In this document: in pieces, positions 1 through 64,000 of the stretch
How the letters are laid out: each line of letters begins with the position of its first letter
How positions within the stretch are numbered: position 1 is the first letter of the stretch
From: Marsupella aquatica
Taxonomy: Eukaryota > Plantae > Marchantiophyta
Length of the DNA stretch: 64,000 nt
Assembly: GCA_973895155.1 (NCBI GenBank)
Contig: OZ316893.1
Coordinates: 8,867,839-8,931,838 of the forward strand
Reading direction: 5' to 3'
The notes under the pieces: generated by a model
The model's input: only the letters and a program-made list of their open reading frames with translations
Database searches by the model: none
What the model was told of the DNA's origin: nothing
Program-made: the position numbers and the translations under genes

Positions 1-191
1 AGTTCTGGACCCTGTATTGTTTTCAAAAATAAATTTGAGAGGATATATTCACCACCATGAGATGGAAAGCACCAAAAAATTAGACCAACAGTTGTTTTTG
101 AGACAGGACCAGTTAAAAGCTCCCACTTGACTACCCGGTCCATACAATAAATCAAGATATCTGATATATAGGAGAGTGCATTCAGGACAAA

Positions 192-545
192 AGACAACTT
201 CGAGGCTCATAATGAGCCTCCTGTACCTTTTCACCACCCGCTGCCCGCATTTTCTTCTCCTCGTTCATATTTTTTCTAAGTGTAAGTAGAAGGTGAATGA
301 TCTCCACTTTTGGGTGGGGTGATTGACAAAAGTCGCACATTGCCACTAGCAGGATTCGAACCGGGAACCTGCCCCGTGCCAGTGAGCTCCCTCTACCACC
401 AAGACTAGGGGCAGCTGGTGTCCAGAATGACTCGCCCCAGGTATTTATCCTTATTCAAACGTCCGTAATACTGGGCAGCGGGCAGCAAGGTACGGGGCTA
501 ATCAATGATAATCTCATTAATTAGCCTCGATCTTGAGGTTTGTCT
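192..545. mobile_element. Putative small foldback/MITE-like element enclosing a tRNA-like cassette
   Basis: Nested inverted matches: cccgctgccc 237-246 / gggcagcggg 473-482; gtacctt / aaggtac; tcgaggct 200-207 / agcctcga 523-530; agacaa / ttgtct. No clear TSD; ends approximate. Confidence 0.4.
342..415 (-). pseudogene. Degenerate tRNA-derived sequence (SINE head or tRNA pseudogene) with Pol III signals
   Basis: Minus strand reads gctgcccc-TAGTCTTGGTGG(A-box-like)-...-GGTTCGAATCC(B box)-tgctagtggc, 74 nt. TATA-like ggataaatac about 26-35 nt upstream; TTTT about 11 nt downstream. Acceptor and anticodon stems pair poorly, so no isotype is assigned. Confidence 0.6.
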
Positions 546-894
546 CTAATGGAGAGTGCTAGCTAGGTGCAACGTGGATCATATCCACCATATTCTTGCA
601 ATAATCGAGTGACTCCAAAATAGATTTTGGTCCACTTCTTGCTAAGAAGCCAGGAGCCAAAGCTTGTAAGACTTTTTATCAAATCGAGTCACTCAATCCT
701 CAAACTGTCCATTTTAGCTACTTAATGAATTTGTCTTGCGTTCTTTGTGGTGTAATTGAAAGAGTCAAAGGTTGATAGGAGGTTAGTAGGTGCATGGTAA
801 CCAGATGAAAAGTAATTCCACTTTGCATATATAGTACATTCTATGTACAACGATGTGAGCTAGTGGGGATTATGTGAGATGATGTAGCTATACT

Positions 895-1177
895 CCCGGG
901 GTCCTCACTTCTTTTCTTCCGACCCATCACGCGCGAATAAGTATAAGGTTTTTTAATTTTTGTTGAAGAACATTAGATTATTTTAATCCAATTTTGAGAA
1001 TTATGAGAATCATAAGGTTTTTTTAAATCAAATATGAATTTTTTTGTTGAAATATTCTATTAAATTAGGGGTAAACAAATTACTAAAAAAAACTTTATTG
1101 ACTTAACTTATTAAGGTATTTATTTCCCCAAAACTTTGAGCGTGATATGGGACACCCCTTAAATTGAGGCCCCTGAG
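895..1177. mobile_element. 283-bp non-autonomous MITE related to the P-like element at 11525-21240
   Basis: Ends cccggggtcctcact and (revcomp) ctcaggggcctcaat each match 12/15 to CTCGGGGGTCTCACT. Flanks gctatact (887-894) / gctgtact (1178-1185) give a 7/8 8-bp TSD. ATCACG lies 32 nt inside both ends. AT-rich interior. Confidence 0.75.
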
Positions 1178-2439
1178 GCTGTACTCTTATTTGCAGTGTC
1201 ATAGAGTCATCAAAAGCATATCAATAGGAACAAAAATAAAAAAAAGTTGCTTTGAATGAATAATACAATGGCTATATGAACTTTTACATGAGGTTTGATC
1301 AGTTTGATACTACCAATTGCAATTAGCCTAACTGAGGTAGCCTCATTGACAAGCTCTTGAGCAAGTACATAGTTGGAGACTAGTACTTACCAAGAGCCAT
1401 TAGTGAATGTAGATGTCCCACAACCAGAACACTCAAACATTTTGTTTCACCTGAGTCGCATCCCTTCCATTGAGACCCATAGCTTTTCGCAAGTCATGAA
1501 AACTGCTCAGACGGACGTTGCTGACTCATTGCATTCATGGATACATTAACTCAACTTATCTTCCCACAGATCAAATTGGAAATTGCAAAGTAAGGGCATA
1601 GCTGCAATTGGAGGCACGGCCAGCTTCGGACATTGAAAGAATGGCTGTTTGCAGCAAGCACAACAAACCAGGGAACACTGATACCAGATGAAGCAGTGAT
1701 TTGACGGTCCATCTGTGCAAGAGCCTGCCCACAAAGATAGCAGAGACGTCAAATTGAAAGCCCATCGGCAGAGTCGATTGGAGCAAAGGAATAATCAGTA
1801 GTTGAAAGAATCTAGCAGCATGCTGGAGAAGGTTGGATCTCGACCTGTGCAAACATCTCAACCAGCCACTTGAGTATGTAGCCAATTCACCCACAAAGAT
1901 TTTGTGATACCTGGGCGACCCTAGAGGTGTTGTTGTGTGAATTTACCTGTCCACGTACGTTCGCTAATGGATCTGAGTGCTACCTGAGAACGATCCACCA
2001 CAATGGCTGAATATCGACGGCAACGACAAGGGAACTGTACGTGAATTAGCTATCAAAACTTACAGTTGCTTTAAAGACTATCGATATGTTGGATGGCTAA
2101 GTTTCTTGCATGGCTAATTACAAGAAATCCCTTCAGTTTTATTCCTGTGTTGTGTCAATGTACACAGTTCGATTTTCATATCACTCTGTCACTACTCCTC
2201 CCTTGTTAAGATTTGCACATTGTTTTAACTGCCGCAGGGTTTTGCACTTAAAACTTTGACAAGATAAAAGCGATACTGGTGCAAAGTCACTATGGGTGAT
2301 TTCTGCACTTAGATTCGGTGTAAATATAATTTTACACCATTGTTAAGCGCATTTTACCTTTTCACTTCTGCGCATGAGCTGACGGTGCATTTTCCAAAAG
2401 TCATCTGTGCCAACCAGGAAAGTTTTCCTGTGTTTGGCA

Positions 2440-2830
2440 ATCAAGCTCTTTCAGACGGGCTTCTAGATGAATTTTCTCTATCTTTCCATGTCGATTGTGA
2501 TTGCCACTTCGGTAAGGAGATGTTGTCCAGTTCCCTGAGGTGAGAGATTGACCCGTGATTTCTCCGCTGTAACGCTGAAGCTAGGAAGGTCGCGCGGTTC
2601 TTGTTATGTCCTGAGTGAGAACCTCGGTAAGTTGGAATCAGTGGGTCTGTAGAGAACTGTCGCTCATTTTTGACCAGAGATATCGGCAACGCCGATCTTC
2701 TCGGTGGTACTCTCGCTGGGACTTCATTAATTTCATTCCTTAGCCCTTGTCCAGTCATAGTCTCAAATATGATACTCAAACCTACGCTATATAGGCCTAT
2801 ATTTGATTTTTTGTTTCAGGAGATCGCTAC
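2440..2830 (-). pseudogene. Relic of an unidentified gene, homologous to 33870-34250 and 45990-46260
   Basis: Shared nucleotide blocks (atgtcgattgtgat; tctcgctggga; ccttagcccttg). Translated IIFETMTGQGLR vs LIFESTIGQGLR. Confidence 0.4.
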
Positions 2831-4022
2831 GAATAATCAGAAAGATTTGTTCTTAATTAAGCACTTTGAGCAGCGCACAACTCCAACGTGTTAGAGGAAC
2901 GGTTGAATAATTTAATCCATTCTCGATCAATCAGGAATCCCAGATGACTGAAATATTCAAAGTTTCGACATTTTCTGTCGTTTTCCTCCAATGTCTCCTG
3001 ATTGATTATTGCAGAGCATTTGTGTTTCAGATTTGTGTGGAAAATCTTCCAAAATTGCCTATAGTTCATATTAAGTACGTGGAAATGACTCATATATCAG
3101 TATTGTTATACTTAGATCAAAATATGACATATACTATATACGACACCCCTGCATACCGTGATAGTCCTAGTTTAATTTTTCCTTTCAATCAATGAATGCA
3201 GCCACATTTTGATGTGTGATTACCAGCAAGGTTTATACTCCCTCCACGTTGCAGTTCGGTGTGGGAATATTTTTTAAATACTTATTTACCCAAACAACTA
3301 TACTTAGAAATCAACCTAAGCGACCACTCAGTGCTTCCCGGGCAGCTTAAAGTCTAAAGGAGCATCAGATAATAATGCAGATAAATACTGGACAACTCGC
3401 AAAGTCCAAACGTCGGACCTGGTATCCTGTCCAGCCTTAAAGAGTACCTCCGGATTCTGATCCGAGCTATTTGACTCTCAAGATCGATGTACGCACTTCA
3501 CCCAGAATTCAATCGGCTCACGACCTTTGGTGTTTTGGGGTGCTGCACCTTGACTGCCCCAAACCGTTCAATGCAAATTGACAATTACGATTGATAGCTT
3601 CTATACAGTTACCAATGATAAGTGTCATAGAAACAATCTGACCTGAATTTCAATTTCATATAAGAGTTGTGATCAAGCTAAATCCAAATTAGGGAAACCG
3701 GGCAATACTAACACGTAGATGTAGAGTTTTGTCACGCTGTTCTAGTTCATGTTTGGAACTTTGTTTTTTTATTAAGAATAATTAATTAAGTCATCACAAG
3801 TTATAACTATATAGTCAACAAACTTGGATATAACATGGAGCCTCACAAAACCTACATCTGATTTGGATGCATTGAATTGTGGTAGATCGTAGTCAAACTC
3901 GACCAGACACTCTCACTCTCCATGGCCCAGCGTTACATTTTAAAAAGTGACAGAAAAGTGAGTTTTCGGGGAATAAGCCATTTCCGGCCGGGGCCATTTC
4001 ATTGCTAGTATACATATACTGT

Positions 4023-4100
4023 AGCTCTCTCTCTCTCTCTCATTTACTAGCTCTCTCTCTCTCTCTCATTTACTAGCTCTCTCTCTCTCTCTCATTTACT
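4023..4100. repeat. Compound microsatellite, 3 x [ag(ct)n-catttact]
   Basis: Three directly visible tandem units of about 26 bp. Confidence 0.85.
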
Positions 4101-4809
4101 GTTTCAGCTGGAAACATCCCGAGTCCTGGAGTAGAAGATTGGTAAAACTCTGCCCATTGATCTTCTTACGCTAGCCAGGCGTTCTTGCAATTGTATGTGC
4201 TGGGGCTTTTGGGCCTCAGTAGACGAGTCCTGAGTGCCTGTCTAGCATGATCGGTTCAGTGCACTTGTCATCAGTCGGTCTGCAATTTGCAGGTCTGGTT
4301 ACATAATACACGGCGACTGGAATTGCCTCTCGGTCGATGTCCTTTTTGTCAATTGGCTCAATTCTGTTTGTCAAGGATCAGCCGACTCAACGTATCTTTA
4401 TTTCAATTCTTGATTGGTCTCAAAAGTCTGGTCAAAAGTACGGAGTCGCTTGGTCAACAGGAGGCCTAGACCATCTCTACTGCATGTAGTTTTGGCTAAT
4501 TGTGCTAATTGGGGAACTTTGCGCTGATCAGTTTCATTTGACTTGCGCCTGTATCTGAAGTCGAGAATCATTGGTTAGTCAACTCCTCTATCTCATGATA
4601 CAGTTGTTAGCTCAAATTGTGATCCTCCTTGTGGGAGAGCAGACGGCGAGAATGGCTGATCGAGGCACTTCCCCCTCATAAAGTGTCTCTAGCCCGATGT
4701 GGGCATGTGGTGATCACTGATCACTGATCACCATTGTCAAGCTATGGCAAGCGACCCCGGTTTGGACTTGTCGGACAAATACGAGTATTTGAGACGATAG
4801 ATGACATAT

Positions 4810-5290
4810 GTCGTCCCGGCCGGTGACGAGGTCGGACCGAGAGAAACTAGAACCGGGCCGGGATGTGATAGAGGGCCGCGAATGGAGGAGCCGGGGGCGT
4901 GAGAGGAAATGAGCCCCGGTCCGGGACGGGAAGGGTGGGGAGGGGGGGTGGGAAGGGTGGGGAAGGGGGGGGAGAGGGAGGGACCCTGGTCCGGGCCGGG
5001 AAGGGTGGGGAGGGGGGGGAGAGAGAGTGACCCCGGTCCCGGGAATGGTGGGGAGGGGGGGCGGGGAGAGAAATTGGACCGGGCCGGGAGGGAGGGCCGG
5101 GCCGGGAAGTGCGAAGGGGGGGGGGGGGGGGGGAAGTGGACCGGGCCAGGAAGGAGCGCCGGGCCGGGCCGAGATTAGGGTTCCCGGGCCAAAGGCGGAG
5201 GCGCAATTATTAGGGTTTGCGAGAGGGGAGCCGGGAGCCGGGAGTTGAGCCGGGACCATAAAAGGGGGGAGAGGGGGAGGGAGGGGCTCA
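4810..5290. repeat. GC-rich subterminal repeat block (ccggg / ccgggccggg motifs and long G-tracts)
   Basis: More than 10 copies of ccggg and many runs of 4 or more G on the + strand, consistent with a DNA-transposon subterminal region. Confidence 0.7.
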
Positions 5291-5624
5291 TTGTGTATTG
5301 TGGAGGCCAAGAGGAGAGGAGAAGGAAGGAGAGGAGAAGGAAGGAGAAGGAGGGAAGGAAGGAGAAAGAAGGCTCGAAGGTGTATAGGGTAAGTTTGTTT
5401 TGTATTTGATGTTTTTTTTATGTTATGGTATATGGTTTGATTTAAGTTTTGATTTTTGTTATGATATATGTTTTGATTTTGATTTATGTTATGGTGAATG
5501 TTTTTACTTAAGTTTTGATTTAAGTTTTGATTTATATTATGGCGAATGTATATTGTTTGGAATGTATGTATGAATGTATTTTTGGAATGTATGTATAATG
5601 TATGTTGTTTATGTTTTGTTTATG

Positions 5625-5725
5625 CCCTAAACCTAAAACCTTAAACTTTGTTTGTGTCCTAAACCTAAAACCCTAAACTTTGTTTGTGCCCTAAATCCAA
5701 ATCCTAAAATGAGTTTGTGCCCTAA
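5625..5725. repeat. Minisatellite of about 31-bp units with telomere-like (ccctaaa) motifs
   Basis: About 3.5 copies of gccctaaacctaaaaccctaaactttgtttgt-like units. Confidence 0.7.
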
Positions 5726-5750
5726 ATTATTAAAAAAATGAATTTTAGAT

Positions 5751-6100
5751 TAATGGAGGGATATAAAGAGATTCCTGTGCGCGCGTGTTTGGAGCTTCGG
5801 CTCGGCATGAGATATTTCGTACATGAATCTTTTAATATCACCTTAACAATTTATTATTATTTGCAAATTGAGTGAAAGATTTATGGAGATAGAGAAACCC
5901 ATGTACGCACTTAGCTTGGAGCTTTGTCTCGGCATGTGATATTTTACATGGGTGTCATGATTCTTCGAAATTCTTTTCACTCAATTGGTAAATGATTGAT
6001 AAATTATAGCTATCACATAGATCCAAGTAGGAATGTCGTAACTGTGAAAGAAAAGAAAACTTTTGTGCGCGTGCTTGGAGCTTAGGCTCGGCATGGGATA
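5751..6100 (+). repeat. Left subterminal arm of the hAT element (inverted copy at 23453-23741)
   Basis: Three copies of a ttggagcttNgNctcggcatgNgata motif. gatagagaaacccatgt is shared exactly with the reverse complement of the right arm. Confidence 0.8.
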
Positions 6101-6353
6101 ATTCACAAATGTGTTCACCCTTCTTTTATCGTTATGACATTCAAAAGATTAATAAAAATGAATTGCAATAAAATCCAGAAACAATAATCCAGTGCATAAC
6201 AATCACGTGAATCCGTGATTCATAGGGTATTTGTGGGCAGTTGATTGAGTGAGTAAGGTTGTACTCATCTCACACACCATTCCAGGGAAGCCACAATGGA
6301 CTCGACTAGTCGTGTAGAATACAGGTAGTTGCTGGAAACGATTACTAGGGTTC

Positions 6354-7945
6354 TTGATGAAGGGGCTGAACCGGACCATGTGGCTCTCCAAGCACTCAGG
6401 AATGCATGAAACACTTGAGTATAAATCAACTGTTGGCAAACTCAATGGGAAGAAGAAACGAAGAGGGGGCAATGTTGAGGTGAAACAGGTTCGCTTTAAT
6501 GCAGTAGTGGCGATCTGGAAAGGAATATTACATCATTACACTCAACCTAAGCAATATGAGGAGAATGCGTTCGAGATGGATTTTACAAGGCACGGTCTAA
6601 AAGGATACAAGAAGTTTGTGAACGAGATGACTCATTATTTGCATGAAAGTGAGAGGATGAAGACACTTTCACACGGGAGCAGAAGGATGCATTTGTACTT
6701 GAGTGTGAGAAAGCAGGAGGATTCATTGACAACTTGGCTGTTGATTTGGAGATCAATATTTGGGATTTGATGGTGGCCAAATTAAACATGGATGATACTA
6801 CAATGCTTGAAAATCCTGGGATGTTTAAGCACAAGAGGAACTTGTTATCAACTTGGAGTAAAGAGTTGGCAATGGCAAAAGCTGAAAGCAACGTCAAATA
6901 TATAAACAAGGTGATGCAATTTGGGGATGTGAGTATCAGAAACGATGGAAAAGAAACACGTCCATCACGTGTACTTCCGGATGTGAGGAGTATCCATTTC
7001 TTGAAGCCTGAGCAGGTGCAAAATGCTCATTCCATCGGGACAAGTGTGCAAGGGGAGGTGTACACTTGTCACGTATTAGATTGCCCTCTTATTCTGAAGA
7101 ATGTCATACTAGTGGCAAAAAGATTCAAAAAAGGAGATAAGCATAAGAGGAGGACAGATACATTACAAGAAATGCTTATGGGAGGACTAAATCACAAGGG
7201 AATTGTTGGGGCTTTGGCAATGACGATTGATGATCCACCAAGACTTGTGTATGATCACTACAACGGAGGTGATTTGGGAAGCTTCATAGATAGATGTGGA
7301 TTGTGGTCAAAGAACAAAGGAAAATCACAAGGTTCCTCCAACATTGATTTCAAGTTTGTTTCTGAAAAGAAACTTTTTCTGGAGAACCGATTGGGAATTG
7401 CATTGGCGCTGCTTGAGACGTTACAATATTTGCATGATCACAACCGATTCCATTGTGATCTTCACTTTGGAAACGGTCATCTACATTTTGAGTATGAAGA
7501 TGATGTAGCCATCAAGGTGTATGTTGGCTTATGCAATTTTGGCTTGTCCAAACATAAGTCACAGTGCAGACTACCAGAGAATCGAATGTGGTCTACTCTT
7601 GCAGATAAAGTTGTAGCTTATAAAAAACAATATCCTCAATTAGCTCCAGAGCTTGTTTTGCCCACCCCAGTAGAGTATAGTGCTGCCACTGATATATATG
7701 CTTTGGGCAACATTTTTTAGAGTCTCTTTTTAGAGAATTGGGATGGAGTGTCCATGAGGACACGGTGGTTGGGTAGGGGTTGGAATACCTTGGAGCATGG
7801 TCATAAATTGGAAGCAATGGTCTGTGATATGATGTCCATCGAGGTGAAGAAAAGGCAAGAGTGTGCCTTTCGGAGTTTGAAGATGGTTCGGACATTCCCG
7901 GATTGTAGACTATTTGCCCAAAATAGTCCTTATCTTAGAGATTAG
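6354..7945 (+). pseudogene. Transposon-borne protein kinase with N-terminal extension (frameshift near 6650, in-frame TAG at 7718-7720)
   Basis: Kinase subdomains: SIGTSVQGEVY (Gly loop), VAKRFK, E in QEML, HCDLHFGN (catalytic loop), NFGLS (DFG position), APE, TDIYALG. ORF 7748-7945 is in the same frame and supplies subdomain XI (MMSIEVKKRQ). Confidence 0.8.
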
Positions 7946-8113
7946 AGATGAAACTTGACCCTCTAATTATTACATGAAGTCATTAAGTTACAAACAATCA
8001 GATGGTTATTATAAAGTGATATGTATCTTATTTGTTTATATTGTTATGCCATGCCATTTCATTATATTTGGATTTGTTGTAAATATGTTTTTATGTTTGT
8101 AGATCTTGCAATC

Positions 8114-10074
8114 ATGACGAAATAGAATTTGGATTCTGATGATGATGAAAAAGTTCCAAAAGACAAATATGCTCATTTATACATGCAAGACGCTCAAGAT
8201 GCTTATTACGATCATTTTGATCATGATATTCATGGAAACTCGCTATCTCCAACAAAAGGGTTGGAAGATGAGTCCGAACCCAATGCTTGTGACATTGGTA
8301 CGGCGACAAAAACACCTTGCCAAATTCAACTAAGTTGGAGGATGAAAGTGGCAATTTGGAGTGGAACATCTCAACAGAAAACGTGAAACCTCCTCATCAT
8401 GAATGGCCGATCAACGCCAAAGAATTGGAGATTTTGATGCCCAAAGCAGAGTTTGGCAAATTTGTGAAAAAGCTGTTTGACGATCCAGAAATGTGGACAA
8501 CAAAATCTTGGTTACAGGACAAATTTACCATGTCCAGGCTAACACATCGAGATGCTGCCACACATTGGCAACAAAGATTTTGGGAATATGCTCCAAATAA
8601 GGCAAACGGGAAAGTTAGTTCTGTTTATCCTCCTTTTGTTCGATGTTTGATTGCCGAGTTCATTCTAAAATGGAAGATGGATTACCGTTGGGAAAACAAC
8701 GATGGCAAGGTGACCCATTCCGTGCATAAATCAGTGCATGCTATTGCAGCAAACAGAGGAAAAAGTGCAAAGAAGGATGTTCCAACCATGACCTCTAACA
8801 AGGGGTCCAAAAGAAAAATGGATGAGGCGCAAAAGGTGAATACACAACCAAAGGAGAAAACAACATTTATCTCGCAATTCCTTGTGAAGCCAGCAACCAC
8901 ACCAAGCAATGTGGAGTCTACCAACAACAAAAGACCAAACATATCAGGGATTGGAAGCAGAACTCCACCTGTAATCAATATCAAACCTCCTAACAAGGAG
9001 AGGCTCAGCATGCAACATATATGCAAGAGCTTGGGAGCAGAGATTGGTGATTTGCTTGAGAAGAATCTTTGCACAAAGTATGTTGTCGAGCTTTGTGATT
9101 CTGGCAGCATGGAAAGATACAAGGCAAAACTACAAGAAGCCGATTTGAAGATACGATCACTAGAGAAGAGGCCCATGGAATCGGGGACCAATTCAGAGAT
9201 GATGTACTACAAGGCTCAATTATTTGACCAGATGGAGAAAATCCAGAAGTTGACTGAACAACTTGCCAACAAAGAAGGTCAAGCTAATCAAGTGCTAGAA
9301 CTTGAAAAGAAGAACAAAATCATCAAAGATCTTCAAAATCAGCTTGCATCTCAACAACTCATCATTACAAATTTGCACGAGGAGATAACCAATGTCAACA
9401 ATGGTGATTTGGGATGTGAGTCAAAAAAAGAAACATCATCTGATTTTGTTCAAATGCAGATCATTGATCCTACAGGACACAATACCCTATTTCCTGATGT
9501 GGAGGCTAGTGCAGAAGGCATTGAGAAATATTTTGACAAATGGAAGAAGGATGAAACTATGGCACCATTTGTTCGTGAAAAAGATGACAAGTGTACTTGG
9601 TGCCTCTATCCTTGGGGCCCAGAATCTGTTTCAATGTTGGGAACTTGCGGACATATATGGCATCATGCTTGTTTGTTCAAATGGTTGAAGAAGAGCAGAA
9701 AATGTTGGTGTCGCACACCATATTATGAACATGAATATCAATAACGAGGATTGTTGGACCAGATGCCATCAATGGAGACACAACAAGACACTGAAGAGAC
9801 ACAAGAGGGTGTAGTGATGACGCAAATAGATTCCACTCCCATTGAACACTTCACAATCAATGAGTATAATTTGTTAGATGGCGAATTTGATAGATTGCTC
9901 CTTAGTGGTCGATTCAATGAATGGAAAGAATATGCTGCAGCCAACCAGCCATCAATAGACGAGCAAAATATGCAACGATCTATTCATCGTCATCAACGAC
10001 GTCAACAACAGGCAGAAGTGAAAGCAGAAGTTCTTGACATCAACGGAAAAAAATATGAATACAATAGTCTCTAG
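8114..10074 (+). pseudogene. Transposon-borne coiled-coil + C-terminal RING-H2-like protein (putative E3 ligase), disrupted
   Basis: CTWC...CGHIWHHACLFKW...CWC RING-like pattern after a heptad-rich region. ATG at 8114 follows a splice acceptor at 8102. TAG at 8123, frameshift near 8315, in-frame TAA at 9742 followed by same-frame ORF 9751-10074. Confidence 0.7.
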
Positions 10075-10465
10075 ATTTTGATGGAGTTACTATTAGAGAC
10101 TTCTTTTTTCTTAGCACCTGGAAAATCATTTTGGACAATTATTTTCAAGTGTAACTGGTAAAGAAATATTGCAGTGGCATAATATATGACTTACCATGGA
10201 GTCACATTTTGGTCGAGCTCGTGTGTGGTGTTTGTGGATTTACATTACAGATTATTTAACCATTTTGTAGTATAAGTACCGTCAAAAATACCTCAAATCC
10301 CATGGGGAATAAAGTTTAGACTAGGCACAAGGTACATTATTTTGCAAATTGTGACACTTATAAAACTCAATAACTTATATTCATGGCCAAAAAATATATG
10401 ACATTCATTATTATTGTCAGTAAAGACAATACAATAGTAACAAAGCATGCTAAACATAACATTTC

Positions 10466-11516
10466 TCAAGGCTGTGAAAGAAAATTCCTAGTGTTTTTGT
10501 TGTGATTTCGTTGCAAAGCTTGATTCCACTCTTCCTCTGCAGCCCATGCAATTGGGTCGCGATTTTCCAGATGGACATTCCTCTGAGCTTGTTGAAATGA
10601 TGATGTTCCTTGAAATTCACGATCAATAGGATTGTTGGATGTATATGGATTAGTCATGGTCTGACCTCCATACTCATTGAAGATTGTAGTAGCTTCTTCC
10701 CATGGTGCACGTGTGTTGTTCAAAGATGTACTTTGAACATTATATGGTTGTTGAAAAGTAGCTGATCTGCTTCCCTCATAATGATGCCCTTATGTGCTAG
10801 TGTGTTGTTGAACAAAGTATGAGCTACTTGGGTCGACATCATTATGGACGTTTAATGATGGATAAGCCCAAGATGCGTTTGGTTGGAAAGGTGTTGCAAA
10901 ATCTGAATACAACGATGCATGATCTTCATCTTCAATCTGCGACTCGTCAATTGTAGGATACATCTCGAAATTCATTTCATTCTCCCAATCACCTGCATCA
11001 CTTACATCTGTACATATCTGGTGGAAGACGAGTTAAGAAGTCACCATCTTTATGTAATGATAATCCTTCCAAGGCTTCATCCGCATCATCAATTGCATCA
11101 AAATCTTCGATATCTTGTTGACCAAGGGCGGTATACGTTGCGTCACACCCTTCATTCTGAGTCTGCTCAGTGGATAATGGCCTGACACCGTCATTTGTTG
11201 CTCTTCTTTCATCATAACGTTGATATATAAACGTATGGGGATTTCTTACTTTTGTAAGCCCTTTCTCCACTCTCATGTTTGTGAATACAAACACTAAATC
11301 CTTTGCTCGATCATTTGTCAATCTGTTGCGACTTGCAGAATGAATAAATACATAAGAACTCCAGTTTCTTTCACACGCAGATGCGCACATTTTTTGGTGA
11401 CAGATTTTTCTAGCCAAAACTCTTAAATCTAGATAATCAGCACCGTATGAATGCCACCACTCTCTTGGACTTACTTGACCTATATTAGATTGGGCTCCTC
11501 TCATGGTTACTGTTGT
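10466..11516 (-). pseudogene. hAT transposase, C-terminal part (dimerisation domain plus acidic tail)
   Basis: PREWWHSYG...LARKI...SACERNWS...IHS..RNRL....KDLVFV is the hAT C-terminal dimerisation motif. The tail continues through a frameshift near 11000 and an in-frame TAA at 10790. Confidence 0.9.
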
Positions 11517-11556
11517 GTTTGGTACTCGGGGGTCTCACTATATGGAGGACCCCCCC

Positions 11557-11569
11557 ATCACCTGCGACG
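11557..11569 (+). promoter_or_regulatory. Putative internal transposase-binding motif ATCAC(C/G)TGCGACG (inverted partner at 21198-21210)
   Basis: 12/13 identical inverted motif starting at nt 33 and nt 31 from the two element ends. Its ATCACG core is also in the MITE at 895-1177. Confidence 0.6.
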
Positions 11570-11986
11570 TTTTCATGCCTAGACCCCCATACTTATTAAG
11601 TTGAAATTTTTTTTTCCTCCCTCTTTCTTTCTTCTAAGAGTCTAAAATCCAAATTGTATTGCCCCTATAATTTGTGAAGTAAAGTGTCACATATCAATAT
11701 AAAATGCCTAGAAAGAAAAGATAAGTCTATGTCAGTACCTTGTGAAGTCGTATGTCAGACATGGCACGCCCTGCAACAGTTCTTGCACCTTTGTCGACCT
11801 TAAACTTTGATCATTTCAATGCATCATTTATATTGTGTACCTAAAAGGTCATCCCAATATAAACCTTACGTGCATAAGTGGGATGGCCTTTAAGGTCACA
11901 ACATAAATAATCCATTCCACCCATTGATCACCAATCCCATGCTCCATCCATACTCCATTTAAAACTTATGTTGAGAGATGTAACAT

Positions 11987-12069
11987 GTGACGGAGGGGAA
12001 TTGAACCCCTAATTGAGAAAGGATCTCAAGTTGCCAATCCGTCACCCCCTATCCTATCCCACTACACCC
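11987..12069 (-). ncRNA. tRNA-like Pol III cassette inside the P-like element
   Basis: A-box-like GGGTGTAGTGG. B box GGTTCAATTCC (11997-12007) sits in a T-arm-like hairpin agggg/cccct. Closing stem gtgacgga/tccgtcac and an extra hairpin ttgaga/tctcaa. TTTT at 11961-11964. Confidence 0.45.
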
Positions 12070-12078
12070 ACTAATATT

Positions 12079-12158
12079 AACAAAATAAAACATATATACA
12101 GACTCTCAAAAACTAAACAACAAAATAAAACATATATACAGACTCTCAAAAACTAAAC
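12079..12158. repeat. Perfect 40-bp tandem duplication just 3' of the transposase stop
   Basis: aacaaaataaaacatatatacagactctcaaaaactaaac x2. Confidence 0.9.
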
Positions 12159-12171
12159 AGTAACATGATAT

Positions 12172-15100
12172 TCATACCATTGTTTGAAGATACTGATCCA
12201 AAGCACGTCTATCTATTGGATCCAACACATAGATACGATCCATAACCCCTTCTTTCATGGTTAAACTAACACTAGCAATGACCATTTCAATATCCATCCA
12301 TTTCAAATCAGTGGTATCATATCTGAATTCACTTTTGCTCTTACCAATAGGACTATACCAATTTAACAACAGTTCACAAATGTTACCTGATTGCCCTGCA
12401 AGTGGAGTTGGCCTATCCATCAAATCAATTGGTGACCGACAATTGCCCCACCTACTGCCATACTTCTGTCTCATTTGGACAATCCGACCCAACCAAAAAT
12501 ATTTCTTACCTGCTGAGATTGCCTCCACCACAACCTTATTCTTTCCTCCCTTTCTTTTTCCAGATCTAGTACTTGGAGCAGGACTATCATCAGACTCAAA
12601 TGCAATTGCACAATCAGTGCCAACATCAACAAAACATGAGTTAGGATTGACTTCTTGCACTTTTCTCTTGCCAGTACTATAGTATAGCACTTGTTTCACC
12701 CTTGTCAGCCTATCTTTTGACAAATGCGGATTTCCTACCAACTGGCTTACCAGAGTGGATTTGTAAATCACCTTGCCTTCATAAGTAACAGTAGGCACTA
12801 CCTTGGTACGATTCTGTACATTAGTTACAGCATGGACAACTGATCCAAACACATGCCGAACTTCATGACCTAATGTCTCAAGCTCATCTGAGGGGTCTAC
12901 ATCAAACTGTATATCATCTCTGTGTACATCATCTGAATGCATCTCAGGAACAACAATGGGATCTGGTTCTGTTAACCATGCATCTATTCTATTCAGATCA
13001 TCCTCAGGATCTTCCAATTCATGAAAATCTCCAGTTGGGCGAGGACCTATGTCTGGTGGTTGGTGCTCTACTTGCTCCTCAGAATCATTGCAAACAATTG
13101 CTTCCTTCAGAACCACCTCTAGTGGCCAGGTCTCACTTTCCACAACCCAAGGACATGTCCACCATCTCTTTCTAGCTGCTGGTAAGGAACTTCGTGGAGA
13201 CATCTGCAATTGATGCATAAGATCCTTAGCAGCAACAAAACCTTCTTTAAGGGCTGCAACCACTAATTCATTAGTCTCAATGAGAGAATAGTCAAGTAGA
13301 TTTGGTGCTTCCTCCCCTTCCCCTATAGGATGAATCTTCCCCCATACATGATCTTGTTTCTTATGTGAACGACCTATCTTCAAGCCTTCTGGTCCATATT
13401 CTAGGGCAGCAAGCCGGTTCAGTCCAACAGCACTATCCAATAGAGAGCCAAAATCATAATTCCGCTCATGGCCACTCATGCCTCCTACCTTGCTGAAGAA
13501 AATCTCACAACAATCTGAACCTAGCAAGTGGAAGGGAACACCTAGATGTGGGAACTTATCTCGAAAGGCACAAATTAATAGCACAATGAAATGACATGAC
13601 ATGTTAACATCATGAAAAGCCTGAATAGACATCATGTCTTTCTCAGTGTGTGCTGCAAAGTTCCCACCCACTGAATGGTCACCAAACCTCAACCACAATC
13701 TCCACAAACGTAGAAAGAATGAAACCTTGGATGCTAACACAATACGGGACCTCAAATCATGAACTGGAGAAAAGAAAATATCTAAGTAATCTGCACAAAT
13801 CTCCAAGTACAACTGAGTTCCTAAACTTCGTTCATGTTGTACATCTCTCCTCTCATACATATCTTTCAGACATTGCTGCACTCTTCTTGCTGCTATTCGT
13901 TGTGGACCTGCCCAATTCTGCCGGTCAGTCCTATTCACATCATCCCAAGCCATGCCATGTTCATGAATTGGATAATGATTGTAGACATTAGCTACATAAG
14001 ATAAAGATGCATGTTGATCTCCTAGCACCAGTAAAGAAGACACTCTGTCTAAGGGGTTTATCATCTTTTTCCCATTATGAGGTTGGTCTTGGTCACCAAA
14101 GCCATACAAATCTCCATTTGGTAGAATTGAAACAGAGTATGTCCACCCTTCCCACCCAACTCCGTACCTTGGGTATGATCCATTCTGCCCTCTGTAATCT
14201 TCCAGCATCAGCTTTCGGCGACGTGCATCACCATCACTAGCATGTCCAAGCAAAGGGCCTACCATAGCTCTACAATATTCATCCCAAAAAGCCTTTAACT
14301 GGACCCAATGCTCTCGTACCCAAGAAGCTGTGAACTTATTACAAGTTGGAAGTGCACACACAGCCAATTTAGGTAAGGACTCATGCAGAGGATTCACAAT
14401 CACAACTCGGGCATACATGCACTTGGGGCATTGTTCAAATGTACTTACAATTTTATCATACCCCTCATCACCTTCACCAACTAGAATTTCCAAACCATAG
14501 GAGCATACATGCTGCTCTGAAGGTCCACAGAAACCAATGAGAGTATCATACTTTGCCTCCCACCTGAAACACAGACATGCAATTTTTCAATATCACAGCA
14601 ATTCCAGCCAAGTGCTACTTGTAAAGTCATTAAAAAAACAATTGGAAAAATGTCCAGTTCCAATTACCTAGGGCGTTCTTTGATCCTTGTTTCATCCTCA
14701 GCAAAGATAACAGGCACATCCCCCTCAATGCCCAATGAGTGCTTTGCAGCAGACAACACTCTAGCAATCTCCTGAAAGGTTTCCTTCCGTAACCCGGTTT
14801 GAAAAGGTGTGAGTTTTGCTCTATCACGTTTTAGGGTCACAAGGCTAGGGGCTGTCAAGTTTCGTGCAAAACAATGAGCAACTTGACGGCCCCCAAATTG
14901 GAACATAGCCTGAGCAATAGCTCGAGTCCTATTACTGTAACGATTACCTTTTGGCTTCCTGCCTAAATTGCGAGCTACATCCTTCAAGAAATCCCACAAA
15001 CCCTCCTTACCACCAAATGCACCATTCCTGTGTCCATTCAAAATACTCCTAAGAAACAATCTCAAATCCTTCCTGTCTGCTGCAACTCCTAACAACTCCT

Positions 15101-16748
15101 CTAGTTTTCGTTTCCTGGTGCTCAAGGCACATACTTTCTGAGCCTGCAAAGCTAACAACCAACGCTCTTTTCGTCGCACAGAGTTCAGGTTGTGCACTTG
15201 ATCTCTTAACTCTGTGTTGGTCAAATAATCCAAACGTATACCACCAGCAGTGGTTCGGCTCCCTCTGTGGACTACTGCTTCCGCTTCCCTGTGCACCCGT
15301 CCACGAAAATCATCTTCTAGTGTTATAGAATCACATTCACTACAAGTTAGATTTTCAAATCCTCCTCCATTCTGTGATAACCTCAAGCAATCCTTGTGTC
15401 TAAAACAGCCTGCTATACTCACAACACTCTCTCTACTTGGATGGAAAACATCCAAGCAACAACTTGGCTCACAATGCCATGTAATTCCCCCAGACTGATC
15501 ATCTAAAATGCCAGAAATATCATAAGATATACCCTTCCATAACAGTCGAGGCACACCTCTCTCTACCCATAATCCCCAGCAAAGCAAACTCAGACCAAGA
15601 TCAACAGATTCACACACACCTGAACCTGAACCTGAACTGCTGCCTGTCCGGGACCCATCATCTTTAAAGAACTTCAAAATCCCGCTCTGACCAGGATGTA
15701 GGTCCCTAGAATCAGTCCTCTTTGGCCTGCCCCTCTTCCCAGACCTCAAGGCAAGCATTTTTGTGTCATGCCTAGTCTCCAATGCATCCAAGTGATCTCG
15801 ACTCACTAAGTGTGTCCTCAAATTGGGCTCCAAGGTAAGCTTCTTGGGGCACAAGTCAGTGTGAAGCATTCCACAGACAGTACATCGAACCTTAAACAGG
15901 AAAGACCTGTTTACATACTCAGGAGTACTGGGATCAGGAACAATAGAGAATAGTTTGCCATCATCCCCAAGCTCAGCATTCAATCGTTGAACTATCTCAA
16001 CACCTACTTTGATGGCGTCTGCATGATCATATTCTGGCTTCTCAGAGATGTCTGCTACCTGAACCAAAGTAGAAGGAATGCCCCTTCTCCGACAATAGTT
16101 ATCCTTGTGCTTATTGAAGACCAAGTGTTTGGTCTTAAAATTACTAAAGCAATTGGAGATGGATTTAGGGTTCTGAGAGTTGTCTGCATTGCCATAAGTT
16201 TCCCTACATTCAAGACACTCCAGATGCCCTCGAACATCTGTCCCCTCATCCCAGGTACGAATTCTCCAATTGTGATCACCATAACCCTTCTTATGTACCC
16301 ATTTCTCTAACCTCATCCACTCATCTTTCCATAGCTTTGATGGGACATCTCCCATCAATTGTGACTCAAAAGAAGCCCTTACAGGGGAGGGTGCTAGTGC
16401 CGTTGGCCCCAGTTGTGGTGTCCCAGTATTTGGACCCAATGATGCAGGAGTGCAAGGATGACAGGGTACTGGTGGGATCCTCCCACCATCTCCAAGTTCT
16501 TGTTGTACAACAATAACTCTTCCATCCAGCTCAGACAGATCAATTAATTTCTCATGTACAAGTTTCACTCGACCAGGAAGTCTCTCATCCCAAAAATCAA
16601 AGTCAAAGTCTAGAGTAGAGGCAATACGAGCCCTAAAATCATGTAGGGTGTGTCCTTCTTTGAATGACAAAACACAAATTGGTAAATCAGCCTTGTCATC
16701 CCCAACTTTGCGTATTAATTTAACAGAGTTGGGTTTAGGGGCTGCCAT
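12172..16748 (-). CDS. P-element/THAP9-like DDE transposase, 1,490 aa; exons 16748-14668 and 14563-12172, 104-bp GT-AG intron
   Basis: Splicing ag|GTAATT...TTTCAG|g joins the 694-aa and 773-aa ORFs in frame (DETRIKERPR-WEAKYDTLIGFCG). Motifs in P-family order: RYS...APSLVTLKR helical region, FAEDET, ASDGD, DQPHNGKKMIN (DxxHxxK), DRQN, GSDCCEIFFS (catalytic E). N-terminal CxxC...H...H zinc fingers and a KRGRPKR AT-hook. Confidence 0.85.
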
Positions 16749-17243
16749 TGCAATACAAATCTAGAACATGCATAGCACCATTGCTTTTGGAGTTGATAAC
16801 AGAAAGACCTGCACAAATACATTTGAAATACACACAAGGGAAACACATTAGGATCTTCAAGAGATGCAATGACAACATACACATTCTCATGTAATGTACA
16901 TAATGTCAGCATACATTTAACAATAGAAGTGCTAATAGGCCAAAACACTTTATAATGCAATCCATCATACATGCAAATGTATTCAGTGAAAATCATGATA
17001 TACCGCTAAAGTTGGATAAAATATCTTTGGACAAAATATCCTTTTCGCCTGCTTTTCTAACAATTCCCGAAGTTTAGTGCTTCTGCTCATCAAAATGCAG
17101 CACTATTAGTGACCTTAATTATGACAAAATGTCAACACTAATAAAATTGGGTACTACCACCCATGATGCACCTTAAGTATGTGCCTTGCTCATACCCCAC
17201 TAAGACGTTGAAACCTAAGTAATAGGTTTGTTCATTATTCAGA

Positions 17244-17918
17244 TCATTGGAGCCATGAAATGTGGTCCCTGATTGGAGTCTTGAGGTGTGGATCAATAGG
17301 ATGACGGGGGCAATAAAACATCTGTCGCTGTTGTCCATGTGCTTCATGGTCCCAGATGTCCCTATCATGAGCGAACCCTTTGCTTTTGATCATCTGGAGA
17401 CAATCTGTATGCCAGGCATTTGGACATCGTAGACATTGTACCATGTTCTTGACCATCTGACCCTCAAGACTCTGATAACATGTCACACATGTATGCAGTG
17501 GGCAGGACTTTGCATCAGCTACCAAACACCCAAAGCAATAAAATCGTACACAAAAACGATCAGAGCATTTTCGCACAATTGTAGGTGACGGTCCCACAGT
17601 GCGGCACCCATAACACATGGCCTGGTCCTGGTTACAATTTGGGCAAAACCATGGCTTCCCTCCATGATGGAGGGGAAGGACTACACAGGGGCAAGAGTCA
17701 TTAGGGGCTTCATCTCCAACCACATAATGAAATTGCCTGTGACATGGCCCATCACAAATTACCAACTTCCCACCATGCTCACAAATTGCACAAACATGAG
17801 GGCTAGTTTGTAGAATCTCTTGCTCAGAGAACAACGGAATACGCAATACCTCTTCCAAAGAGGCTCCTCTGTCAGAGGACTGTGTTGCTTTCTTTATGTT
17901 TGAAGTCCTTGTCGGCAT
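17244..17918 (-). CDS. Stand-alone EDM2/NSD-type tandem PHD-finger protein, 224 aa (transposon cargo)
   Basis: CAICEHGGKLVICDGPCHRQFH...WFCPNC...CYGC...CSDRFCVRFY..C...CPLHTCVTC...CLRCPNAWHTDCL...YCPRHPIDPHLKTPIRDHI follows the cysteine spacing and C-terminal signature I recall for the plant EDM2 PHD module. Intact ATG-to-stop frame; splice acceptor 7 nt upstream of the ATG. Confidence 0.8.
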   Translation of the reverse strand: MPTRTSNIKKATQSSDRGASLEEVLRIPLFSEQEILQTSPHVCAICEHGGKLVICDGPCHRQFHYVVGDEAPNDSCPCVVLPLHHGGKPWFCPNCNQDQAMCYGCRTVGPSPTIVRKCSDRFCVRFYCFGCLVADAKSCPLHTCVTCYQSLEGQMVKNMVQCLRCPNAWHTDCLQMIKSKGFAHDRDIWDHEAHGQQRQMFYCPRHPIDPHLKTPIRDHISWLQ

Positions 17919-18234
17919 GGTTCAACTGCAATCATCACAAAGCACATCACATATGAGGGGGACATGATGATAGTGAGCAATCCATAGACAAAGATAAGGT
18001 TAATCATAGCACCTGCTCCAATGATCTGCAAACCTCCCTCCCAGATGAAGTCAACTACACAGTGCAACCTGAACACCCACCAACCAAGACATACATAAAT
18101 ACAATGCCAGCTTGCAAAACTTTGCCACATAATGGGAATGAAAAATATTCTCATATATCATGGATGGTACAATTGCAGCCTTGCAAACAAAGGCCTAGTC
18201 ATATATGAACAACGCATCCATGTACTATCAAGGA

Positions 18235-18633
18235 CTACAATGTCAAGCATCCATGGGTTGTAACCTTAGCTTGATCTGATATACTATCTGGGGCTACAAT
18301 ATCAAGCTCAGTTGAATGTGGAATACTATCAGGGACTACAATGTCAAGCGTGTCCGGGATGACAATCTTGCGTAAAAGACACTCATTTTGAGGCCAAATG
18401 GTTGGCCTTATACAAGAGCACTTCCAACGACGTGTGACAACTTTGCCATGCTTTCCCATGTATGTCCTAGTAACAAGCCTTCCACGCATTTTCAAGCAGA
18501 AGCAATGGAACCATTCAAAATTCCCATCACCAACCCTGCACTTGACACAAGGTTCACACCAGCAGCATTCATCTGGATGCTGCAGAAGGAGCTTCTCATA
18601 ATTCGCTTCTAATATAATGCCCAATATAGCCAT
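18235..18633 (-). CDS. Small Cys-rich protein with a divergent ING-type PHD-like motif (transposon cargo)
   Basis: CCWC..CVKC......EWFHCFCL...WKCSC resembles ING PHD EWFHxxC...WxC. ATG start. IV(I/V/A)PD repeats at the C-terminus. Confidence 0.5.
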   Translation of the reverse strand: MAILGIILEANYEKLLLQHPDECCWCEPCVKCRVGDGNFEWFHCFCLKMRGRLVTRTYMGKHGKVVTRRWKCSCIRPTIWPQNECLLRKIVIPDTLDIVVPDSIPHSTELDIVAPDSISDQAKVTTHGCLTL

Positions 18634-19288
18634 GGCACTATTTTTTTATACTCGGTGAATGGCCAGACGATTAGACGTGCAATGACAGGCAACTTACAAT
18701 TCACTAGGTACACTATGTGTTCTAGCAAACTGCTTCACCGCAAGTGTTGGTGCTCACTGCTGCAAGCGCTGATGACAACCTCTACAATTCCTTTTGCAAC
18801 CTGTGAACAAAATTGAAACCACCATTCAATTTCTAAGTTTCAAAAACTTCCCATTACATGAAGACAACCAATTGGCCATGCATGTTACTACAGCAATAAA
18901 ATAATAACCCAATCGCTCAACAGACCTGAATAGCTAACCTGAATAGGATCAAGTTCAGAATCCAGAATGGTAATGCCCTTGCCCAGAAGCTTGAGAAACA
19001 AAAGAGAATTTAAAATCAAGCACGAGCGTCATCCACGTCTTGACCAGGCCCGCCACCCAGTATGGCTGGAGGCTGTGGTCCCCCCTGGCTGAGTAAACAC
19101 TTAAAGAAGTCTTCTCTTCTAGATGACTTAAAGAAAATTGCAGGAACCAGCCAACGGGACACCAAGGCATGTAATAGAGAACCAGATTTGTGCGGGTGTG
19201 TGGGGGACGACAGAAGTCAAGTTACATGATTTTTTTCCTGGGGTCCAGCCCATGGATGGAGATCATGTAAGGTGGTCAATCATGGCAA

Positions 19289-19693
19289 GTGCAATCATTG
19301 GAGACCTGTACTCGCGGTTACTCTAACGATGCATCCAAAAAACATGTGCGTCAAGTCGTCGATGCGGACACAGAAGGAGAGATGAGTATGGACAACGTCG
19401 AGACAAATGACGACAATACTGAGCTAGTATTCGGCTGGGAAGTTGGAGCTGGATCTCAGCAGTGGCTCCAAACCTTATCTGCGAGGGCATGGCGAGCTCT
19501 GGAGGACAAAATACTCAAAGAGCTTATCGCCATTCACGGAGCTCAGAACAGGAATTTTATAGCTGAAAAGCTAAACGGGCAGATCAGGTGCTTCCTCGTC
19601 TATGACCGCTACCAAATCGACTCTAGGTGTGCCATGCGTGATAGATTTGGGCGTCAAATAGTAGCAAGCAAGCAAGTACGATCGTCAAAGTAG
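19289..19693 (+). CDS. Hypothetical 134-aa ORF inside the P-like element
   Basis: Open frame with protein-like composition, non-ATG start, no recognised motif. Confidence 0.2.
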   Translation: MQSLETCTRGYSNDASKKHVRQVVDADTEGEMSMDNVETNDDNTELVFGWEVGAGSQQWLQTLSARAWRALEDKILKELIAIHGAQNRNFIAEKLNGQIRCFLVYDRYQIDSRCAMRDRFGRQIVASKQVRSSK

Positions 19694-19869
19694 GCAGCGC
19701 CTACCTCCCGATTGAGCAACGCAGCAATGCAGCTCCAATCCTGGCACTCCGGTTTGAGATATCGCAACACTCCCTGCAGTAGCCACCTCCCGTTTCAGCA
19801 AGCTAGCAGCTCCCGTTTTAGAAAGCAGCAATGCAACACTCTCGACACCCACCTCCCGGAGCGCAACAC

Positions 19870-20700
19870 TCTTGCTCGATCCTTCACTCCCGGGTTCACT
19901 TCAAGCAGCAGCGCAGCTACAAAGTCTCGCTCTCCCCTTCACTCCCGGGTTCACTTCAAGCAGCAGCGCAGCTGCAAAGTGTCGCTCTCCCCTTCACTCT
20001 AATCAGCACACGCAACTGAGAAGTCTCGCTCTCTCCTTCACTCTAATCAGCGCACGCAACTGAGAAGTCTCGCTCTCCCCTTCACTCTAAGCAGCAGCGC
20101 AGCTGAGATGTCTCGCTCTCCCCTTCACTCTAAACAGCAGCGCAGCCAGGAACTCTTGGTCGATCCTTCACTTCAAGCAGCAACGGCAACAGCACAGCCG
20201 AGAGCGCAACACTCTCGCTCTCCCCTTCACTCCAAGTAGCAGCGCTTCACTCGATCCTTCGCTCGATCCTTCGCCGAGAACTCTCGCTCTCCCCTTCACT
20301 CTCGCTCTCCCCTTCACTCCTTCGCTCGATCCTTCGCCGAGAACTCTTGCTTGATCTTTCACTCCAGCCGCAGCAGCAACGCAGCTCGATCCTTCTCCGA
20401 GAAATCTTGCTTGATCCTTCACTCCAGCCGCAGCAGCAATGCAGCTCGATCCTTCACTCCAGCCGCAGCTCGATCCTTCACTCCAGCCGCAGCTCGATCC
20501 TTCACTCCAGCCGCAGCAGCAACGCAGCTCGATCCTTCACTCCAGCCGCAGCAGCAGTGCAGTCGAGAGCACAACAGGAGTCGATCCTTCACTCCAGCAA
20601 CAGTGTAGTCGAGAGCACACTCTCGCTCGATCCGACCTTCACTCCAAGTGCAGTCGAGAGCACACTCTCGCTCGATCCGACCTTCACTCCAAGCAGGAGC
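19870..20700. repeat. Subterminal tandem repeat array of the P-like element (ctcgatccttcactccagccgcagcagc-type units)
   Basis: More than 20 copies of ccttcact cores with variable gcagcagc spacers. Explains the overlapping repetitive ORFs here. Confidence 0.9.
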
Positions 20701-21240
20701 ACAACTGGTTTAGACCCCGTTTAGGCCATTTGCTGCAAGGTACAAACAAAAGAGACTCTGTTGAGGCAAAGAGCGGGTGGGGCCAAAGGGATAGTGGAGG
20801 GAAACGACACGGGAGGGACTGACAAGGGCCAATTGAGGTAAACGAGACACGTTAAACAGAAAAATTTCAAACTTAATCCCGGTCAAACCCTAAACGTGAG
20901 TCCCCATAAAACCAGATCATTCTCAAATTCTTGCCATGTTAACATATTAGAAAAATTAGGAAAATATATTGGGAATGTTATGTGTGCCACGTGTACCAAT
21001 GACATAGTGACACGTGTACTTTACATAGTCCGACACAAAGACCCCCTAACTTCTTTGTATGCCTTCCATCTACAAAGTCAAAAATATTAATATCCCTATT
21101 ATTCTTACAAGTTGTCCAACATATAAAGTTGGCCCTATTGTTCTTACACAAATCTTCTTAAGTCTTCCGAGAAACCCAATTAACGGACCCTATACTTCGT
21201 CGCACGTGATATGAGATTTTCGCGGAGTGAGACCCCCGAG

Positions 21241-23112
21241 GTTTGGTATCTTTTTTTGCGCATCAATTGCTTGCAATTGTATGGCAGAAATGAGTGCATT
21301 AACCTCACGATCATGGTTGACCCCTTCCTTCACCTTGTGTTCGGCATATCGGGCAATGTACTCATTGAAACCTCGACATAGTTCTCCATCTCCAGCAACA
21401 TCTAGGTCTTCATCAAAAAACATTTGAGGATTGATATATGCTGCAGCTAGCATAAAATTGGTGGTAAGAGATTCTCTTCAATCCATGTATACTTTTAATA
21501 TCCTTGGCTTCAAGAACTCTGTTACCAATGGACATTCCTCCATGCTTGCCTTCAAATCAGTAATCCCTCTTTTCAAACTCCAATACAACCAGGCTGATTG
21601 GGGTGAAGCACCATCAAATTCGTGAAGCATCTTCACCAACGGAAGAAAGAAGTTCACTGTAGCTTTCACATCGGCCCAAAATTTATCTTGTTGTATCCAC
21701 CCTTTCAGTTCTTCTGCCTTGGCCCTTGTCATGTGACCATTTGATTTTGCACGCACAGGAAGTCTATCACGATAAGACTCCCATTTATCATCAATGACCA
21801 TTTGTTGCAAAGCTCCTCTTAGCTCCAATGCTCTTTGCACCATGAGAAAATTTGTTGCAAATCTTGTTGCATTTGGATTTGGTAGTTTTTTGTAAGTCGA
21901 TTTTCTCACAAATATTGCGGAGAGCTTTTGGGACGATGAAACTGCTTTTACTATCCAACTCAAGCGTTTAAAAATGCTTTTGAATGGATTCTGTCTACTC
22001 TCATCTAGCACTACATTCTTATGACCACACATATCTTCTAGTAACAAATTGAACACGTGGGCAGCACACAAACTCCAAGTGACATGTGGATATTTTTTCA
22101 TGACTATCTCACAACCTGCTACACGATTTGCAGGCGCACCATCAGTTACAATTTGAACGATGTGATCTGGACCAATGTCATCGATATATTTCAGCCACAT
22201 CTCTCCAAGATATTTTCCATCTTTCCTATCAGCTTGTGTCGCATTCCAACTATCCAAGAAAAAATCACCTTTAGAAGTCAACAACATGACGTTCATCAAA
22301 GGTTCACTACGAATGTTTTCCCATCCATCTGATGAAACATAATAACCAAAAAGTTTTGTTTCCTTCATGATTTTGGTGATGTCTTTTGTGAGATCTTCCT
22401 TGGCTTCCTCCAACAACTTCATTCGCAAATTCCGCATAATGAGAAGAGAATACCCATTTACAATACCTTTTGAAGTCTCATGTATTGCTTCTCGAAAGTA
22501 AGGATTCTGTGAAACATTGAATGCAATACCACTTGTGTAGAAAGCTTTTGCCCAAAGCTTGTCCAAATACGCTCTATGTGGAACTTGATAAGCATCCATA
22601 ATCGGGTTTGAAAGACTTCCTGCCCAAGCCATATGAGTCATATTTGACTCATTTTCCATTTGAAAATGGTTAGACTCTCGTGTGGATGCTTGTGAATGGG
22701 AAGTTCCAATCTTTGGCCTGCGACCCCTGACATCCCGCAAGATATGGGTTCCATCCCTTCGTTTGTAGTTGATGTTTGATGGAACTTTGATGACATTGTA
22801 CATTCTGTTGATTTCATCCAACTTCACATGACCATACAGGCCTAGGCATGGTGGTGCATTCCCTTTGATGATGTTTCCCATCAAATGTGCTTTGGCTCGT
22901 GTTGCATGAAAAGTAATATATGTTTTACAAAACTTGCATTTTCGATACATACGGTTTGCATCATTAGATGTTGAAGGCGCATCACATTGTTCGAAATATT
23001 TCCACACCGTAGAAAATTTTGCACCATGCTCTCGCGAATGATTTGCTCCATGCCTAGGGATAGTGGAACGATATCCAGATTCACCGGACTCATTATCATC
23101 AGAAGAAATCAT
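21241..23112 (-). pseudogene. hAT transposase, N-terminal part (BED zinc finger + DUF659/RNase H-like core), in-frame TGA at 21478-21480
   Basis: VWKYF...KCKFC...RAKAHL (BED); SSDGW; IVQIVTDGA; CAAHVFNLLLEDM; TRFAT; AAAYINP. Interrupted at 21241 by the nested element. Confidence 0.92.
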
Positions 23113-23452
23113 TGTAAAGAAAGATGTACATGCAGAATTCAAATTCTATAGTGTACCGTCAATAAAATGACAGTGTCATCTCCTCTCCAACGCACACTGA
23201 ACATACATAAATACAACAATACAAAATAAATATTTATTGTATACTAAACTTCATATAGCAGATACAATGAACCCCAAGAATAATCACATTTCACAACATT
23301 TTGAGTTCCCTAAATTTTATCATAGTATTTTTGTTGTTTTTATGTTTGGTTGTAACAAGTATAAAAGAGTAGGACACTTTGATGAATTACCACAATCTGA
23401 GTCGAGACTCCAAGATTACGCACCATTGTTTCCCGATCTCTCATACTTGCTT

Positions 23453-23741
23453 ACATCCCTACTTCGTCCTAAGTTATAGAATATCTATAACTTAACAATC
23501 ACTTCTTTATAAAGCAGAAATATTTTCAGGGAAATCGTGACACACATGTGAAATGTCACAGACTGAGCCAAAGCTCCAAGCCTACGCACATGGGTTTCTC
23601 TATCCTTTGAATTTTTTTTGCTTACTAAATAAATGACGTTAAGTTGTTAAGTTAATATATAGAACTCTTGTATGAAATATCCCGAGCCGAGCCAAGGCTC
23701 CAGACCCGCGCATACAAAAATTCATATATATTACTCCATTA
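23453..23741 (-). repeat. Right subterminal arm of the hAT element (inverted copy of 5751-6036)
   Basis: Reverse complement aligns colinearly with 5751-6036 (roughly 70% by eye), including two ggagc-N4-ctc motif copies. Confidence 0.8.
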
Positions 23742-25333
23742 CAATTCACTAAAGAAAAACATCTCATTATAAGCCTCCTACCCCCCGCTCCCCCCTCCCC
23801 CCTCCCCCCTCAAGACAATTTGCAACTGTTTGCATTAATTGTCAGTTGCACAGGCTCCTTCTTTGGTTAACCTTGGAGCCAGCGCATGGTGTCACGTCTG
23901 CAGTAATATCTGGCCAGGATTATCGGGTGACTGTCGCCCTTGTCATATAGAAGGATCAAATGGTAGGAATGTCTCTCTTATCTATTTCAAGTAAGATCTT
24001 TGCTCAATCTAAAGCATGTGGATAGGTTCAGTCTAGGTTAAATGTGTTTTTATGAGAAATCATTAAGTAACCTGGTGTAATTTTTCCTTGTAGTTATCCC
24101 AGGTCTTAGCCCAAAGACCTCCAGCCCGTCTGATAATGCCCTTGCCCCGCACACCTAAAAGCATCTCCAGGGGTGGGGTCTATCAAAGTGGACTAGAACG
24201 AGGACGAGACTGCATTCTCCTGGTGGTTTGAATTGGGTCTGGTTAGCAATGGTCTCTGTCTCGTAGGTTGGCGTGTGATCGAGGTTCTGGTGAGAGTCGC
24301 CCTGGTCTGAGGAGTGGCTGGATAGTTCTGGACTTCTGGTCACTAATAGAGGGGTAGAATAATTATGTATCCTTCCCGGCCTGGGGTTCTGTGCTCTCTT
24401 TCCAGGCCACCCTTTCTGGGTTTGCCCGGTTGGGCTTCTACAGCTCCTTTTACCTGTGGTCTTGTGTGACTTACTCCCTTAGTTGGTCTTCCAGGTTTTA
24501 GATAGAAAAGTAAGATTTGTGGATTCCCCCTCCTTGGTGCTGACTTGCAAATTGCTTTCGAACATTGCATTGCCCCGGATTGTCCCTGGCTTTGATACTG
24601 GTAGCGGTTGGTTTCGTTTGTGCTGGTCACCTGGCTTGCTACTGTACTTCTTGTATGGGTAGGTGGGGGCCGGGCTTGATCCAGTCGTCCTGCTTGTTCT
24701 GGCTTTCCTTCCCCTTTGGAGTCTTTGTGGCTTTGCCCTGGCCTTTTTGGTCCTCCCTTGTTGTGGGGGTTTAGCGGACTTTAGTGGGAAATAAAAGGGG
24801 AAAAAGGAGAAAATGGCTGGTGACTGAATGCAATATGGGGGGGGGGGGGTTCAATTTTCAGGCCTTCAAATGATGGGCTAAATGAGTTTAGCAGTCATTA
24901 TATTCACCTCTAAACCACTGACTCGAGAGGCTGTGCTTGCTATCATGTCACAACGCACACTAAACACACAACCCCTGGTGTTTCCCCCTCACTATATATA
25001 GACCACTAGTGGAAAGAGAATTCCCCAGTGATAGCGTCTAGGGATATGTACCACAATCGGATGGAAGAGGGGTCTGGTGTGTGTAAACTGTCCTTGGTAG
25101 ATATATTATAATTTACAAGTAGTAATTTAAACGTTAACTTGCTGAGAGCCCATTTGAGTTATGGTCAGAGTTGCCAAGGTCCATCCAGGTATTTTGGAAC
25201 AACATATTGGCCATGCAGACTTTGTTCACCACTAGCCAGAAACCCAGTTGAGTCATAGAACCATTCACTTTATCCAACAGTGGTTCTGGAAATTCCGTGA
25301 ATCCTGAGGTTCAGGAGAACTCAATAGCGAGGA

Positions 25334-28300
25334 TGTAGGGTCAATCTATTTGATCTCTTATTTGTTGTAACCATTTACTCTAAACCATGGTTAACCCCTA
25401 ACCCTATCCTGAAGGGGTAACATGGGTTAACACCAACCCCAACATGTAACCCTATGGTGACTATATAAGTCACACCCATAATGGAACACAACAGCGAGTT
25501 GCAAGTCTCTCCATTGTCACACAACACGTTATCAGCGCGATAGCATCTAAATTTTTTTTTTCAGTTTGGAGTTAAGGTAGGATAATTGGAGTACGGATTT
25601 CAGACAAAGAAATTGACTTCCAATGTTGCGTTTTTAGCCCCACCCCACATCAGTAACTGCCACCGATTCAAATCACACCATAATTTAAACTTCGGATCCT
25701 CTGAATAGTCCACGAATCCTTACGGAAAACACACAATCCGTATATAATTGATTAGTGACACTATCGGAGAGGCATGAATCACTTTGAAATAGTGTTTTCC
25801 CGTTCAAATTCGACTCAATTTTTTTTATATCTTATTGTTCCGCCACGGAAATCCTGAGTTTCTTTTATCGCCAAGGAAAATCCCGTGGATAAAAAGGCAC
25901 GAGTGATTGAAGTAATTGAGAACGACATAGATTTGATATTAATCAGAACGCGGACAGTGATGTGTTACAGATTTGAGATACTATGGCCACCCTGGAGAAA
26001 TTACACTTTCCAGCCCTATTGGCAGATGGCAATAATTACTTAACCTGGTCAATAGATGTAGAGACCTACTTCGCATCAATACAACTAGAGGATACATTAA
26101 TTACTGATGACAATTTAACATTGCAACAGAAAGCCAAAGCTGTATTTCTACTTAGACAGCATTTGACACCATCACTGAAGACACAATATATGAGTGATCT
26201 TAATCCCCGTCTATTATGGGACAAATTAAAAGCTCGATTTGACCATATGCGAGAGGTCTGGCTCCCAGAAGCCCGCAGGGATTGGTTTAATCTACGTGTC
26301 ATGGATCATACTTCTATAGCAAATTATAATAGTTCTCTATTTCGTATTACATCTCAATTGGAGATGTGTGGCCACCCAGTTGCAGACTTAGACAAAATCG
26401 ATAAAACGTTGAGTACTTTCCCAGAGGCCAACATCGCCTTGGGAACTCAATACAGGAATATGCAATTCACAACTTATTCTAACTTAATTGCACATCTCCT
26501 AGTAGAGGAGAAACAACAAATTGTCTCTCTACAGAATGCAAGGAAACGACCACCAGGCACTGCACCAATACCACAGAAACCAGAAATTAATTACAATGCC
26601 CCAGAAGACCAACAACGAAATATAAGAGGCCGGGGTACACAAAGAGGTGGATATAGAGGACGAGGTCGCAACTCAAATTATAGTGGAAGGGGAAATCAGT
26701 ATGAAAATACCAGAGGTCGAGGCAGCAGAAGCCGTGGCCAGGGTAGAGGAAGAGGACGCGGCAGAGGTCACGCCCAATCATCTGACAACACACGAGAAGA
26801 CCGAATGTGTTATAGATGTGGAAAAATTGGCCACCTAAAGAAAGACTGCTGGGCTTCTGACCAAGCGGCTAAGAGGCACTCAGAAGCAAGAGCTAAGTTA
26901 AAGCAAAATCCAGATGGCAACTATATGGAATTGGAAGAGGAGCTACCATCTTATCGAGAAGAAACTGATATGATAGACCAATCCAACGCTGAAGCTCATC
27001 TGGTGACAGCAGAGCCACCATATCCCTCCTCCAACGATCCCAATTTAGGTATCATTGATAGTGGGACATCCCACACTATCCTAAAAGATAGGAGTTATTT
27101 CCAAGACATCACTCCATCTGCCAGGGTAATGACAACCATATCAGGTACGAATAAGATTGAGGAAGGAACAGGAAAGGCTACTGTCAAATTTCCCCAAGGA
27201 ACAGTCATTAACATCGAAGCAGCTATCTTTGCACCAAAAGCTACTCGAAATTTGATTAGCTTCAAAGACGTTGTTGCTAATAATTATCAACTCCGCACAG
27301 CAATGCTCCAGCAGAAACCTACTTTGCAAATAGTAGCCATGACCACAGATGGAATTCAAATCAAAGAGATACTACCTCTAATACCCCCGGGTTTATATGC
27401 AGCCCCAATAACAGCGAACTATGCCACAGCAGAATCAAATAATCTTACATACCTCTGGCACTGTCGACTGGGGCACCCGGGAATAAATATGTACCGTCGC
27501 ATCATCAATGACTCACGAGGAATCCCTAAAGGAGTGCGTCCATCTATAAATCATAAGCAATGTCTGGCATGTTCTCAGGGGAAGCTGAGTACACGCCCAG
27601 CTACACAAAAGACCATCTATACTATCCCTAAATTCCTGGAACGTCTAAATGCTGATGTCTGCGGGCCAATACACCCTCCAAGTGGGCCTTTCAGATATTT
27701 TTTAGCCATTGTAGACTCTTCAACTAAATGGCTCCAAGTTTCATTAATTTCTACTCGTAACCTGGTCTTTGCCAGAATCTTAGCCAACTTATTAAAACTT
27801 CGAGTACAATTCCCAGATTGTCCAATTAAGAAATTGCGAGTGGACGGGGCAGGGGAATTTACCTCCAGAGCATTTGACGACTTCTGTATGACAGCGGGGA
27901 TCGACATTGAATACTCAGTTCCTTACGTCCATTTCCAGAACGGCATAGCAGAGTCAGTCATAAAAAGGATTCAAATGATAACAAGGCCACTTCTATTGAA
28001 CTCTAAACTACCACCTTCAGCATGGGGACACGCTGTCCTCCATGCAACAACTTTGCTTAAGTATCGGCCGTCAGCATTTAATACTAAAACCCCTCATCAC
28101 CTTGCATTCGGTTTACCCCCTGATCTTTCACACATTAGAGTATTCGGATGTAAAGTGATGGTACCCATCCTTGGGCCACATCGATCCAAACTTGGCCCAC
28201 AGAGAAGAGAAGGTATTTATATTGGCCATGACTCCTCGTCTATTATCCGCTATCTGGAATCTAGCACAGCTGATGTATTTAAAGCAAGACACGCTGACTG

Positions 28301-28403
28301 CCATTTCTATGAGGAAATTTTCCCCTCATTACTTAAGGCGCCAACTACATCACACGACATAACACCAGTACAGCTCAATTGGAATTCCTCACCTTTCTCT
28401 CAT
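25334..28403 (+). mobile_element. 3'-truncated Ty1/copia LTR retrotransposon, Bianca-like lineage
   Basis: LTR end ...CAACA (25526) is followed by PBS CGTTATCAGCGCG, resembling the Bianca-type half-tRNA PBS. TATA ctatataag at 25461. LTR start at 25334 is a guess because no 3' LTR, RT or RNase H is present. Confidence 0.8.
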
Positions 28404-28499
28404 AACGTTTCAACCTGTGTCTCTAGGAAGGGCATCAAGCTAGGAATGAGGAAAACAAATGGCCGGTATACACGTACTGTGAGCAGCGCACATCTATAA
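25983..28499 (+). CDS. Copia Gag-protease-integrase polyprotein, truncated before RT (last ~30 codons are read-through into unrelated DNA)
   Basis: GNNYLTWSID Gag start; CYRCGKIGHLKKDC zinc knuckle; IIDSGTSH protease; LWHCRLGHP and CLAC; integrase DVCGP / RVDGAGEF / QNGIAE. Confidence 0.93.
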   Translation: MATLEKLHFPALLADGNNYLTWSIDVETYFASIQLEDTLITDDNLTLQQKAKAVFLLRQHLTPSLKTQYMSDLNPRLLWDKLKARFDHMREVWLPEARRDWFNLRVMDHTSIANYNSSLFRITSQLEMCGHPVADLDKIDKTLSTFPEANIALGTQYRNMQFTTYSNLIAHLLVEEKQQIVSLQNARKRPPGTAPIPQKPEINYNAPEDQQRNIRGRGTQRGGYRGRGRNSNYSGRGNQYENTRGRGSRSRGQGRGRGRGRGHAQSSDNTREDRMCYRCGKIGHLKKDCWASDQAAKRHSEARAKLKQNPDGNYMELEEELPSYREETDMIDQSNAEAHLVTAEPPYPSSNDPNLGIIDSGTSHTILKDRSYFQDITPSARVMTTISGTNKIEEGTGKATVKFPQGTVINIEAAIFAPKATRNLISFKDVVANNYQLRTAMLQQKPTLQIVAMTTDGIQIKEILPLIPPGLYAAPITANYATAESNNLTYLWHCRLGHPGINMYRRIINDSRGIPKGVRPSINHKQCLACSQGKLSTRPATQKTIYTIPKFLERLNADVCGPIHPPSGPFRYFLAIVDSSTKWLQVSLISTRNLVFARILANLLKLRVQFPDCPIKKLRVDGAGEFTSRAFDDFCMTAGIDIEYSVPYVHFQNGIAESVIKRIQMITRPLLLNSKLPPSAWGHAVLHATTLLKYRPSAFNTKTPHHLAFGLPPDLSHIRVFGCKVMVPILGPHRSKLGPQRREGIYIGHDSSSIIRYLESSTADVFKARHADCHFYEEIFPSLLKAPTTSHDITPVQLNWNSSPFSHNVSTCVSRKGIKLGMRKTNGRYTRTVSSAHL

Positions 28500-29594
28500 A
28501 ATCCGCCGGAACGCTTGCAAGGGAATTCATTTGATCCAGAGTGAGCGACCAGGAGGAGGACGTCGAGAAACATTGCGATCAAGTCAGGTAGCCATTCCGT
28601 TCCCGTGGAGCGAGGTCGAGAATTTCTCACGGAGGAAAGAGAATGAATGGACAAGTAGCCGTCGATCCCAACGTCTCTACTGTGCTCATCATGCTGGTAC
28701 AATATCGATTCTGACTGAGCTTTGCCGATGCGTGTGAGTTTTTATGATTATATGCTGGTAGGCCCCGAATACTGCAGTTACTTGCCTTAATTTCCAGTCT
28801 GGACATCCCAGTATGCAGAGGATTTGGTGGTAATGTCATTGAGTGGGGCCTACTTCTGATTGAGCAATCGAGTACGTACCCGCAGCGTACAAGCTGATGT
28901 GGTCTGAGCTTGTGTCGTCAGCCTGGTCCATAGCTTGGATTCGTTAGTCTCCGGGCTTCTATCCCAGCTGTGCTTTAAGAACGGACTCGAGCTAGTTTTC
29001 CATGGTTGGCCTTCGATCATTCTTGCTCCATATTTATATCGTGTGTAGGCCTTCCAGAGGGTCGGGTGAAAAATTCGACTGGATCTCTGTGTCTCCACCG
29101 CCAAATTCTGAACGTGAAGCTTAAATTTATACACGTACCCTACAAATCTGAGGCTTTACCTTGAATGTGCTATAATTTCTAGGGACACGTAGTCAGTTGC
29201 TTGTCAGAGCCGTCGATGAAGACGGAAATCTGAGCTGAAGTTTGATCGTAGGACCAGTTCTTGGAAGTTAGAGGAATTGATATAGTCGGCTTGCTGTATA
29301 TATGTTTGAGTAAGCACATATTGTTCCACGGCACCTTAGTCAATAACCAGTAGTTCTCCACATAATTGCTAGTCCAGCCATACTTAATTTATGCAGAACT
29401 ACTGTTTGGCCTCATGACTTAGACTCGGCGTTATAAGAGCACAGCCAATTCTAAGGTGACCTAGGGTCGGATTTGTCAGTCTTACAATTTGAGCATTGCA
29501 TATTGCAGAAATACTTGAGCTTTTCGTTCAGTTGTACTGAGGTTACGAGAACGAGGAAAGAGTCCGTGGATCAATCAATTGGCTGAGTTTCGAG

Positions 29595-32500
29595 ATGGCA
29601 GCAACGATTGGAGGCACTCGTCTCCAGCATCTGATCATCACCGTTGTGATCCTAGTCGCCGGAAAATGGTCTTTGGCCGCTTCTATCGACAGTAGTCAAA
29701 AGACTCATGCTATACCGTTGAAACGAATGGGAGGACCTACTGGGTTCAATCTGGTAACCACTGATGCGTCCCGTGATACTCTTCCTACATCCGCCAAGCG
29801 AAGGAGAAGACTCTCTCTTGAACAAAACGAAGTTATCAATCCAAGCAAGTCCAGCAAGGAAGTAGAGATTCTCCTTGCTTTCAAGAGTGAAATCACGGGC
29901 GATCCGCTGGGCGTGCTGAACACCTGGCGTGCAAATGACTCCGATCCTTGTAGATGGCCTGGGGTTGGATGTCCTCCCAACTCCACAAATGTCACCACTG
30001 TCAATCTGAACGGCTTTAACCTGGTAGGAACGGTCTCATCCCTCCTCGGTCAGCTTCTAAATCTGCGGCATCTGGACCTCTCCCAAAACTTCTTACACGG
30101 CCCAATACCAGCTAGTCTTGGGAACTGCTCCAATCTGTTGCATCTCAATATCTCGTTCAACCAACTGACTGAATATATCCCTCCTCCCGTGGGAAATCTT
30201 GACAAACTTCAAACTCTGGACTTGTCGAACAACAATCTCACTGGAGGGATTCCAGGAACACTAGGCAACTGTTCGGCACTACAACATCTGGATTTAGGGA
30301 CGAATTTTTTTGACGGAGGCATTCCTTCTCAATTCGGCTTCTTGTCCAATTTGAAGTTTCTTAGTCTCGAGAGCAGCTCTATTTCCGGCTCCGTTCCACC
30401 TACTTTGGGTAATTGCTCATCGCTTACCCAGTTGTGGTTGAGCTACAATATAGGGCTGGGAGGGGAGCTCCCGCTCCAGTTGGGCGAATTGATTGACTTG
30501 CAAGATTTTCGTGTACTCCATTGCAGCTTCCAGGGGAAATTCCCCATGTGGACATTGAATTTTACTTCACTGCAAGTACTCAACCTAGGAGGTAATCAAT
30601 TAGCTGGTCAGCTACCTCAGGCCTGGGGGCAATTATTACAGCTTTTCTTTCTGGGATTAGAATCCAATTTTTGGGATGGATCTACGATAGCGAGTGACAT
30701 AGGTTTACTGATTAATTTGGATTACATAAACATTGGAAATAGTGGGCTCATCGGAGAGATTCCGAGATCCATTTTCAATGTCACCTTCCTTCGGTATCTT
30801 TTGTTCGACGAGAACCACTTGACAGGTGCGATCCCAGAGGAAATAGGTTTGCTAAGAAACTTACAAGTTTTACATCTTTATAGTAATGCATTCAGCGGCA
30901 TAGTTCCCTCGTCGTTATCTAATTGTTCACTCTTACAACAACTTATGTTGGGAGTAAACCAAGGATTGGATAGTCAAGGTTTGCCCTCCTGGATAGGATC
31001 GCTCCAAAACTTGGTATATCTGTATTTGGCCAGCATGAATTTGCAAGGTGAAATTCCCCCAGAGATAGGTCAACTATCCCAACTAGTTGAGATTTTGCTG
31101 TTCTCTAACAATTTGTCCGGAGTGATTCCAGCTTCTCTGGGAAATTGTAGTAGCCTTGTTAATTTTGGTTTAAACGACAACAAGCTAAGTGGTCGTGTCC
31201 CCCCTGAGTTAGGACACCTGTCACAGTTGCAATATCTCGAGATTCAATATAACGCTTTCTCCCCTGGCCCTCTTCCTCCATTCATCTACAATCTAACGTC
31301 AACCTTGTCTATAATCGCAGTCGACAGTATTCAATTAAACGGGAAATTAGATGGAGATTTTGGAAGCCTCTCTCTATCGCAGTTTTCTGCTTCTTATAAC
31401 TATTTTCAGGGTCCGATCCCCGAATCCTTCACCAATTGTTCCAACCTACAACTTTTGGATTTGAACGTAAATTTCATGAGTGGAGAAATCCCCGTTGGAC
31501 TGGCCAACTTGAGCAATCTACAGTATCTTCAACTTGGAAGTAATCACTTTCATGGAACTATTCCTGTTCAGCTCCTGGGGAACTTTTACTTCATGCAATA
31601 CCTTGATTTCAGTGACAATAAGTTAAGTGGTACCATCCCAGCGGAGATTAGTCAGCTTGTCAATATGCAGCAGCTGGATATGTTTGCAAATCAATTCGTC
31701 GGAGCACTTCCGGATTCCTTGGGTAATTGTACGCAGCTGCTATCTGTGGATTTTTCAAACAACAGACTTACCGGGAGTATTCCCGGGGAAGCTTTCGCAG
31801 CGATGTCTTCTCTGACCACGTTGGATTTATCCAGCAATTTGTTTTCTGGCTCATGGCCATCACAATTTGGTGGACTGAAGCAAATACAGGTCATAAATGT
31901 ATCCGCCAACAACATCTCAGGAGCGATTCCGTTGGGTCTTGGAGGCTGCCTTTCGCTTCAGAGCTTGGATCTCTCTTTCAATCAGTTTTCAGGAGCAATT
32001 CCTCGAGATCTTGGATCGCTGAAGAATCTCACTACTTTCAACCTTTCATTTAACAACTTCAGTGGGCCGATTCCAAATTTTGGTGCTTTGCACGCCCATT
32101 TTACGACGGCTTCATTTTTGGGAAATCCTGGCCTCTGTGGAGACATTCTTGGGGCTCAGCGACTCTGTCCAGCTGAAGTAGCAGCGCCAATCAGGGGAAG
32201 GTCCCATCATTGCAACGGTTTTGAATGTCACGTGGTGTGGGTATCTCTAGTCTCTGCTGTGGGGTTCGTCATAATTCTCCTGGGTGCCTTGTATATCTTC
32301 TCCCATCGTTATGCCAAGAAAGAGAACAAGGACCTCGGACTCGTAACATTTACCATTGATCCTTCGATGAGGTTCTTTACCAAGTTTGACATACTTACTG
32401 CCATAGGAGCTGGGGAGGACGCTGCAATTGGAAACGGCCCCAAAAGCATTGTGTACAAGGCTGATTTACCTGGAGGTGCAATTATAGCCATCAAAGTTTT

Positions 32501-33526
32501 GAAGAGTATTGTACCATCTGCAACTGACGGAGACGAGTATGATGCGAAGGAGTTCTTGAGTGAGGCGCATACTCTTGCTCAGTTACGTCACCGCAATATC
32601 ATCAAGGTTATCGGGTTGTACTCTAGCAAGGATGTCAGGGCCATCTTGCTGGAATACATGCCCAAGGGGAGTTTACATGCAAACCTGCATGGAAATGCCC
32701 CGTGTGAGTTGACTTGGGCAGAAAGATTCAGGATACTGTTGGGTGTGACCCATGGGATGGTGTACCTTCACCACGAATTTCCAGATCCCATCATCCAGAG
32801 AGATTTGAAGCCCAGCAACATACTTCTGGATGCAGATTTGGAACCAAAACTCTGTGACTTCGGCATTTCCAAATTTGTGGTATATGACAGCGGGGACAAC
32901 GGGGAAGTGTCTGCCTCGACCATTTGTGGCACGTTTGGCTACATGCCCCCAGGTAAGTGTGCTCTACAAATTAGCTTTTAGTCTTGTACTCTATTCTACC
33001 CACACCAGTATTTATGCTTTTGGTGCTCTCCTAATCAACACAGGTTTCATCTGCTTAGACACGTATTAACGGTTTCTGCTTATTGTGACGACTTCAAAGG
33101 AGCACTAGAAATGTAATTTAAGATTTTCTTCAATGTCACTCTTGATCTTCGCGTCTTTCTATTTTTCGTTTTTCATGATGTATTGTGTGACGCTTTTGTT
33201 TACCAGAATACGGGACCGGTACAAGAGTCAGCACCAAAGGAGATGTTTATAGCTTTGGAGTGGTTCTTCTGGAACTCTTGACTGCAAAGGCAGTTACCCA
33301 AACTCAAAGCATGACCATTTCTGGCCAAGATGAGGGTCTAGTGAGTGTAGTGCAAAGCTGGTTTCAAGAGACGGATATTACACCTGGAACAACACCACTA
33401 GACATCCTTAACCCAACTCTCAAAAGTGAGGGTGCTAGTGATGTCATTCTTAGGCAGAAAATGATATTAACTTTACAGTTAGGCCTTTTTTGCACGAGGA
33501 TGGTCCCTGAAAAAGTCCGTCCATGA
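29595..33526 (+). CDS. LRR receptor-like kinase, copy 1 (FLS2/EFR-like layout); exons 29595-32952 and 33207-33526; possibly pseudogenising
   Basis: Signal peptide, LRRNT (CxWxGVxC), about 29 plant LRRs, GNPGLCG cap, TM, kinase. GT-AG intron at YMPP|EY. QRDLKPSN replaces HRD. 1-bp loss near 33515 relative to copy 2. Confidence 0.92.
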
Positions 33527-34413
33527 ATATTGTGCTTGATTTCTTACTGGAAATTGAAAAGATGGGTCAGGAAGCCGTATTTGAAAGAAGTTTAGATTAC
33601 CTTCTCAAGGAAGATATTCCATTTCCTGAAACCAGACCTTGAAATTCTCAGTACTCATTCAGAATGAGATTGAAATGTAGTAAATTATATTTTTTAAGTG
33701 TTGCCAATAGCAAAAGAGCTTTTAAATGTTGTATTTATCTCCTGTCGGTGATGATGGAGGGTGGTTGAGATCTCAAAGCGAAGAGAGGAAAGCTGCATGA
33801 TTCGTCACTTATGATGCCACATCCATCTCTAAGAAAGTCCAGTTCCATCAATGTCTATAATAGAGATATTTTCAATCAAGTCCTTCGAGGTTATTTCCCG
33901 GAGTGATATTCAATGTCGATTGTGATCGGCACCTCGTTAGAGAGCTCTAGTTCATTTTCCCGTATAGACAAATTTGGCCAGTCATTAGTGTTCTTGGCCG
34001 GTCATAGTTTCAGCTGTAATGTAGATGGGAAGGAATGTCGGTTCTAATGGAAGTGCTGAGTGAGCGCCTCAGTCACTTTGATTTAGTGACCAAAAATATC
34101 TTACATTTCAGTTTTTTGGCCTTGTCCAATCGTACTCCCGGCGATGACCAAGATGACAATATATCATGGCCGCTATTGGCATCAGCATCATGACAATATC
34201 AACTTAGAAGGAGCGAGCGAACCTTCTGCCTTGCAACCTCTCTCAGAGATTGTATCTAGCAGACTTATCAGTCTTGCGAACGTTCAGGGAATCTTCTCAT
34301 GATGGCCATTTTAGGATATTAACGAGACAGCGGAGAAGTCATAGCCTCATGCCCATTGAAACCAGGATGGAACGTTACAGGCGTCAAGTTAATTTTTGTT
34401 GTGCGTTACAGAT

Positions 34414-35024
34414 AGACAGCTTACACGTGTGACAAAAAAGGGTAAGGAAGAAAATTAGAGCGCCAGACAGACCATAAAGGACTTTCAACCTATGCTGTGA
34501 CTTCGGTGGGAACATGTTGGTTGTAATCACCCTTTTTGGCACCACAGGCAGTTGCCTAATGCTGCACCAGTGGCTTCCTATCGAGAAGAAAAATTTCCTT
34601 TTCGCAAACCCTGGACGGCTGTTGTCCGACGTAAACCTACCCATTCCGTGGCAGGTTGGCAACGATCAAGATATCAATAAAGGCCTCAGCTAACCGCATC
34701 GTTTATCCGCATGGTTGTATCTCATACGGTAGTTCGATCTAATTAAATCACTCTTCATGGCCAACTATAAACAGACCCCGAAACAGACCAATGAGAAAAT
34801 ACGGCTAACTCTAAACTGTGGGCTCAACTACACAACGCTGGTGCGACAAGACAGTTCGAAGTCATCAGTCCTCCAAGGTGAAGGCTAATGATCATCACGG
34901 ATTTGAGTTGCAGATTAACCATAATAAACCTCTCTTATCAGATACCTTCGACTAAGAGGGCACTCAAAATGAAAAGAGGTTCTCTTCATTAATGACCTAC
35001 TATAGGCCTCGAGACGACAAAGGT
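34414..35024. repeat. Segmental duplicate of 48439-49032 (downstream part of the RLK tandem unit)
   Basis: Colinear high similarity, e.g. atgctgcaccagtggcttcctatcgagaag, cccattccgtggcaggttggcaa, taggcctcgagacgacaaaggt. Confidence 0.9.
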
Positions 35025-35063
35025 ACCCGCAGCGGGAACTAGCCTCATCACGCTCGAAATTGC

Positions 35064-35190
35064 CCATTCATGAATGTTGTGCTTGAGGACTTATATACTT
35101 GAAATTGAAAAGATAAGTCAGGGATCCTTCATTGAAAGAACTTTATTGTATCTTCTCAATTCTCACTCATTCACTCGAGATTGAGATAAA
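35064..35190 (+). pseudogene. Relic 3' end of a third LRR-RLK copy
   Basis: catgaatgttgtgcttga...gaaattgaaaagat...gtcagg...ttgaaagaa...cttctcaa parallels 33522-33609 of copy 1. Confidence 0.6.
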
Positions 35191-35618
35191 TAATACATTG
35201 TTGTCAAGACCACAGCTGCTTTGTTATGTTGTGCTTCATTCGGAGTGTCGTTTTGACGGAGATTATCCTAGAAATGTCCATCTCAATGTCCTAGAGATAT
35301 GGGCAATTATGATCAGGAGTATCAACGAGAAAAATGCACATGGAAGTACGTGAAGAGAACACACGTAAAGAACTCAATGCTGTGAGAATTGGAGACAGAA
35401 AATAGTAAACATTGAGTCCATGAGTTCCAGTGAATATGTTTCGAATCCTCTATTGAATATTGAACTCTGAGTTCCCTGAGAAACAAAATCAGACATAAGT
35501 ACATCACCCAGGAGCATTACTAAAGCTAGTTTGAATTCTCAACTGGATAGACATGAGGATTGAGCATCCACTAGACAGGAGCAGGGAGAGCAGAGCACAA
35601 CACGTGTTGGGTCCCCGC

Positions 35619-37112
35619 TGTCAAAACACCCCGCGTTTTTTTACATGTAAGGACAGTAAGCGGTGCAGGAAAATCAGAATTTAAAGACAGAAAGAGTGTC
35701 GAGCAAAGAACAGTAAAGGGACAGAAAACACTTTCACACACCCCCCGGATCGACGATCTTCTGTATGTTTGGTGCAGAAGGAAACAAAACCAGACCAAGG
35801 AGTTCAATGAACCGTTAGAAACGTATCCCAGCAAGTGGTTTTGTTAAACCATCAGCAGGCATAATTTCAGTAGACAAATACTTGATCTGCACATGCCCTT
35901 GGCGAACCTGTTCACGTACGTAATGCCACTGAAATTCAATGTGTTTGGTCCAAGTGTGATGCTCAGGATTGATGGTTAACGCAATTGCTGGTTTATTATC
36001 ACCATAGATCACAACCGTCGTAATGTCTGAAGTGCAAAGATCGAGCTGCTGTAGAAGTTGCCGCAACCAGATAGCTTCCTTGCAAGCAATTGAGTAGGCA
36101 ACGTATTCAGCCTTGGTACTGCTGGTGGTGATGATTGGCTGCTTCCGAGATTTCCAGCTGATGGCGCCACCTGCTAATTTGAAGAGATAACCGGATGTAG
36201 ACTTTAGATTGGACATTGGCTGCTTCCGAGATTTCCAGCTGATGGCGCCACCTGTTAATTTGAAGAGATAACCGGATGTAGACTTTCGATCCATTGGCTG
36301 CTTCCGAGATTTCCAGCTGATGGCGCCACCTGCTAATTTGAAGAGATAACCGGATGTAGACTTTCGATCCACACTGTTATCAGCGAAAGATGCATCACAA
36401 TAGCCCTGAAAATTCATTGAATGAATTTCAATGCCAGGAGAAGAAACAGCTTCATACTGGCCAAGCCGAGAAAAACGCTCAGAAAGATCAGGTCTCGTCC
36501 ATACTGCAAGGTACATGATAGAGCCAATCATGGCTTGATACAACTGCTTCTGATCATGTGTAGCAGGGATTTCACTTGGGAGCAGGCGATCAGTGCTGCT
36601 AGAAGGAGCAGACAGAGGAAGAGCCATATGAAAACGAGAAAGAACCTTAAGAGCATATTTCTGTTGGGCAAGGTAAAGGACACCTTGGCTACGATCACGA
36701 TAGATGGCAAGCCCTAAATACTCAGTGAGATCTCCGAGCTCATGAACCTCATACTTGGAGGAGAGGATGGACTTCATAGACGCAGTGCCGCTAAGAGTTT
36801 TGAAACGGTGATAATATCATCCACCCGTAAGACAATAAGATAGCCATCAGAATTCTTAAGAACACAAGGATCTGAGGGTAAAGGAAAGAAGCCCTGCAAA
36901 GCTAAGTATGCAGTGATTTCGATGTACCAAAGACGTGGAGACTGGCGCAAGCCATACAGAGCTCGTAAAAGCAGCCAAACAAGAAGCTGGCCAAGATGAT
37001 CGTAGGTTTGATAGCCAGGAGGTGGTCGAACATAGATTGGAGCTTGACCAGCCATTAGAGCATTTAAAAAAACTATAACAATGTCATAACACTTAGCCTC
37101 AAGATTTAACAT
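35619..37112 (-). mobile_element. 5'-truncated Ty1/copia fragment: RT-RNase H, PPT and a short (~120-bp) 3' LTR
   Basis: LYGLRQSPRLW, RVDDI (YVDD position), TRPDL, GYCDASFA, DNKPAI, TKHI, MPADGLTKPL. G-tract PPT at 35741-35746, then TG...CA (about 35738-35619). Frameshift near 36775. Confidence 0.88.
36134..36371 (-). repeat. In-frame tandem triplication (81/78 bp) in the copia RNase H region
   Basis: KSTSGYLFKL(A/T)GGAISWKSRKQP x3; units start at 36134, 36215 and 36293. Confidence 0.95.
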
Positions 37113-40100
37113 CTATATTTTTTATGGTTTTCTAGCTAGCAGTTCATTTCAGTGCTTAGCCCTTGTCCAAAACTATTTTGAAAAATACGCAAGAATTAGT
37201 GTTACTTTGGATTGATCTCCATTTTTTACTAGCAATTTAAACAAAAGTGAAAAAAAACTATTATGAAAAACTAGCAAAAATGATTGTTACTTGGACTGAA
37301 AATCACTTTCACAAAAATTAACCCTAAACACTAATTTTGCACTAACGCTAATTCTTGCATATCATGAATTGCGATGGACAATGTAGTTCAGCCAATAATG
37401 TTGATCGAAGCGGCTTCTTTCTGTTTCATCCAATAAAGCTACTACTCAAATCACTCGGCAACATATATATACATATATATCACAGTGTCAACTTGCAAAA
37501 ACTCCATACTTTTTCTATAATCAATAACTACAGTAGCTACTACAATCTTGATTATAGCATGTTCATCCTCGAACATGGTTTTTTTTGTCTTGTAGTGATA
37601 TGTAATGAATTTAATTTATTTTATGATAAAAGAAGTAGGTATATGTAAAGTGTATACCAAGAACTTAATTGTTAATGAAGAGTGAGTGACATAACACACA
37701 AAAATATAAGTACACATGCAAAGAAAAACACACAAATTTTCATTTGCTTCTAGGTAATGATAGTCAACTCAATTAAACTAAGGAGATCACAAGGGGAACT
37801 TAGTACAGCATATGTGCACATTGTTCAAATTCATTTCTCTCACTCTCATGAGAAAAAAGAGAATTCACTAAGGAGTGATTCAAAATGAAAGATTAACATT
37901 TATGAGGGGAGCCAAATACATTCAAAATACTCTAAGTTAACTAAAATTTAAATCAAGGGGTCCAAAAGTTAATTCAAAATGAACCTAATACAAATGATTC
38001 ACCTTGTTGAGGCACATTAAGGCACATTAAAATCAAAATAGTGACAGAAAATCTGAATAAGATCAAATGTGAAAGGTGTATTCACCATAACCAATAACTA
38101 CAGTAGCTACTACAGTCTCGACTACAGTGAATTGCTTGCAAGCTTGCAATTAGGTATATAAGTTTAGCTTGAAATGAAAAGGACTACAGTAAATTGCGAG
38201 CAATTGGGTGTACGCTTTTCGCTTGAACTGAAAAGCTACTTTACTCAAGACTATAATAATTACTCTATCACTACACTACAAGAAACTGAGGAACGTGATT
38301 CTCCAATAGAGTATATACTTTTTGCTTGAAATGAAAAGCTGCCTACTCAACACTACAATAATTACTCCCTACACTACAGGAAAGTGATTCTCCCATGAAC
38401 AAGTCAGTGAACCATGCCACCCCCATGGACCATGTCACCTCCACTCATTGACATCCTTTGGTCAATATAGAAAGTTTGACCTTCCATATCTCCCTTTATA
38501 CCCAGCCAAATTGGCTCTTGGCTCTAACTTCTTGGGCTGGTTAAAAGCACCTTGGAAATATCTTTCTAACAGGTCTTATATTTCTAGTTTGCATGAAGAA
38601 TTGAGAGGGTCAACATGAATTTCTAAAAACCACTTCAACACTCATTGTCCACACTTTAGGCTCTGACAGTTTTATAGTAGCTAACTTTGACATTCAATCT
38701 GCCCCTCAATATGCAATGGAAACTTATTTTCTTGGGTTCATTAGAATACGCATGGAAAGATCTTTCTTATGAGCCTTATGTAGTCAAACTTCATTGAGAT
38801 TTGAGAGAATTGCAAATTTTATGAGAAATTTTCAAAGATGACTGTCTATCCCACTGTCATTGCTGGCATGAGAGAACTTTTTTTGCCTTGAAATGCAATT
38901 TTTACGGAACAATGCCCAAGCAAAGTGAGGGCTCAAGAGCTCTAGGCTGTTTGTTGTTGTGTGCAGGGAGAAACAATGGGTGAACGGGGAATTTGGGGTG
39001 CCAAGGGAAACAGCTGCTGTGCAAGAGAAACAAAGGGCGAGAACATTGATAGGTGAGAAGGGAAACAATCAGAAGTGAAATGTCCATGCAAGGCCCTAGG
39101 GTAACAGGGAAGATTGCACGGTGACAGGGGAACAGCCACCCTGTTGATAATTCACACATCAAAATATGATAATATACGGTGTGCACTCATTGATATAAAG
39201 AAAATAACAAGATTTATCATGGTATGGAGGGATGTCATACACCATATATGTCATATTATGGAGTTACCAGACCCAGCAAGCAAAATGTCTAAAGCAAAAG
39301 TAAGTTTGTATGATGTGCATCTAAAATAAGACATCAGGGTAGTACACTTTTCATCAGGTCTTGGGGGGACTAACATTAAATATCAAACTCACTAGAGAGA
39401 TTTGACTCATCCCTCGTACTACTCTTTCATGATGTCATGTCCATAAACAATGAACTTGTTTTTGAGGTCAAACATTGCCCCCCGTAAGTCTTCCTTTGCC
39501 TAAAGCTAGAGTTGTGTATATACAAAAAGCGCCAAACCAGGTGATTGGATCCCAAAGGCAGGACCGAGACTAATAAAGGAGGTCAAACAAGTTAAAAATC
39601 AAAGGAGACCAAAGAGTCAAAAAGCCTGCCAATCTCCTACTAGAGCAAAGTTAGAGAACTTACTAAAGCACTAATGAACAATACACTGAAAAGCATGCAT
39701 GGTAATGCTTCGGAGTCAATGGGGGGTCAGTACGTGGTCATACTGCTCATTCAACCCAATTTATTAAATATAAATAGTCTTACAGTACTTCTTTTGAAAA
39801 AGAAGCAGAAATGTGAGGTTCCTATTTAAGTGATGAGTGAGTGCTTAATCGGTAGTATGATTCATTGGTGCTGTAGGGAAATATTGTCGCTCACATTTGC
39901 AATATATTAGAGATAGATATAGGCATTCAGTGAGCCATGTGATCCTCGCAAAGATAGTAATACTACAGTTTAAAGTGTGATACTACTTCAGCTGGCATAA
40001 ACTAAGTGTCATTATTGATGTTCAACAACTACGGTATCACTACAGTAAGTTATTGTAGTTGGTTGACATCAGATAAATTACTTTCTCTGAGGAATGAAGT

Positions 40101-41854
40101 ATCAAACCTGATTAGACAAACGACTCCTCAATGATGTGAGGTATATGAAAAAGGAACCCTTGTCTAAGGTCAAACATTTGGTGTTAAGCCTTTCCCAGGC
40201 CTACCTAGCGATGCTCACCCCATTTAAATACCAGGCTTGTAAGGAAGGTTTGTAGTCATAATAGGGTCAATGCTAGGGTTGCAACCTTCATGTTTCAATT
40301 GACAATATGATGTAAAACTAGCTCAACACCTGTATGTGGCCTAGCTCTTCGCACAGAAGATGTAGTTGGGTGAAAGATGTCAATTGGGTGAAAGATGTCA
40401 ATGCTTAAAAGATATGTCATTGCAGAAAGGATGTTGTTCTGCCAAAGATGTCACTCTGCAAAATATGTGATTGGGCAAAAGTTTTCATGACCGAATTGAT
40501 GTCATTGTGCCTTGCATTGTGGGAATGATACACATGTATCAAATAGCCAAAGAAGATGCCAAAGTAACCTCAAGATAGGATGGACCCGCAAGGCAGGCGA
40601 CTGGCCAATACAGGTGTGCAAACCAGGGAAAACCCCGGGAAGATAAAAGAGCCCAAAAGTCGAGCAAAAGAACTGTTCTTAAACCTTAGTGAGCACTAAA
40701 CTGAAAAGCCTGGGAAAGTTCTCAATTAGAAAGTATGAGTCTTTATGGCATTGGACCAGCCATTCCCTCTATAATATATATATCATTTGCCAACAAGATA
40801 GAAACGCCAAACAGCTAGACAAGGTCCCAAAGGCAAAAAGACCAAATAAAGCAGCTCAAAGGGGCTCAAAGGAGCTCAGAGTTAAAGTGCACTCCGAATG
40901 TCTTTCACCACTCTCGAGTATTTGAAGTGTATATCAGGCGATGTGACCCTTGTGTCCTCAGCCTCCTCCTTGGATTTGGATTAGTTCTCGCTCCTTATTT
41001 CTGATCTGAGCCCTGGTTAATTTCTTGAAGGCGTCGAGCATTCCGTGTTTCTTTTCTGGAGACTGCTCTGAATTTTGTCCCTCAGTCTCCTCCTACTCAG
41101 ATTCAATTAGTCTCCTCCGAGCAGTGCGCTCGCGACAATGCCTATGTGCTTCGATCACTGCTGATTGCTCAAACTGATGCATGATACTGTGGAAACCAGA
41201 ATGAGGAGAACTTAACGAGAATAAATGTTCGGGAGCTAGCCACGACGATGATTGAGACCGAGAAGAAGAACCAGGTAAGCGTTTGGGCATCCTCTCTGAC
41301 AGCATGAATTTTGTTTGAATTTGGTTTATGTCCATTCCGAGAGTGGTAGAGAGGCCTGTAGCTACAGAATGAAGGAAAACCAAATCTTGTGCTCTGGAGG
41401 CCGTGGCTAGCGTCCTCTCATGTTTTTTGTAATTGCTCTGAAGGACTCGCAATGAGATAGAGTGTTTCGTAACAGTTCGTCGACGCTGTCAGGGATAATG
41501 CTTATTTTCTGTATGATTCTGTTATGATTCTCCTACCATATTTGTCATAATTGGTCTCTCGTTCTCTTAATGACTTTATATTCTACATTGGTGTGCTCAG
41601 GCTGGGCTGTCACGATATTGGCAAGTTTGTGAGGGAAGATTAATTTGGCCCGCCATGGCCGGATATGGGCTGTCTGATCGGTAGAGCCAAGCTTTAAATT
41701 TATCTAAGCAAAGGTACGTTCTTCCGGACGAATTTGTGGTGTGGAGAGGTTCGATCCCAAGCGATACTGACTAAGTAAGAACCAAAGAAAACACGTAGGC
41801 TGTCAGTCAGAGTAAAGAGAAAGAGGTTGTGTATCCATCAGGCTGATTTTCAAG

Positions 41855-44800
41855 ATGGCAGCAGCGATCAGAGCCACCCTTGCGCGGCATCTGATTATCA
41901 CAGTAGTGATCCTAGCCGACGGGCAATGGTGTTTGAGCGCCCCTATCGACAGTGAGAATCATGCTATAGCTTTGAAGAGGATGGCAGGAGCTACTGCTCG
42001 AGGATTCAATCTTGTAGCTACTGGTGCGCCCACCTCTACTCAAAGTCCAACTTCCGACAAGGTATGGATCCGGGGAAAGAGGAGACTCTCGCGTGAACAA
42101 AACGTAGCAATCAACCCCAACAAGTCCACCACGGAAGTCGAAATTCTCATGGCTTTCAAGAGTGAAATCAATTACGATCCGATGGGAGTGCTGGACAGCT
42201 GGCGTGCAAATGACTCTGATCCCTGTGGATGGTCGGGGGTTGGATGTTCTCCGAGCTCCACACATGTCACGACCCTCAATCTGAGCGACCTTCACCTGGA
42301 AGGAACGGTCTCAACCCTCATCGGTCAGCTTCTAAATCTGCAGCATCTGGACCTCTCGCAAAACTATTTGTACGGCTCGATACCAGCTAGTCTTGGAAAC
42401 TGCTCCAATCTGTTGCATTTCAACATCTCCTTCAATGACATGTATGAAGGTATCCCTCCTTGGGTGGGAAATCTTGACAAACTTCAAACTCTGGACTTGT
42501 CCCACAACAGTCTCACTGGACCGATTCCAGAAGCAATAGGCAACTGCTCGGCACTACAATATCTCGATTTAGGTTTGAACATTCTTGGCGGATGCATTCC
42601 TTCTCAATTTGGCGCCTTGTCCAATCTGAACTATCTGAATCTAAGGGACAACTCTCTTTCCGGCTCCGTTCCACCTACTCTGGGTAATTGCAAAGCCCTC
42701 ATTCAGTTGCGGTTGGAGTCCAATTCTGATTTGGGAGGGGAGCTCCCGTTCCAGCTACGAGAGTTGATTCACTTGCAAGGTTTTGCGGCATACGGCTGCA
42801 GCTTCGAGGGGAAATTCCCCATGTGGATATTGAATCTCACGTCACTGCACCTACTAGACCTAGGTGGGAATCGCTTCGCTGGTCAGCTACCTCAGGCTTG
42901 GAGACAATTATCGAATCTTATCATTCTGGGATTGGGTGCCAATTTTTGGGATGGATCTGAGATTCCACACGAGTTAGGTTCACTGACGAATCTGGAAAAA
43001 TTGGACATCGCAAATAGTGGCCTTGTCGGCAAGCTTCGCATATCCATTTTCAATATCACGTCTCTAGAGATTCTTCATTTGTACGAGAACCACTTGACTG
43101 GCGCTATCCCAGATGAAATAGGTTTGATTAGCAACTTGAATGATGTAGATCTTTCTAGTAACAGATTCAGCAGCATACTTCCCTCGTCTTTATCTAATTG
43201 TTCACTCTTACAGTATCTTCAACTTGAAAGTAATCACTTTCGTGGAACTATTCCTGTTCAGCTCCTGGGGAACTTTTACTTCATGCAATACCTTGATTTC
43301 AGTGACAATAAGTTAGGTGGTACCATCCCAGCGGAGATTAGTCAACTTGTCAATCTGCAGCAGCTGTATATGTTTGCAAATCAATTCGTCGGAGCACTTC
43401 CGGATTCCTTGGGTAATTGTACGCAGCTGCTATCTGTGGATTTTTCAAACAACAGACTTACCGGGAGTATTCCTGGGGAAGCTTTCGCAGCGATGTCTTC
43501 TCTGACCACGTTGGATTTATCCAGCAATTTGTTTTCTGGCTCATGGCCATCACAATTTGGTGGACTGCAGAAAATACGGATCATAAATGTGTCCGCCAAC
43601 AACATCTCAGGAGCGATTCCTTTGGGTCTTGGAGGTTGTCTTGTGCTTGAGAGCTTGGATCTCTCTTTCAATCAGTTCTCAGGAGTATTACCTGGAGATC
43701 TTGGATTCATGGTGCAGAGTCTCAGTACCTTCAACGCTTCTTATAACAACTTCAGTGGGCCGATTCCCAGTTCTTTCTGGGCCTATCTTAGTGCGGCTTC
43801 ATTTTTGGGAAATCCTGGCCTCTGTGGAGACATTCTTGGGCCTCAGCGACTCTGTCCAGTTGAAGTAGCTTCGCCAATCACGGGGAACTCCCATCATTGC
43901 AACGGTTTTGAATGTCCCTTAGTGTGGATATCAGTAGTTTCTGCTGTGGCGTTCGTCATAATTCTCTTGGGTGCCTTGTATATCTCCTCTCATCATTATG
44001 GCAAGAAACTCATAATTCTCTTGGGTGCCTTGTATATCTCCTTCCATCGTTATGGCAAGAAAGTAATAATTCTCCTGGGTGCCTTGTACATCTCATCCCA
44101 TCGTTATGAGAAGAAAGATAACGAGGACCTCGAATTAGTAACATTTACCAATGATCCTTCGATGAGGTTCTGTACGAAGTTTGACATACTTTCCGCCATA
44201 GGAGCTGGGGAGGACGCTGCAATTGGACATGGCCCGAAAAGCATTGTGTACAAGGCTAATTTACCTTGTGGTGGGATTATAGCTATCAAAGTTTTGAAGA
44301 GTGTGCCATCTACAATTAACGGAGAGGAGCATGATGCCGAGTTCTTGAGTGAGGCGCATACTCTTGTTGAGTTACGTCACCGCAATATCATCAAGGTTGT
44401 CGGGTTGTACTATAGCAAGGATATCAAGGCCTTCTTGCTGGAATACATGCCCAAGGGGAGTTTGCATGCAAACCTGCATGGAAATGCCCCGTGTAAGTTG
44501 ACTTGGGCAGAAAGATTCAGGATACTGTTGGGTGTGACCCATGGGATGGTGTACCTTCACCACGAATTTCCAGATCCCATCATCCATAGAGATTTGAAGC
44601 CCAGCAACATACTTCTGGATGCAGATTTGGAACCAAAACTCTGCGACTTCGGCATTTCCAAATTTGTGGCATACGACCACGGGGACCACGGGGAAGTGTC
44701 TGCCTCAAGCATTTGTGGCACGTTTGGCTACATGCCCCCAGGTGAGTGTGTTCTGTGGTTTCAATGTGCTGAATGTATGTAGTAAGGCAGTCTGTCCTGT

Positions 44801-45876
44801 TTCCACGAAAAGGGGGCATTGGCTTGAGTTTTAAGGGGCTATTATTGCCCACTGTGCACTCTTAACAGGGCATTCATACACTCAAGAGATTTTTTGTTTC
44901 TACCATTTTTAGGAAATGTAAAGGTCGGAGAAGTTTCATAAATCCCCGATCAAAATGTGGAGGGTAAATTCTTCTCCATGACAACGAGAAAAGCATCAAG
45001 GATGAGAATGGTGGTAGCCTTTGTTTATTCCTTCAACTGAAATCCAGATAGACCTCAATGTCTGCCAAAATACTCTGATAAACTTTGGAACCAGGATGGA
45101 ATGCAGCCAAACTCCCTTTTCAACTAGTGTTTCAAGGCCAGCATTATACTGGTACACTTGAGATGTTTAAACCCAGACAGACACTGCCCGTTATTTGCTT
45201 TGTCTGCTGATTGTGGGCATTAATTCGAGCCCTGGCAGCTTCCTGATAGCATTACATCCATACATTGCTGTGTGCATTGAGATTTTACGTACCATACATT
45301 TCATCTATTCATACACGTGAAGTTGTCTGCTTATTGTGGCGCATTGAAAGGTCTTGTTGTTGATCTTTGACTGTGTTGGTCTCTTTAACACCTTTACCCT
45401 GATGCTTTGGTTATCCAGAATATGGGACAGCTACAAGAGCCAGCACCAAAGGAGATGTTTACAGCTTTGGAGTGGTTCTTCTTGAGCTCTTGACCGCAAA
45501 AGCAGTTGCATCAACTGAAAGCATGACCACCACTGGCCAAGATGAGGGTCTAGTGGACAGAGTGCAACGCAGTTTTCAAAAGTCACCAATTACACTTGGA
45601 ATGCCACCACTCGAGGTCCTTGACCCAAGTCTTAGAATTGAGGCTGCTAGCGATGACATCATTAGGCAGAAAATTGTGCTAACTTTGCAGGTAGGCCTCT
45701 TTTGCACGAGGGTGGTGCCTCGAAGTCGACCATCCATGAATGATGTTCTTGAGTTCTTACTTGAAATTGAGAAGTTAGGTCAGAGAGCTGCCATCGAAAA
45801 GTCTTTAGGTGACCTTATGAAGGAAGATGTTCATCTTCCTAAACCAGACCATGAACTTCTCACTTGTTCAGACTGA
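41855..45876 (+). CDS. LRR receptor-like kinase, copy 2, 1,114 aa; exons 41855-44741 and 45419-45876
   Basis: Same layout as copy 1 with about 21 LRRs. Intact HRDLKPSN, DFG, DVYSFG and SRPSM. GT-AG intron at YMPP|EY. Confidence 0.95.
43958..44119 (+). repeat. 54-bp x3 in-frame repeat at the TM/juxtamembrane junction of RLK copy 2
   Basis: IILLGALYISxHxYxKK units start at 43958, 44012 and 44066; copy 1 has one unit. Confidence 0.95.
44786..45190. mobile_element. Putative Tourist/Harbinger-like MITE in the intron of RLK copy 2
   Basis: Imperfect ends ggcagtctgtc / gacagacactgcc with taa/tta flanks. Size roughly equals the intron length difference (677 vs 254 bp). Confidence 0.4.
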
Positions 45877-45989
45877 GATTGAAATCTGTACATATTTCTT
45901 TGTAAACAGCAAAGCTGCTTCGTAGTGTTGTGTTTGTTTCCGACCTGTGCTTTTGATGGAGATTGGTAGAGACGGTGATTTTCCCGGGT

Positions 45990-48014
45990 ATTGCTCAAGG
46001 AATGTCGGGTCTCATGAAGTGCTGAGTGAGCGTATCGGGAACTCTAATTGGTTCTGTAGAGATGTGTTGCCCGGTTTTGTGACCCGAGATTTCAGCAACG
46101 TCCATGATCTCGTCATTAAATTCTCGCTGGGATTTCATGTTAGTCCTTAGCCCTTGCCCAATTGTACTCTCAAAGATGAGGCATATCGCTACGATAGGCA
46201 TCTGCATCATAAGGATATCGAGTTTGAAGGAGCAGAAGAACTGCTGCATTCCAACACGTCTCTGAGCTGCAGGGCTACGATCAAGCTCCGTGGAATGGAT
46301 TCGACTTGGTCTACTCAGTGGTAAGCATGGTATCGTTGTGGGCTTTGAAAGCCTTAGTTGGTTGTCAGCAACTCTGCCGCTAAATATAATTCGAAGCCAA
46401 CGACTTGGCTTGTTGGGACTGGAGTCTGCATCCTTCCTTAGATGTGGAAAAGCTCATGGAGGGTATCTTCCTCCAATCCATCAGTCGGGGGAGGAAGCTT
46501 GTAATCACCGCGAATGTGGCGCAAAGGTGACGGTGCCCTCCATATGAATTTACCCATGTATTCCGGATAATTATGAGAGTCTTGTGGCACCAATGATAGC
46601 TCCCAATAGCTTCCAAGATGCAGACTTCAATAACGTTTAGAACATAATCCGTGGCTTCCATTGCAAGCAAGATTGGTGAGATGGTCTACCAGACAAAGCA
46701 GGGAAGATTCCTTCACTTGGAAAAGGGCTTGGAGGAAACTTTATAAGTATACTCGAGCTGCCAGTTTGCTCCAATGAGGACTACGTCCTGGTTTGGCGTT
46801 CCGTTGCATGAAGGTAACCTGCCTAATGCGCTTGACATTGTTTCCGTACACTAGACCGCCGGTCTCGAGAACCTCAATCCGACCGCAATTACTATCTACA
46901 TTTTCTCTACTGCAGGAACGGGATAGCTCGTCAGTGTGTGATCCAGAGTTTCTCGGCAATGAGAATTCTGTATCTCAGAAGTTTTCAAACGCAACTTTTA
47001 GCCTTTTGACCGCGCCTACAGAATGGCTGCTACGGTTAATTTTTCTTAGAAGCCCATGATTGCTGACTCCCAGATCTAACCCCCTGGCCATTGAAGATCC
47101 ACACGGGACCATTGAGGTGATTAGTTCATTCCCTCTTAGCCTGATAACCTGCAATACGTGATGAGACTCTGTGCACACTTTCTGGTGCACTGGGATTTCG
47201 AGATTTATCTAATGAGTGGGAACTGAATACACTCTTCAGAGTTGACAGTCACAAGTATGGGAATCTTAATGAACTTTCCCAAAGTTTGAAATTACTCGGA
47301 TAAATGTCCAAACCACCTTCCCTCTTGGGCTAGGAACACAGAGCTGCATCCGCATAGTTCGCGCTTTTCATTCATGATGTCCTGATGTAAGAATTTCATG
47401 GACCATAAGTAGAAAACTCTGCCCACGCATTGAAAGCCCAACACTTCATATTCCTGTTGCTTCCGGAACAGCTTTTGCCACCTACAATTACAATTAATGC
47501 TACTTTTTCAGATGCCAAACTGCAAATGGTCCGAGGTTCCACAAATTGGATTTCGGAAGTTCGGAATCAACGTGGAGGTAAGAAGAATTGACGAGGGTAG
47601 ACTTTCATATTTCAAGCCAAGACCTGACTTCCCTCCAGAGAGCAATGGTCTGTGCGGTCGGTGCGGGGACTTAATACTGCTGTTATGTGGAAATTGGAGG
47701 TACGAGCGAAGGCAACGACATCATGACATCAGTTTGCTGGGAATCATGTAATGGAAGACAAGACAACGTTGAGCTCTGGATTCCTTGCACGAATGTCACT
47801 TACAGCGGTGACCAAAACGAAGTTGGATTTCGGGATTTGAAAAGTTACGATTATCGACTGTAGTATACCGTGGGTTTCCCAAAAAGAGGGGAATGGAAGT
47901 CCCCAAGTTTAGAATGCCACGTTTTCCTTTTAGCGCTAAAGCCATTGCACCACAGAATATGACGGAGAGACCCCCATTCCCGGTATTGGTAATAAGCGCA
48001 ATAATCGATCCCAT
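45990..48014 (-). pseudogene. Degenerate unidentified gene, possibly a membrane protein
   Basis: Chain of short minus-strand ORF pieces with hydrophobic stretches. The 3' part is homologous to 2440-2830 and 33870-34250. Confidence 0.3.
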
Positions 48015-48438
48015 TCATCTACTTTAAACAACGGAACTCAGACAGCCAAGAGATGTCTCGTCAGACTGGATAAACCAGATCAGAAACTCTAGTCCGAACT
48101 CTAGCTCTCATCACAGTTCTCAACAAGGAAGCCCTCAGCACCCAGGATAAAATCAGTCAACAGCAAGTGAACAAGTCATGCAACCAAGGCCAACATAGAG
48201 AAGAAGCAGACAAGTAACCACAGCATAGTGTCGCCATGCCTAAGCCACATTGTAAGCCTGCCCTCCATGCTCAGAGCGAACCCTGTCGGCTTGGTTCCAT
48301 CACAGTTTTCCTGCTGACTACGTGTGTCATACGGCACTTCCTATCTAGGTTATTTGTCATCAACGGGCTTCGTGTAGCCTCAAAATGCAACGCATTCACT
48401 CTAGGGGGGGCCGTGTGAAAAGATATGATATTCAGAGC

Positions 48439-49032
48439 AGAAAGCTTACAGGTGTGACAGAAAGGGGTAAGGAAGAAGATTAGAGCGACAGACAGACTAA
48501 GGATTTTCAACCTATGATGTGACTTTGGTGGAAACTTTTTGACTGTAATCACCCTATTTGGCACCACAGGCAATTGCCAAATGCTGCACCAGTGGCTTCC
48601 TATCGAGAAGTGAAAATTATCTTTTCTGCCAACCCTGGACGGCTTAAGGTCCGAGGTAAATCTACCCATTCCGTGGCAGGTTGGCAAAGATCAAGATATC
48701 AATAAGGGCCTCAGCTAACCGCATCATTTATCCGCAAGGTTATATCTCAGACGGTAATTCCAATTAAATCACTCTTCATTGGCCAACATAGTCAAACAAA
48801 TGAGCAGATACGGCGAACCCTAATCTTCGAGCTCAACTACACAACGCTGGTGTGGCAAGACAATGCGAAGGCATCAGTTCTCCAAGATGAAGAAGGCTAA
48901 CAATCATCACCGATTTCAGTTGCAAATTACCCATAATAAACCTTTCTCATCATCTACCTTCGACTAAGAAAGCACTCAGAATGACTCGGAGGTTCTTTTC
49001 ATCACAAACCTAGGCCTCGAGACGACAAAGGT
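48439..49032. repeat. Segmental duplicate of 34414-35024
   Basis: Colinear alignment with 34414-35024. Confidence 0.9.
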
Positions 49033-51116
49033 TTATCCTCAACATGCTCACTAGACACTACAAACGAGCTGGGACCGAAAACACACAGCAGAAAGCAAGA
49101 GCTCAAGGGAAAACCCACACCGAGCACTGGCCGCATCACACTCGAAACATCCAGATGTCAGGAAATCTACCATCTGCACTGTTTCCCTTAGGACAGAGCC
49201 GGAAGTGATCTCAGACTCTCAGGACGTTCGGAAATCCAGCCCCAACCTGAACAACAACGGAGGGAACCAAGACAGACATGGTAACAAAACACAAACATAT
49301 TGCTCTCATCTGAAACAACCCAACAAATCGTCCTGCAACGCCAAATCCTGTATGCCAGAGAAACCTGCTCGTCCTTCAGTTCCTGTGAGCTTGGCAGCCA
49401 CCTAGACAACGCCGGCTGCGAAGAGAAGCACCTGAGAACCACAAAGAATTAAAGCAGCGGAATCTGGAAAAAATGGAGAACGCAGGATTCAAAAGCCACC
49501 GATAATGAATTGTGACCCATCAGCAACAGCAGAGACCAGACGACGTTTCTCCCATGGAGATAGATCATTCTCCAAGCAACGATCCACCCGCACAGAAAAA
49601 CTGAGAATTGCTCTGGGATTCCCTACAGGGCACACACCATCTCCATGGGATCATGGGAAGTTTATATATGAAACGCAGGGGAGCATTGAAAGTGAGTATA
49701 CCGCGGCGCTCAAGGGTATACTCAGTGATTAGGGCTTAGGGTTTAGTAGCGTTTCTGCTTCGGCCCTTGCGACCGGAGCAGGTATGGCATATGTACCCAA
49801 GTACAGTAGGACTTCGAGAGGGTTCATGTGAACGTTCTTAGGAAGATTTACCCCCACTCCCAGCTCCAGAAATCCAAGCTTATGTGAATGCCTTTTTCAC
49901 TCTGGGGTCTTGGGTCTCACAATATGGAGATGTCCACTATGTAAAAGTTTACATATTCCCAAAGTCTTAGGGCCATCCCATCATCATTGTTCCTAGATTG
50001 CCTAGTTTTGTGTTTTTAAGGGCATTGAAATTTCTCAAGATAATTTTGTTTGGAATAGACCTAAGTCAACCAGAGAACTCCAGTTTTGCATGGGGCTTAT
50101 CAGGAGCTTCAAAATGAATCCAAATATGTTTGGACTAGTACTAGTGCAACAATCATGCCTATTTAAAGTTTTGACATTTTCTATAGTGTAGCCATTGTTT
50201 TTCATTTTGCATCTGGTGTAGAGCCTCCGGCCAGTGTCCCACCCATCAGGATGCCTACACCTTGACCTCCAATTCTTGGATCCCCTCAATGGCTCTAATA
50301 TCACCCTGGGACCAAATTTCCCTCTCAACTCCAGTTCCCGGTTGCAGCATCGACTTGATATATATAACAAAAAAATCAAAAAAATCTAGTCACTTTCAAC
50401 ACACCGCTTTGTTTTTCAACTAATATGCACAATTATAAGTTGGTACCGAGTTACCACTGGGTTTTTTGTAAACGGTGACCCCGTCACATGTGGGGACACA
50501 TCATAACTGGAGAATGCACTGCATAAGCACAATTCAATGAAGGACCTCCTATTGAGGCATTGGTTGTCTATGTCAGATTTGGCACAGACATGGCTAGAAA
50601 GACAATAGGCAGCCCTGACTGTGGTCAACACACAGTAGCCACCGGAAGTATCTGTATCCCATGAGCTGGGAGCGCTCAAAAGTGTGAGCAAGAGCGTGCC
50701 CCAACTATGAGAGGCAGCGACTAAAAATACTCCCCTTATGTATTCTCATCATGTGCGGGTTGGAGAACATTGCAAACTCTAGGGCCATAAACTAAGAGAG
50801 TCTAGGAGGACCTGCAGCCCATAATTGTGAGGATTGTTAGACAGCCATGGCAGCCTAACAATAGAGCCTCCAAATAGGCCCCCTAATGGACTGGAAAGGG
50901 GCAAAAGACGGAGCAACTCAATAGAGCCACTACTTGGACATGGTAGGGCCCCGGGTAGGGCGGAGGCAGACGATGATCCAATATGTACCCTAGCTAGCCT
51001 CTTACCCAATCAGAAGCCACCAGGGTCAAGAGTTGTTGGTTAAGGGAACTTGTGTACAAAAGGGATCAAATAAAATAGTTTGGAGTGAAGAATACTAAAT
51101 AATCTGTCCGTTGTCT

Positions 51117-51224
51117 ATCCCCTTTTGAATTTTAATCCATCCTTCGACCTGGTGCATATAGAATGGCCTCATCCCCTTTTGAATTTTGATCCATCCTTAG
51201 ACCTGGTGCATATAGAATGGCCTC
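51117..51224. repeat. 54-bp tandem duplication
   Basis: atccccttttgaattttRatccatccttMgacctggtgcatatagaatggcctc x2. Confidence 0.85.
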
Positions 51225-51496
51225 CTTTACAATAGTCTCACCTTTGGTCAGATAGCACATCAGATACCTTGAGGTGTAGAGTCAATTTTGAGCATAATGA
51301 GAAAAGATCAGGTTTTTAAGCCACTCAGGAATATCCTTAAAAACAAGAAAATTAATTTTTCCTTCATAGGTTTCAGTGTGTTATAGATTGCATAGCATTG
51401 CAGGTGATGGGGGGTTTCCATACAATGAGACCCCTAGGGTCTGTTGTCCATCGTCTTTGGCTTCTAGTCTAAGAGAAACCTGGTAGCGGTACACCC

Positions 51497-51668
51497 ATCA
51501 AGGGCCTCAATCCAAGGGGTGTCCCATATTACGCGCAAAATTTTGGGGGAATAAACACCCTAAAACTTAAGTCAATAAAGGTTTTTTAAAGAATTTTTCC
51601 CCTAATTTAATGGAATAGTCATGGAATATTCTCAAATTTGGCTTTAAAAAACCCTTTGATTCTTATAA
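51497..51668 (-). mobile_element. Partial second copy of the 895-1177 MITE family (inverted)
   Basis: atcaagggcctcaat...aaggggtgtcccatattacgc...ttaagtcaataaag aligns with the reverse complement of about 1000-1177. The other end is missing. Confidence 0.75.
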
Positions 51669-53950
51669 TTATTGAATTGAAAGTTTACATGGTATTATGC
51701 CCAGTAGTATGCATGATAATATTGTCATCCCAACACTACACCTTGCCCCAAATGTTGTGGCAGGTGTTGTGTCTAGAAACTTGTGCCTAATCTTTAGGTT
51801 GGTAGAAAGAGTTTTCTTGATTTTAGCACTTAATATTGTAGGTAAACCCCATTTTACTTGAATGAAAGTGACAAGGAACCCACCGGGGAACCAACAGTGC
51901 AACAGTTTTCCCCCAAACTTAAAGAATATTTGATTTTTGCAACCGTGCCTTTGCTAACCGGCCTCCTAGACTGGAGTACATAGAATGAACCTCTTATTTT
52001 GTGGGTATGATTCCCCTAGGTTTCCTGGGCAGGTCCTAGCCAAAGGTTCTGGGATCAATTGCAGTTTGACACAAATGACCTGCAGCTATGCTTGGTCACT
52101 CTATCAAGATTGCTCTTGTTAAAATTGGTGCCCTGATCTTTAGATACTTTGGAGCAATTATTGGCTTCTGTTTGACAGGGCTGCAGCTCAAAATTGCTAC
52201 CTTTGGCAACTTCTTCACAAAATCTCAACCACACAACATTGGAGGAACCCCCACCTTTCCATGTGCAACAAATAATCTTGGTGTACTCGGTGCAAATCTA
52301 CAACAACACAAATTGCATTTGGAACTACTTGGTCTCAGCTGGTTTAAAACTAGGTTCAGTACACTGTTTGGCGTCATCAGCTCATCCTGATACTACATCT
52401 CCAACCAACCCACATCTTCGTTGTGGTAGGCATTCATTCTTGGTCTAGGGTTACACTATAACTGTAATTAGGGCTTACCTTAGTCGTAGACTAGTTTAGG
52501 TTAACTAGGCTAGCTGCACACTATATCCCAAGATGTGTTTGTTTGGATAGTAGGAAGTCAGGCTCATTGTTACAGAGCTAGTTGAGAGATATGAAGATCT
52601 TTTATTGCAAAGACTTGATATGGCTGACGGACCTGAAGTGGAGTACAACTCTCGTGTGTTCCCGTGGATGTAGCCTCAATGAAGCTAAGGTGAACCATGC
52701 ACGTATCTCTCTGTTTCAACTACTTCATTGTACATTGAATGGTTCAGGGGCTTGTCATTGTCATTGTCGTCTATGCTCAACACCTCACTGAACCCCTACT
52801 TGAGGATCCGTGGGATGTTCCTAGGAAGTTGTGGCACACCCCACTGGCGATTGTCTACTGTCTAGAATATTTGGAATGACCATATGCTCTCACTTCATTG
52901 AGTTCACTAGTATCCTCATAGTGTCATTCAGAAATAGTGCACCAACTCTGGGTTTATCTTAGAAAGGATTGTGACACCGTCTAAGGGTTTATCTTAGAAA
53001 GGATTGGGCCAAGCAGTGTGCTATGATTCAGGTTGGGAAGTCACCTGTCCAACAACAAAGGCTTATCTCAACATGAGTCTCAATATGAGTTTTGATTACG
53101 GTGCGTACTCATGTCTTTGGGCAGTCCTAGTGGACAGATTGCAAGTACCACCAATCCCACACGAGGGGGGGGGGGGGGGGGCGGGATGGTGGTGGTGGTG
53201 AGGGGGGTGGTCACTTCCACAAATGTTAACATCATGTGAAAATGAAGTAAGGGGTGTTTTATTCATTTTAGGGACGTACTTAGAACAGGACTTAGAAGTA
53301 GCGAGGAAGTAAGTAAGGGGGTAACAATTCAGAAAGTGCCACTTGTCATCACATGATTCATTGCTTGCCACATGTCAATAAATGATTCATTGGTGTGTTT
53401 TTTGAGCTTCCTATTCCTTTTTGAGAGAGTGGTTAAATAGGAGTGTTCACACATGGTATACAATTATTCAATAACTAAGGTGAACCCCTTGAGATCCCAC
53501 GCCCTCAGCCATTAAGTGTGTTTGTCTCACTGGATTAGCTCATGCCTCATTGCAACCCTGACCGACAGTAAAGTATGTATGTCTATCATGGGACAACTCA
53601 ATGGAACCTTGCCATTACCTGAGCACTGGCCAGTTATGAGGAGTGTGCTTCTCATGCCTGCAAGAGTTAAATTCCTTGTTTTGTTATCTTCCTTGTGGAA
53701 GGCCTAGTCTGTCCTGGTGTGGGGCCCTGGTTTAGATTTGCACTTCCCACCTCTGGTCCCCCCTGGTGCTACCCGTTGGGCCACCCTGTTGTATTGTGTC
53801 TTTTGGATGGAATTCAAATGATCTTTCATGGAAAAAAATAATTAGAGGGCTCTTTTTGGCAATATATGCCAATTGGTAGGTTTGCCTACTTAGTCTGGGC
53901 TTTATGGGCTCTCTTTGATGCTCGCGGGTTTGAATTCTTTACTCAGCATT

Positions 53951-54024
53951 TTTGGATCGCATCCGAGACTGATAGATTATTATTTTCTTTGGATCGCATC
54001 CGAGACTGATAGATTATTATTTTT
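53951..54024. repeat. 37-bp tandem duplication
   Basis: tttggatcgcatccgagactgatagattattatttt x2. Confidence 0.9.
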
Positions 54025-57013
54025 CACTGCAAGCATGAGGAGATTTACAAGAATACAATAGATTGCGCTGGATCGATCTCCCTTGCGGCAATTCATTTTT
54101 GTCCACCAGACCAGATATATACCTGGTTCTCTTGCAACTCTTGGAACTGTCTAGTACCTCAGAGGTTGTATATGTTGGTGGGGCACGTTCTACCAGATGG
54201 ACCTGGACAGGTACTACACAGTTTTAAGTACGTACGTGGATCGATCGAGCATGCAGGTTCTCTTTTCTCTGTTGGCCACCTCAATTTATTGGAGGCTTAG
54301 TTTAGTGAGCAATCATTGACATAATTTCGGGCACAATTTGCTCGAGTGGTAATCTGATTGTAATTGGAATCTTTAGTCAGCTCGATCTACCGAGATTTAC
54401 GTTTCCTGCAGTATATCATAATTTTAATTATACATAGGCTGCACGTCTCAACGTTGCTTCAACTGTGAGGTGTTTCTGAAAGGTTCGGGAACATATGTTC
54501 GGGCTAATGATTATCCACCCACTTTCAATCCATAAATCCAGCATTCCAAATAGTTGGTAGGAGACAAAGGCATGGCCCTGGGTGATCGAGTTCCACCACC
54601 GTATCATCGCGCTGTGGGTCGTCGCTACGCTTTGATCGCGGATTTGGAATCGAAAGAGCTTGCAGCCAAGGAATTCACCGTAGTTTGCTGATGAATGTTC
54701 CCAATCCAAAAGGCTGCAGGGCTTTGTAAGACCTAGAAGCTCGGACATAAGGAATCGGACCCAGTCATAAGCTACCATAGGCTTAGAAACCGAGAAAAAC
54801 TGCTAGCCCTTGAAAGATTTGATGTAAGTCTCACTCAATCGTAATGCTGCCCACCTCTTGTTTTTTTTCTTCTTTTTTATAATCGACCCAGGGTACAGTG
54901 GGCTTCTCGGGAAGTGGGTTCTCACGGATAAGCTGGCCACTTTGATTTGTACTGGCTGATATAATACCGAAACGGCAGCCCCGGCATGCCACCAAACTGA
55001 ATCTGACAAAATTTACAGCTGCTCATATCAACGAGACTGCAGGCCTATTACTAACGAGTAATCTTCGAATGTTTTAATATCCTCACATGATTTATTTCTA
55101 CATCCCCACACTGAGGATTGTCAGGGCCGGCTTGCTATCGAAAGCTCTGTCTGCGATTGACGCTTCAGTTACAGTTCGAGAGATAAGAAACTATGCTGCA
55201 ATCAAACAGTCGACAAATCCAGTCCTAACGTCGTAACTGCAGTTGACAAGCTATGGAAACTGTGACGTGAAATCGAACCTTCAAATGGATTGAATAAATA
55301 GAAAATCAAACTTCCGACAGAAATCGACATGGCTTTGTATTTCAGTCTCGTTGATCTTTCTCGTACTCTTTCCTTGAAGCTTGTAAATCTTTCGCCTGAT
55401 CCGTAAGCTTGAAGGGTCACTCGCATGCATACAGCCTAGCTTACTCGAAACTCGAAAGCGCCTTCCTTCGCAAGACACTGGCAGGTACAATTTGGTTATG
55501 ATAAATTTAATTTAGAGTTCAGAGAGACAAAATTAGTTTGCCTTCAAAATCCAACTTGATAAAAGATCAGCGTGGTTGGGATCCTCAAAACTCGCTGGAG
55601 AGGTAATAATTGAATTCTATGTCCCTCTCCAGCGAGTTATGGGGATCCCTTCAATTGATCAATTCCCTTCTGTCCACAAAGCTTGTACATCACTTTGCCT
55701 GGCAGGATGCAGCGTACTACTAGTTTGTGTTTGGATGCTTGTCGATTTTTCCCTCCTCACAGTGTCTATCATCCATTTCACAAGTTAGCTTGCCTCTTGG
55801 CCCCGTCTAGTTTGGATCTGACATCGTTTACCACTGTTTATCTTTTGACCTTGTCTCGATCTGCTGCACGATGTGGCAGCCATTAAATCCTGAGAAGCGT
55901 GCTTACATTCAACAAATTCCATGGTTGGTCCGCTCCTACCGTAGATAATTAGCGACCATGATCGAAATCAGCATAGAGAGCCAAAAGTGTAGATACCAGC
56001 AGCCTCATCGAGTGCCGATCTTCCTCAATAACACATTGTTTTAAAAATGAGAAATCTAAATTAGGCGAATATTATATATATGCCTGATTCCCTGGCAGGA
56101 ATAAAATACAAATAATATGTTGCGCCAGGTCCTGGGCGAACGGTACTAAAGGGAATCTTCAATGCATTTGGTTCTAGTCGAATGCACGCATTCAATTCTT
56201 TTGTTTGTTATCCAAGGAGCAGACAACGTAATTAGAACAGGTATAAAAACAAACTAAACACAAATTAACAGCTATAAAGTCAATCTTAACATGGACCTCC
56301 TAGTGTCACAGTGGTCTAGCTACAGTTGAGCCACATATGAAGACAGTGAACTTTTCACACGACTGAGCTTTATCTAGTCCCTGCCCCTGGCATTCAGAGG
56401 ATCATACTTTGCTAGATGTGTGAGAAATCTTGCCACGCTCATCATCGACATGTTGTTCCCAGGTACAGGCAAGACAGAACGTAACCGGACCGAAGACAGT
56501 GTTTGAAATGTTTGTACTCCGTTCGATGATCGGTCTGTTCAGTCTCAGGGCCTCGTAGTCCCAAATACGTTTGACGATTCGCATACTCACTCCCTCTCTT
56601 CCCTGCTCAAAAGATATCGTTCTGTGATCCCCGTTTCGTTCCGGATTGGTTGTCCATGTGATGGTTACCTATGATTGTTTGGGATTGATCGGCGACGAAA
56701 CTACAAACCAGTTTATTCAGTTAGCTGTCGGTAGTGTCGCTGTGCATGAATGAATTGCGGGGAATGAATTGCAGTTTGCAGTACGTGTGCGCATTACCTA
56801 CTTCCAGCTACATCGATCAGGATCGTTCGCCGCACGTCTATGAGTTGATGGTAATGTCCGGGATAACTAGGAAGGAAGAAGGGAGGGAACTCTCGTAGAT
56901 GATGGTGTTTCTTGAAAGGTCTTACAGAGGGTATCGATGTCTAATGTTCCAAACATACATTCTTGGTTTCAATTTTATTAGGAAGAATTAATGTGCAGTC
57001 TGCGTACAGCGTG

Positions 57014-58486
57014 ATGGAGAACTCCGAAAATAGTCCAGTGAGTGAAAAATTTGGGAGAGCAATGACGAAGGGCATTATTGGCACGAAAGTATCTCCGATG
57101 CTCTTCTTCTGGACATGTCTCTTAACGGCGGTGTTTATCGTGCTGGTCTGCCCCATTCTCGACCCATTCAGCCGTGTGTACATGGCGAGGTTCAATGGTC
57201 TGTCGGTGGCCGGAGATATCTGTAGCGGCAAGACAGTCTACATCTACGATCTGCCGCCGGAGTTCAACGTGGATCTTTTCAGTCCGAGCAGATGCAATAA
57301 CGGTCTAATATATTGGATGGATCTCTGCCCCCGTTTTGAAAACGGTGGTTATGGATTGAAACTTTGGGATGATTCGGAACCCCAGTGGATTGCTCAGGAC
57401 GGTGGATTCGATCGATCGAGCTGGTACGATACCGATTCTTACATGCTGGAGGTCATTTTCCACAGGCGGATGAAAGAATATCACTGTCTCACAGAAGATC
57501 CGGCTGTGGCTGATGCGTTCTTTATCCCCTACTACACAGGCCTCAATGCGCTGGTCCATTTGTATCCCAACGAAACAGATGAGATTGGTCTTGCTCGCCA
57601 AATGAGGGAGAGGCAGAACTTCGGCACTGAGCTGGTAAATTGGCTCGAGAAGAACGGGGGCGAGAAGTGGAGAAGATTTGGTGGTAGAGACCATTTCCTC
57701 ATCTTGGGAAGGACAACGTGGGATTTCCAATTCCAAGAGATCTGGGGCACGGGCTTTTCAGAGTTGCCTCAAGTGGGCAACTTGACACGTCTCCTGATCG
57801 AGAGAGATAATGAGGCTCCGACTGAGCAAGGAATTCCTTACCCGACTTCCTTCCACCCATCGTCTCCTGCGAGGCTATCAAGTTGGATTGACGGTGTAAA
57901 GAACGCGAAACGGAAGTTTCTCTTCTCATATGTGGGTGCTCCTCGCCCTGATATCTGGACCGTAAGAGGAATTCTCGGCACTCAGTGCGTCAATGCCGGT
58001 GAGGAGGTTTGCAAGCTTGTCAACTGCAGCATTATCAGGTGTAGCCATGACCCCGTGTCCATATACAAGGCGTTTTTGCAATCGCATTTCTGCTTGCAGC
58101 CCAGAGGTGATAGCACTACGAGGCGCTCGACATTTGATTGTCTCATCTCCGGAGCGATACCCGTGTTTTTCCATCTCGATTCGGCGTATACTCAGTACTC
58201 ATGGCATCTGCCTAGAGATCCCAAAAGTTATTCCGTCTTCATATCTGAAGACGACCTCGCCAACAAAAGTGTATCAATTCAGGACGTGCTGATGAGTTAT
58301 TCTTCAGAACAAATCACGGAAATGAGGAAAACAATTGTGTCGCTTATTCCAAGCCTGATCTACAACAACTACGCAAATGACCCTCTGAGCTCCAACAAGG
58401 ATGCGTTCGAAGTGAGTATAGCGAGTGTTCTCCAGAAAATAGCCACTGTAAAGAAGGACTTCTCTCAAGCCACAACATTTCGATAG
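57014..58486 (+). CDS. Exostosin-family GT47 clade A glycosyltransferase (MUR3/KAM1/XLT2-like xyloglucan side-chain transferase), intronless, 490 aa
   Basis: Type II TM anchor; C.GK.VYIYDLPPEFN; WYDTD.YMLEVIFH.RM; FFIPYY; GGRDHF..LGR.TWDF; IPYPT.FHP; FCLQPRGDS.TRRSTFD; YTQY.WHLP. First ATG at 57014. Confidence 0.93.
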   Translation: MENSENSPVSEKFGRAMTKGIIGTKVSPMLFFWTCLLTAVFIVLVCPILDPFSRVYMARFNGLSVAGDICSGKTVYIYDLPPEFNVDLFSPSRCNNGLIYWMDLCPRFENGGYGLKLWDDSEPQWIAQDGGFDRSSWYDTDSYMLEVIFHRRMKEYHCLTEDPAVADAFFIPYYTGLNALVHLYPNETDEIGLARQMRERQNFGTELVNWLEKNGGEKWRRFGGRDHFLILGRTTWDFQFQEIWGTGFSELPQVGNLTRLLIERDNEAPTEQGIPYPTSFHPSSPARLSSWIDGVKNAKRKFLFSYVGAPRPDIWTVRGILGTQCVNAGEEVCKLVNCSIIRCSHDPVSIYKAFLQSHFCLQPRGDSTTRRSTFDCLISGAIPVFFHLDSAYTQYSWHLPRDPKSYSVFISEDDLANKSVSIQDVLMSYSSEQITEMRKTIVSLIPSLIYNNYANDPLSSNKDAFEVSIASVLQKIATVKKDFSQATTFR

Positions 58487-60558
58487 TATCGATCGAGCTA
58501 TTTGAACCACAATTTGAAGCTGTAGCTGAACGGTTGAAAACTTTGATTGTAAACCTATGGCGTTCCAATTTTGGAATCTTTGTGAGCTCGGTTCCTTATT
58601 GAAGAACTCCAACAAGACGTAAAAATCAAAACTTCTGTAGATTAGTTTCACATCAATTGCCTATCAGATTCCCGATTCAATATAGAGTAGGAGACTCAAC
58701 CTGCTGAAAAACAGTGGCATATATAGTCAGAGAGGTTTCGAGCTTGGTGCTAGAATTATAGTGCGAAACTGGTCTTAGAGAGCACACTTCATTACATTAC
58801 GGTAGAGTAGCACATTCTATAGCGGCCTCGAACAGGTTGCTAGCTTGACAAGGTTTGTTCAGAAATCCTATGAGAAAGCAGTTACATCTGAGAAGACAAA
58901 ATTAGGCATATACACCTACCAGCAGCATGCACAACCCCGGAAATTAAAGGCAGGCAAACACACTTAGCTAGGTGATCTTATATGCCTGCTCCAAAAAGAT
59001 GCAACCATAGAAATTACGAAACGCTAATTACGTTGAGAGTGAATGTAGATTCAGGGAAACCTGGCGTTTCCTTCAAGCACCAGTTTGATGTAAAATTGTC
59101 GTGGATATATCTGTACAGCACATTCCTTCGTACCCCGGTTGAGCTCAAGTAGCTAGGAAACCTCAAATCATATTAGTCCCGCGCTTGTTCTCCACTCATA
59201 TGTGACATAATTTTAGTTAACTTTGTTCGTTCTTTATGATCCTCGGTGCTGGTTGGTAATTTACATTTTTACCAGAAGATGGGTTTCGTGACAAGCTGTT
59301 CCAAACCAAGAGGAACTAATGAAAGACAGAGTCCCCTAGCTAGTCGTTAGGTCAGGACTTCGCAATCTAGACTATAATGCCTAATAGTGTGAACAGTCGG
59401 CAGACGGAGAGATGTCGACCCGACGAGTAGCACCTCGATTATATGAAAAACTTGGTCATGAATCAAATTAACGAAAAACTTCTCATCGTCAGAGTTTCTA
59501 GCTGCGTGGAACTTCATTTTCAGTGCTGGACCAAAGAAACGGTAGACTTCCCGCTATTTACTACAATTGTTCTGGACCAGTCTCACGTAAGGAGACGATT
59601 TCGATCCAAATTTTCAGAAATGTGATACCTCCGCTGGATTCGAATTGGAAACACCGATGCATGGCATCATTCTCCTGGTGGGGCCTAGTTGTGAGGAATT
59701 TGGAGAGCTACGTAAGATTTTGAGGGACCACAGATTTCTACGGTTTCGGTCGATGATGGGACCAAGTCCAAACATTTGTACCGTAGTACGGTATTGCATC
59801 GAACTCATCCCAACCAACAACACCGTCATTGTCGACTGTCCTTCCGTTTCGCAGCAGCAACCGAAAAACGATGAAAATTTAATCGCCGGACTCACTGCCC
59901 GTATCTCTCCTGTCGACTGCCGTCAAGAGCACGCATATGGGCCATCTGTTCAACCTCACCAGTTTGGAATCTCATCCTTCGAACACCAAACTCCGAATTT
60001 ACTGTCATTTCCTCGATCAACCCCTAGCCTCATCTCATCTGCACCGATGACAGATGGTGAAGAACCGAATGTAGAGTACGTGGGAGGACCACGAGAGTAC
60101 TTGCAGTACTTATCACAAGCATCAATAAAGACCAGCAGAAAAGACCGATGAGCGAATGCGCCGCCGCAGACTTCGTAGCTACTGTTAGCTCCTGTAGTCC
60201 CGTCCCTGCTCTAATTTCATTAATCGTGAACAGATGCAACACGTCGCAACCTTTCACGGGCCGGATTAACAGAATGTGGGCTTCGATCCACGAAACAGTC
60301 TCAGATTCAGAAAAGTAGAAGTGTCCACATAGCAGTACTCCATAACAACTTCACTGGACTTGAACCTGTCACTCACTGTACTACAGTGCAGTCCCCTTCG
60401 ACAAAAGCTTAAATGAGAAATGGATCGAAGATTGAAAATTGAAAATGATGCGCCATTAGGACTTCTCAAAGCTGCAAATGCGGTGTACCTTGACTTAGTC
60501 CATAGCCAGGGTAGATTCAAGACTACCCCAGAAAAAAGTTATGGACCATGAAAAAAGA

Positions 60559-60708
60559 TTGCCATAAAGATTATTGGTCACATTTCATAACTTTAAGTCA
60601 CTAGAGGCTAGTGAAAAGAAAACCTGTGAATCTATAACTTTTTGCCATAAAGATGACTGGTCATATTCCTTAACTTTAAGTCACTAGAGGATAGTGAAAA
60701 GAAAACCT
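60559..60708. repeat. About 82-bp-period local duplication
   Basis: ttgccataaagat...taactttaagtcactagagg.tagtgaaaagaaaa x2. Confidence 0.8.
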
Positions 60709-62626
60709 TTTATGGTAACTCTTTAAAAAAGCTATGGCCATAAGATTTGCCAGTTGAGAATCCTATCCTGAAACTGGGGAACGGAGAAGCCTGGATAGAC
60801 ACAAAGGTTTGACAAGGTGCTCAGATGGACTGATGGAACCCACTAGACATAATCCAAATGTGCTTAGAGTACTTTAATTGGTTCTATTTTGTAACACTAT
60901 TGTTTGATTATGTCCATTGGATCGAGTCTCCATAACTATTCTTTGTGTCTATCATGGGGTTATAAGCCTGAAATTGGAAAAAGAAGAAAATTTTATAGTT
61001 TTCTCGGTTCTTAATTAAAGTTGGCAATATTATCTTGGCTGGAAAGATCCTTCGGTCCAATCTATTTCTAAGGAGCATAATACTAGTTGATTTGGTACAT
61101 GTAGCAAGGGAGATGTATTTTCTGGTCAAAAACTTCTGGAAGTGGAAGGACCAACACAACCTAGATGGACTGCAGAAAATCCTTTATAAAATCCTTTAAT
61201 TTTGTACTGCATTAGATAGCCTTTTTCCTTTAAGTCTCATGGTAGGTGAGAGAAATGTGAAAAGGGAGAAGTCTTGTACTCTTCTCATTTTATATGGCCT
61301 GTGGTGGTTTAATTAAAATCTCAAGTTTTTTTGGTCAACAGCAACCCGGTCCACTCAGGTACGTTGCAAGGTTTGTGTGAGTGGTTCATAAGAGCATAAC
61401 TTTCCGTCATTTGATGACATAAAAAATTATTAATGTTAAGCACTGGGCTGCGCTACCCAGGATGACACTAGGGTACTAAGGTAAGGCACAAGGTTCTGCT
61501 TTTTTTAGTCAAACAACAACCTAGTCCATCCTGGTTGCAAGGTTCATGTAAAATGCTCAGTCCCAGCATTATTTTCTGTTAACTTACTAATAGATCTTGA
61601 TGAGAAGCTAAAGTTGGGGTTCTAGACTTCTAGAGTGAAATCTCTAGATAAAACTCTAGTACCTCACCAAGATTTATCTGTATAGAACCATAAGATATCA
61701 TATATGTCAAAATGATAATCATGAATGATGATTTTTGTCATCAGTTTTTATTAACATTTAAAGAATGGGTATACAAGATCTTTCAATGTGAATAGAATTA
61801 ATGGTTAGAATAATAACGGGCCTTCAGGCTCATGTGATGAAAATAGAATTAATGTTTAGAGGTTGGCTTTGCAAACAGGCACTACATATAGGTTAATGAC
61901 AGTTTGGTCTCGGCGGCTCTAGCCTGGAAGTTAGTCATTATCATACATAATTCTTGTTAGGAAATGAGGTTACCAGTGTGTAACCTTTTCTACTATTAGG
62001 TGCCACCATTTCCATAACTTTGTGCCCAGAAAGTCTTGCCCGGTAATTTTTTTTCCAGGCAGATATTATATATGATAAGGACTAATTGGGCTGGTGTTAT
62101 TGTCTGAAACTTGTTCACACGAAGCTCAGACAAACTTCCTGGCTGCCGCCAATCAACATTTCCACAGATGAACATTTCCTCACTTTCTTATCACAAGGTT
62201 CCAGACTAGTAACCCCAGACCAATCCCTCATTACCCTATACTATTATCTGTTCCAAAAATAGATTACCAGGTAAGACTTTCGGCATTTCTTCACTTTCTG
62301 GTCACAAAGTTACAAACTAGTAACCCCAGACCAATCGGTCATTACCATATACTATTGGTCATTACCCTATACTATTACCTGCTTCAAAAATAGATCACCA
62401 GGTAGGTAAGACTTTCCTCTAAATTTTTGGGCAGAGGGTTCTCCATTTTTGGGCCAAATGGTAGCATTTAATAGAAAAGATTAGTAGAATTATAATATTG
62501 TGGTAAGGCACGAGGTTGCAACGTTGCAGTCGTGGTTCAGGAGCGTCACCAGTTACTGTAGTAAGGCTCCTTGGTCCTTCATTGTAGTCTTTGGTCCAGG
62601 AGCGTCACCAGTCTCCTCGTTGTGAG

Positions 62627-62663
62627 CTCTCTCTCCCTCCCTCTTTCTCTCTCTCTCTCTCTC
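62627..62663 (+). repeat. (CT)n tract, likely in the promoter or 5' leader of the fucosyltransferase gene
   Basis: CT-rich microsatellite about 800 bp upstream of the ATG. Confidence 0.7.
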
Positions 62664-63460
62664 GATCGATGCGCTCGTTTGTTTGATTTGTCTCCTCGAT
62701 TGCAAGTACAATAGTGGGTTGAAGCAATTTGTTCAAGCTCCACGCAGCAATCAATCTGATCTCAGCTCTCTTAATTAATTCACAACTTGTGCCGTTCTTT
62801 CAAGCCGTTCGCAACCTGGTCGAAGCAACTTTTTCCGCAAGCTTCCTCGAAGAGATTTGAGCTCGATTGCGCTCCTTCGCTACGTACTACTGCGTTAGGT
62901 TTGAGCGCTTTGTGAAAACTCGGGATATGAGAGTTCGCTTTGCAAACACTCTGTGTCTGTGCACGGGCTTTGAGATCACCCTTTCGGTGGTCTTTGAATT
63001 CAGTGGTCGTTGAATTTGACGGACGGTCTAAAATTTCTGCGGTGATGGCTCCGCAGTTTGCTTGAATGTCTCTGCCTCAATCGGGGCTCTCAGTCGGGGC
63101 TCCGGTTGTCCTGCTCTAGCGAGCAACTCACTGACAAAATGAAGAATCCTGGCCGGTTTCTTCCCCTGTGACGTGCGATTTCCGCCTCTCTCTGCCGGAC
63201 GGACGGACAACAATTTTGTTGAGGAGATGCCTCGGGGAATGAGTGTTTCGCAACAGCAACAGCAACAGCAGGAGTAGGAGCTGCAGCAAGAGGGGGAATC
63301 TTTTGCTCCTGATGTACGGGAGCTAGGTCAGGGAATTGTAAGGGGTTCGGAGTATCTAAATGAGTGTTTTGCAACAGCAACAGCAGGAGCAGGGGCTGCA
63401 GCACCACGCGGACGGGGGAGAGGAGCAGGGGCAGGAGGAGCTCTAAGGCAAGAGATAGTG

Positions 63461-64000
63461 ATGGCTGGGCGACGGATATGGAACAGATTGACAATGATTC
63501 TAGTGGTCATCGTCCTTTCGGGAGAAATCGCATCACTCCTGTTCTTAGATCGGCTCGATTCATTGTCGATTAGATCTTTGACTTCGTGGACGCGTTCCAC
63601 GTCGCGTCCGGATAAGCCGAAGTTGTCCAGTGGGGTGCAAGACGATTCAATTGAGGTTTTCCCCGCGCAAAACAATTGCGAGGCATGGCTGGAAGAGGTG
63701 GACAGATTGCCTGCAGGCCGGAACTTCGTAATGGATCCGGTCCTGGTGATTTTCGGTGAATCGCAGGACTGGGAGAGCTGTGGTGTGGGATGTATTTTCA
63801 GATCCAACGGTGACGACCCAGACGGAGCGTTCACGAAAGGTACAATAGGTCCTCCCTACAGGCAAGACGGAAGCTCCCACATACTTCGTTCCATGGAATC
63901 TGCAACGTACTACCCCGAGAACAATCTGGCAACTGCGCACGCTTCAGGCTACGATGTGGTGATGACCACCAGCCTTGCATCTGACGTCCCAGTTGGCTAT
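63461..64000 (+). CDS. FUT11: Core alpha-1,3-fucosyltransferase (GT10, FucT-A/FUT11-like), 5' part, runs off the window end; absent from the supplied ORF track
   Basis: Manual translation: MAGRRIWNRLTMILVVIVLSGEIASLLFLDRLD...CEAWLEEVD...DPV...WESCGVGC...PDGAF...LRSMESATYYPENN...GYDVVMTTSLASDVPVGY, matching plant core alpha-1,3-FucT motifs. Confidence 0.9.
   Translation, partial: MAGRRIWNRLTMILVVIVLSGEIASLLFLDRLDSLSIRSLTSWTRSTSRPDKPKLSSGVQDDSIEVFPAQNNCEAWLEEVDRLPAGRNFVMDPVLVIFGESQDWESCGVGCIFRSNGDDPDGAFTKGTIGPPYRQDGSSHILRSMESATYYPENNLATAHASGYDVVMTTSLASDVPVGY

What the first reader, a model, noticed from the sequence alone, without database searches (positions are those of the whole stretch)
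11525..21240. Apparently intact P-element-like transposon in a land-plant genome
Seen: perfect 15-bp TIRs, a perfect 8-bp TSD, and one uninterrupted 1,490-aa frame after splicing a canonical 104-bp intron. Knowledge: an 8-bp TSD plus the motif order RYS..PS..TL / DE / D.L.GF / SDG / DxxHxxK / D..E.FFS is the P-element/THAP9/Galileo transposase pattern, not hAT, CACTA or MULE. As far as I know, P-superfamily elements are described from animals, Chlamydomonas and some protists but not as a land-plant family. The THAP domain appears to be replaced by two CxxC..H..H zinc fingers and an AT-hook. Inference: a young, possibly active member of an undescribed P-like clade.
Basis: partly seen in the sequence, partly recalled or inferred. 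Interest (0 to 1): 0.88.

Follow-up and report, generated by a model that had tools for sequence, protein, structure and literature searches.

The report
P-type jumping gene in land plants
This is an intact, recently inserted 9.7-kb jumping gene whose cutting enzyme is predicted to fold like the fruit-fly P element transposase, and it belongs to an unnamed family found in liverworts and a fern, although the plant-transposon papers I could read do not list this kind of element for land plants.

Summary
Confirmed. The element (11525-21240) has perfect 15-bp TIRs and an 8-bp TSD. It sits inside a hAT transposase gene; contigs with the empty site exist. One GT-AG intron gives a 1,490-aa frame, gap-free against intronless relatives.

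The AlphaFold model of exon 2 matches Drosophila P transposase far above any other fold (Z 17.8; next transposase 6.6; Hermes 4.9). Pfam has no hit. Relatives occur in Riccia, Calypogeia and Adiantum, in one well-supported clade, with more distant animal relatives. A second complete element (L002) has similar TIRs and an 8-bp TSD.

There is no THAP domain. Instead there are two C2H2 fingers, an AT-hook and a third zinc module.

A 2025 screen of 1,007 plant genomes reported no active P elements; it used Pfam, which misses this clade. Repbase could not be checked, and activity, splicing and GTP use are not shown. Verdict: a new land-plant variant of the P superfamily.

The parts
11517..11524 (.). 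Target-site duplication copy (GTTTGGTA)
   Evidence: empty site with a single copy
11525..11539 (+). 3'-end TIR (15 bp), relative to the minus-strand genes
   Evidence: related termini in L001, L002, L004
11557..11569 (+). Subterminal inverted motif, 12 of 13 identical to the copy at the other end; candidate transposase-binding site (inferred)
   Evidence: 1 of 500 shuffles reach this; core conserved at the same place in L001, L002, L004 ends
12172..14563 (-). Transposase exon 2 (aa 695-1490): RNase H core with D804 and E1047, DxxH signature (D853/H856), helical insertion domain, acidic linker, C-terminal beta-barrel (about aa 1330-1490) whose best structural matches are BAH domains
14564..14667 (-). 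104-bp GT-AG intron, phase 2, nine codons after the first catalytic Asp; retention would end the protein after residue 694
   Evidence: relatives are continuous in one genomic frame here. Splicing itself not observed
14668..16748 (-). Transposase exon 1 (aa 1-694): two C2H2-type fingers (C178/C181/H208/H214; C289/C292 or C300/H313/H319), AT-hook (RGRP, about 339-342), third zinc module (C390/H451/C454/C469/C472), probable coiled coil and HTH region (by position, inferred), first catalytic D685
   Evidence: no Pfam or NCBIfam hit
17244..17918 (-). Second ORF, 224 aa: NSD-type triple PHD-finger cassette, same orientation, ending about 500 bp upstream of the transposase ATG
   Evidence: Pfam PHDvar_NSD E 5.8e-8; NSD2 structure E 4.2e-6; 1 of 2000 shuffles gives so long a frame; not in 77 related loci
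19850..20693 (.). GC-rich tandem-repeat block (periods 22-87 bp) in the 5' non-coding part, much less CpG-depleted than the coding region
21198..21210 (-). Subterminal inverted motif at the 5' end
21226..21240 (-). 5'-end TIR (15 bp)
21241..21248 (.). Target-site duplication copy (GTTTGGTA)
21249..23145 (-). Host gene, upstream part: hAT transposase (DUF659) interrupted by the element; carries an in-frame stop at 21478-21480
11001..11516 (-). Host gene, downstream part: hAT dimerisation domain

Best explanation
This is an intact, young cut-and-paste DNA transposon whose single large transposase is predicted to have a P-element-type catalytic core, and it likely belongs to a THAP-less P lineage that has lived in non-seed land plants for a long time. 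Shown: the ends, the 8-bp duplication, the empty site, the open frame, the conserved acidic and DxxH residues, the relatives and the near-identical copies. Inferred from the P paradigm: the N-terminal zinc fingers and AT-hook bind the subterminal motif 31-45 bp inside each end, in place of THAP. The HTH region holds the TIRs. D685, D804 and E1047 coordinate two metals to excise the element and join its 3'-G ends to target sites 8 bp apart. The helical insertion domain probably uses a GTP-like cofactor as in P; this is only partly supported. Deletion derivatives (about 0.5 kb) would be moved in trans. More speculative: retention of the intron would give a 694-aa protein with all DNA-binding parts and no active site, a candidate repressor like the P 66-kDa protein. 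The BAH-like tail and the PHD cargo protein may read histone marks to steer insertion or counter silencing.
For: Exon-2 model (pLDDT 79.7, pTM 0.81). Foldseek: only 6P5A and 6PE2 reach E<=0.001, prob 1.00; Hermes E 0.25. VIA-align against 48,161 chains: 6P5A Z 17.8, rmsd 3.5, 307 residues, model 1-391 on chain 240-569; ISCth4 6.6, RAG 5.0, Hermes 4.9. ESM Atlas: best hits 0.94 with PF21787/8/9, 194 of 256 features shared. D685 invariant in 29 of 29 rows. D804 36 of 37, D853 and H856 35 of 35, D1044 and E1047 30 of 30; D1044/E1047 have the spacing of P D528/E531. 8-bp TSD here and in the independent complete element L002 (26-bp TIR); P makes 8-bp TSDs. Empty sites and a deletion derivative in read data; listed contig pieces of run X1 differ from this copy at 8 of 4,778 bases. 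The window protein groups with Riccia rows (99) and Calypogeia (99) inside a 100-supported clade that also holds Adiantum. Neighbouring genes are plant LRR receptor kinases (best PDB hit GSO1, E 6.5e-132).
Against: No sequence-level hit of either exon to Pfam P models, NCBIfam or PDB sequences; identity to 6P5A is only 12-14%. 0 of 29 aligned relatives hit a P, THAP, hAT or MULE family at E<=0.05; only 2 of 25 in another set hit PF21787 (E 8.8e-8 and 0.012). GTP-contact residues are only partly matched by spacing: D528 and D444 equivalents are conserved, K400/V401 map to N/W, N447 is not kept, and the S409 equivalent is Ser in 17 of 35 rows but Ala here. No tree with canonical P transposases could be built. 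No RNA evidence for splicing or expression. The BAH match is weak (Z 5.8-6.4, Foldseek E about 0.4). X1 and X2 may be the source of this assembly and are not independent.
Confidence: 0.83

Rival explanations
1. The clade is not P proper but a separate, unnamed superfamily sister to P (or the poorly defined Novosib group). It shares the fold but has its own termini (CTCGGGG), architecture and possibly no GTP requirement.
For: 12-14% identity to P and no HMM hit. Termini start CT, where canonical P termini start CA (recalled). No THAP; different C-terminal fold. The family is broad and coherent, with animal and unassigned members. Novosib is mainly from Archaeplastida and its RNase H domain is poorly defined.
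Against: The whole insertion domain and RNase H align with P over 307 residues, with a Z gap of 11 to the next transposase. The ESM Atlas ten best family hits share one P family or clan. One animal member hits PF21787 above the curated cut-off (33 vs 24.6 bits).
Confidence: 0.11
2. It is a divergent hAT, MULE or other C/DxxH-group element; the 8-bp TSD fits hAT.
For: [quoted passage not shown]
Against: Hermes scores Z 4.9 and E 0.25, and the MULE-related ISCth4 Z 6.6, against 17.8 for P. The hAT Pfam models hit the host gene but not this protein in the same scan. Kolobok makes TTAA TSDs.
Confidence: 0.02
3. The copy looks intact but is not a working autonomous element: the intron is not spliced or the family is silenced, and the PHD ORF is passive captured DNA.
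For: No expression data; the coding region is strongly CpG-depleted (o/e 0.27 vs 0.58 for the window), consistent with long methylation. The PHD ORF is absent from 77 related loci. A compensating pair of one-base indels in the PHD ORF is seen in a minority of X3 contigs.
Against: The junction is gap-free against 12 relatives. Of the 11 best-supported coding differences listed, 8 are synonymous (6 of 9 in the transposase, 2 of 2 in the PHD ORF; 449 further variant rows were not shown). Copies are near-identical.
Confidence: 0.15

Closest known systems
Drosophila melanogaster P element transposase (PDB 6P5A/6PE2)
   Same: Split RNase H fold with a large helical insertion (Z 17.8, 307 residues); D..D..E triad with DxxE at the end; DxxH; TIRs plus subterminal inverted motifs; 8-bp TSD; 3'-terminal G; an intron whose retention would truncate the protein; deletion derivatives.
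   Different: 12-14% identity; 1,490 aa against an 87-kDa protein; no THAP but three zinc modules and an AT-hook; C-terminal beta-barrel, where the P CTD is all helical; 15-bp TIR against 31 bp; 9.7-kb element with a second PHD ORF; GTP residues only partly matched; plant host.
Vertebrate THAP9 and zebrafish P-like elements; Galileo and 1360 (P superfamily)
   Same: [quoted passage not shown]
   Different: THAP9 has an N-terminal THAP domain, which is restricted to animals; Galileo and 1360 make 7-bp TSDs.
Unnamed proteins of Riccia sorocarpa, R. fluitans, Calypogeia fissa (CAM6105892.1) and Adiantum nelumboides (MCO5595094.1)
   Same: Same family: 50-60% identity in the core to Riccia; 37% over the whole length to the 1,529-aa Calypogeia protein.
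   Different: Annotated as hypothetical or unnamed; UniRef calls three Riccia fluitans fragments 'Transposase' with no superfamily.
NSD2 PHD1-3 cassette (and, from recall only, the PHD cassette of plant EDM2)
   Same: The second ORF matches NSD-type PHD models.
   Different: It is a stand-alone 224-aa protein inside a transposon, with no SET or other domain. The EDM2 likeness was not tested; a search for longer homologs found none.

Membership tests
P superfamily (broad sense) | TIRs with a 7-8 bp target-site duplication | tested here: met
   8 bp here and in L002; empty site seen; definition
P superfamily (broad sense) | DDE RNase H core with P-type helical insertion domain, closer to P than to other transposases | tested here: met
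   Foldseek and VIA-align; ESM Atlas
P superfamily (broad sense) | Catalytic D-D-E triad and C/DxxH signature | tested here: met
   D685, D804, E1047, D853/H856 conserved. The signature is shared with four other superfamilies; D806 is also invariant, so the second Asp is assigned by analogy
P superfamily (broad sense) | GTP-binding residues in the insertion domain | tested here: inconclusive
   Mapped only by spacing from the list: D528 and D444 equivalents kept, others differ; no residue-level structural alignment was available
P superfamily (broad sense) | Phylogenetic placement among recognised P transposases | not tested
   No canonical P sequence could be fetched with the tools; the trees hold family members only
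P superfamily (broad sense) | GTP-dependent, 17-nt staggered cleavage | not testable with these tools
   Needs biochemistry (feature)
Animal P / THAP9 families | N-terminal THAP domain | tested here: not met
   No THAP hit in exon 1 or in 28 aligned relatives; C2H2-type spacing instead. Not filed under these families
Animal P / THAP9 families | Match to Pfam P-transposase models (PF21787-9, PF12017) | tested here: not met
   0 hits at E<=0.1 for both exons
hAT | hAT dimerisation / DUF659 domains and Hermes-like fold as best match | tested here: not met
   (Hermes Z 4.9, rmsd 8.2)
Novosib | Similarity to Novosib transposases | not testable with these tools
   No profile, sequence or structure available; domain poorly defined
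Zisupton / KDZ | KDZ-type transposase profile | tested here: inconclusive
   No Pfam hit of any kind, but no KDZ structure or dedicated profile was compared
BAH domain (C-terminal barrel) | Structural match to BAH and a methyl-lysine aromatic cage | tested here: inconclusive
   Top 9 of 50 listed rows are BAH-containing proteins, Z 5.8-6.4, rmsd 2.5-6.2, 76-104 residues; none reaches Z 8; Foldseek prob 0.89-0.90 but E about 0.4. Conserved aromatics exist but the cage was not mapped

The most novel reading that the evidence does not exclude
An overlooked, still-active P-type transposon lineage runs through liverworts, ferns and probably mosses, invisible to Pfam. It has replaced THAP with plant-style zinc fingers and carries histone readers (a BAH domain on the transposase and, in this family, a free PHD-finger protein) that steer insertion into, or shield it from, silent chromatin, with intron retention giving a P-like repressor.
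Probability: 0.25. Interest if true: 0.9.

Novelty: new variant of a known kind. Interest (0 to 1): 0.76.

Why it matters
Land plants are said to have six or seven TIR superfamilies: the Table 1 passage of PMC9033089 lists six, and PMC12973397 found seven active in 1,007 genomes after screening for P with Pfam. P is in neither list. A young, intact P-type family in non-seed plants would add one to that list and show that profile-based surveys miss a whole clade. It gives a natural test of whether the GTP-assisted chemistry known only from Drosophila P is general to the superfamily, and of how a P transposase recognises its ends without THAP. An intact element is also a candidate gene-tagging tool for bryophyte and fern models. 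If the BAH-like and PHD parts read histone marks, it would be a DNA-transposon counterpart of chromodomain-guided retrotransposons.

Tried and rejected
No whole genome is held, so no genome-wide copy or TSD survey could be done. Pfam, NCBIfam and PDB sequence searches of the transposase gave nothing. No RNA holder listed; this is no evidence on expression. The ESM Atlas gave no usable hit for the C-terminal domain. Foldseek on the C-terminal model gave no E<=0.001 hit. The search for longer homologs of the PHD ORF found none among 88 candidates (weak evidence), so my recalled likeness to EDM2 stays untested; the exhaustive HMMER library could not be run. There are no relatives in viral contigs; prokaryotic genomes were not scanned. 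A strict TIR+TSD scan found 1 complete element among the 48 loci of 3 kb or more (count from the table); a looser scan gave only low-complexity matches besides L002. No TIR+8-bp TSD was found for the surrounding hAT element. A survey of other insertion flanks at one end was not obtained, so target preference is open. Horizontal transfer between organisms A, B and C was considered and not claimed: their runs also cover the hAT flanks, so they may be close kin. Contig depth (about 450-530 on the element in X1 against 8-22 for minor variants) hints at tens of copies but is not a copy number. Yuan and Wessler 2011 is not held. hAT, MULE and Kolobok were rejected as above.
Full report
Observation. 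The 15-bp TIRs (11525-11539, 21226-21240) are perfect and flanked by GTTTGGTA on both sides. This is the only one of 15 perfect 15-bp inverted pairs in the window with an 8-bp duplication; five shuffles gave none. The minus-strand gene runs 16748 to 12172 with one 104-bp GT-AG intron and encodes 1,490 aa without a stop; unspliced, it ends after residue 694. The intron is supported by homology. Twelve relatives align without a gap across the junction, and loci such as L002, L003, L007 and L011 cross that point in a single genomic frame. Splicing itself was not observed.

The element is a real insertion. It interrupts a hAT transposase gene (DUF659 on one side, the hAT dimerisation domain on the other), and removing it with one TSD copy makes that gene continuous in frame across the site. 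In public runs, 2 contigs of X3 join 11516 to 21241 with exactly 8 ambiguous letters and a contig of X2 joins 11524 to 21251; these are empty sites, possibly in other copies of the hAT family. X1 and X2 also hold a joint from 11760 to 20984, which would be a derivative of about 493 bp with both ends. Listed contig pieces differ from this copy at 8 of 4,778 bases in X1, 18 of 2,542 in the five deep X3 pieces (one shallow piece with 42 differences in 393 left out) and 65 of 3,068 in X5 (my sums, table 8, which shows 33 rows and omits 3,315). X1 and X2 may be the source of this assembly. So the family is young, but current activity is not shown.

What the enzyme is. Sequence profiles see nothing: 0 Pfam families at E<=0.1 for either exon, 0 in NCBIfam, nothing useful among PDB sequences, and no P, THAP, hAT or MULE family for any of 29 aligned members. 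Structure is clear. The exon-2 model from a 37-sequence alignment has pLDDT 79.7 and pTM 0.81. Foldseek finds only the Drosophila P transposase (6P5A, 6PE2) at E<=0.001, with Hermes at 0.25. VIA-align against 48,161 chains gives 6P5A Z 17.8, rmsd 3.5 over 307 residues, covering the RNase H core and the insertion; ISCth4 scores 6.6, RAG 5.0 and Hermes 4.9. The ESM Atlas independently returns P-transposase clusters at 0.94, and one animal relative (Nymphon) hits PF21787 above the cut-off. D685 is invariant (29 of 29); D804 (36 of 37), D853 and H856 (35 of 35), D1044 and E1047 (30 of 30) are conserved. D1044/E1047 repeat the spacing of P D528/E531 (review PMC7776569, sections 8 and 9 read in full plus passages). 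By spacing alone the other GTP contacts are only partly kept, so GTP use is plausible but open.

What differs from known P elements. There is no THAP domain. The alignment shows two C2H2-type fingers, an AT-hook and a third conserved zinc module (C390, H451, C454, C469, C472) that is also present in several of the distant relatives. The C-terminal 160 residues fold as a beta-barrel, whereas the P CTD is all helical. Its nine best structural matches are BAH-containing proteins, but at Z 5.8-6.4 and Foldseek E about 0.4 this is a lead only. A second, co-oriented 224-aa ORF (17244-17918) encodes an NSD-type PHD cassette. It is not found in the 77 related loci, so it is specific to this family as far as seen. 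A likeness to plant EDM2, an H3K9me2-binding PHD protein (passages of PMC7529245), is recalled and was not confirmed (one search found no longer homolog). Both ends carry a 13-bp inverted motif 31-45 bases in (12 of 13 identical; 1 of 500 shuffles), and its core recurs at the same place in L001, L002 and L004. It is the natural candidate for the zinc-finger binding site.

The family. The core search found 64 proteins among 3,771 candidates; 27 are named Riccia, 1 Adiantum, 1 Nymphon, 1 is a eukprot entry, the rest are unnamed, and none is named as a seed plant. The profile search found 94 among 7,996 scored candidates and added Calypogeia fissa and full-length 1,423-1,530-aa proteins. Metagenome contigs gave 77 loci from 249 candidates. 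L002 is a complete 6,096-bp element with 26-bp TIRs that begin like these, an 8-bp TSD and one intronless 1,520-codon frame. In two trees the window protein groups with two unnamed proteins and then Riccia (99) and Calypogeia (99), inside a clade with support 100 that holds all named land-plant rows; animal and unassigned rows fall outside. This fits long residence in non-seed land plants, but the trees are unrooted and most rows lack an organism. The window's own host is a plant by its LRR receptor kinases and GT47 gene; 'non-seed, perhaps a liverwort' is inferred only from the tree.

Mechanism. The most likely reading is P-type cut-and-paste: zinc fingers and AT-hook bind the subterminal motifs, the HTH region holds the TIRs, the D685/D804/E1047 site cuts and joins the 3'-G ends with an 8-bp stagger, and short derivatives are moved in trans. 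These steps are inferred from the fold and from the Drosophila system. The intron lies nine codons after the first catalytic Asp, so its retention would give a DNA-binding protein with no active site, as intron retention does for the 66-kDa P repressor; this is speculation without RNA data. Chromatin reading by the barrel and the PHD protein is the least supported step.

Novelty. Ten full-text searches (listings and abstract starts seen) showed no paper on P elements in land plants. The review PMC9033089 lists six TIR superfamilies for land plants, without P (passages and Table 1). PMC12973397 screened 1,007 plant genomes for 17 superfamilies including P by Pfam and found seven active, without P (passages; its supplement includes Marchantia and Adiantum capillus-veneris but not Riccia or Calypogeia). 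P is on record in a few fungi (passages of PMC5751038); P in Chlamydomonas is recalled and was not confirmed by a call (one search had no mention). Repbase, Dfam and subscription papers were not available, and the supplements of the bioRxiv DDE survey (passages only) are closed and may list plant P hits. I put the chance of an existing entry at about one in four. Earlier notes of this scan describe THAP-less P-like families in fungi (unchecked), so loss of THAP outside animals is not unique.

Verdict. A real, intact, young transposon of a THAP-less land-plant lineage that works like P and most likely belongs to the P superfamily in the broad sense, but not to the THAP-bearing animal families. 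New variant of a known kind; interest 0.76.

Noticed in passing
window about 4900-23810: The host hAT gene seems to lie in a much larger element: inverted-repeat-like blocks at 5767-6114 and 23533-23604 and G-rich/C-rich tracts near 5260 and 23790 enclose a kinase ORF (6653-7717) and a RING-finger ORF (8293-9741) as possible cargo. No TIR with an 8-bp TSD was found.
   Followed up: partly
window 21478-21480: The host hAT copy has an in-frame stop at a site where contigs of all four laid runs show a different base, consistent with CpG decay of this copy.
   Followed up: partly
window 17919-17930 and about 16815-16830 (minus strand): Acceptor-like AG sites lie just upstream of the PHD ATG and about 70 bases upstream of the transposase ATG, so both proteins might come from one promoter by alternative splicing.
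   Followed up: no
window 16500-16748 (aa 1-85): The extreme N-terminus is a loosely conserved 80-aa domain in full-length plant members; a distant relative (P0060) hits PB1 weakly at its N-terminus, so a ubiquitin-like fold is possible. Not folded.
   Followed up: no
L027:2702: An end nearly identical to the 3' end of L001 starts exactly where the transposase match breaks off, which looks like one family member inserted into another.
   Followed up: no
P0001, P0002: The two closest relatives are annotated as starting just after the intron position, which suggests that they share the intron while other branches lack it.
   Followed up: no
P0063: A distant relative carries a weak OTU-like protease hit (E 0.0066) inserted before the C-terminal domain.
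   Followed up: no
L056, L060-L063, L065-L077: A distinct subclade of marine or other metagenome loci with the core broken into several pieces (introns or decay); host unknown.
   Followed up: no
window 29541-32978, 41816-44779, 56945-58483, 25977-28496, 35818-36816: Two LRR receptor kinase genes, a GT47 exostosin gene and copia fragments; ordinary plant context.
   Followed up: partly
window 12079-12159: Perfect 40-bp tandem duplication just after the transposase stop; contigs of X2 and X3 skip about one unit.
   Followed up: no

Follow-up and report, generated by a model that had tools for sequence, protein, structure and literature searches.

A stand-alone EDM2-type PHD cassette encoded within a P-superfamily-type transposon of Marsupella aquatica

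In Arabidopsis, EDM2 binds histone tails containing H3K9me2 and works through AIPP1 and ASI1 to favour full-length transcription of genes that contain heterochromatin, as described in the available text of two studies (PMC7472560, PMC7529245). Transposons are known to encode only a few counter-silencing proteins, of which the most thoroughly studied (VANC) bind DNA. According to the accessible part of PMC5735166, VANC works by sequence-specific binding of short DNA motifs, and its targets have non-coding tandem repeats. The capture of PHD and chromo readers by transposable elements (TEs) was suggested to aid evasion in the available portion of bioRxiv 2021.11.30.470311. P-family target site duplications (TSDs) measure 7-9 bp, and the hosts of the P superfamily listed in the available text of PMC3698922 do not include land plants.

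Here, a DNA transposon was found to carry a separate gene for an EDM2-type PHD cassette, the PHD ORF, in a stretch of 64,000 nucleotides of contig OZ316893.1 of M. aquatica, the whole of which is called the window below. The PHD ORF shares with EDM2 of the ASI1-AIPP1-EDM2 (AAE) complex a homologous cassette of 2.5 PHD fingers and a C-terminal tail. EDM2, however, is 1,297 aa long as against 224 aa, and it has an RFD (by Pfam, in the EDM2-cluster representative P0051), methyltransferase-like and proline-rich parts (available text of PMC7529245) and an acidic patch ahead of the PHD fingers, all of which the PHD ORF lacks; the latter is transposon-encoded and falls in a separate, long-branched clade. 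The PHD ORF is like VANC and KIU of the VANDAL elements (MULE) in being an accessory gene of its own on a plant DNA transposon. The element described here also has non-coding tandem repeats, and KIU, as far as the available sources describe it, includes a captured host domain. VANC binds DNA and has a MULE as its carrier, whereas the PHD ORF encodes a zinc cassette of the histone-reader type on a P carrier, with no shared domain seen; by analogy, it may work like VANC in countering silencing. The Rehavkus PHD transposase, the chromodomain integrases and the cnidarian PYGO-type PHD fusions, in the accessible descriptions, are also mobile elements owning a chromatin-reader fold, but in these the reader is fused, whereas the EDM2-type gene is separate here and a fused cassette was found in 0 of 104 transposase homologues. 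The carrier resembles the P superfamily (Drosophila P, 1360, Galileo, THAP9) in fold, in the DDE and D(2)H residues, in its 8-bp TSD, short terminal inverted repeats (TIRs) and intron, and differs from it in having no THAP match in exon 1, a transposase of 1,490 aa and a length of 9.7 kb with cargo. In the literature library searched, covered by its listings and the openings of abstracts, neither an EDM2-type gene encoded by a TE nor a P element of a land plant was found described.

The carrier element and its transposase

The element and its surroundings are laid out in Table 1. The first-pass annotation had proposed an insertion inside another transposon, and this was confirmed by the frame of the interrupted hAT transposase, which became continuous across the site once the element and one TSD copy had been removed in silico. 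The host hAT is seemingly large, apparently extending over about 5900-23600 with imperfect inverted repeats at 5914-6114 and 23533-23597, and it would then also contain two ORFs on the opposite strand, one kinase-like (6653-7720) and one with a RING finger (8293-9744).

Table 1. Coordinates of the carrier element, its contents and the flanking hAT sequences in the window
Feature	Position	Strand	Remarks
Whole P-superfamily-type DNA transposon	11525..21240	-	9,716 bp; TIRs, TSD, empty-site frame, depth step
TIR at transposase 3' end	11525..11539		15 bp, perfect
TIR at 5' end	21226..21240		15 bp, perfect
TSD, left copy	11517..11524	+	8 bp
TSD, right copy	21241..21248	+	8 bp
Transposase exon 1	14668..16748	-	693 codons; two C2H2-like Cys/His patterns (regex); putative first catalytic Asp D685
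Predicted intron	14564..14667	-	104 nt, GT..AG; removal leaves 1,490-aa stop-free frame
Transposase exon 2	12172..14563	-	P-element-like catalytic core and C-terminal beta-barrel
Stand-alone EDM2-type PHD-cassette ORF (P0001)	17244..17918	-	224 aa, Met to stop, intact
Second small ORF	18235..18633	-	132 aa; PHD-like Cys/His pattern by eye; co-oriented, unclassified
Degenerate MYB-repeat fragment	19469..19588	+	Antisense to transposase; Pfam Myb E 9.5e-4, below cut-off
Non-coding tandem-repeat array	19787..20693		Periods 12-87; near 5' end
Interrupted host hAT transposase, 5' part	21249..23145	-	DUF659 (21481-23145); premature stop ~21478
Interrupted host hAT transposase, 3' part	10998..11516	-	Dimer_Tnp_hAT (11001-11534)

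Neither of the two long ORFs underlying the transposase exons (12172-14586 and 14664-16760) had a Pfam match, and PDB sequences searched with a transposase profile yielded no match either; the identity of the transposase, which the first-pass annotation had not classified, was settled by the fold search. The AlphaFold model of exon 2, made from 78 sequences (pLDDT 83.6), had in Foldseek only two matches at E<=1e-3, both to P transposase (E 7.8e-5). By VIA it matched the Drosophila P transposase 6P5A at Z 20.1 (rmsd 3.0, 312 aligned), the next match reaching Z 6.8. The catalytic residues D804, D853-x2-H856 and E1047 of the spliced protein correspond to D118, D167, H170 and E361 of exon 2, which were at least 90% conserved in the 78 sequences, and the first Asp motif (D685), located outside the folded part, was found in 63 of the 104 transposase homologues. 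No THAP domain was matched by Pfam in exon 1 up to E 10; the C2H2-like patterns are found there instead. The transposase is thus, on its modelled fold, of the P-superfamily type: it is a P-type DDE transposase with the D(2)H motif, and the TSD of the element lies within the 7-9 bp of the superfamily, next to TIRs.

Among 7,998 candidates scored with the exon-2 protein, the 104 homologues had closest members at 58-65%, and those with a name came from Riccia (many), Adiantum (one) and a coral; on this evidence the host would probably be a land plant without seeds. The carrier shows that land plants have intact P-superfamily-type elements, and the homologues from Riccia and Adiantum are unannotated. 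The C-terminal beta-barrel (~12175-12820 on the minus strand, exon-2 residues 650-793) had weak BAH-, Tudor- and chromo-like matches with Z up to 6.8. Two of the transposase homologues (P0274 and P0279) carry PTM_DIR17_Tudor and a third (P0287) an Ulp1 protease.

Translation, Pfam and TIR mapping bore out the earlier description of the PHD ORF as intact, inside the TIRs, and upstream of and co-oriented with the transposase; it ends ~0.5 kb upstream of the transposase ATG. Splice-acceptor-like sequence precedes both start codons on the minus strand (16748-16770 for the transposase and 17918-17935 for the PHD ORF), hinting at possible alternative splicing from a common upstream exon. The PHD ORF is unlikely to be a part of a transposase fusion, since its own stop is common to relatives and none of the transposase homologues has the cassette.

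Its position next to the transposase bears on one possible role, that of an integration-targeting partner. The PHD protein would then bind the transposase, tether it to a chromatin mark and steer insertions into silent, TE-rich regions, as a two-component version of the chromodomain integrases. The nesting in the hAT and the co-orientation with the adjoining transposase gene agree with such a role. In the available portion of bioRxiv 2021.11.30.470311, PHD and chromo domains are described as often fused to TE proteins and tethering as a known route to insertion bias, and Rehavkus transposases, in the sources accessible, carry a PHD finger. Only one insertion site was seen, however, and a tether may already be built into the transposase, given its beta-barrel and the Tudor domain of two homologues. 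We consider this role unlikely. Of the earlier proposal of steering into heterochromatin, the nested insertion stood, and the heterochromatin part draws on that single event.

The EDM2-type cassette and its relatives

The PHD ORF was matched above the Pfam cut-off by PHDvar_NSD (E 5.8e-8) and below it by PHD-1st_NSD (2e-5) and by PHD_NSD and PHD (both 1.4e-3). Its Cys/His cassette occupies residues 43-219 and retains 25 of 26 conserved Cys/His columns. The resemblance to EDM2, tail included, had been pointed out in the first-pass annotation and was upheld by BLASTP, in which residues 42-222 aligned with residues 224-432 of EDM2_ARATH (P0158) at 31% identity (E 1e-27), the alignment taking in the C-terminal YCxxH..TP..DH tail. 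By regular expression, this tail was found in 19 of 21 land-plant EDM2-like proteins, in 8 of 17 proteins of the small family described below, several of which are truncated, and in none of the eight 'algal-type' or six NSD-like proteins, the last two labels being our own. Among homologues of solved structure, the PHD cassette of NSD2/NSD3 comes closest (E 8e-9 to 5e-7), and the alignment with NSD2 ends before the EDM2-type tail. No SET domain was matched by Pfam in the PHD ORF, which therefore does not have the architecture of the NSD/ASHH SET methyltransferases. Nor does it have the full EDM2 architecture with RFD, acidic regions and methyltransferase-like ELP domain, as its Pfam matches are all of PHD type and it ends at its own stop. 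It has the 2.5 atypical PHD fingers, the Cys/His spacing and the C-terminal tail of EDM2, and is, judged by its sequence, a true EDM2-type PHD cassette. An AlphaFold model from seven sequences was poor (pLDDT 44.6) and was set aside.

Six homologues of the PHD ORF (213-304 aa, 44-82% identity) start and stop near the same points, and its own start and stop are common to relatives at 44-50% identity. A profile search gave 518 matches at E<=1e-3, and among the best 150 of the 518 that were listed the small stand-alone proteins ranked first and the EDM2-like proteins next; this search superseded an earlier one for longer homologues, a weak test in which none were found. For the tree, 59 sequences were picked by hand (57 of 157 extracted cassettes and two NSD-like). 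In IQ-TREE, 17 stand-alone proteins of ~220 aa formed a clade (100/100) with a stem of 0.96 substitutions/site, placed as sister to the sampled land-plant EDM2-like proteins including the liverwort paralogues (82/83). Grouping this small clade with the liverwort paralogues instead was not rejected (p-AU 0.31), and its stem is long. A FastTree run was midpoint-rooted, the intended outgroups being absent from it.

The CpG o/e of the PHD ORF was 0.33; that of the transposase ranged over 0.23-0.32 and that of three host genes over 0.60-0.90. The GC3 of the PHD ORF, 0.42, was like that of the transposase and unlike that of the host genes. The separate long-stemmed clade and the transposase-like CpG o/e and GC3 indicate an EDM2-related lineage that is old and has resided for long in methylated DNA, rather than a fresh capture. 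Of the earlier proposal that the element had captured the bare EDM2 reader module, the stand-alone EDM2-type cassette therefore stands, whereas a recent capture does not.

A metagenome scan with 139 pattern matches came down to four loci, two of them family members on short contigs and two NSD-like SET proteins, and no relatives were found in scans of viral contigs and prokaryote genomes. Both distant homologues for which DNA was available have decayed, L001 through an in-frame stop and L002 through a frameshift, and no transposase was found on their contigs of 1.5-1.9 kb, which are too short to show one; an association with a TE is thus seen for the present P-type element family alone. These relatives raise the question of whether the small family might belong to the host genes of non-seed plants, one element having picked it up and amplified it, with the selection reflecting host function. 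The TE context of the relatives at 44-50% identity was not seen, and Marchantia has a stand-alone PHD protein of 280 aa (P0042), though in a clade other than the small family. Such an origin is very improbable: an annotated genome supplied a name for 0 of 13 small-clade members looked up, the two relatives represented by DNA are both broken, and the composition of the PHD ORF is TE-like. A motif similar to the H3 tail is seen in P0042 at residues about 20-30.

Acidic residues ahead of a PHD finger, of the kind found in EDM2, help H3K4 recognition in other PHDs. Within six positions before the first PHD Cys, each of the 14 EDM2 proteins and 6 liverwort paralogues scored had them and none of 16 small-family proteins did, so the histone specificity of EDM2 cannot be assumed for the PHD ORF, and its reading of the H3 tail may be altered or lost. 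The earlier expectation that EDM2-like histone specificity had been carried over was accordingly not sustained.

Most small-family members open with [AS]R-x-K-x-x-A-x-K, in the register of the H3 tail (R2, K4, A7, K9). Compared with the H3-tail motif, 10 of 15 leaders matched at least 4 of 9 H3 residues, a test that was post hoc, the motif having been spotted by eye first, and made on related sequences. None of 5,000 shuffles reached the observed sum of leader scores, whereas 16 of 22,680 permutations did; of the EDM2-like pre-PHD segments used as controls, 3 of 98 matched H3 equally well. Five of 20 rows had been dropped: P0009, P0017 and P0293 are leaderless, P0188 duplicates P0011, and P0003 was missed by the regular expression (5 of 9 H3 residues by eye). 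An H3-like start was seen in P0003-P0008, P0011, P0012, P0014, P0030 and P0033. The protein of the window (P0001) and its closest relative P0002 scored 2 of 9, and the motif is lost in P0001. The leader could also be a plain basic nuclear-localisation signal.

All 16 small-family proteins scored have lost the acidic patch and fully conserve the zinc ligands, which would also suit a non-histone interaction module, in which the cassette regulates the transposase or binds a host factor via surfaces other than the H3 pocket. The NSD2/NSD3 cassette as the closest solved homologue and a conserved, family-specific segment before PHD1 point the same way; against it, the H3-like leader of most relatives and the EDM2-specific tail point to chromatin. 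A module of this sort seems distinctly unlikely.

Constraint on the PHD ORF and its occurrence in other copies

The first-pass annotation had named neutral evolution and occurrence in one copy alone as signs of a passive capture, and neither was found. The 35 variant sites listed for the PHD ORF combine haplotypes as well as samples and lack independence; 19 were synonymous and 16 non-synonymous. With one site from a spurious 60-bp match left out (19/15), pN/pS was 0.25-0.33 over kappa values of 2-8, with p between 7e-5 and 1e-3. The first-finger region (17661-17795) had six synonymous and no non-synonymous sites, and no stop or change of a Cys/His ligand was present among the variants listed. 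One diverged sub-haplotype, with 7 synonymous and 9 non-synonymous sites, had a pN/pS of 0.42-0.54 that was not significant (p 0.08-0.17). For the transposase, 12 of the 19 listed variants were synonymous and 7 non-synonymous.

The stretch was present in seven runs, none recorded as RNA, which stem from five studies and represent four coded organisms, and public contigs of related samples covered the PHD ORF. In X1, which is possibly the source of the window itself, contigs of 312-1,130 bp with 0-2 differences had a depth of 454-526 and diverged contigs one of 18-21. The summed depth in X1 jumped from 210 to 960 at the left end (TIR) of the element, and reached 759 and 569 in the PHD bins, comparable with 454-858 in the transposase bins. 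With the tool's caveat that contig depth is not copy number, this suggests some 20-25 very similar copies of the element that keep the PHD ORF. No loose ends at the TIR were present among the rows listed, so no other insertion site was directly seen. The PHD ORF was fully covered (30/30 bins) in X3 and X5, one X3 contig (depth 26) having a deletion of 17358-17625. In X6, 6 of 30 bins were uncovered and in X7 only 7 of 30 were covered, holes that carry no proof. A depth peak over the PHD ORF in X6 was considered as a related high-copy family and rejected as a spurious match of 45-60 bp.

Because pN/pS was below 1, neither stops nor ligand changes occurred and the ORF was covered elsewhere at transposase-like depth, the PHD ORF is not a one-off passive capture; it is likely functional and selected at the protein level. 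A weaker form of passivity would be an old captured fragment, carried as Pack-type cargo, in which the synonymous excess came from mutation bias or past selection. The element does carry the degenerate MYB fragment, a probable passive host capture, L001 and L002 are decayed, and one sub-haplotype is without significant constraint. Yet the synonymous excess persists at kappa 8 (p 1e-3), the start and stop are those of the relatives at 44-50% identity, all ligands were kept over the stem of 0.96 substitutions/site, and the TE-like composition speaks for long residence without decay, which makes passive cargo quite improbable. The non-autonomous carrier, recent host fragment and neutral decay of a Pack-type element were not found here, in view of the open predicted-spliced transposase frame, the TE-like composition and the pN/pS obtained. 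Ordinary explanations are largely excluded for this P-type element family. A possible splice donor was noticed just after the MYB repeat.

Possible role of the PHD protein and further contents of the window

The reading that we tentatively favour is that the PHD ORF, which an intact P-superfamily-type transposon carries as an accessory gene under purifying selection, could well act as a chromatin decoy or anti-silencing factor that would keep the element transcribed. The protein would be made from the element and would enter chromatin via its basic N-terminus and the PHD cassette. Having neither the RFD nor the methyltransferase-like parts of EDM2, the cassette would compete there for histone-tail marks, or else for the partners of host EDM2/NSD-type complexes, and the net effect would be to favour expression of the element against host silencing. 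The H3-tail-like N-terminus of most relatives fits a decoy role, and P0001, in which the motif is lost, would work through the PHD cassette alone. Against a decoy stand the missing acidic patch, the low leader scores of P0001 and P0002 and the weak constraint on one sub-haplotype. The cassette would be without the sequence specificity of VANC, and any benefit would extend to other TEs.

In a wider form, which we regard as possible if doubtful, a land-plant P-type lineage would encode a small counter-silencing protein, consisting of an EDM2-type cassette and, mostly, an H3-tail mimic, that would either sequester the host proteins which write and read H3K4/K9 or take over the AAE pathway, by which polymerase gets through heterochromatin. 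If true, this would be a histone-mimic anti-silencing system in transposons, distinct from the DNA-binding VANC. A selected stand-alone module of the EDM2 reader, carried by an element that seems to have been amplified recently, is a small and directly testable candidate for a second strategy, at the level of histones and their readers, and the PHD ORF is a natural minimal EDM2 variant with which the binding of the cassette may be dissected.

The second small ORF had no match in Pfam or the Atlas, and its three listed variants were all synonymous. The complex repeat array near the 5' end is reminiscent of VANDAL repeat arrays. Elsewhere in the window, a Copia gag-integrase ORF (25977-28499), two tandem LRR receptor kinases (29541-32981 and 41816-44782) and an exostosin GT47 gene (56945-58486) were observed, all on the plus strand.
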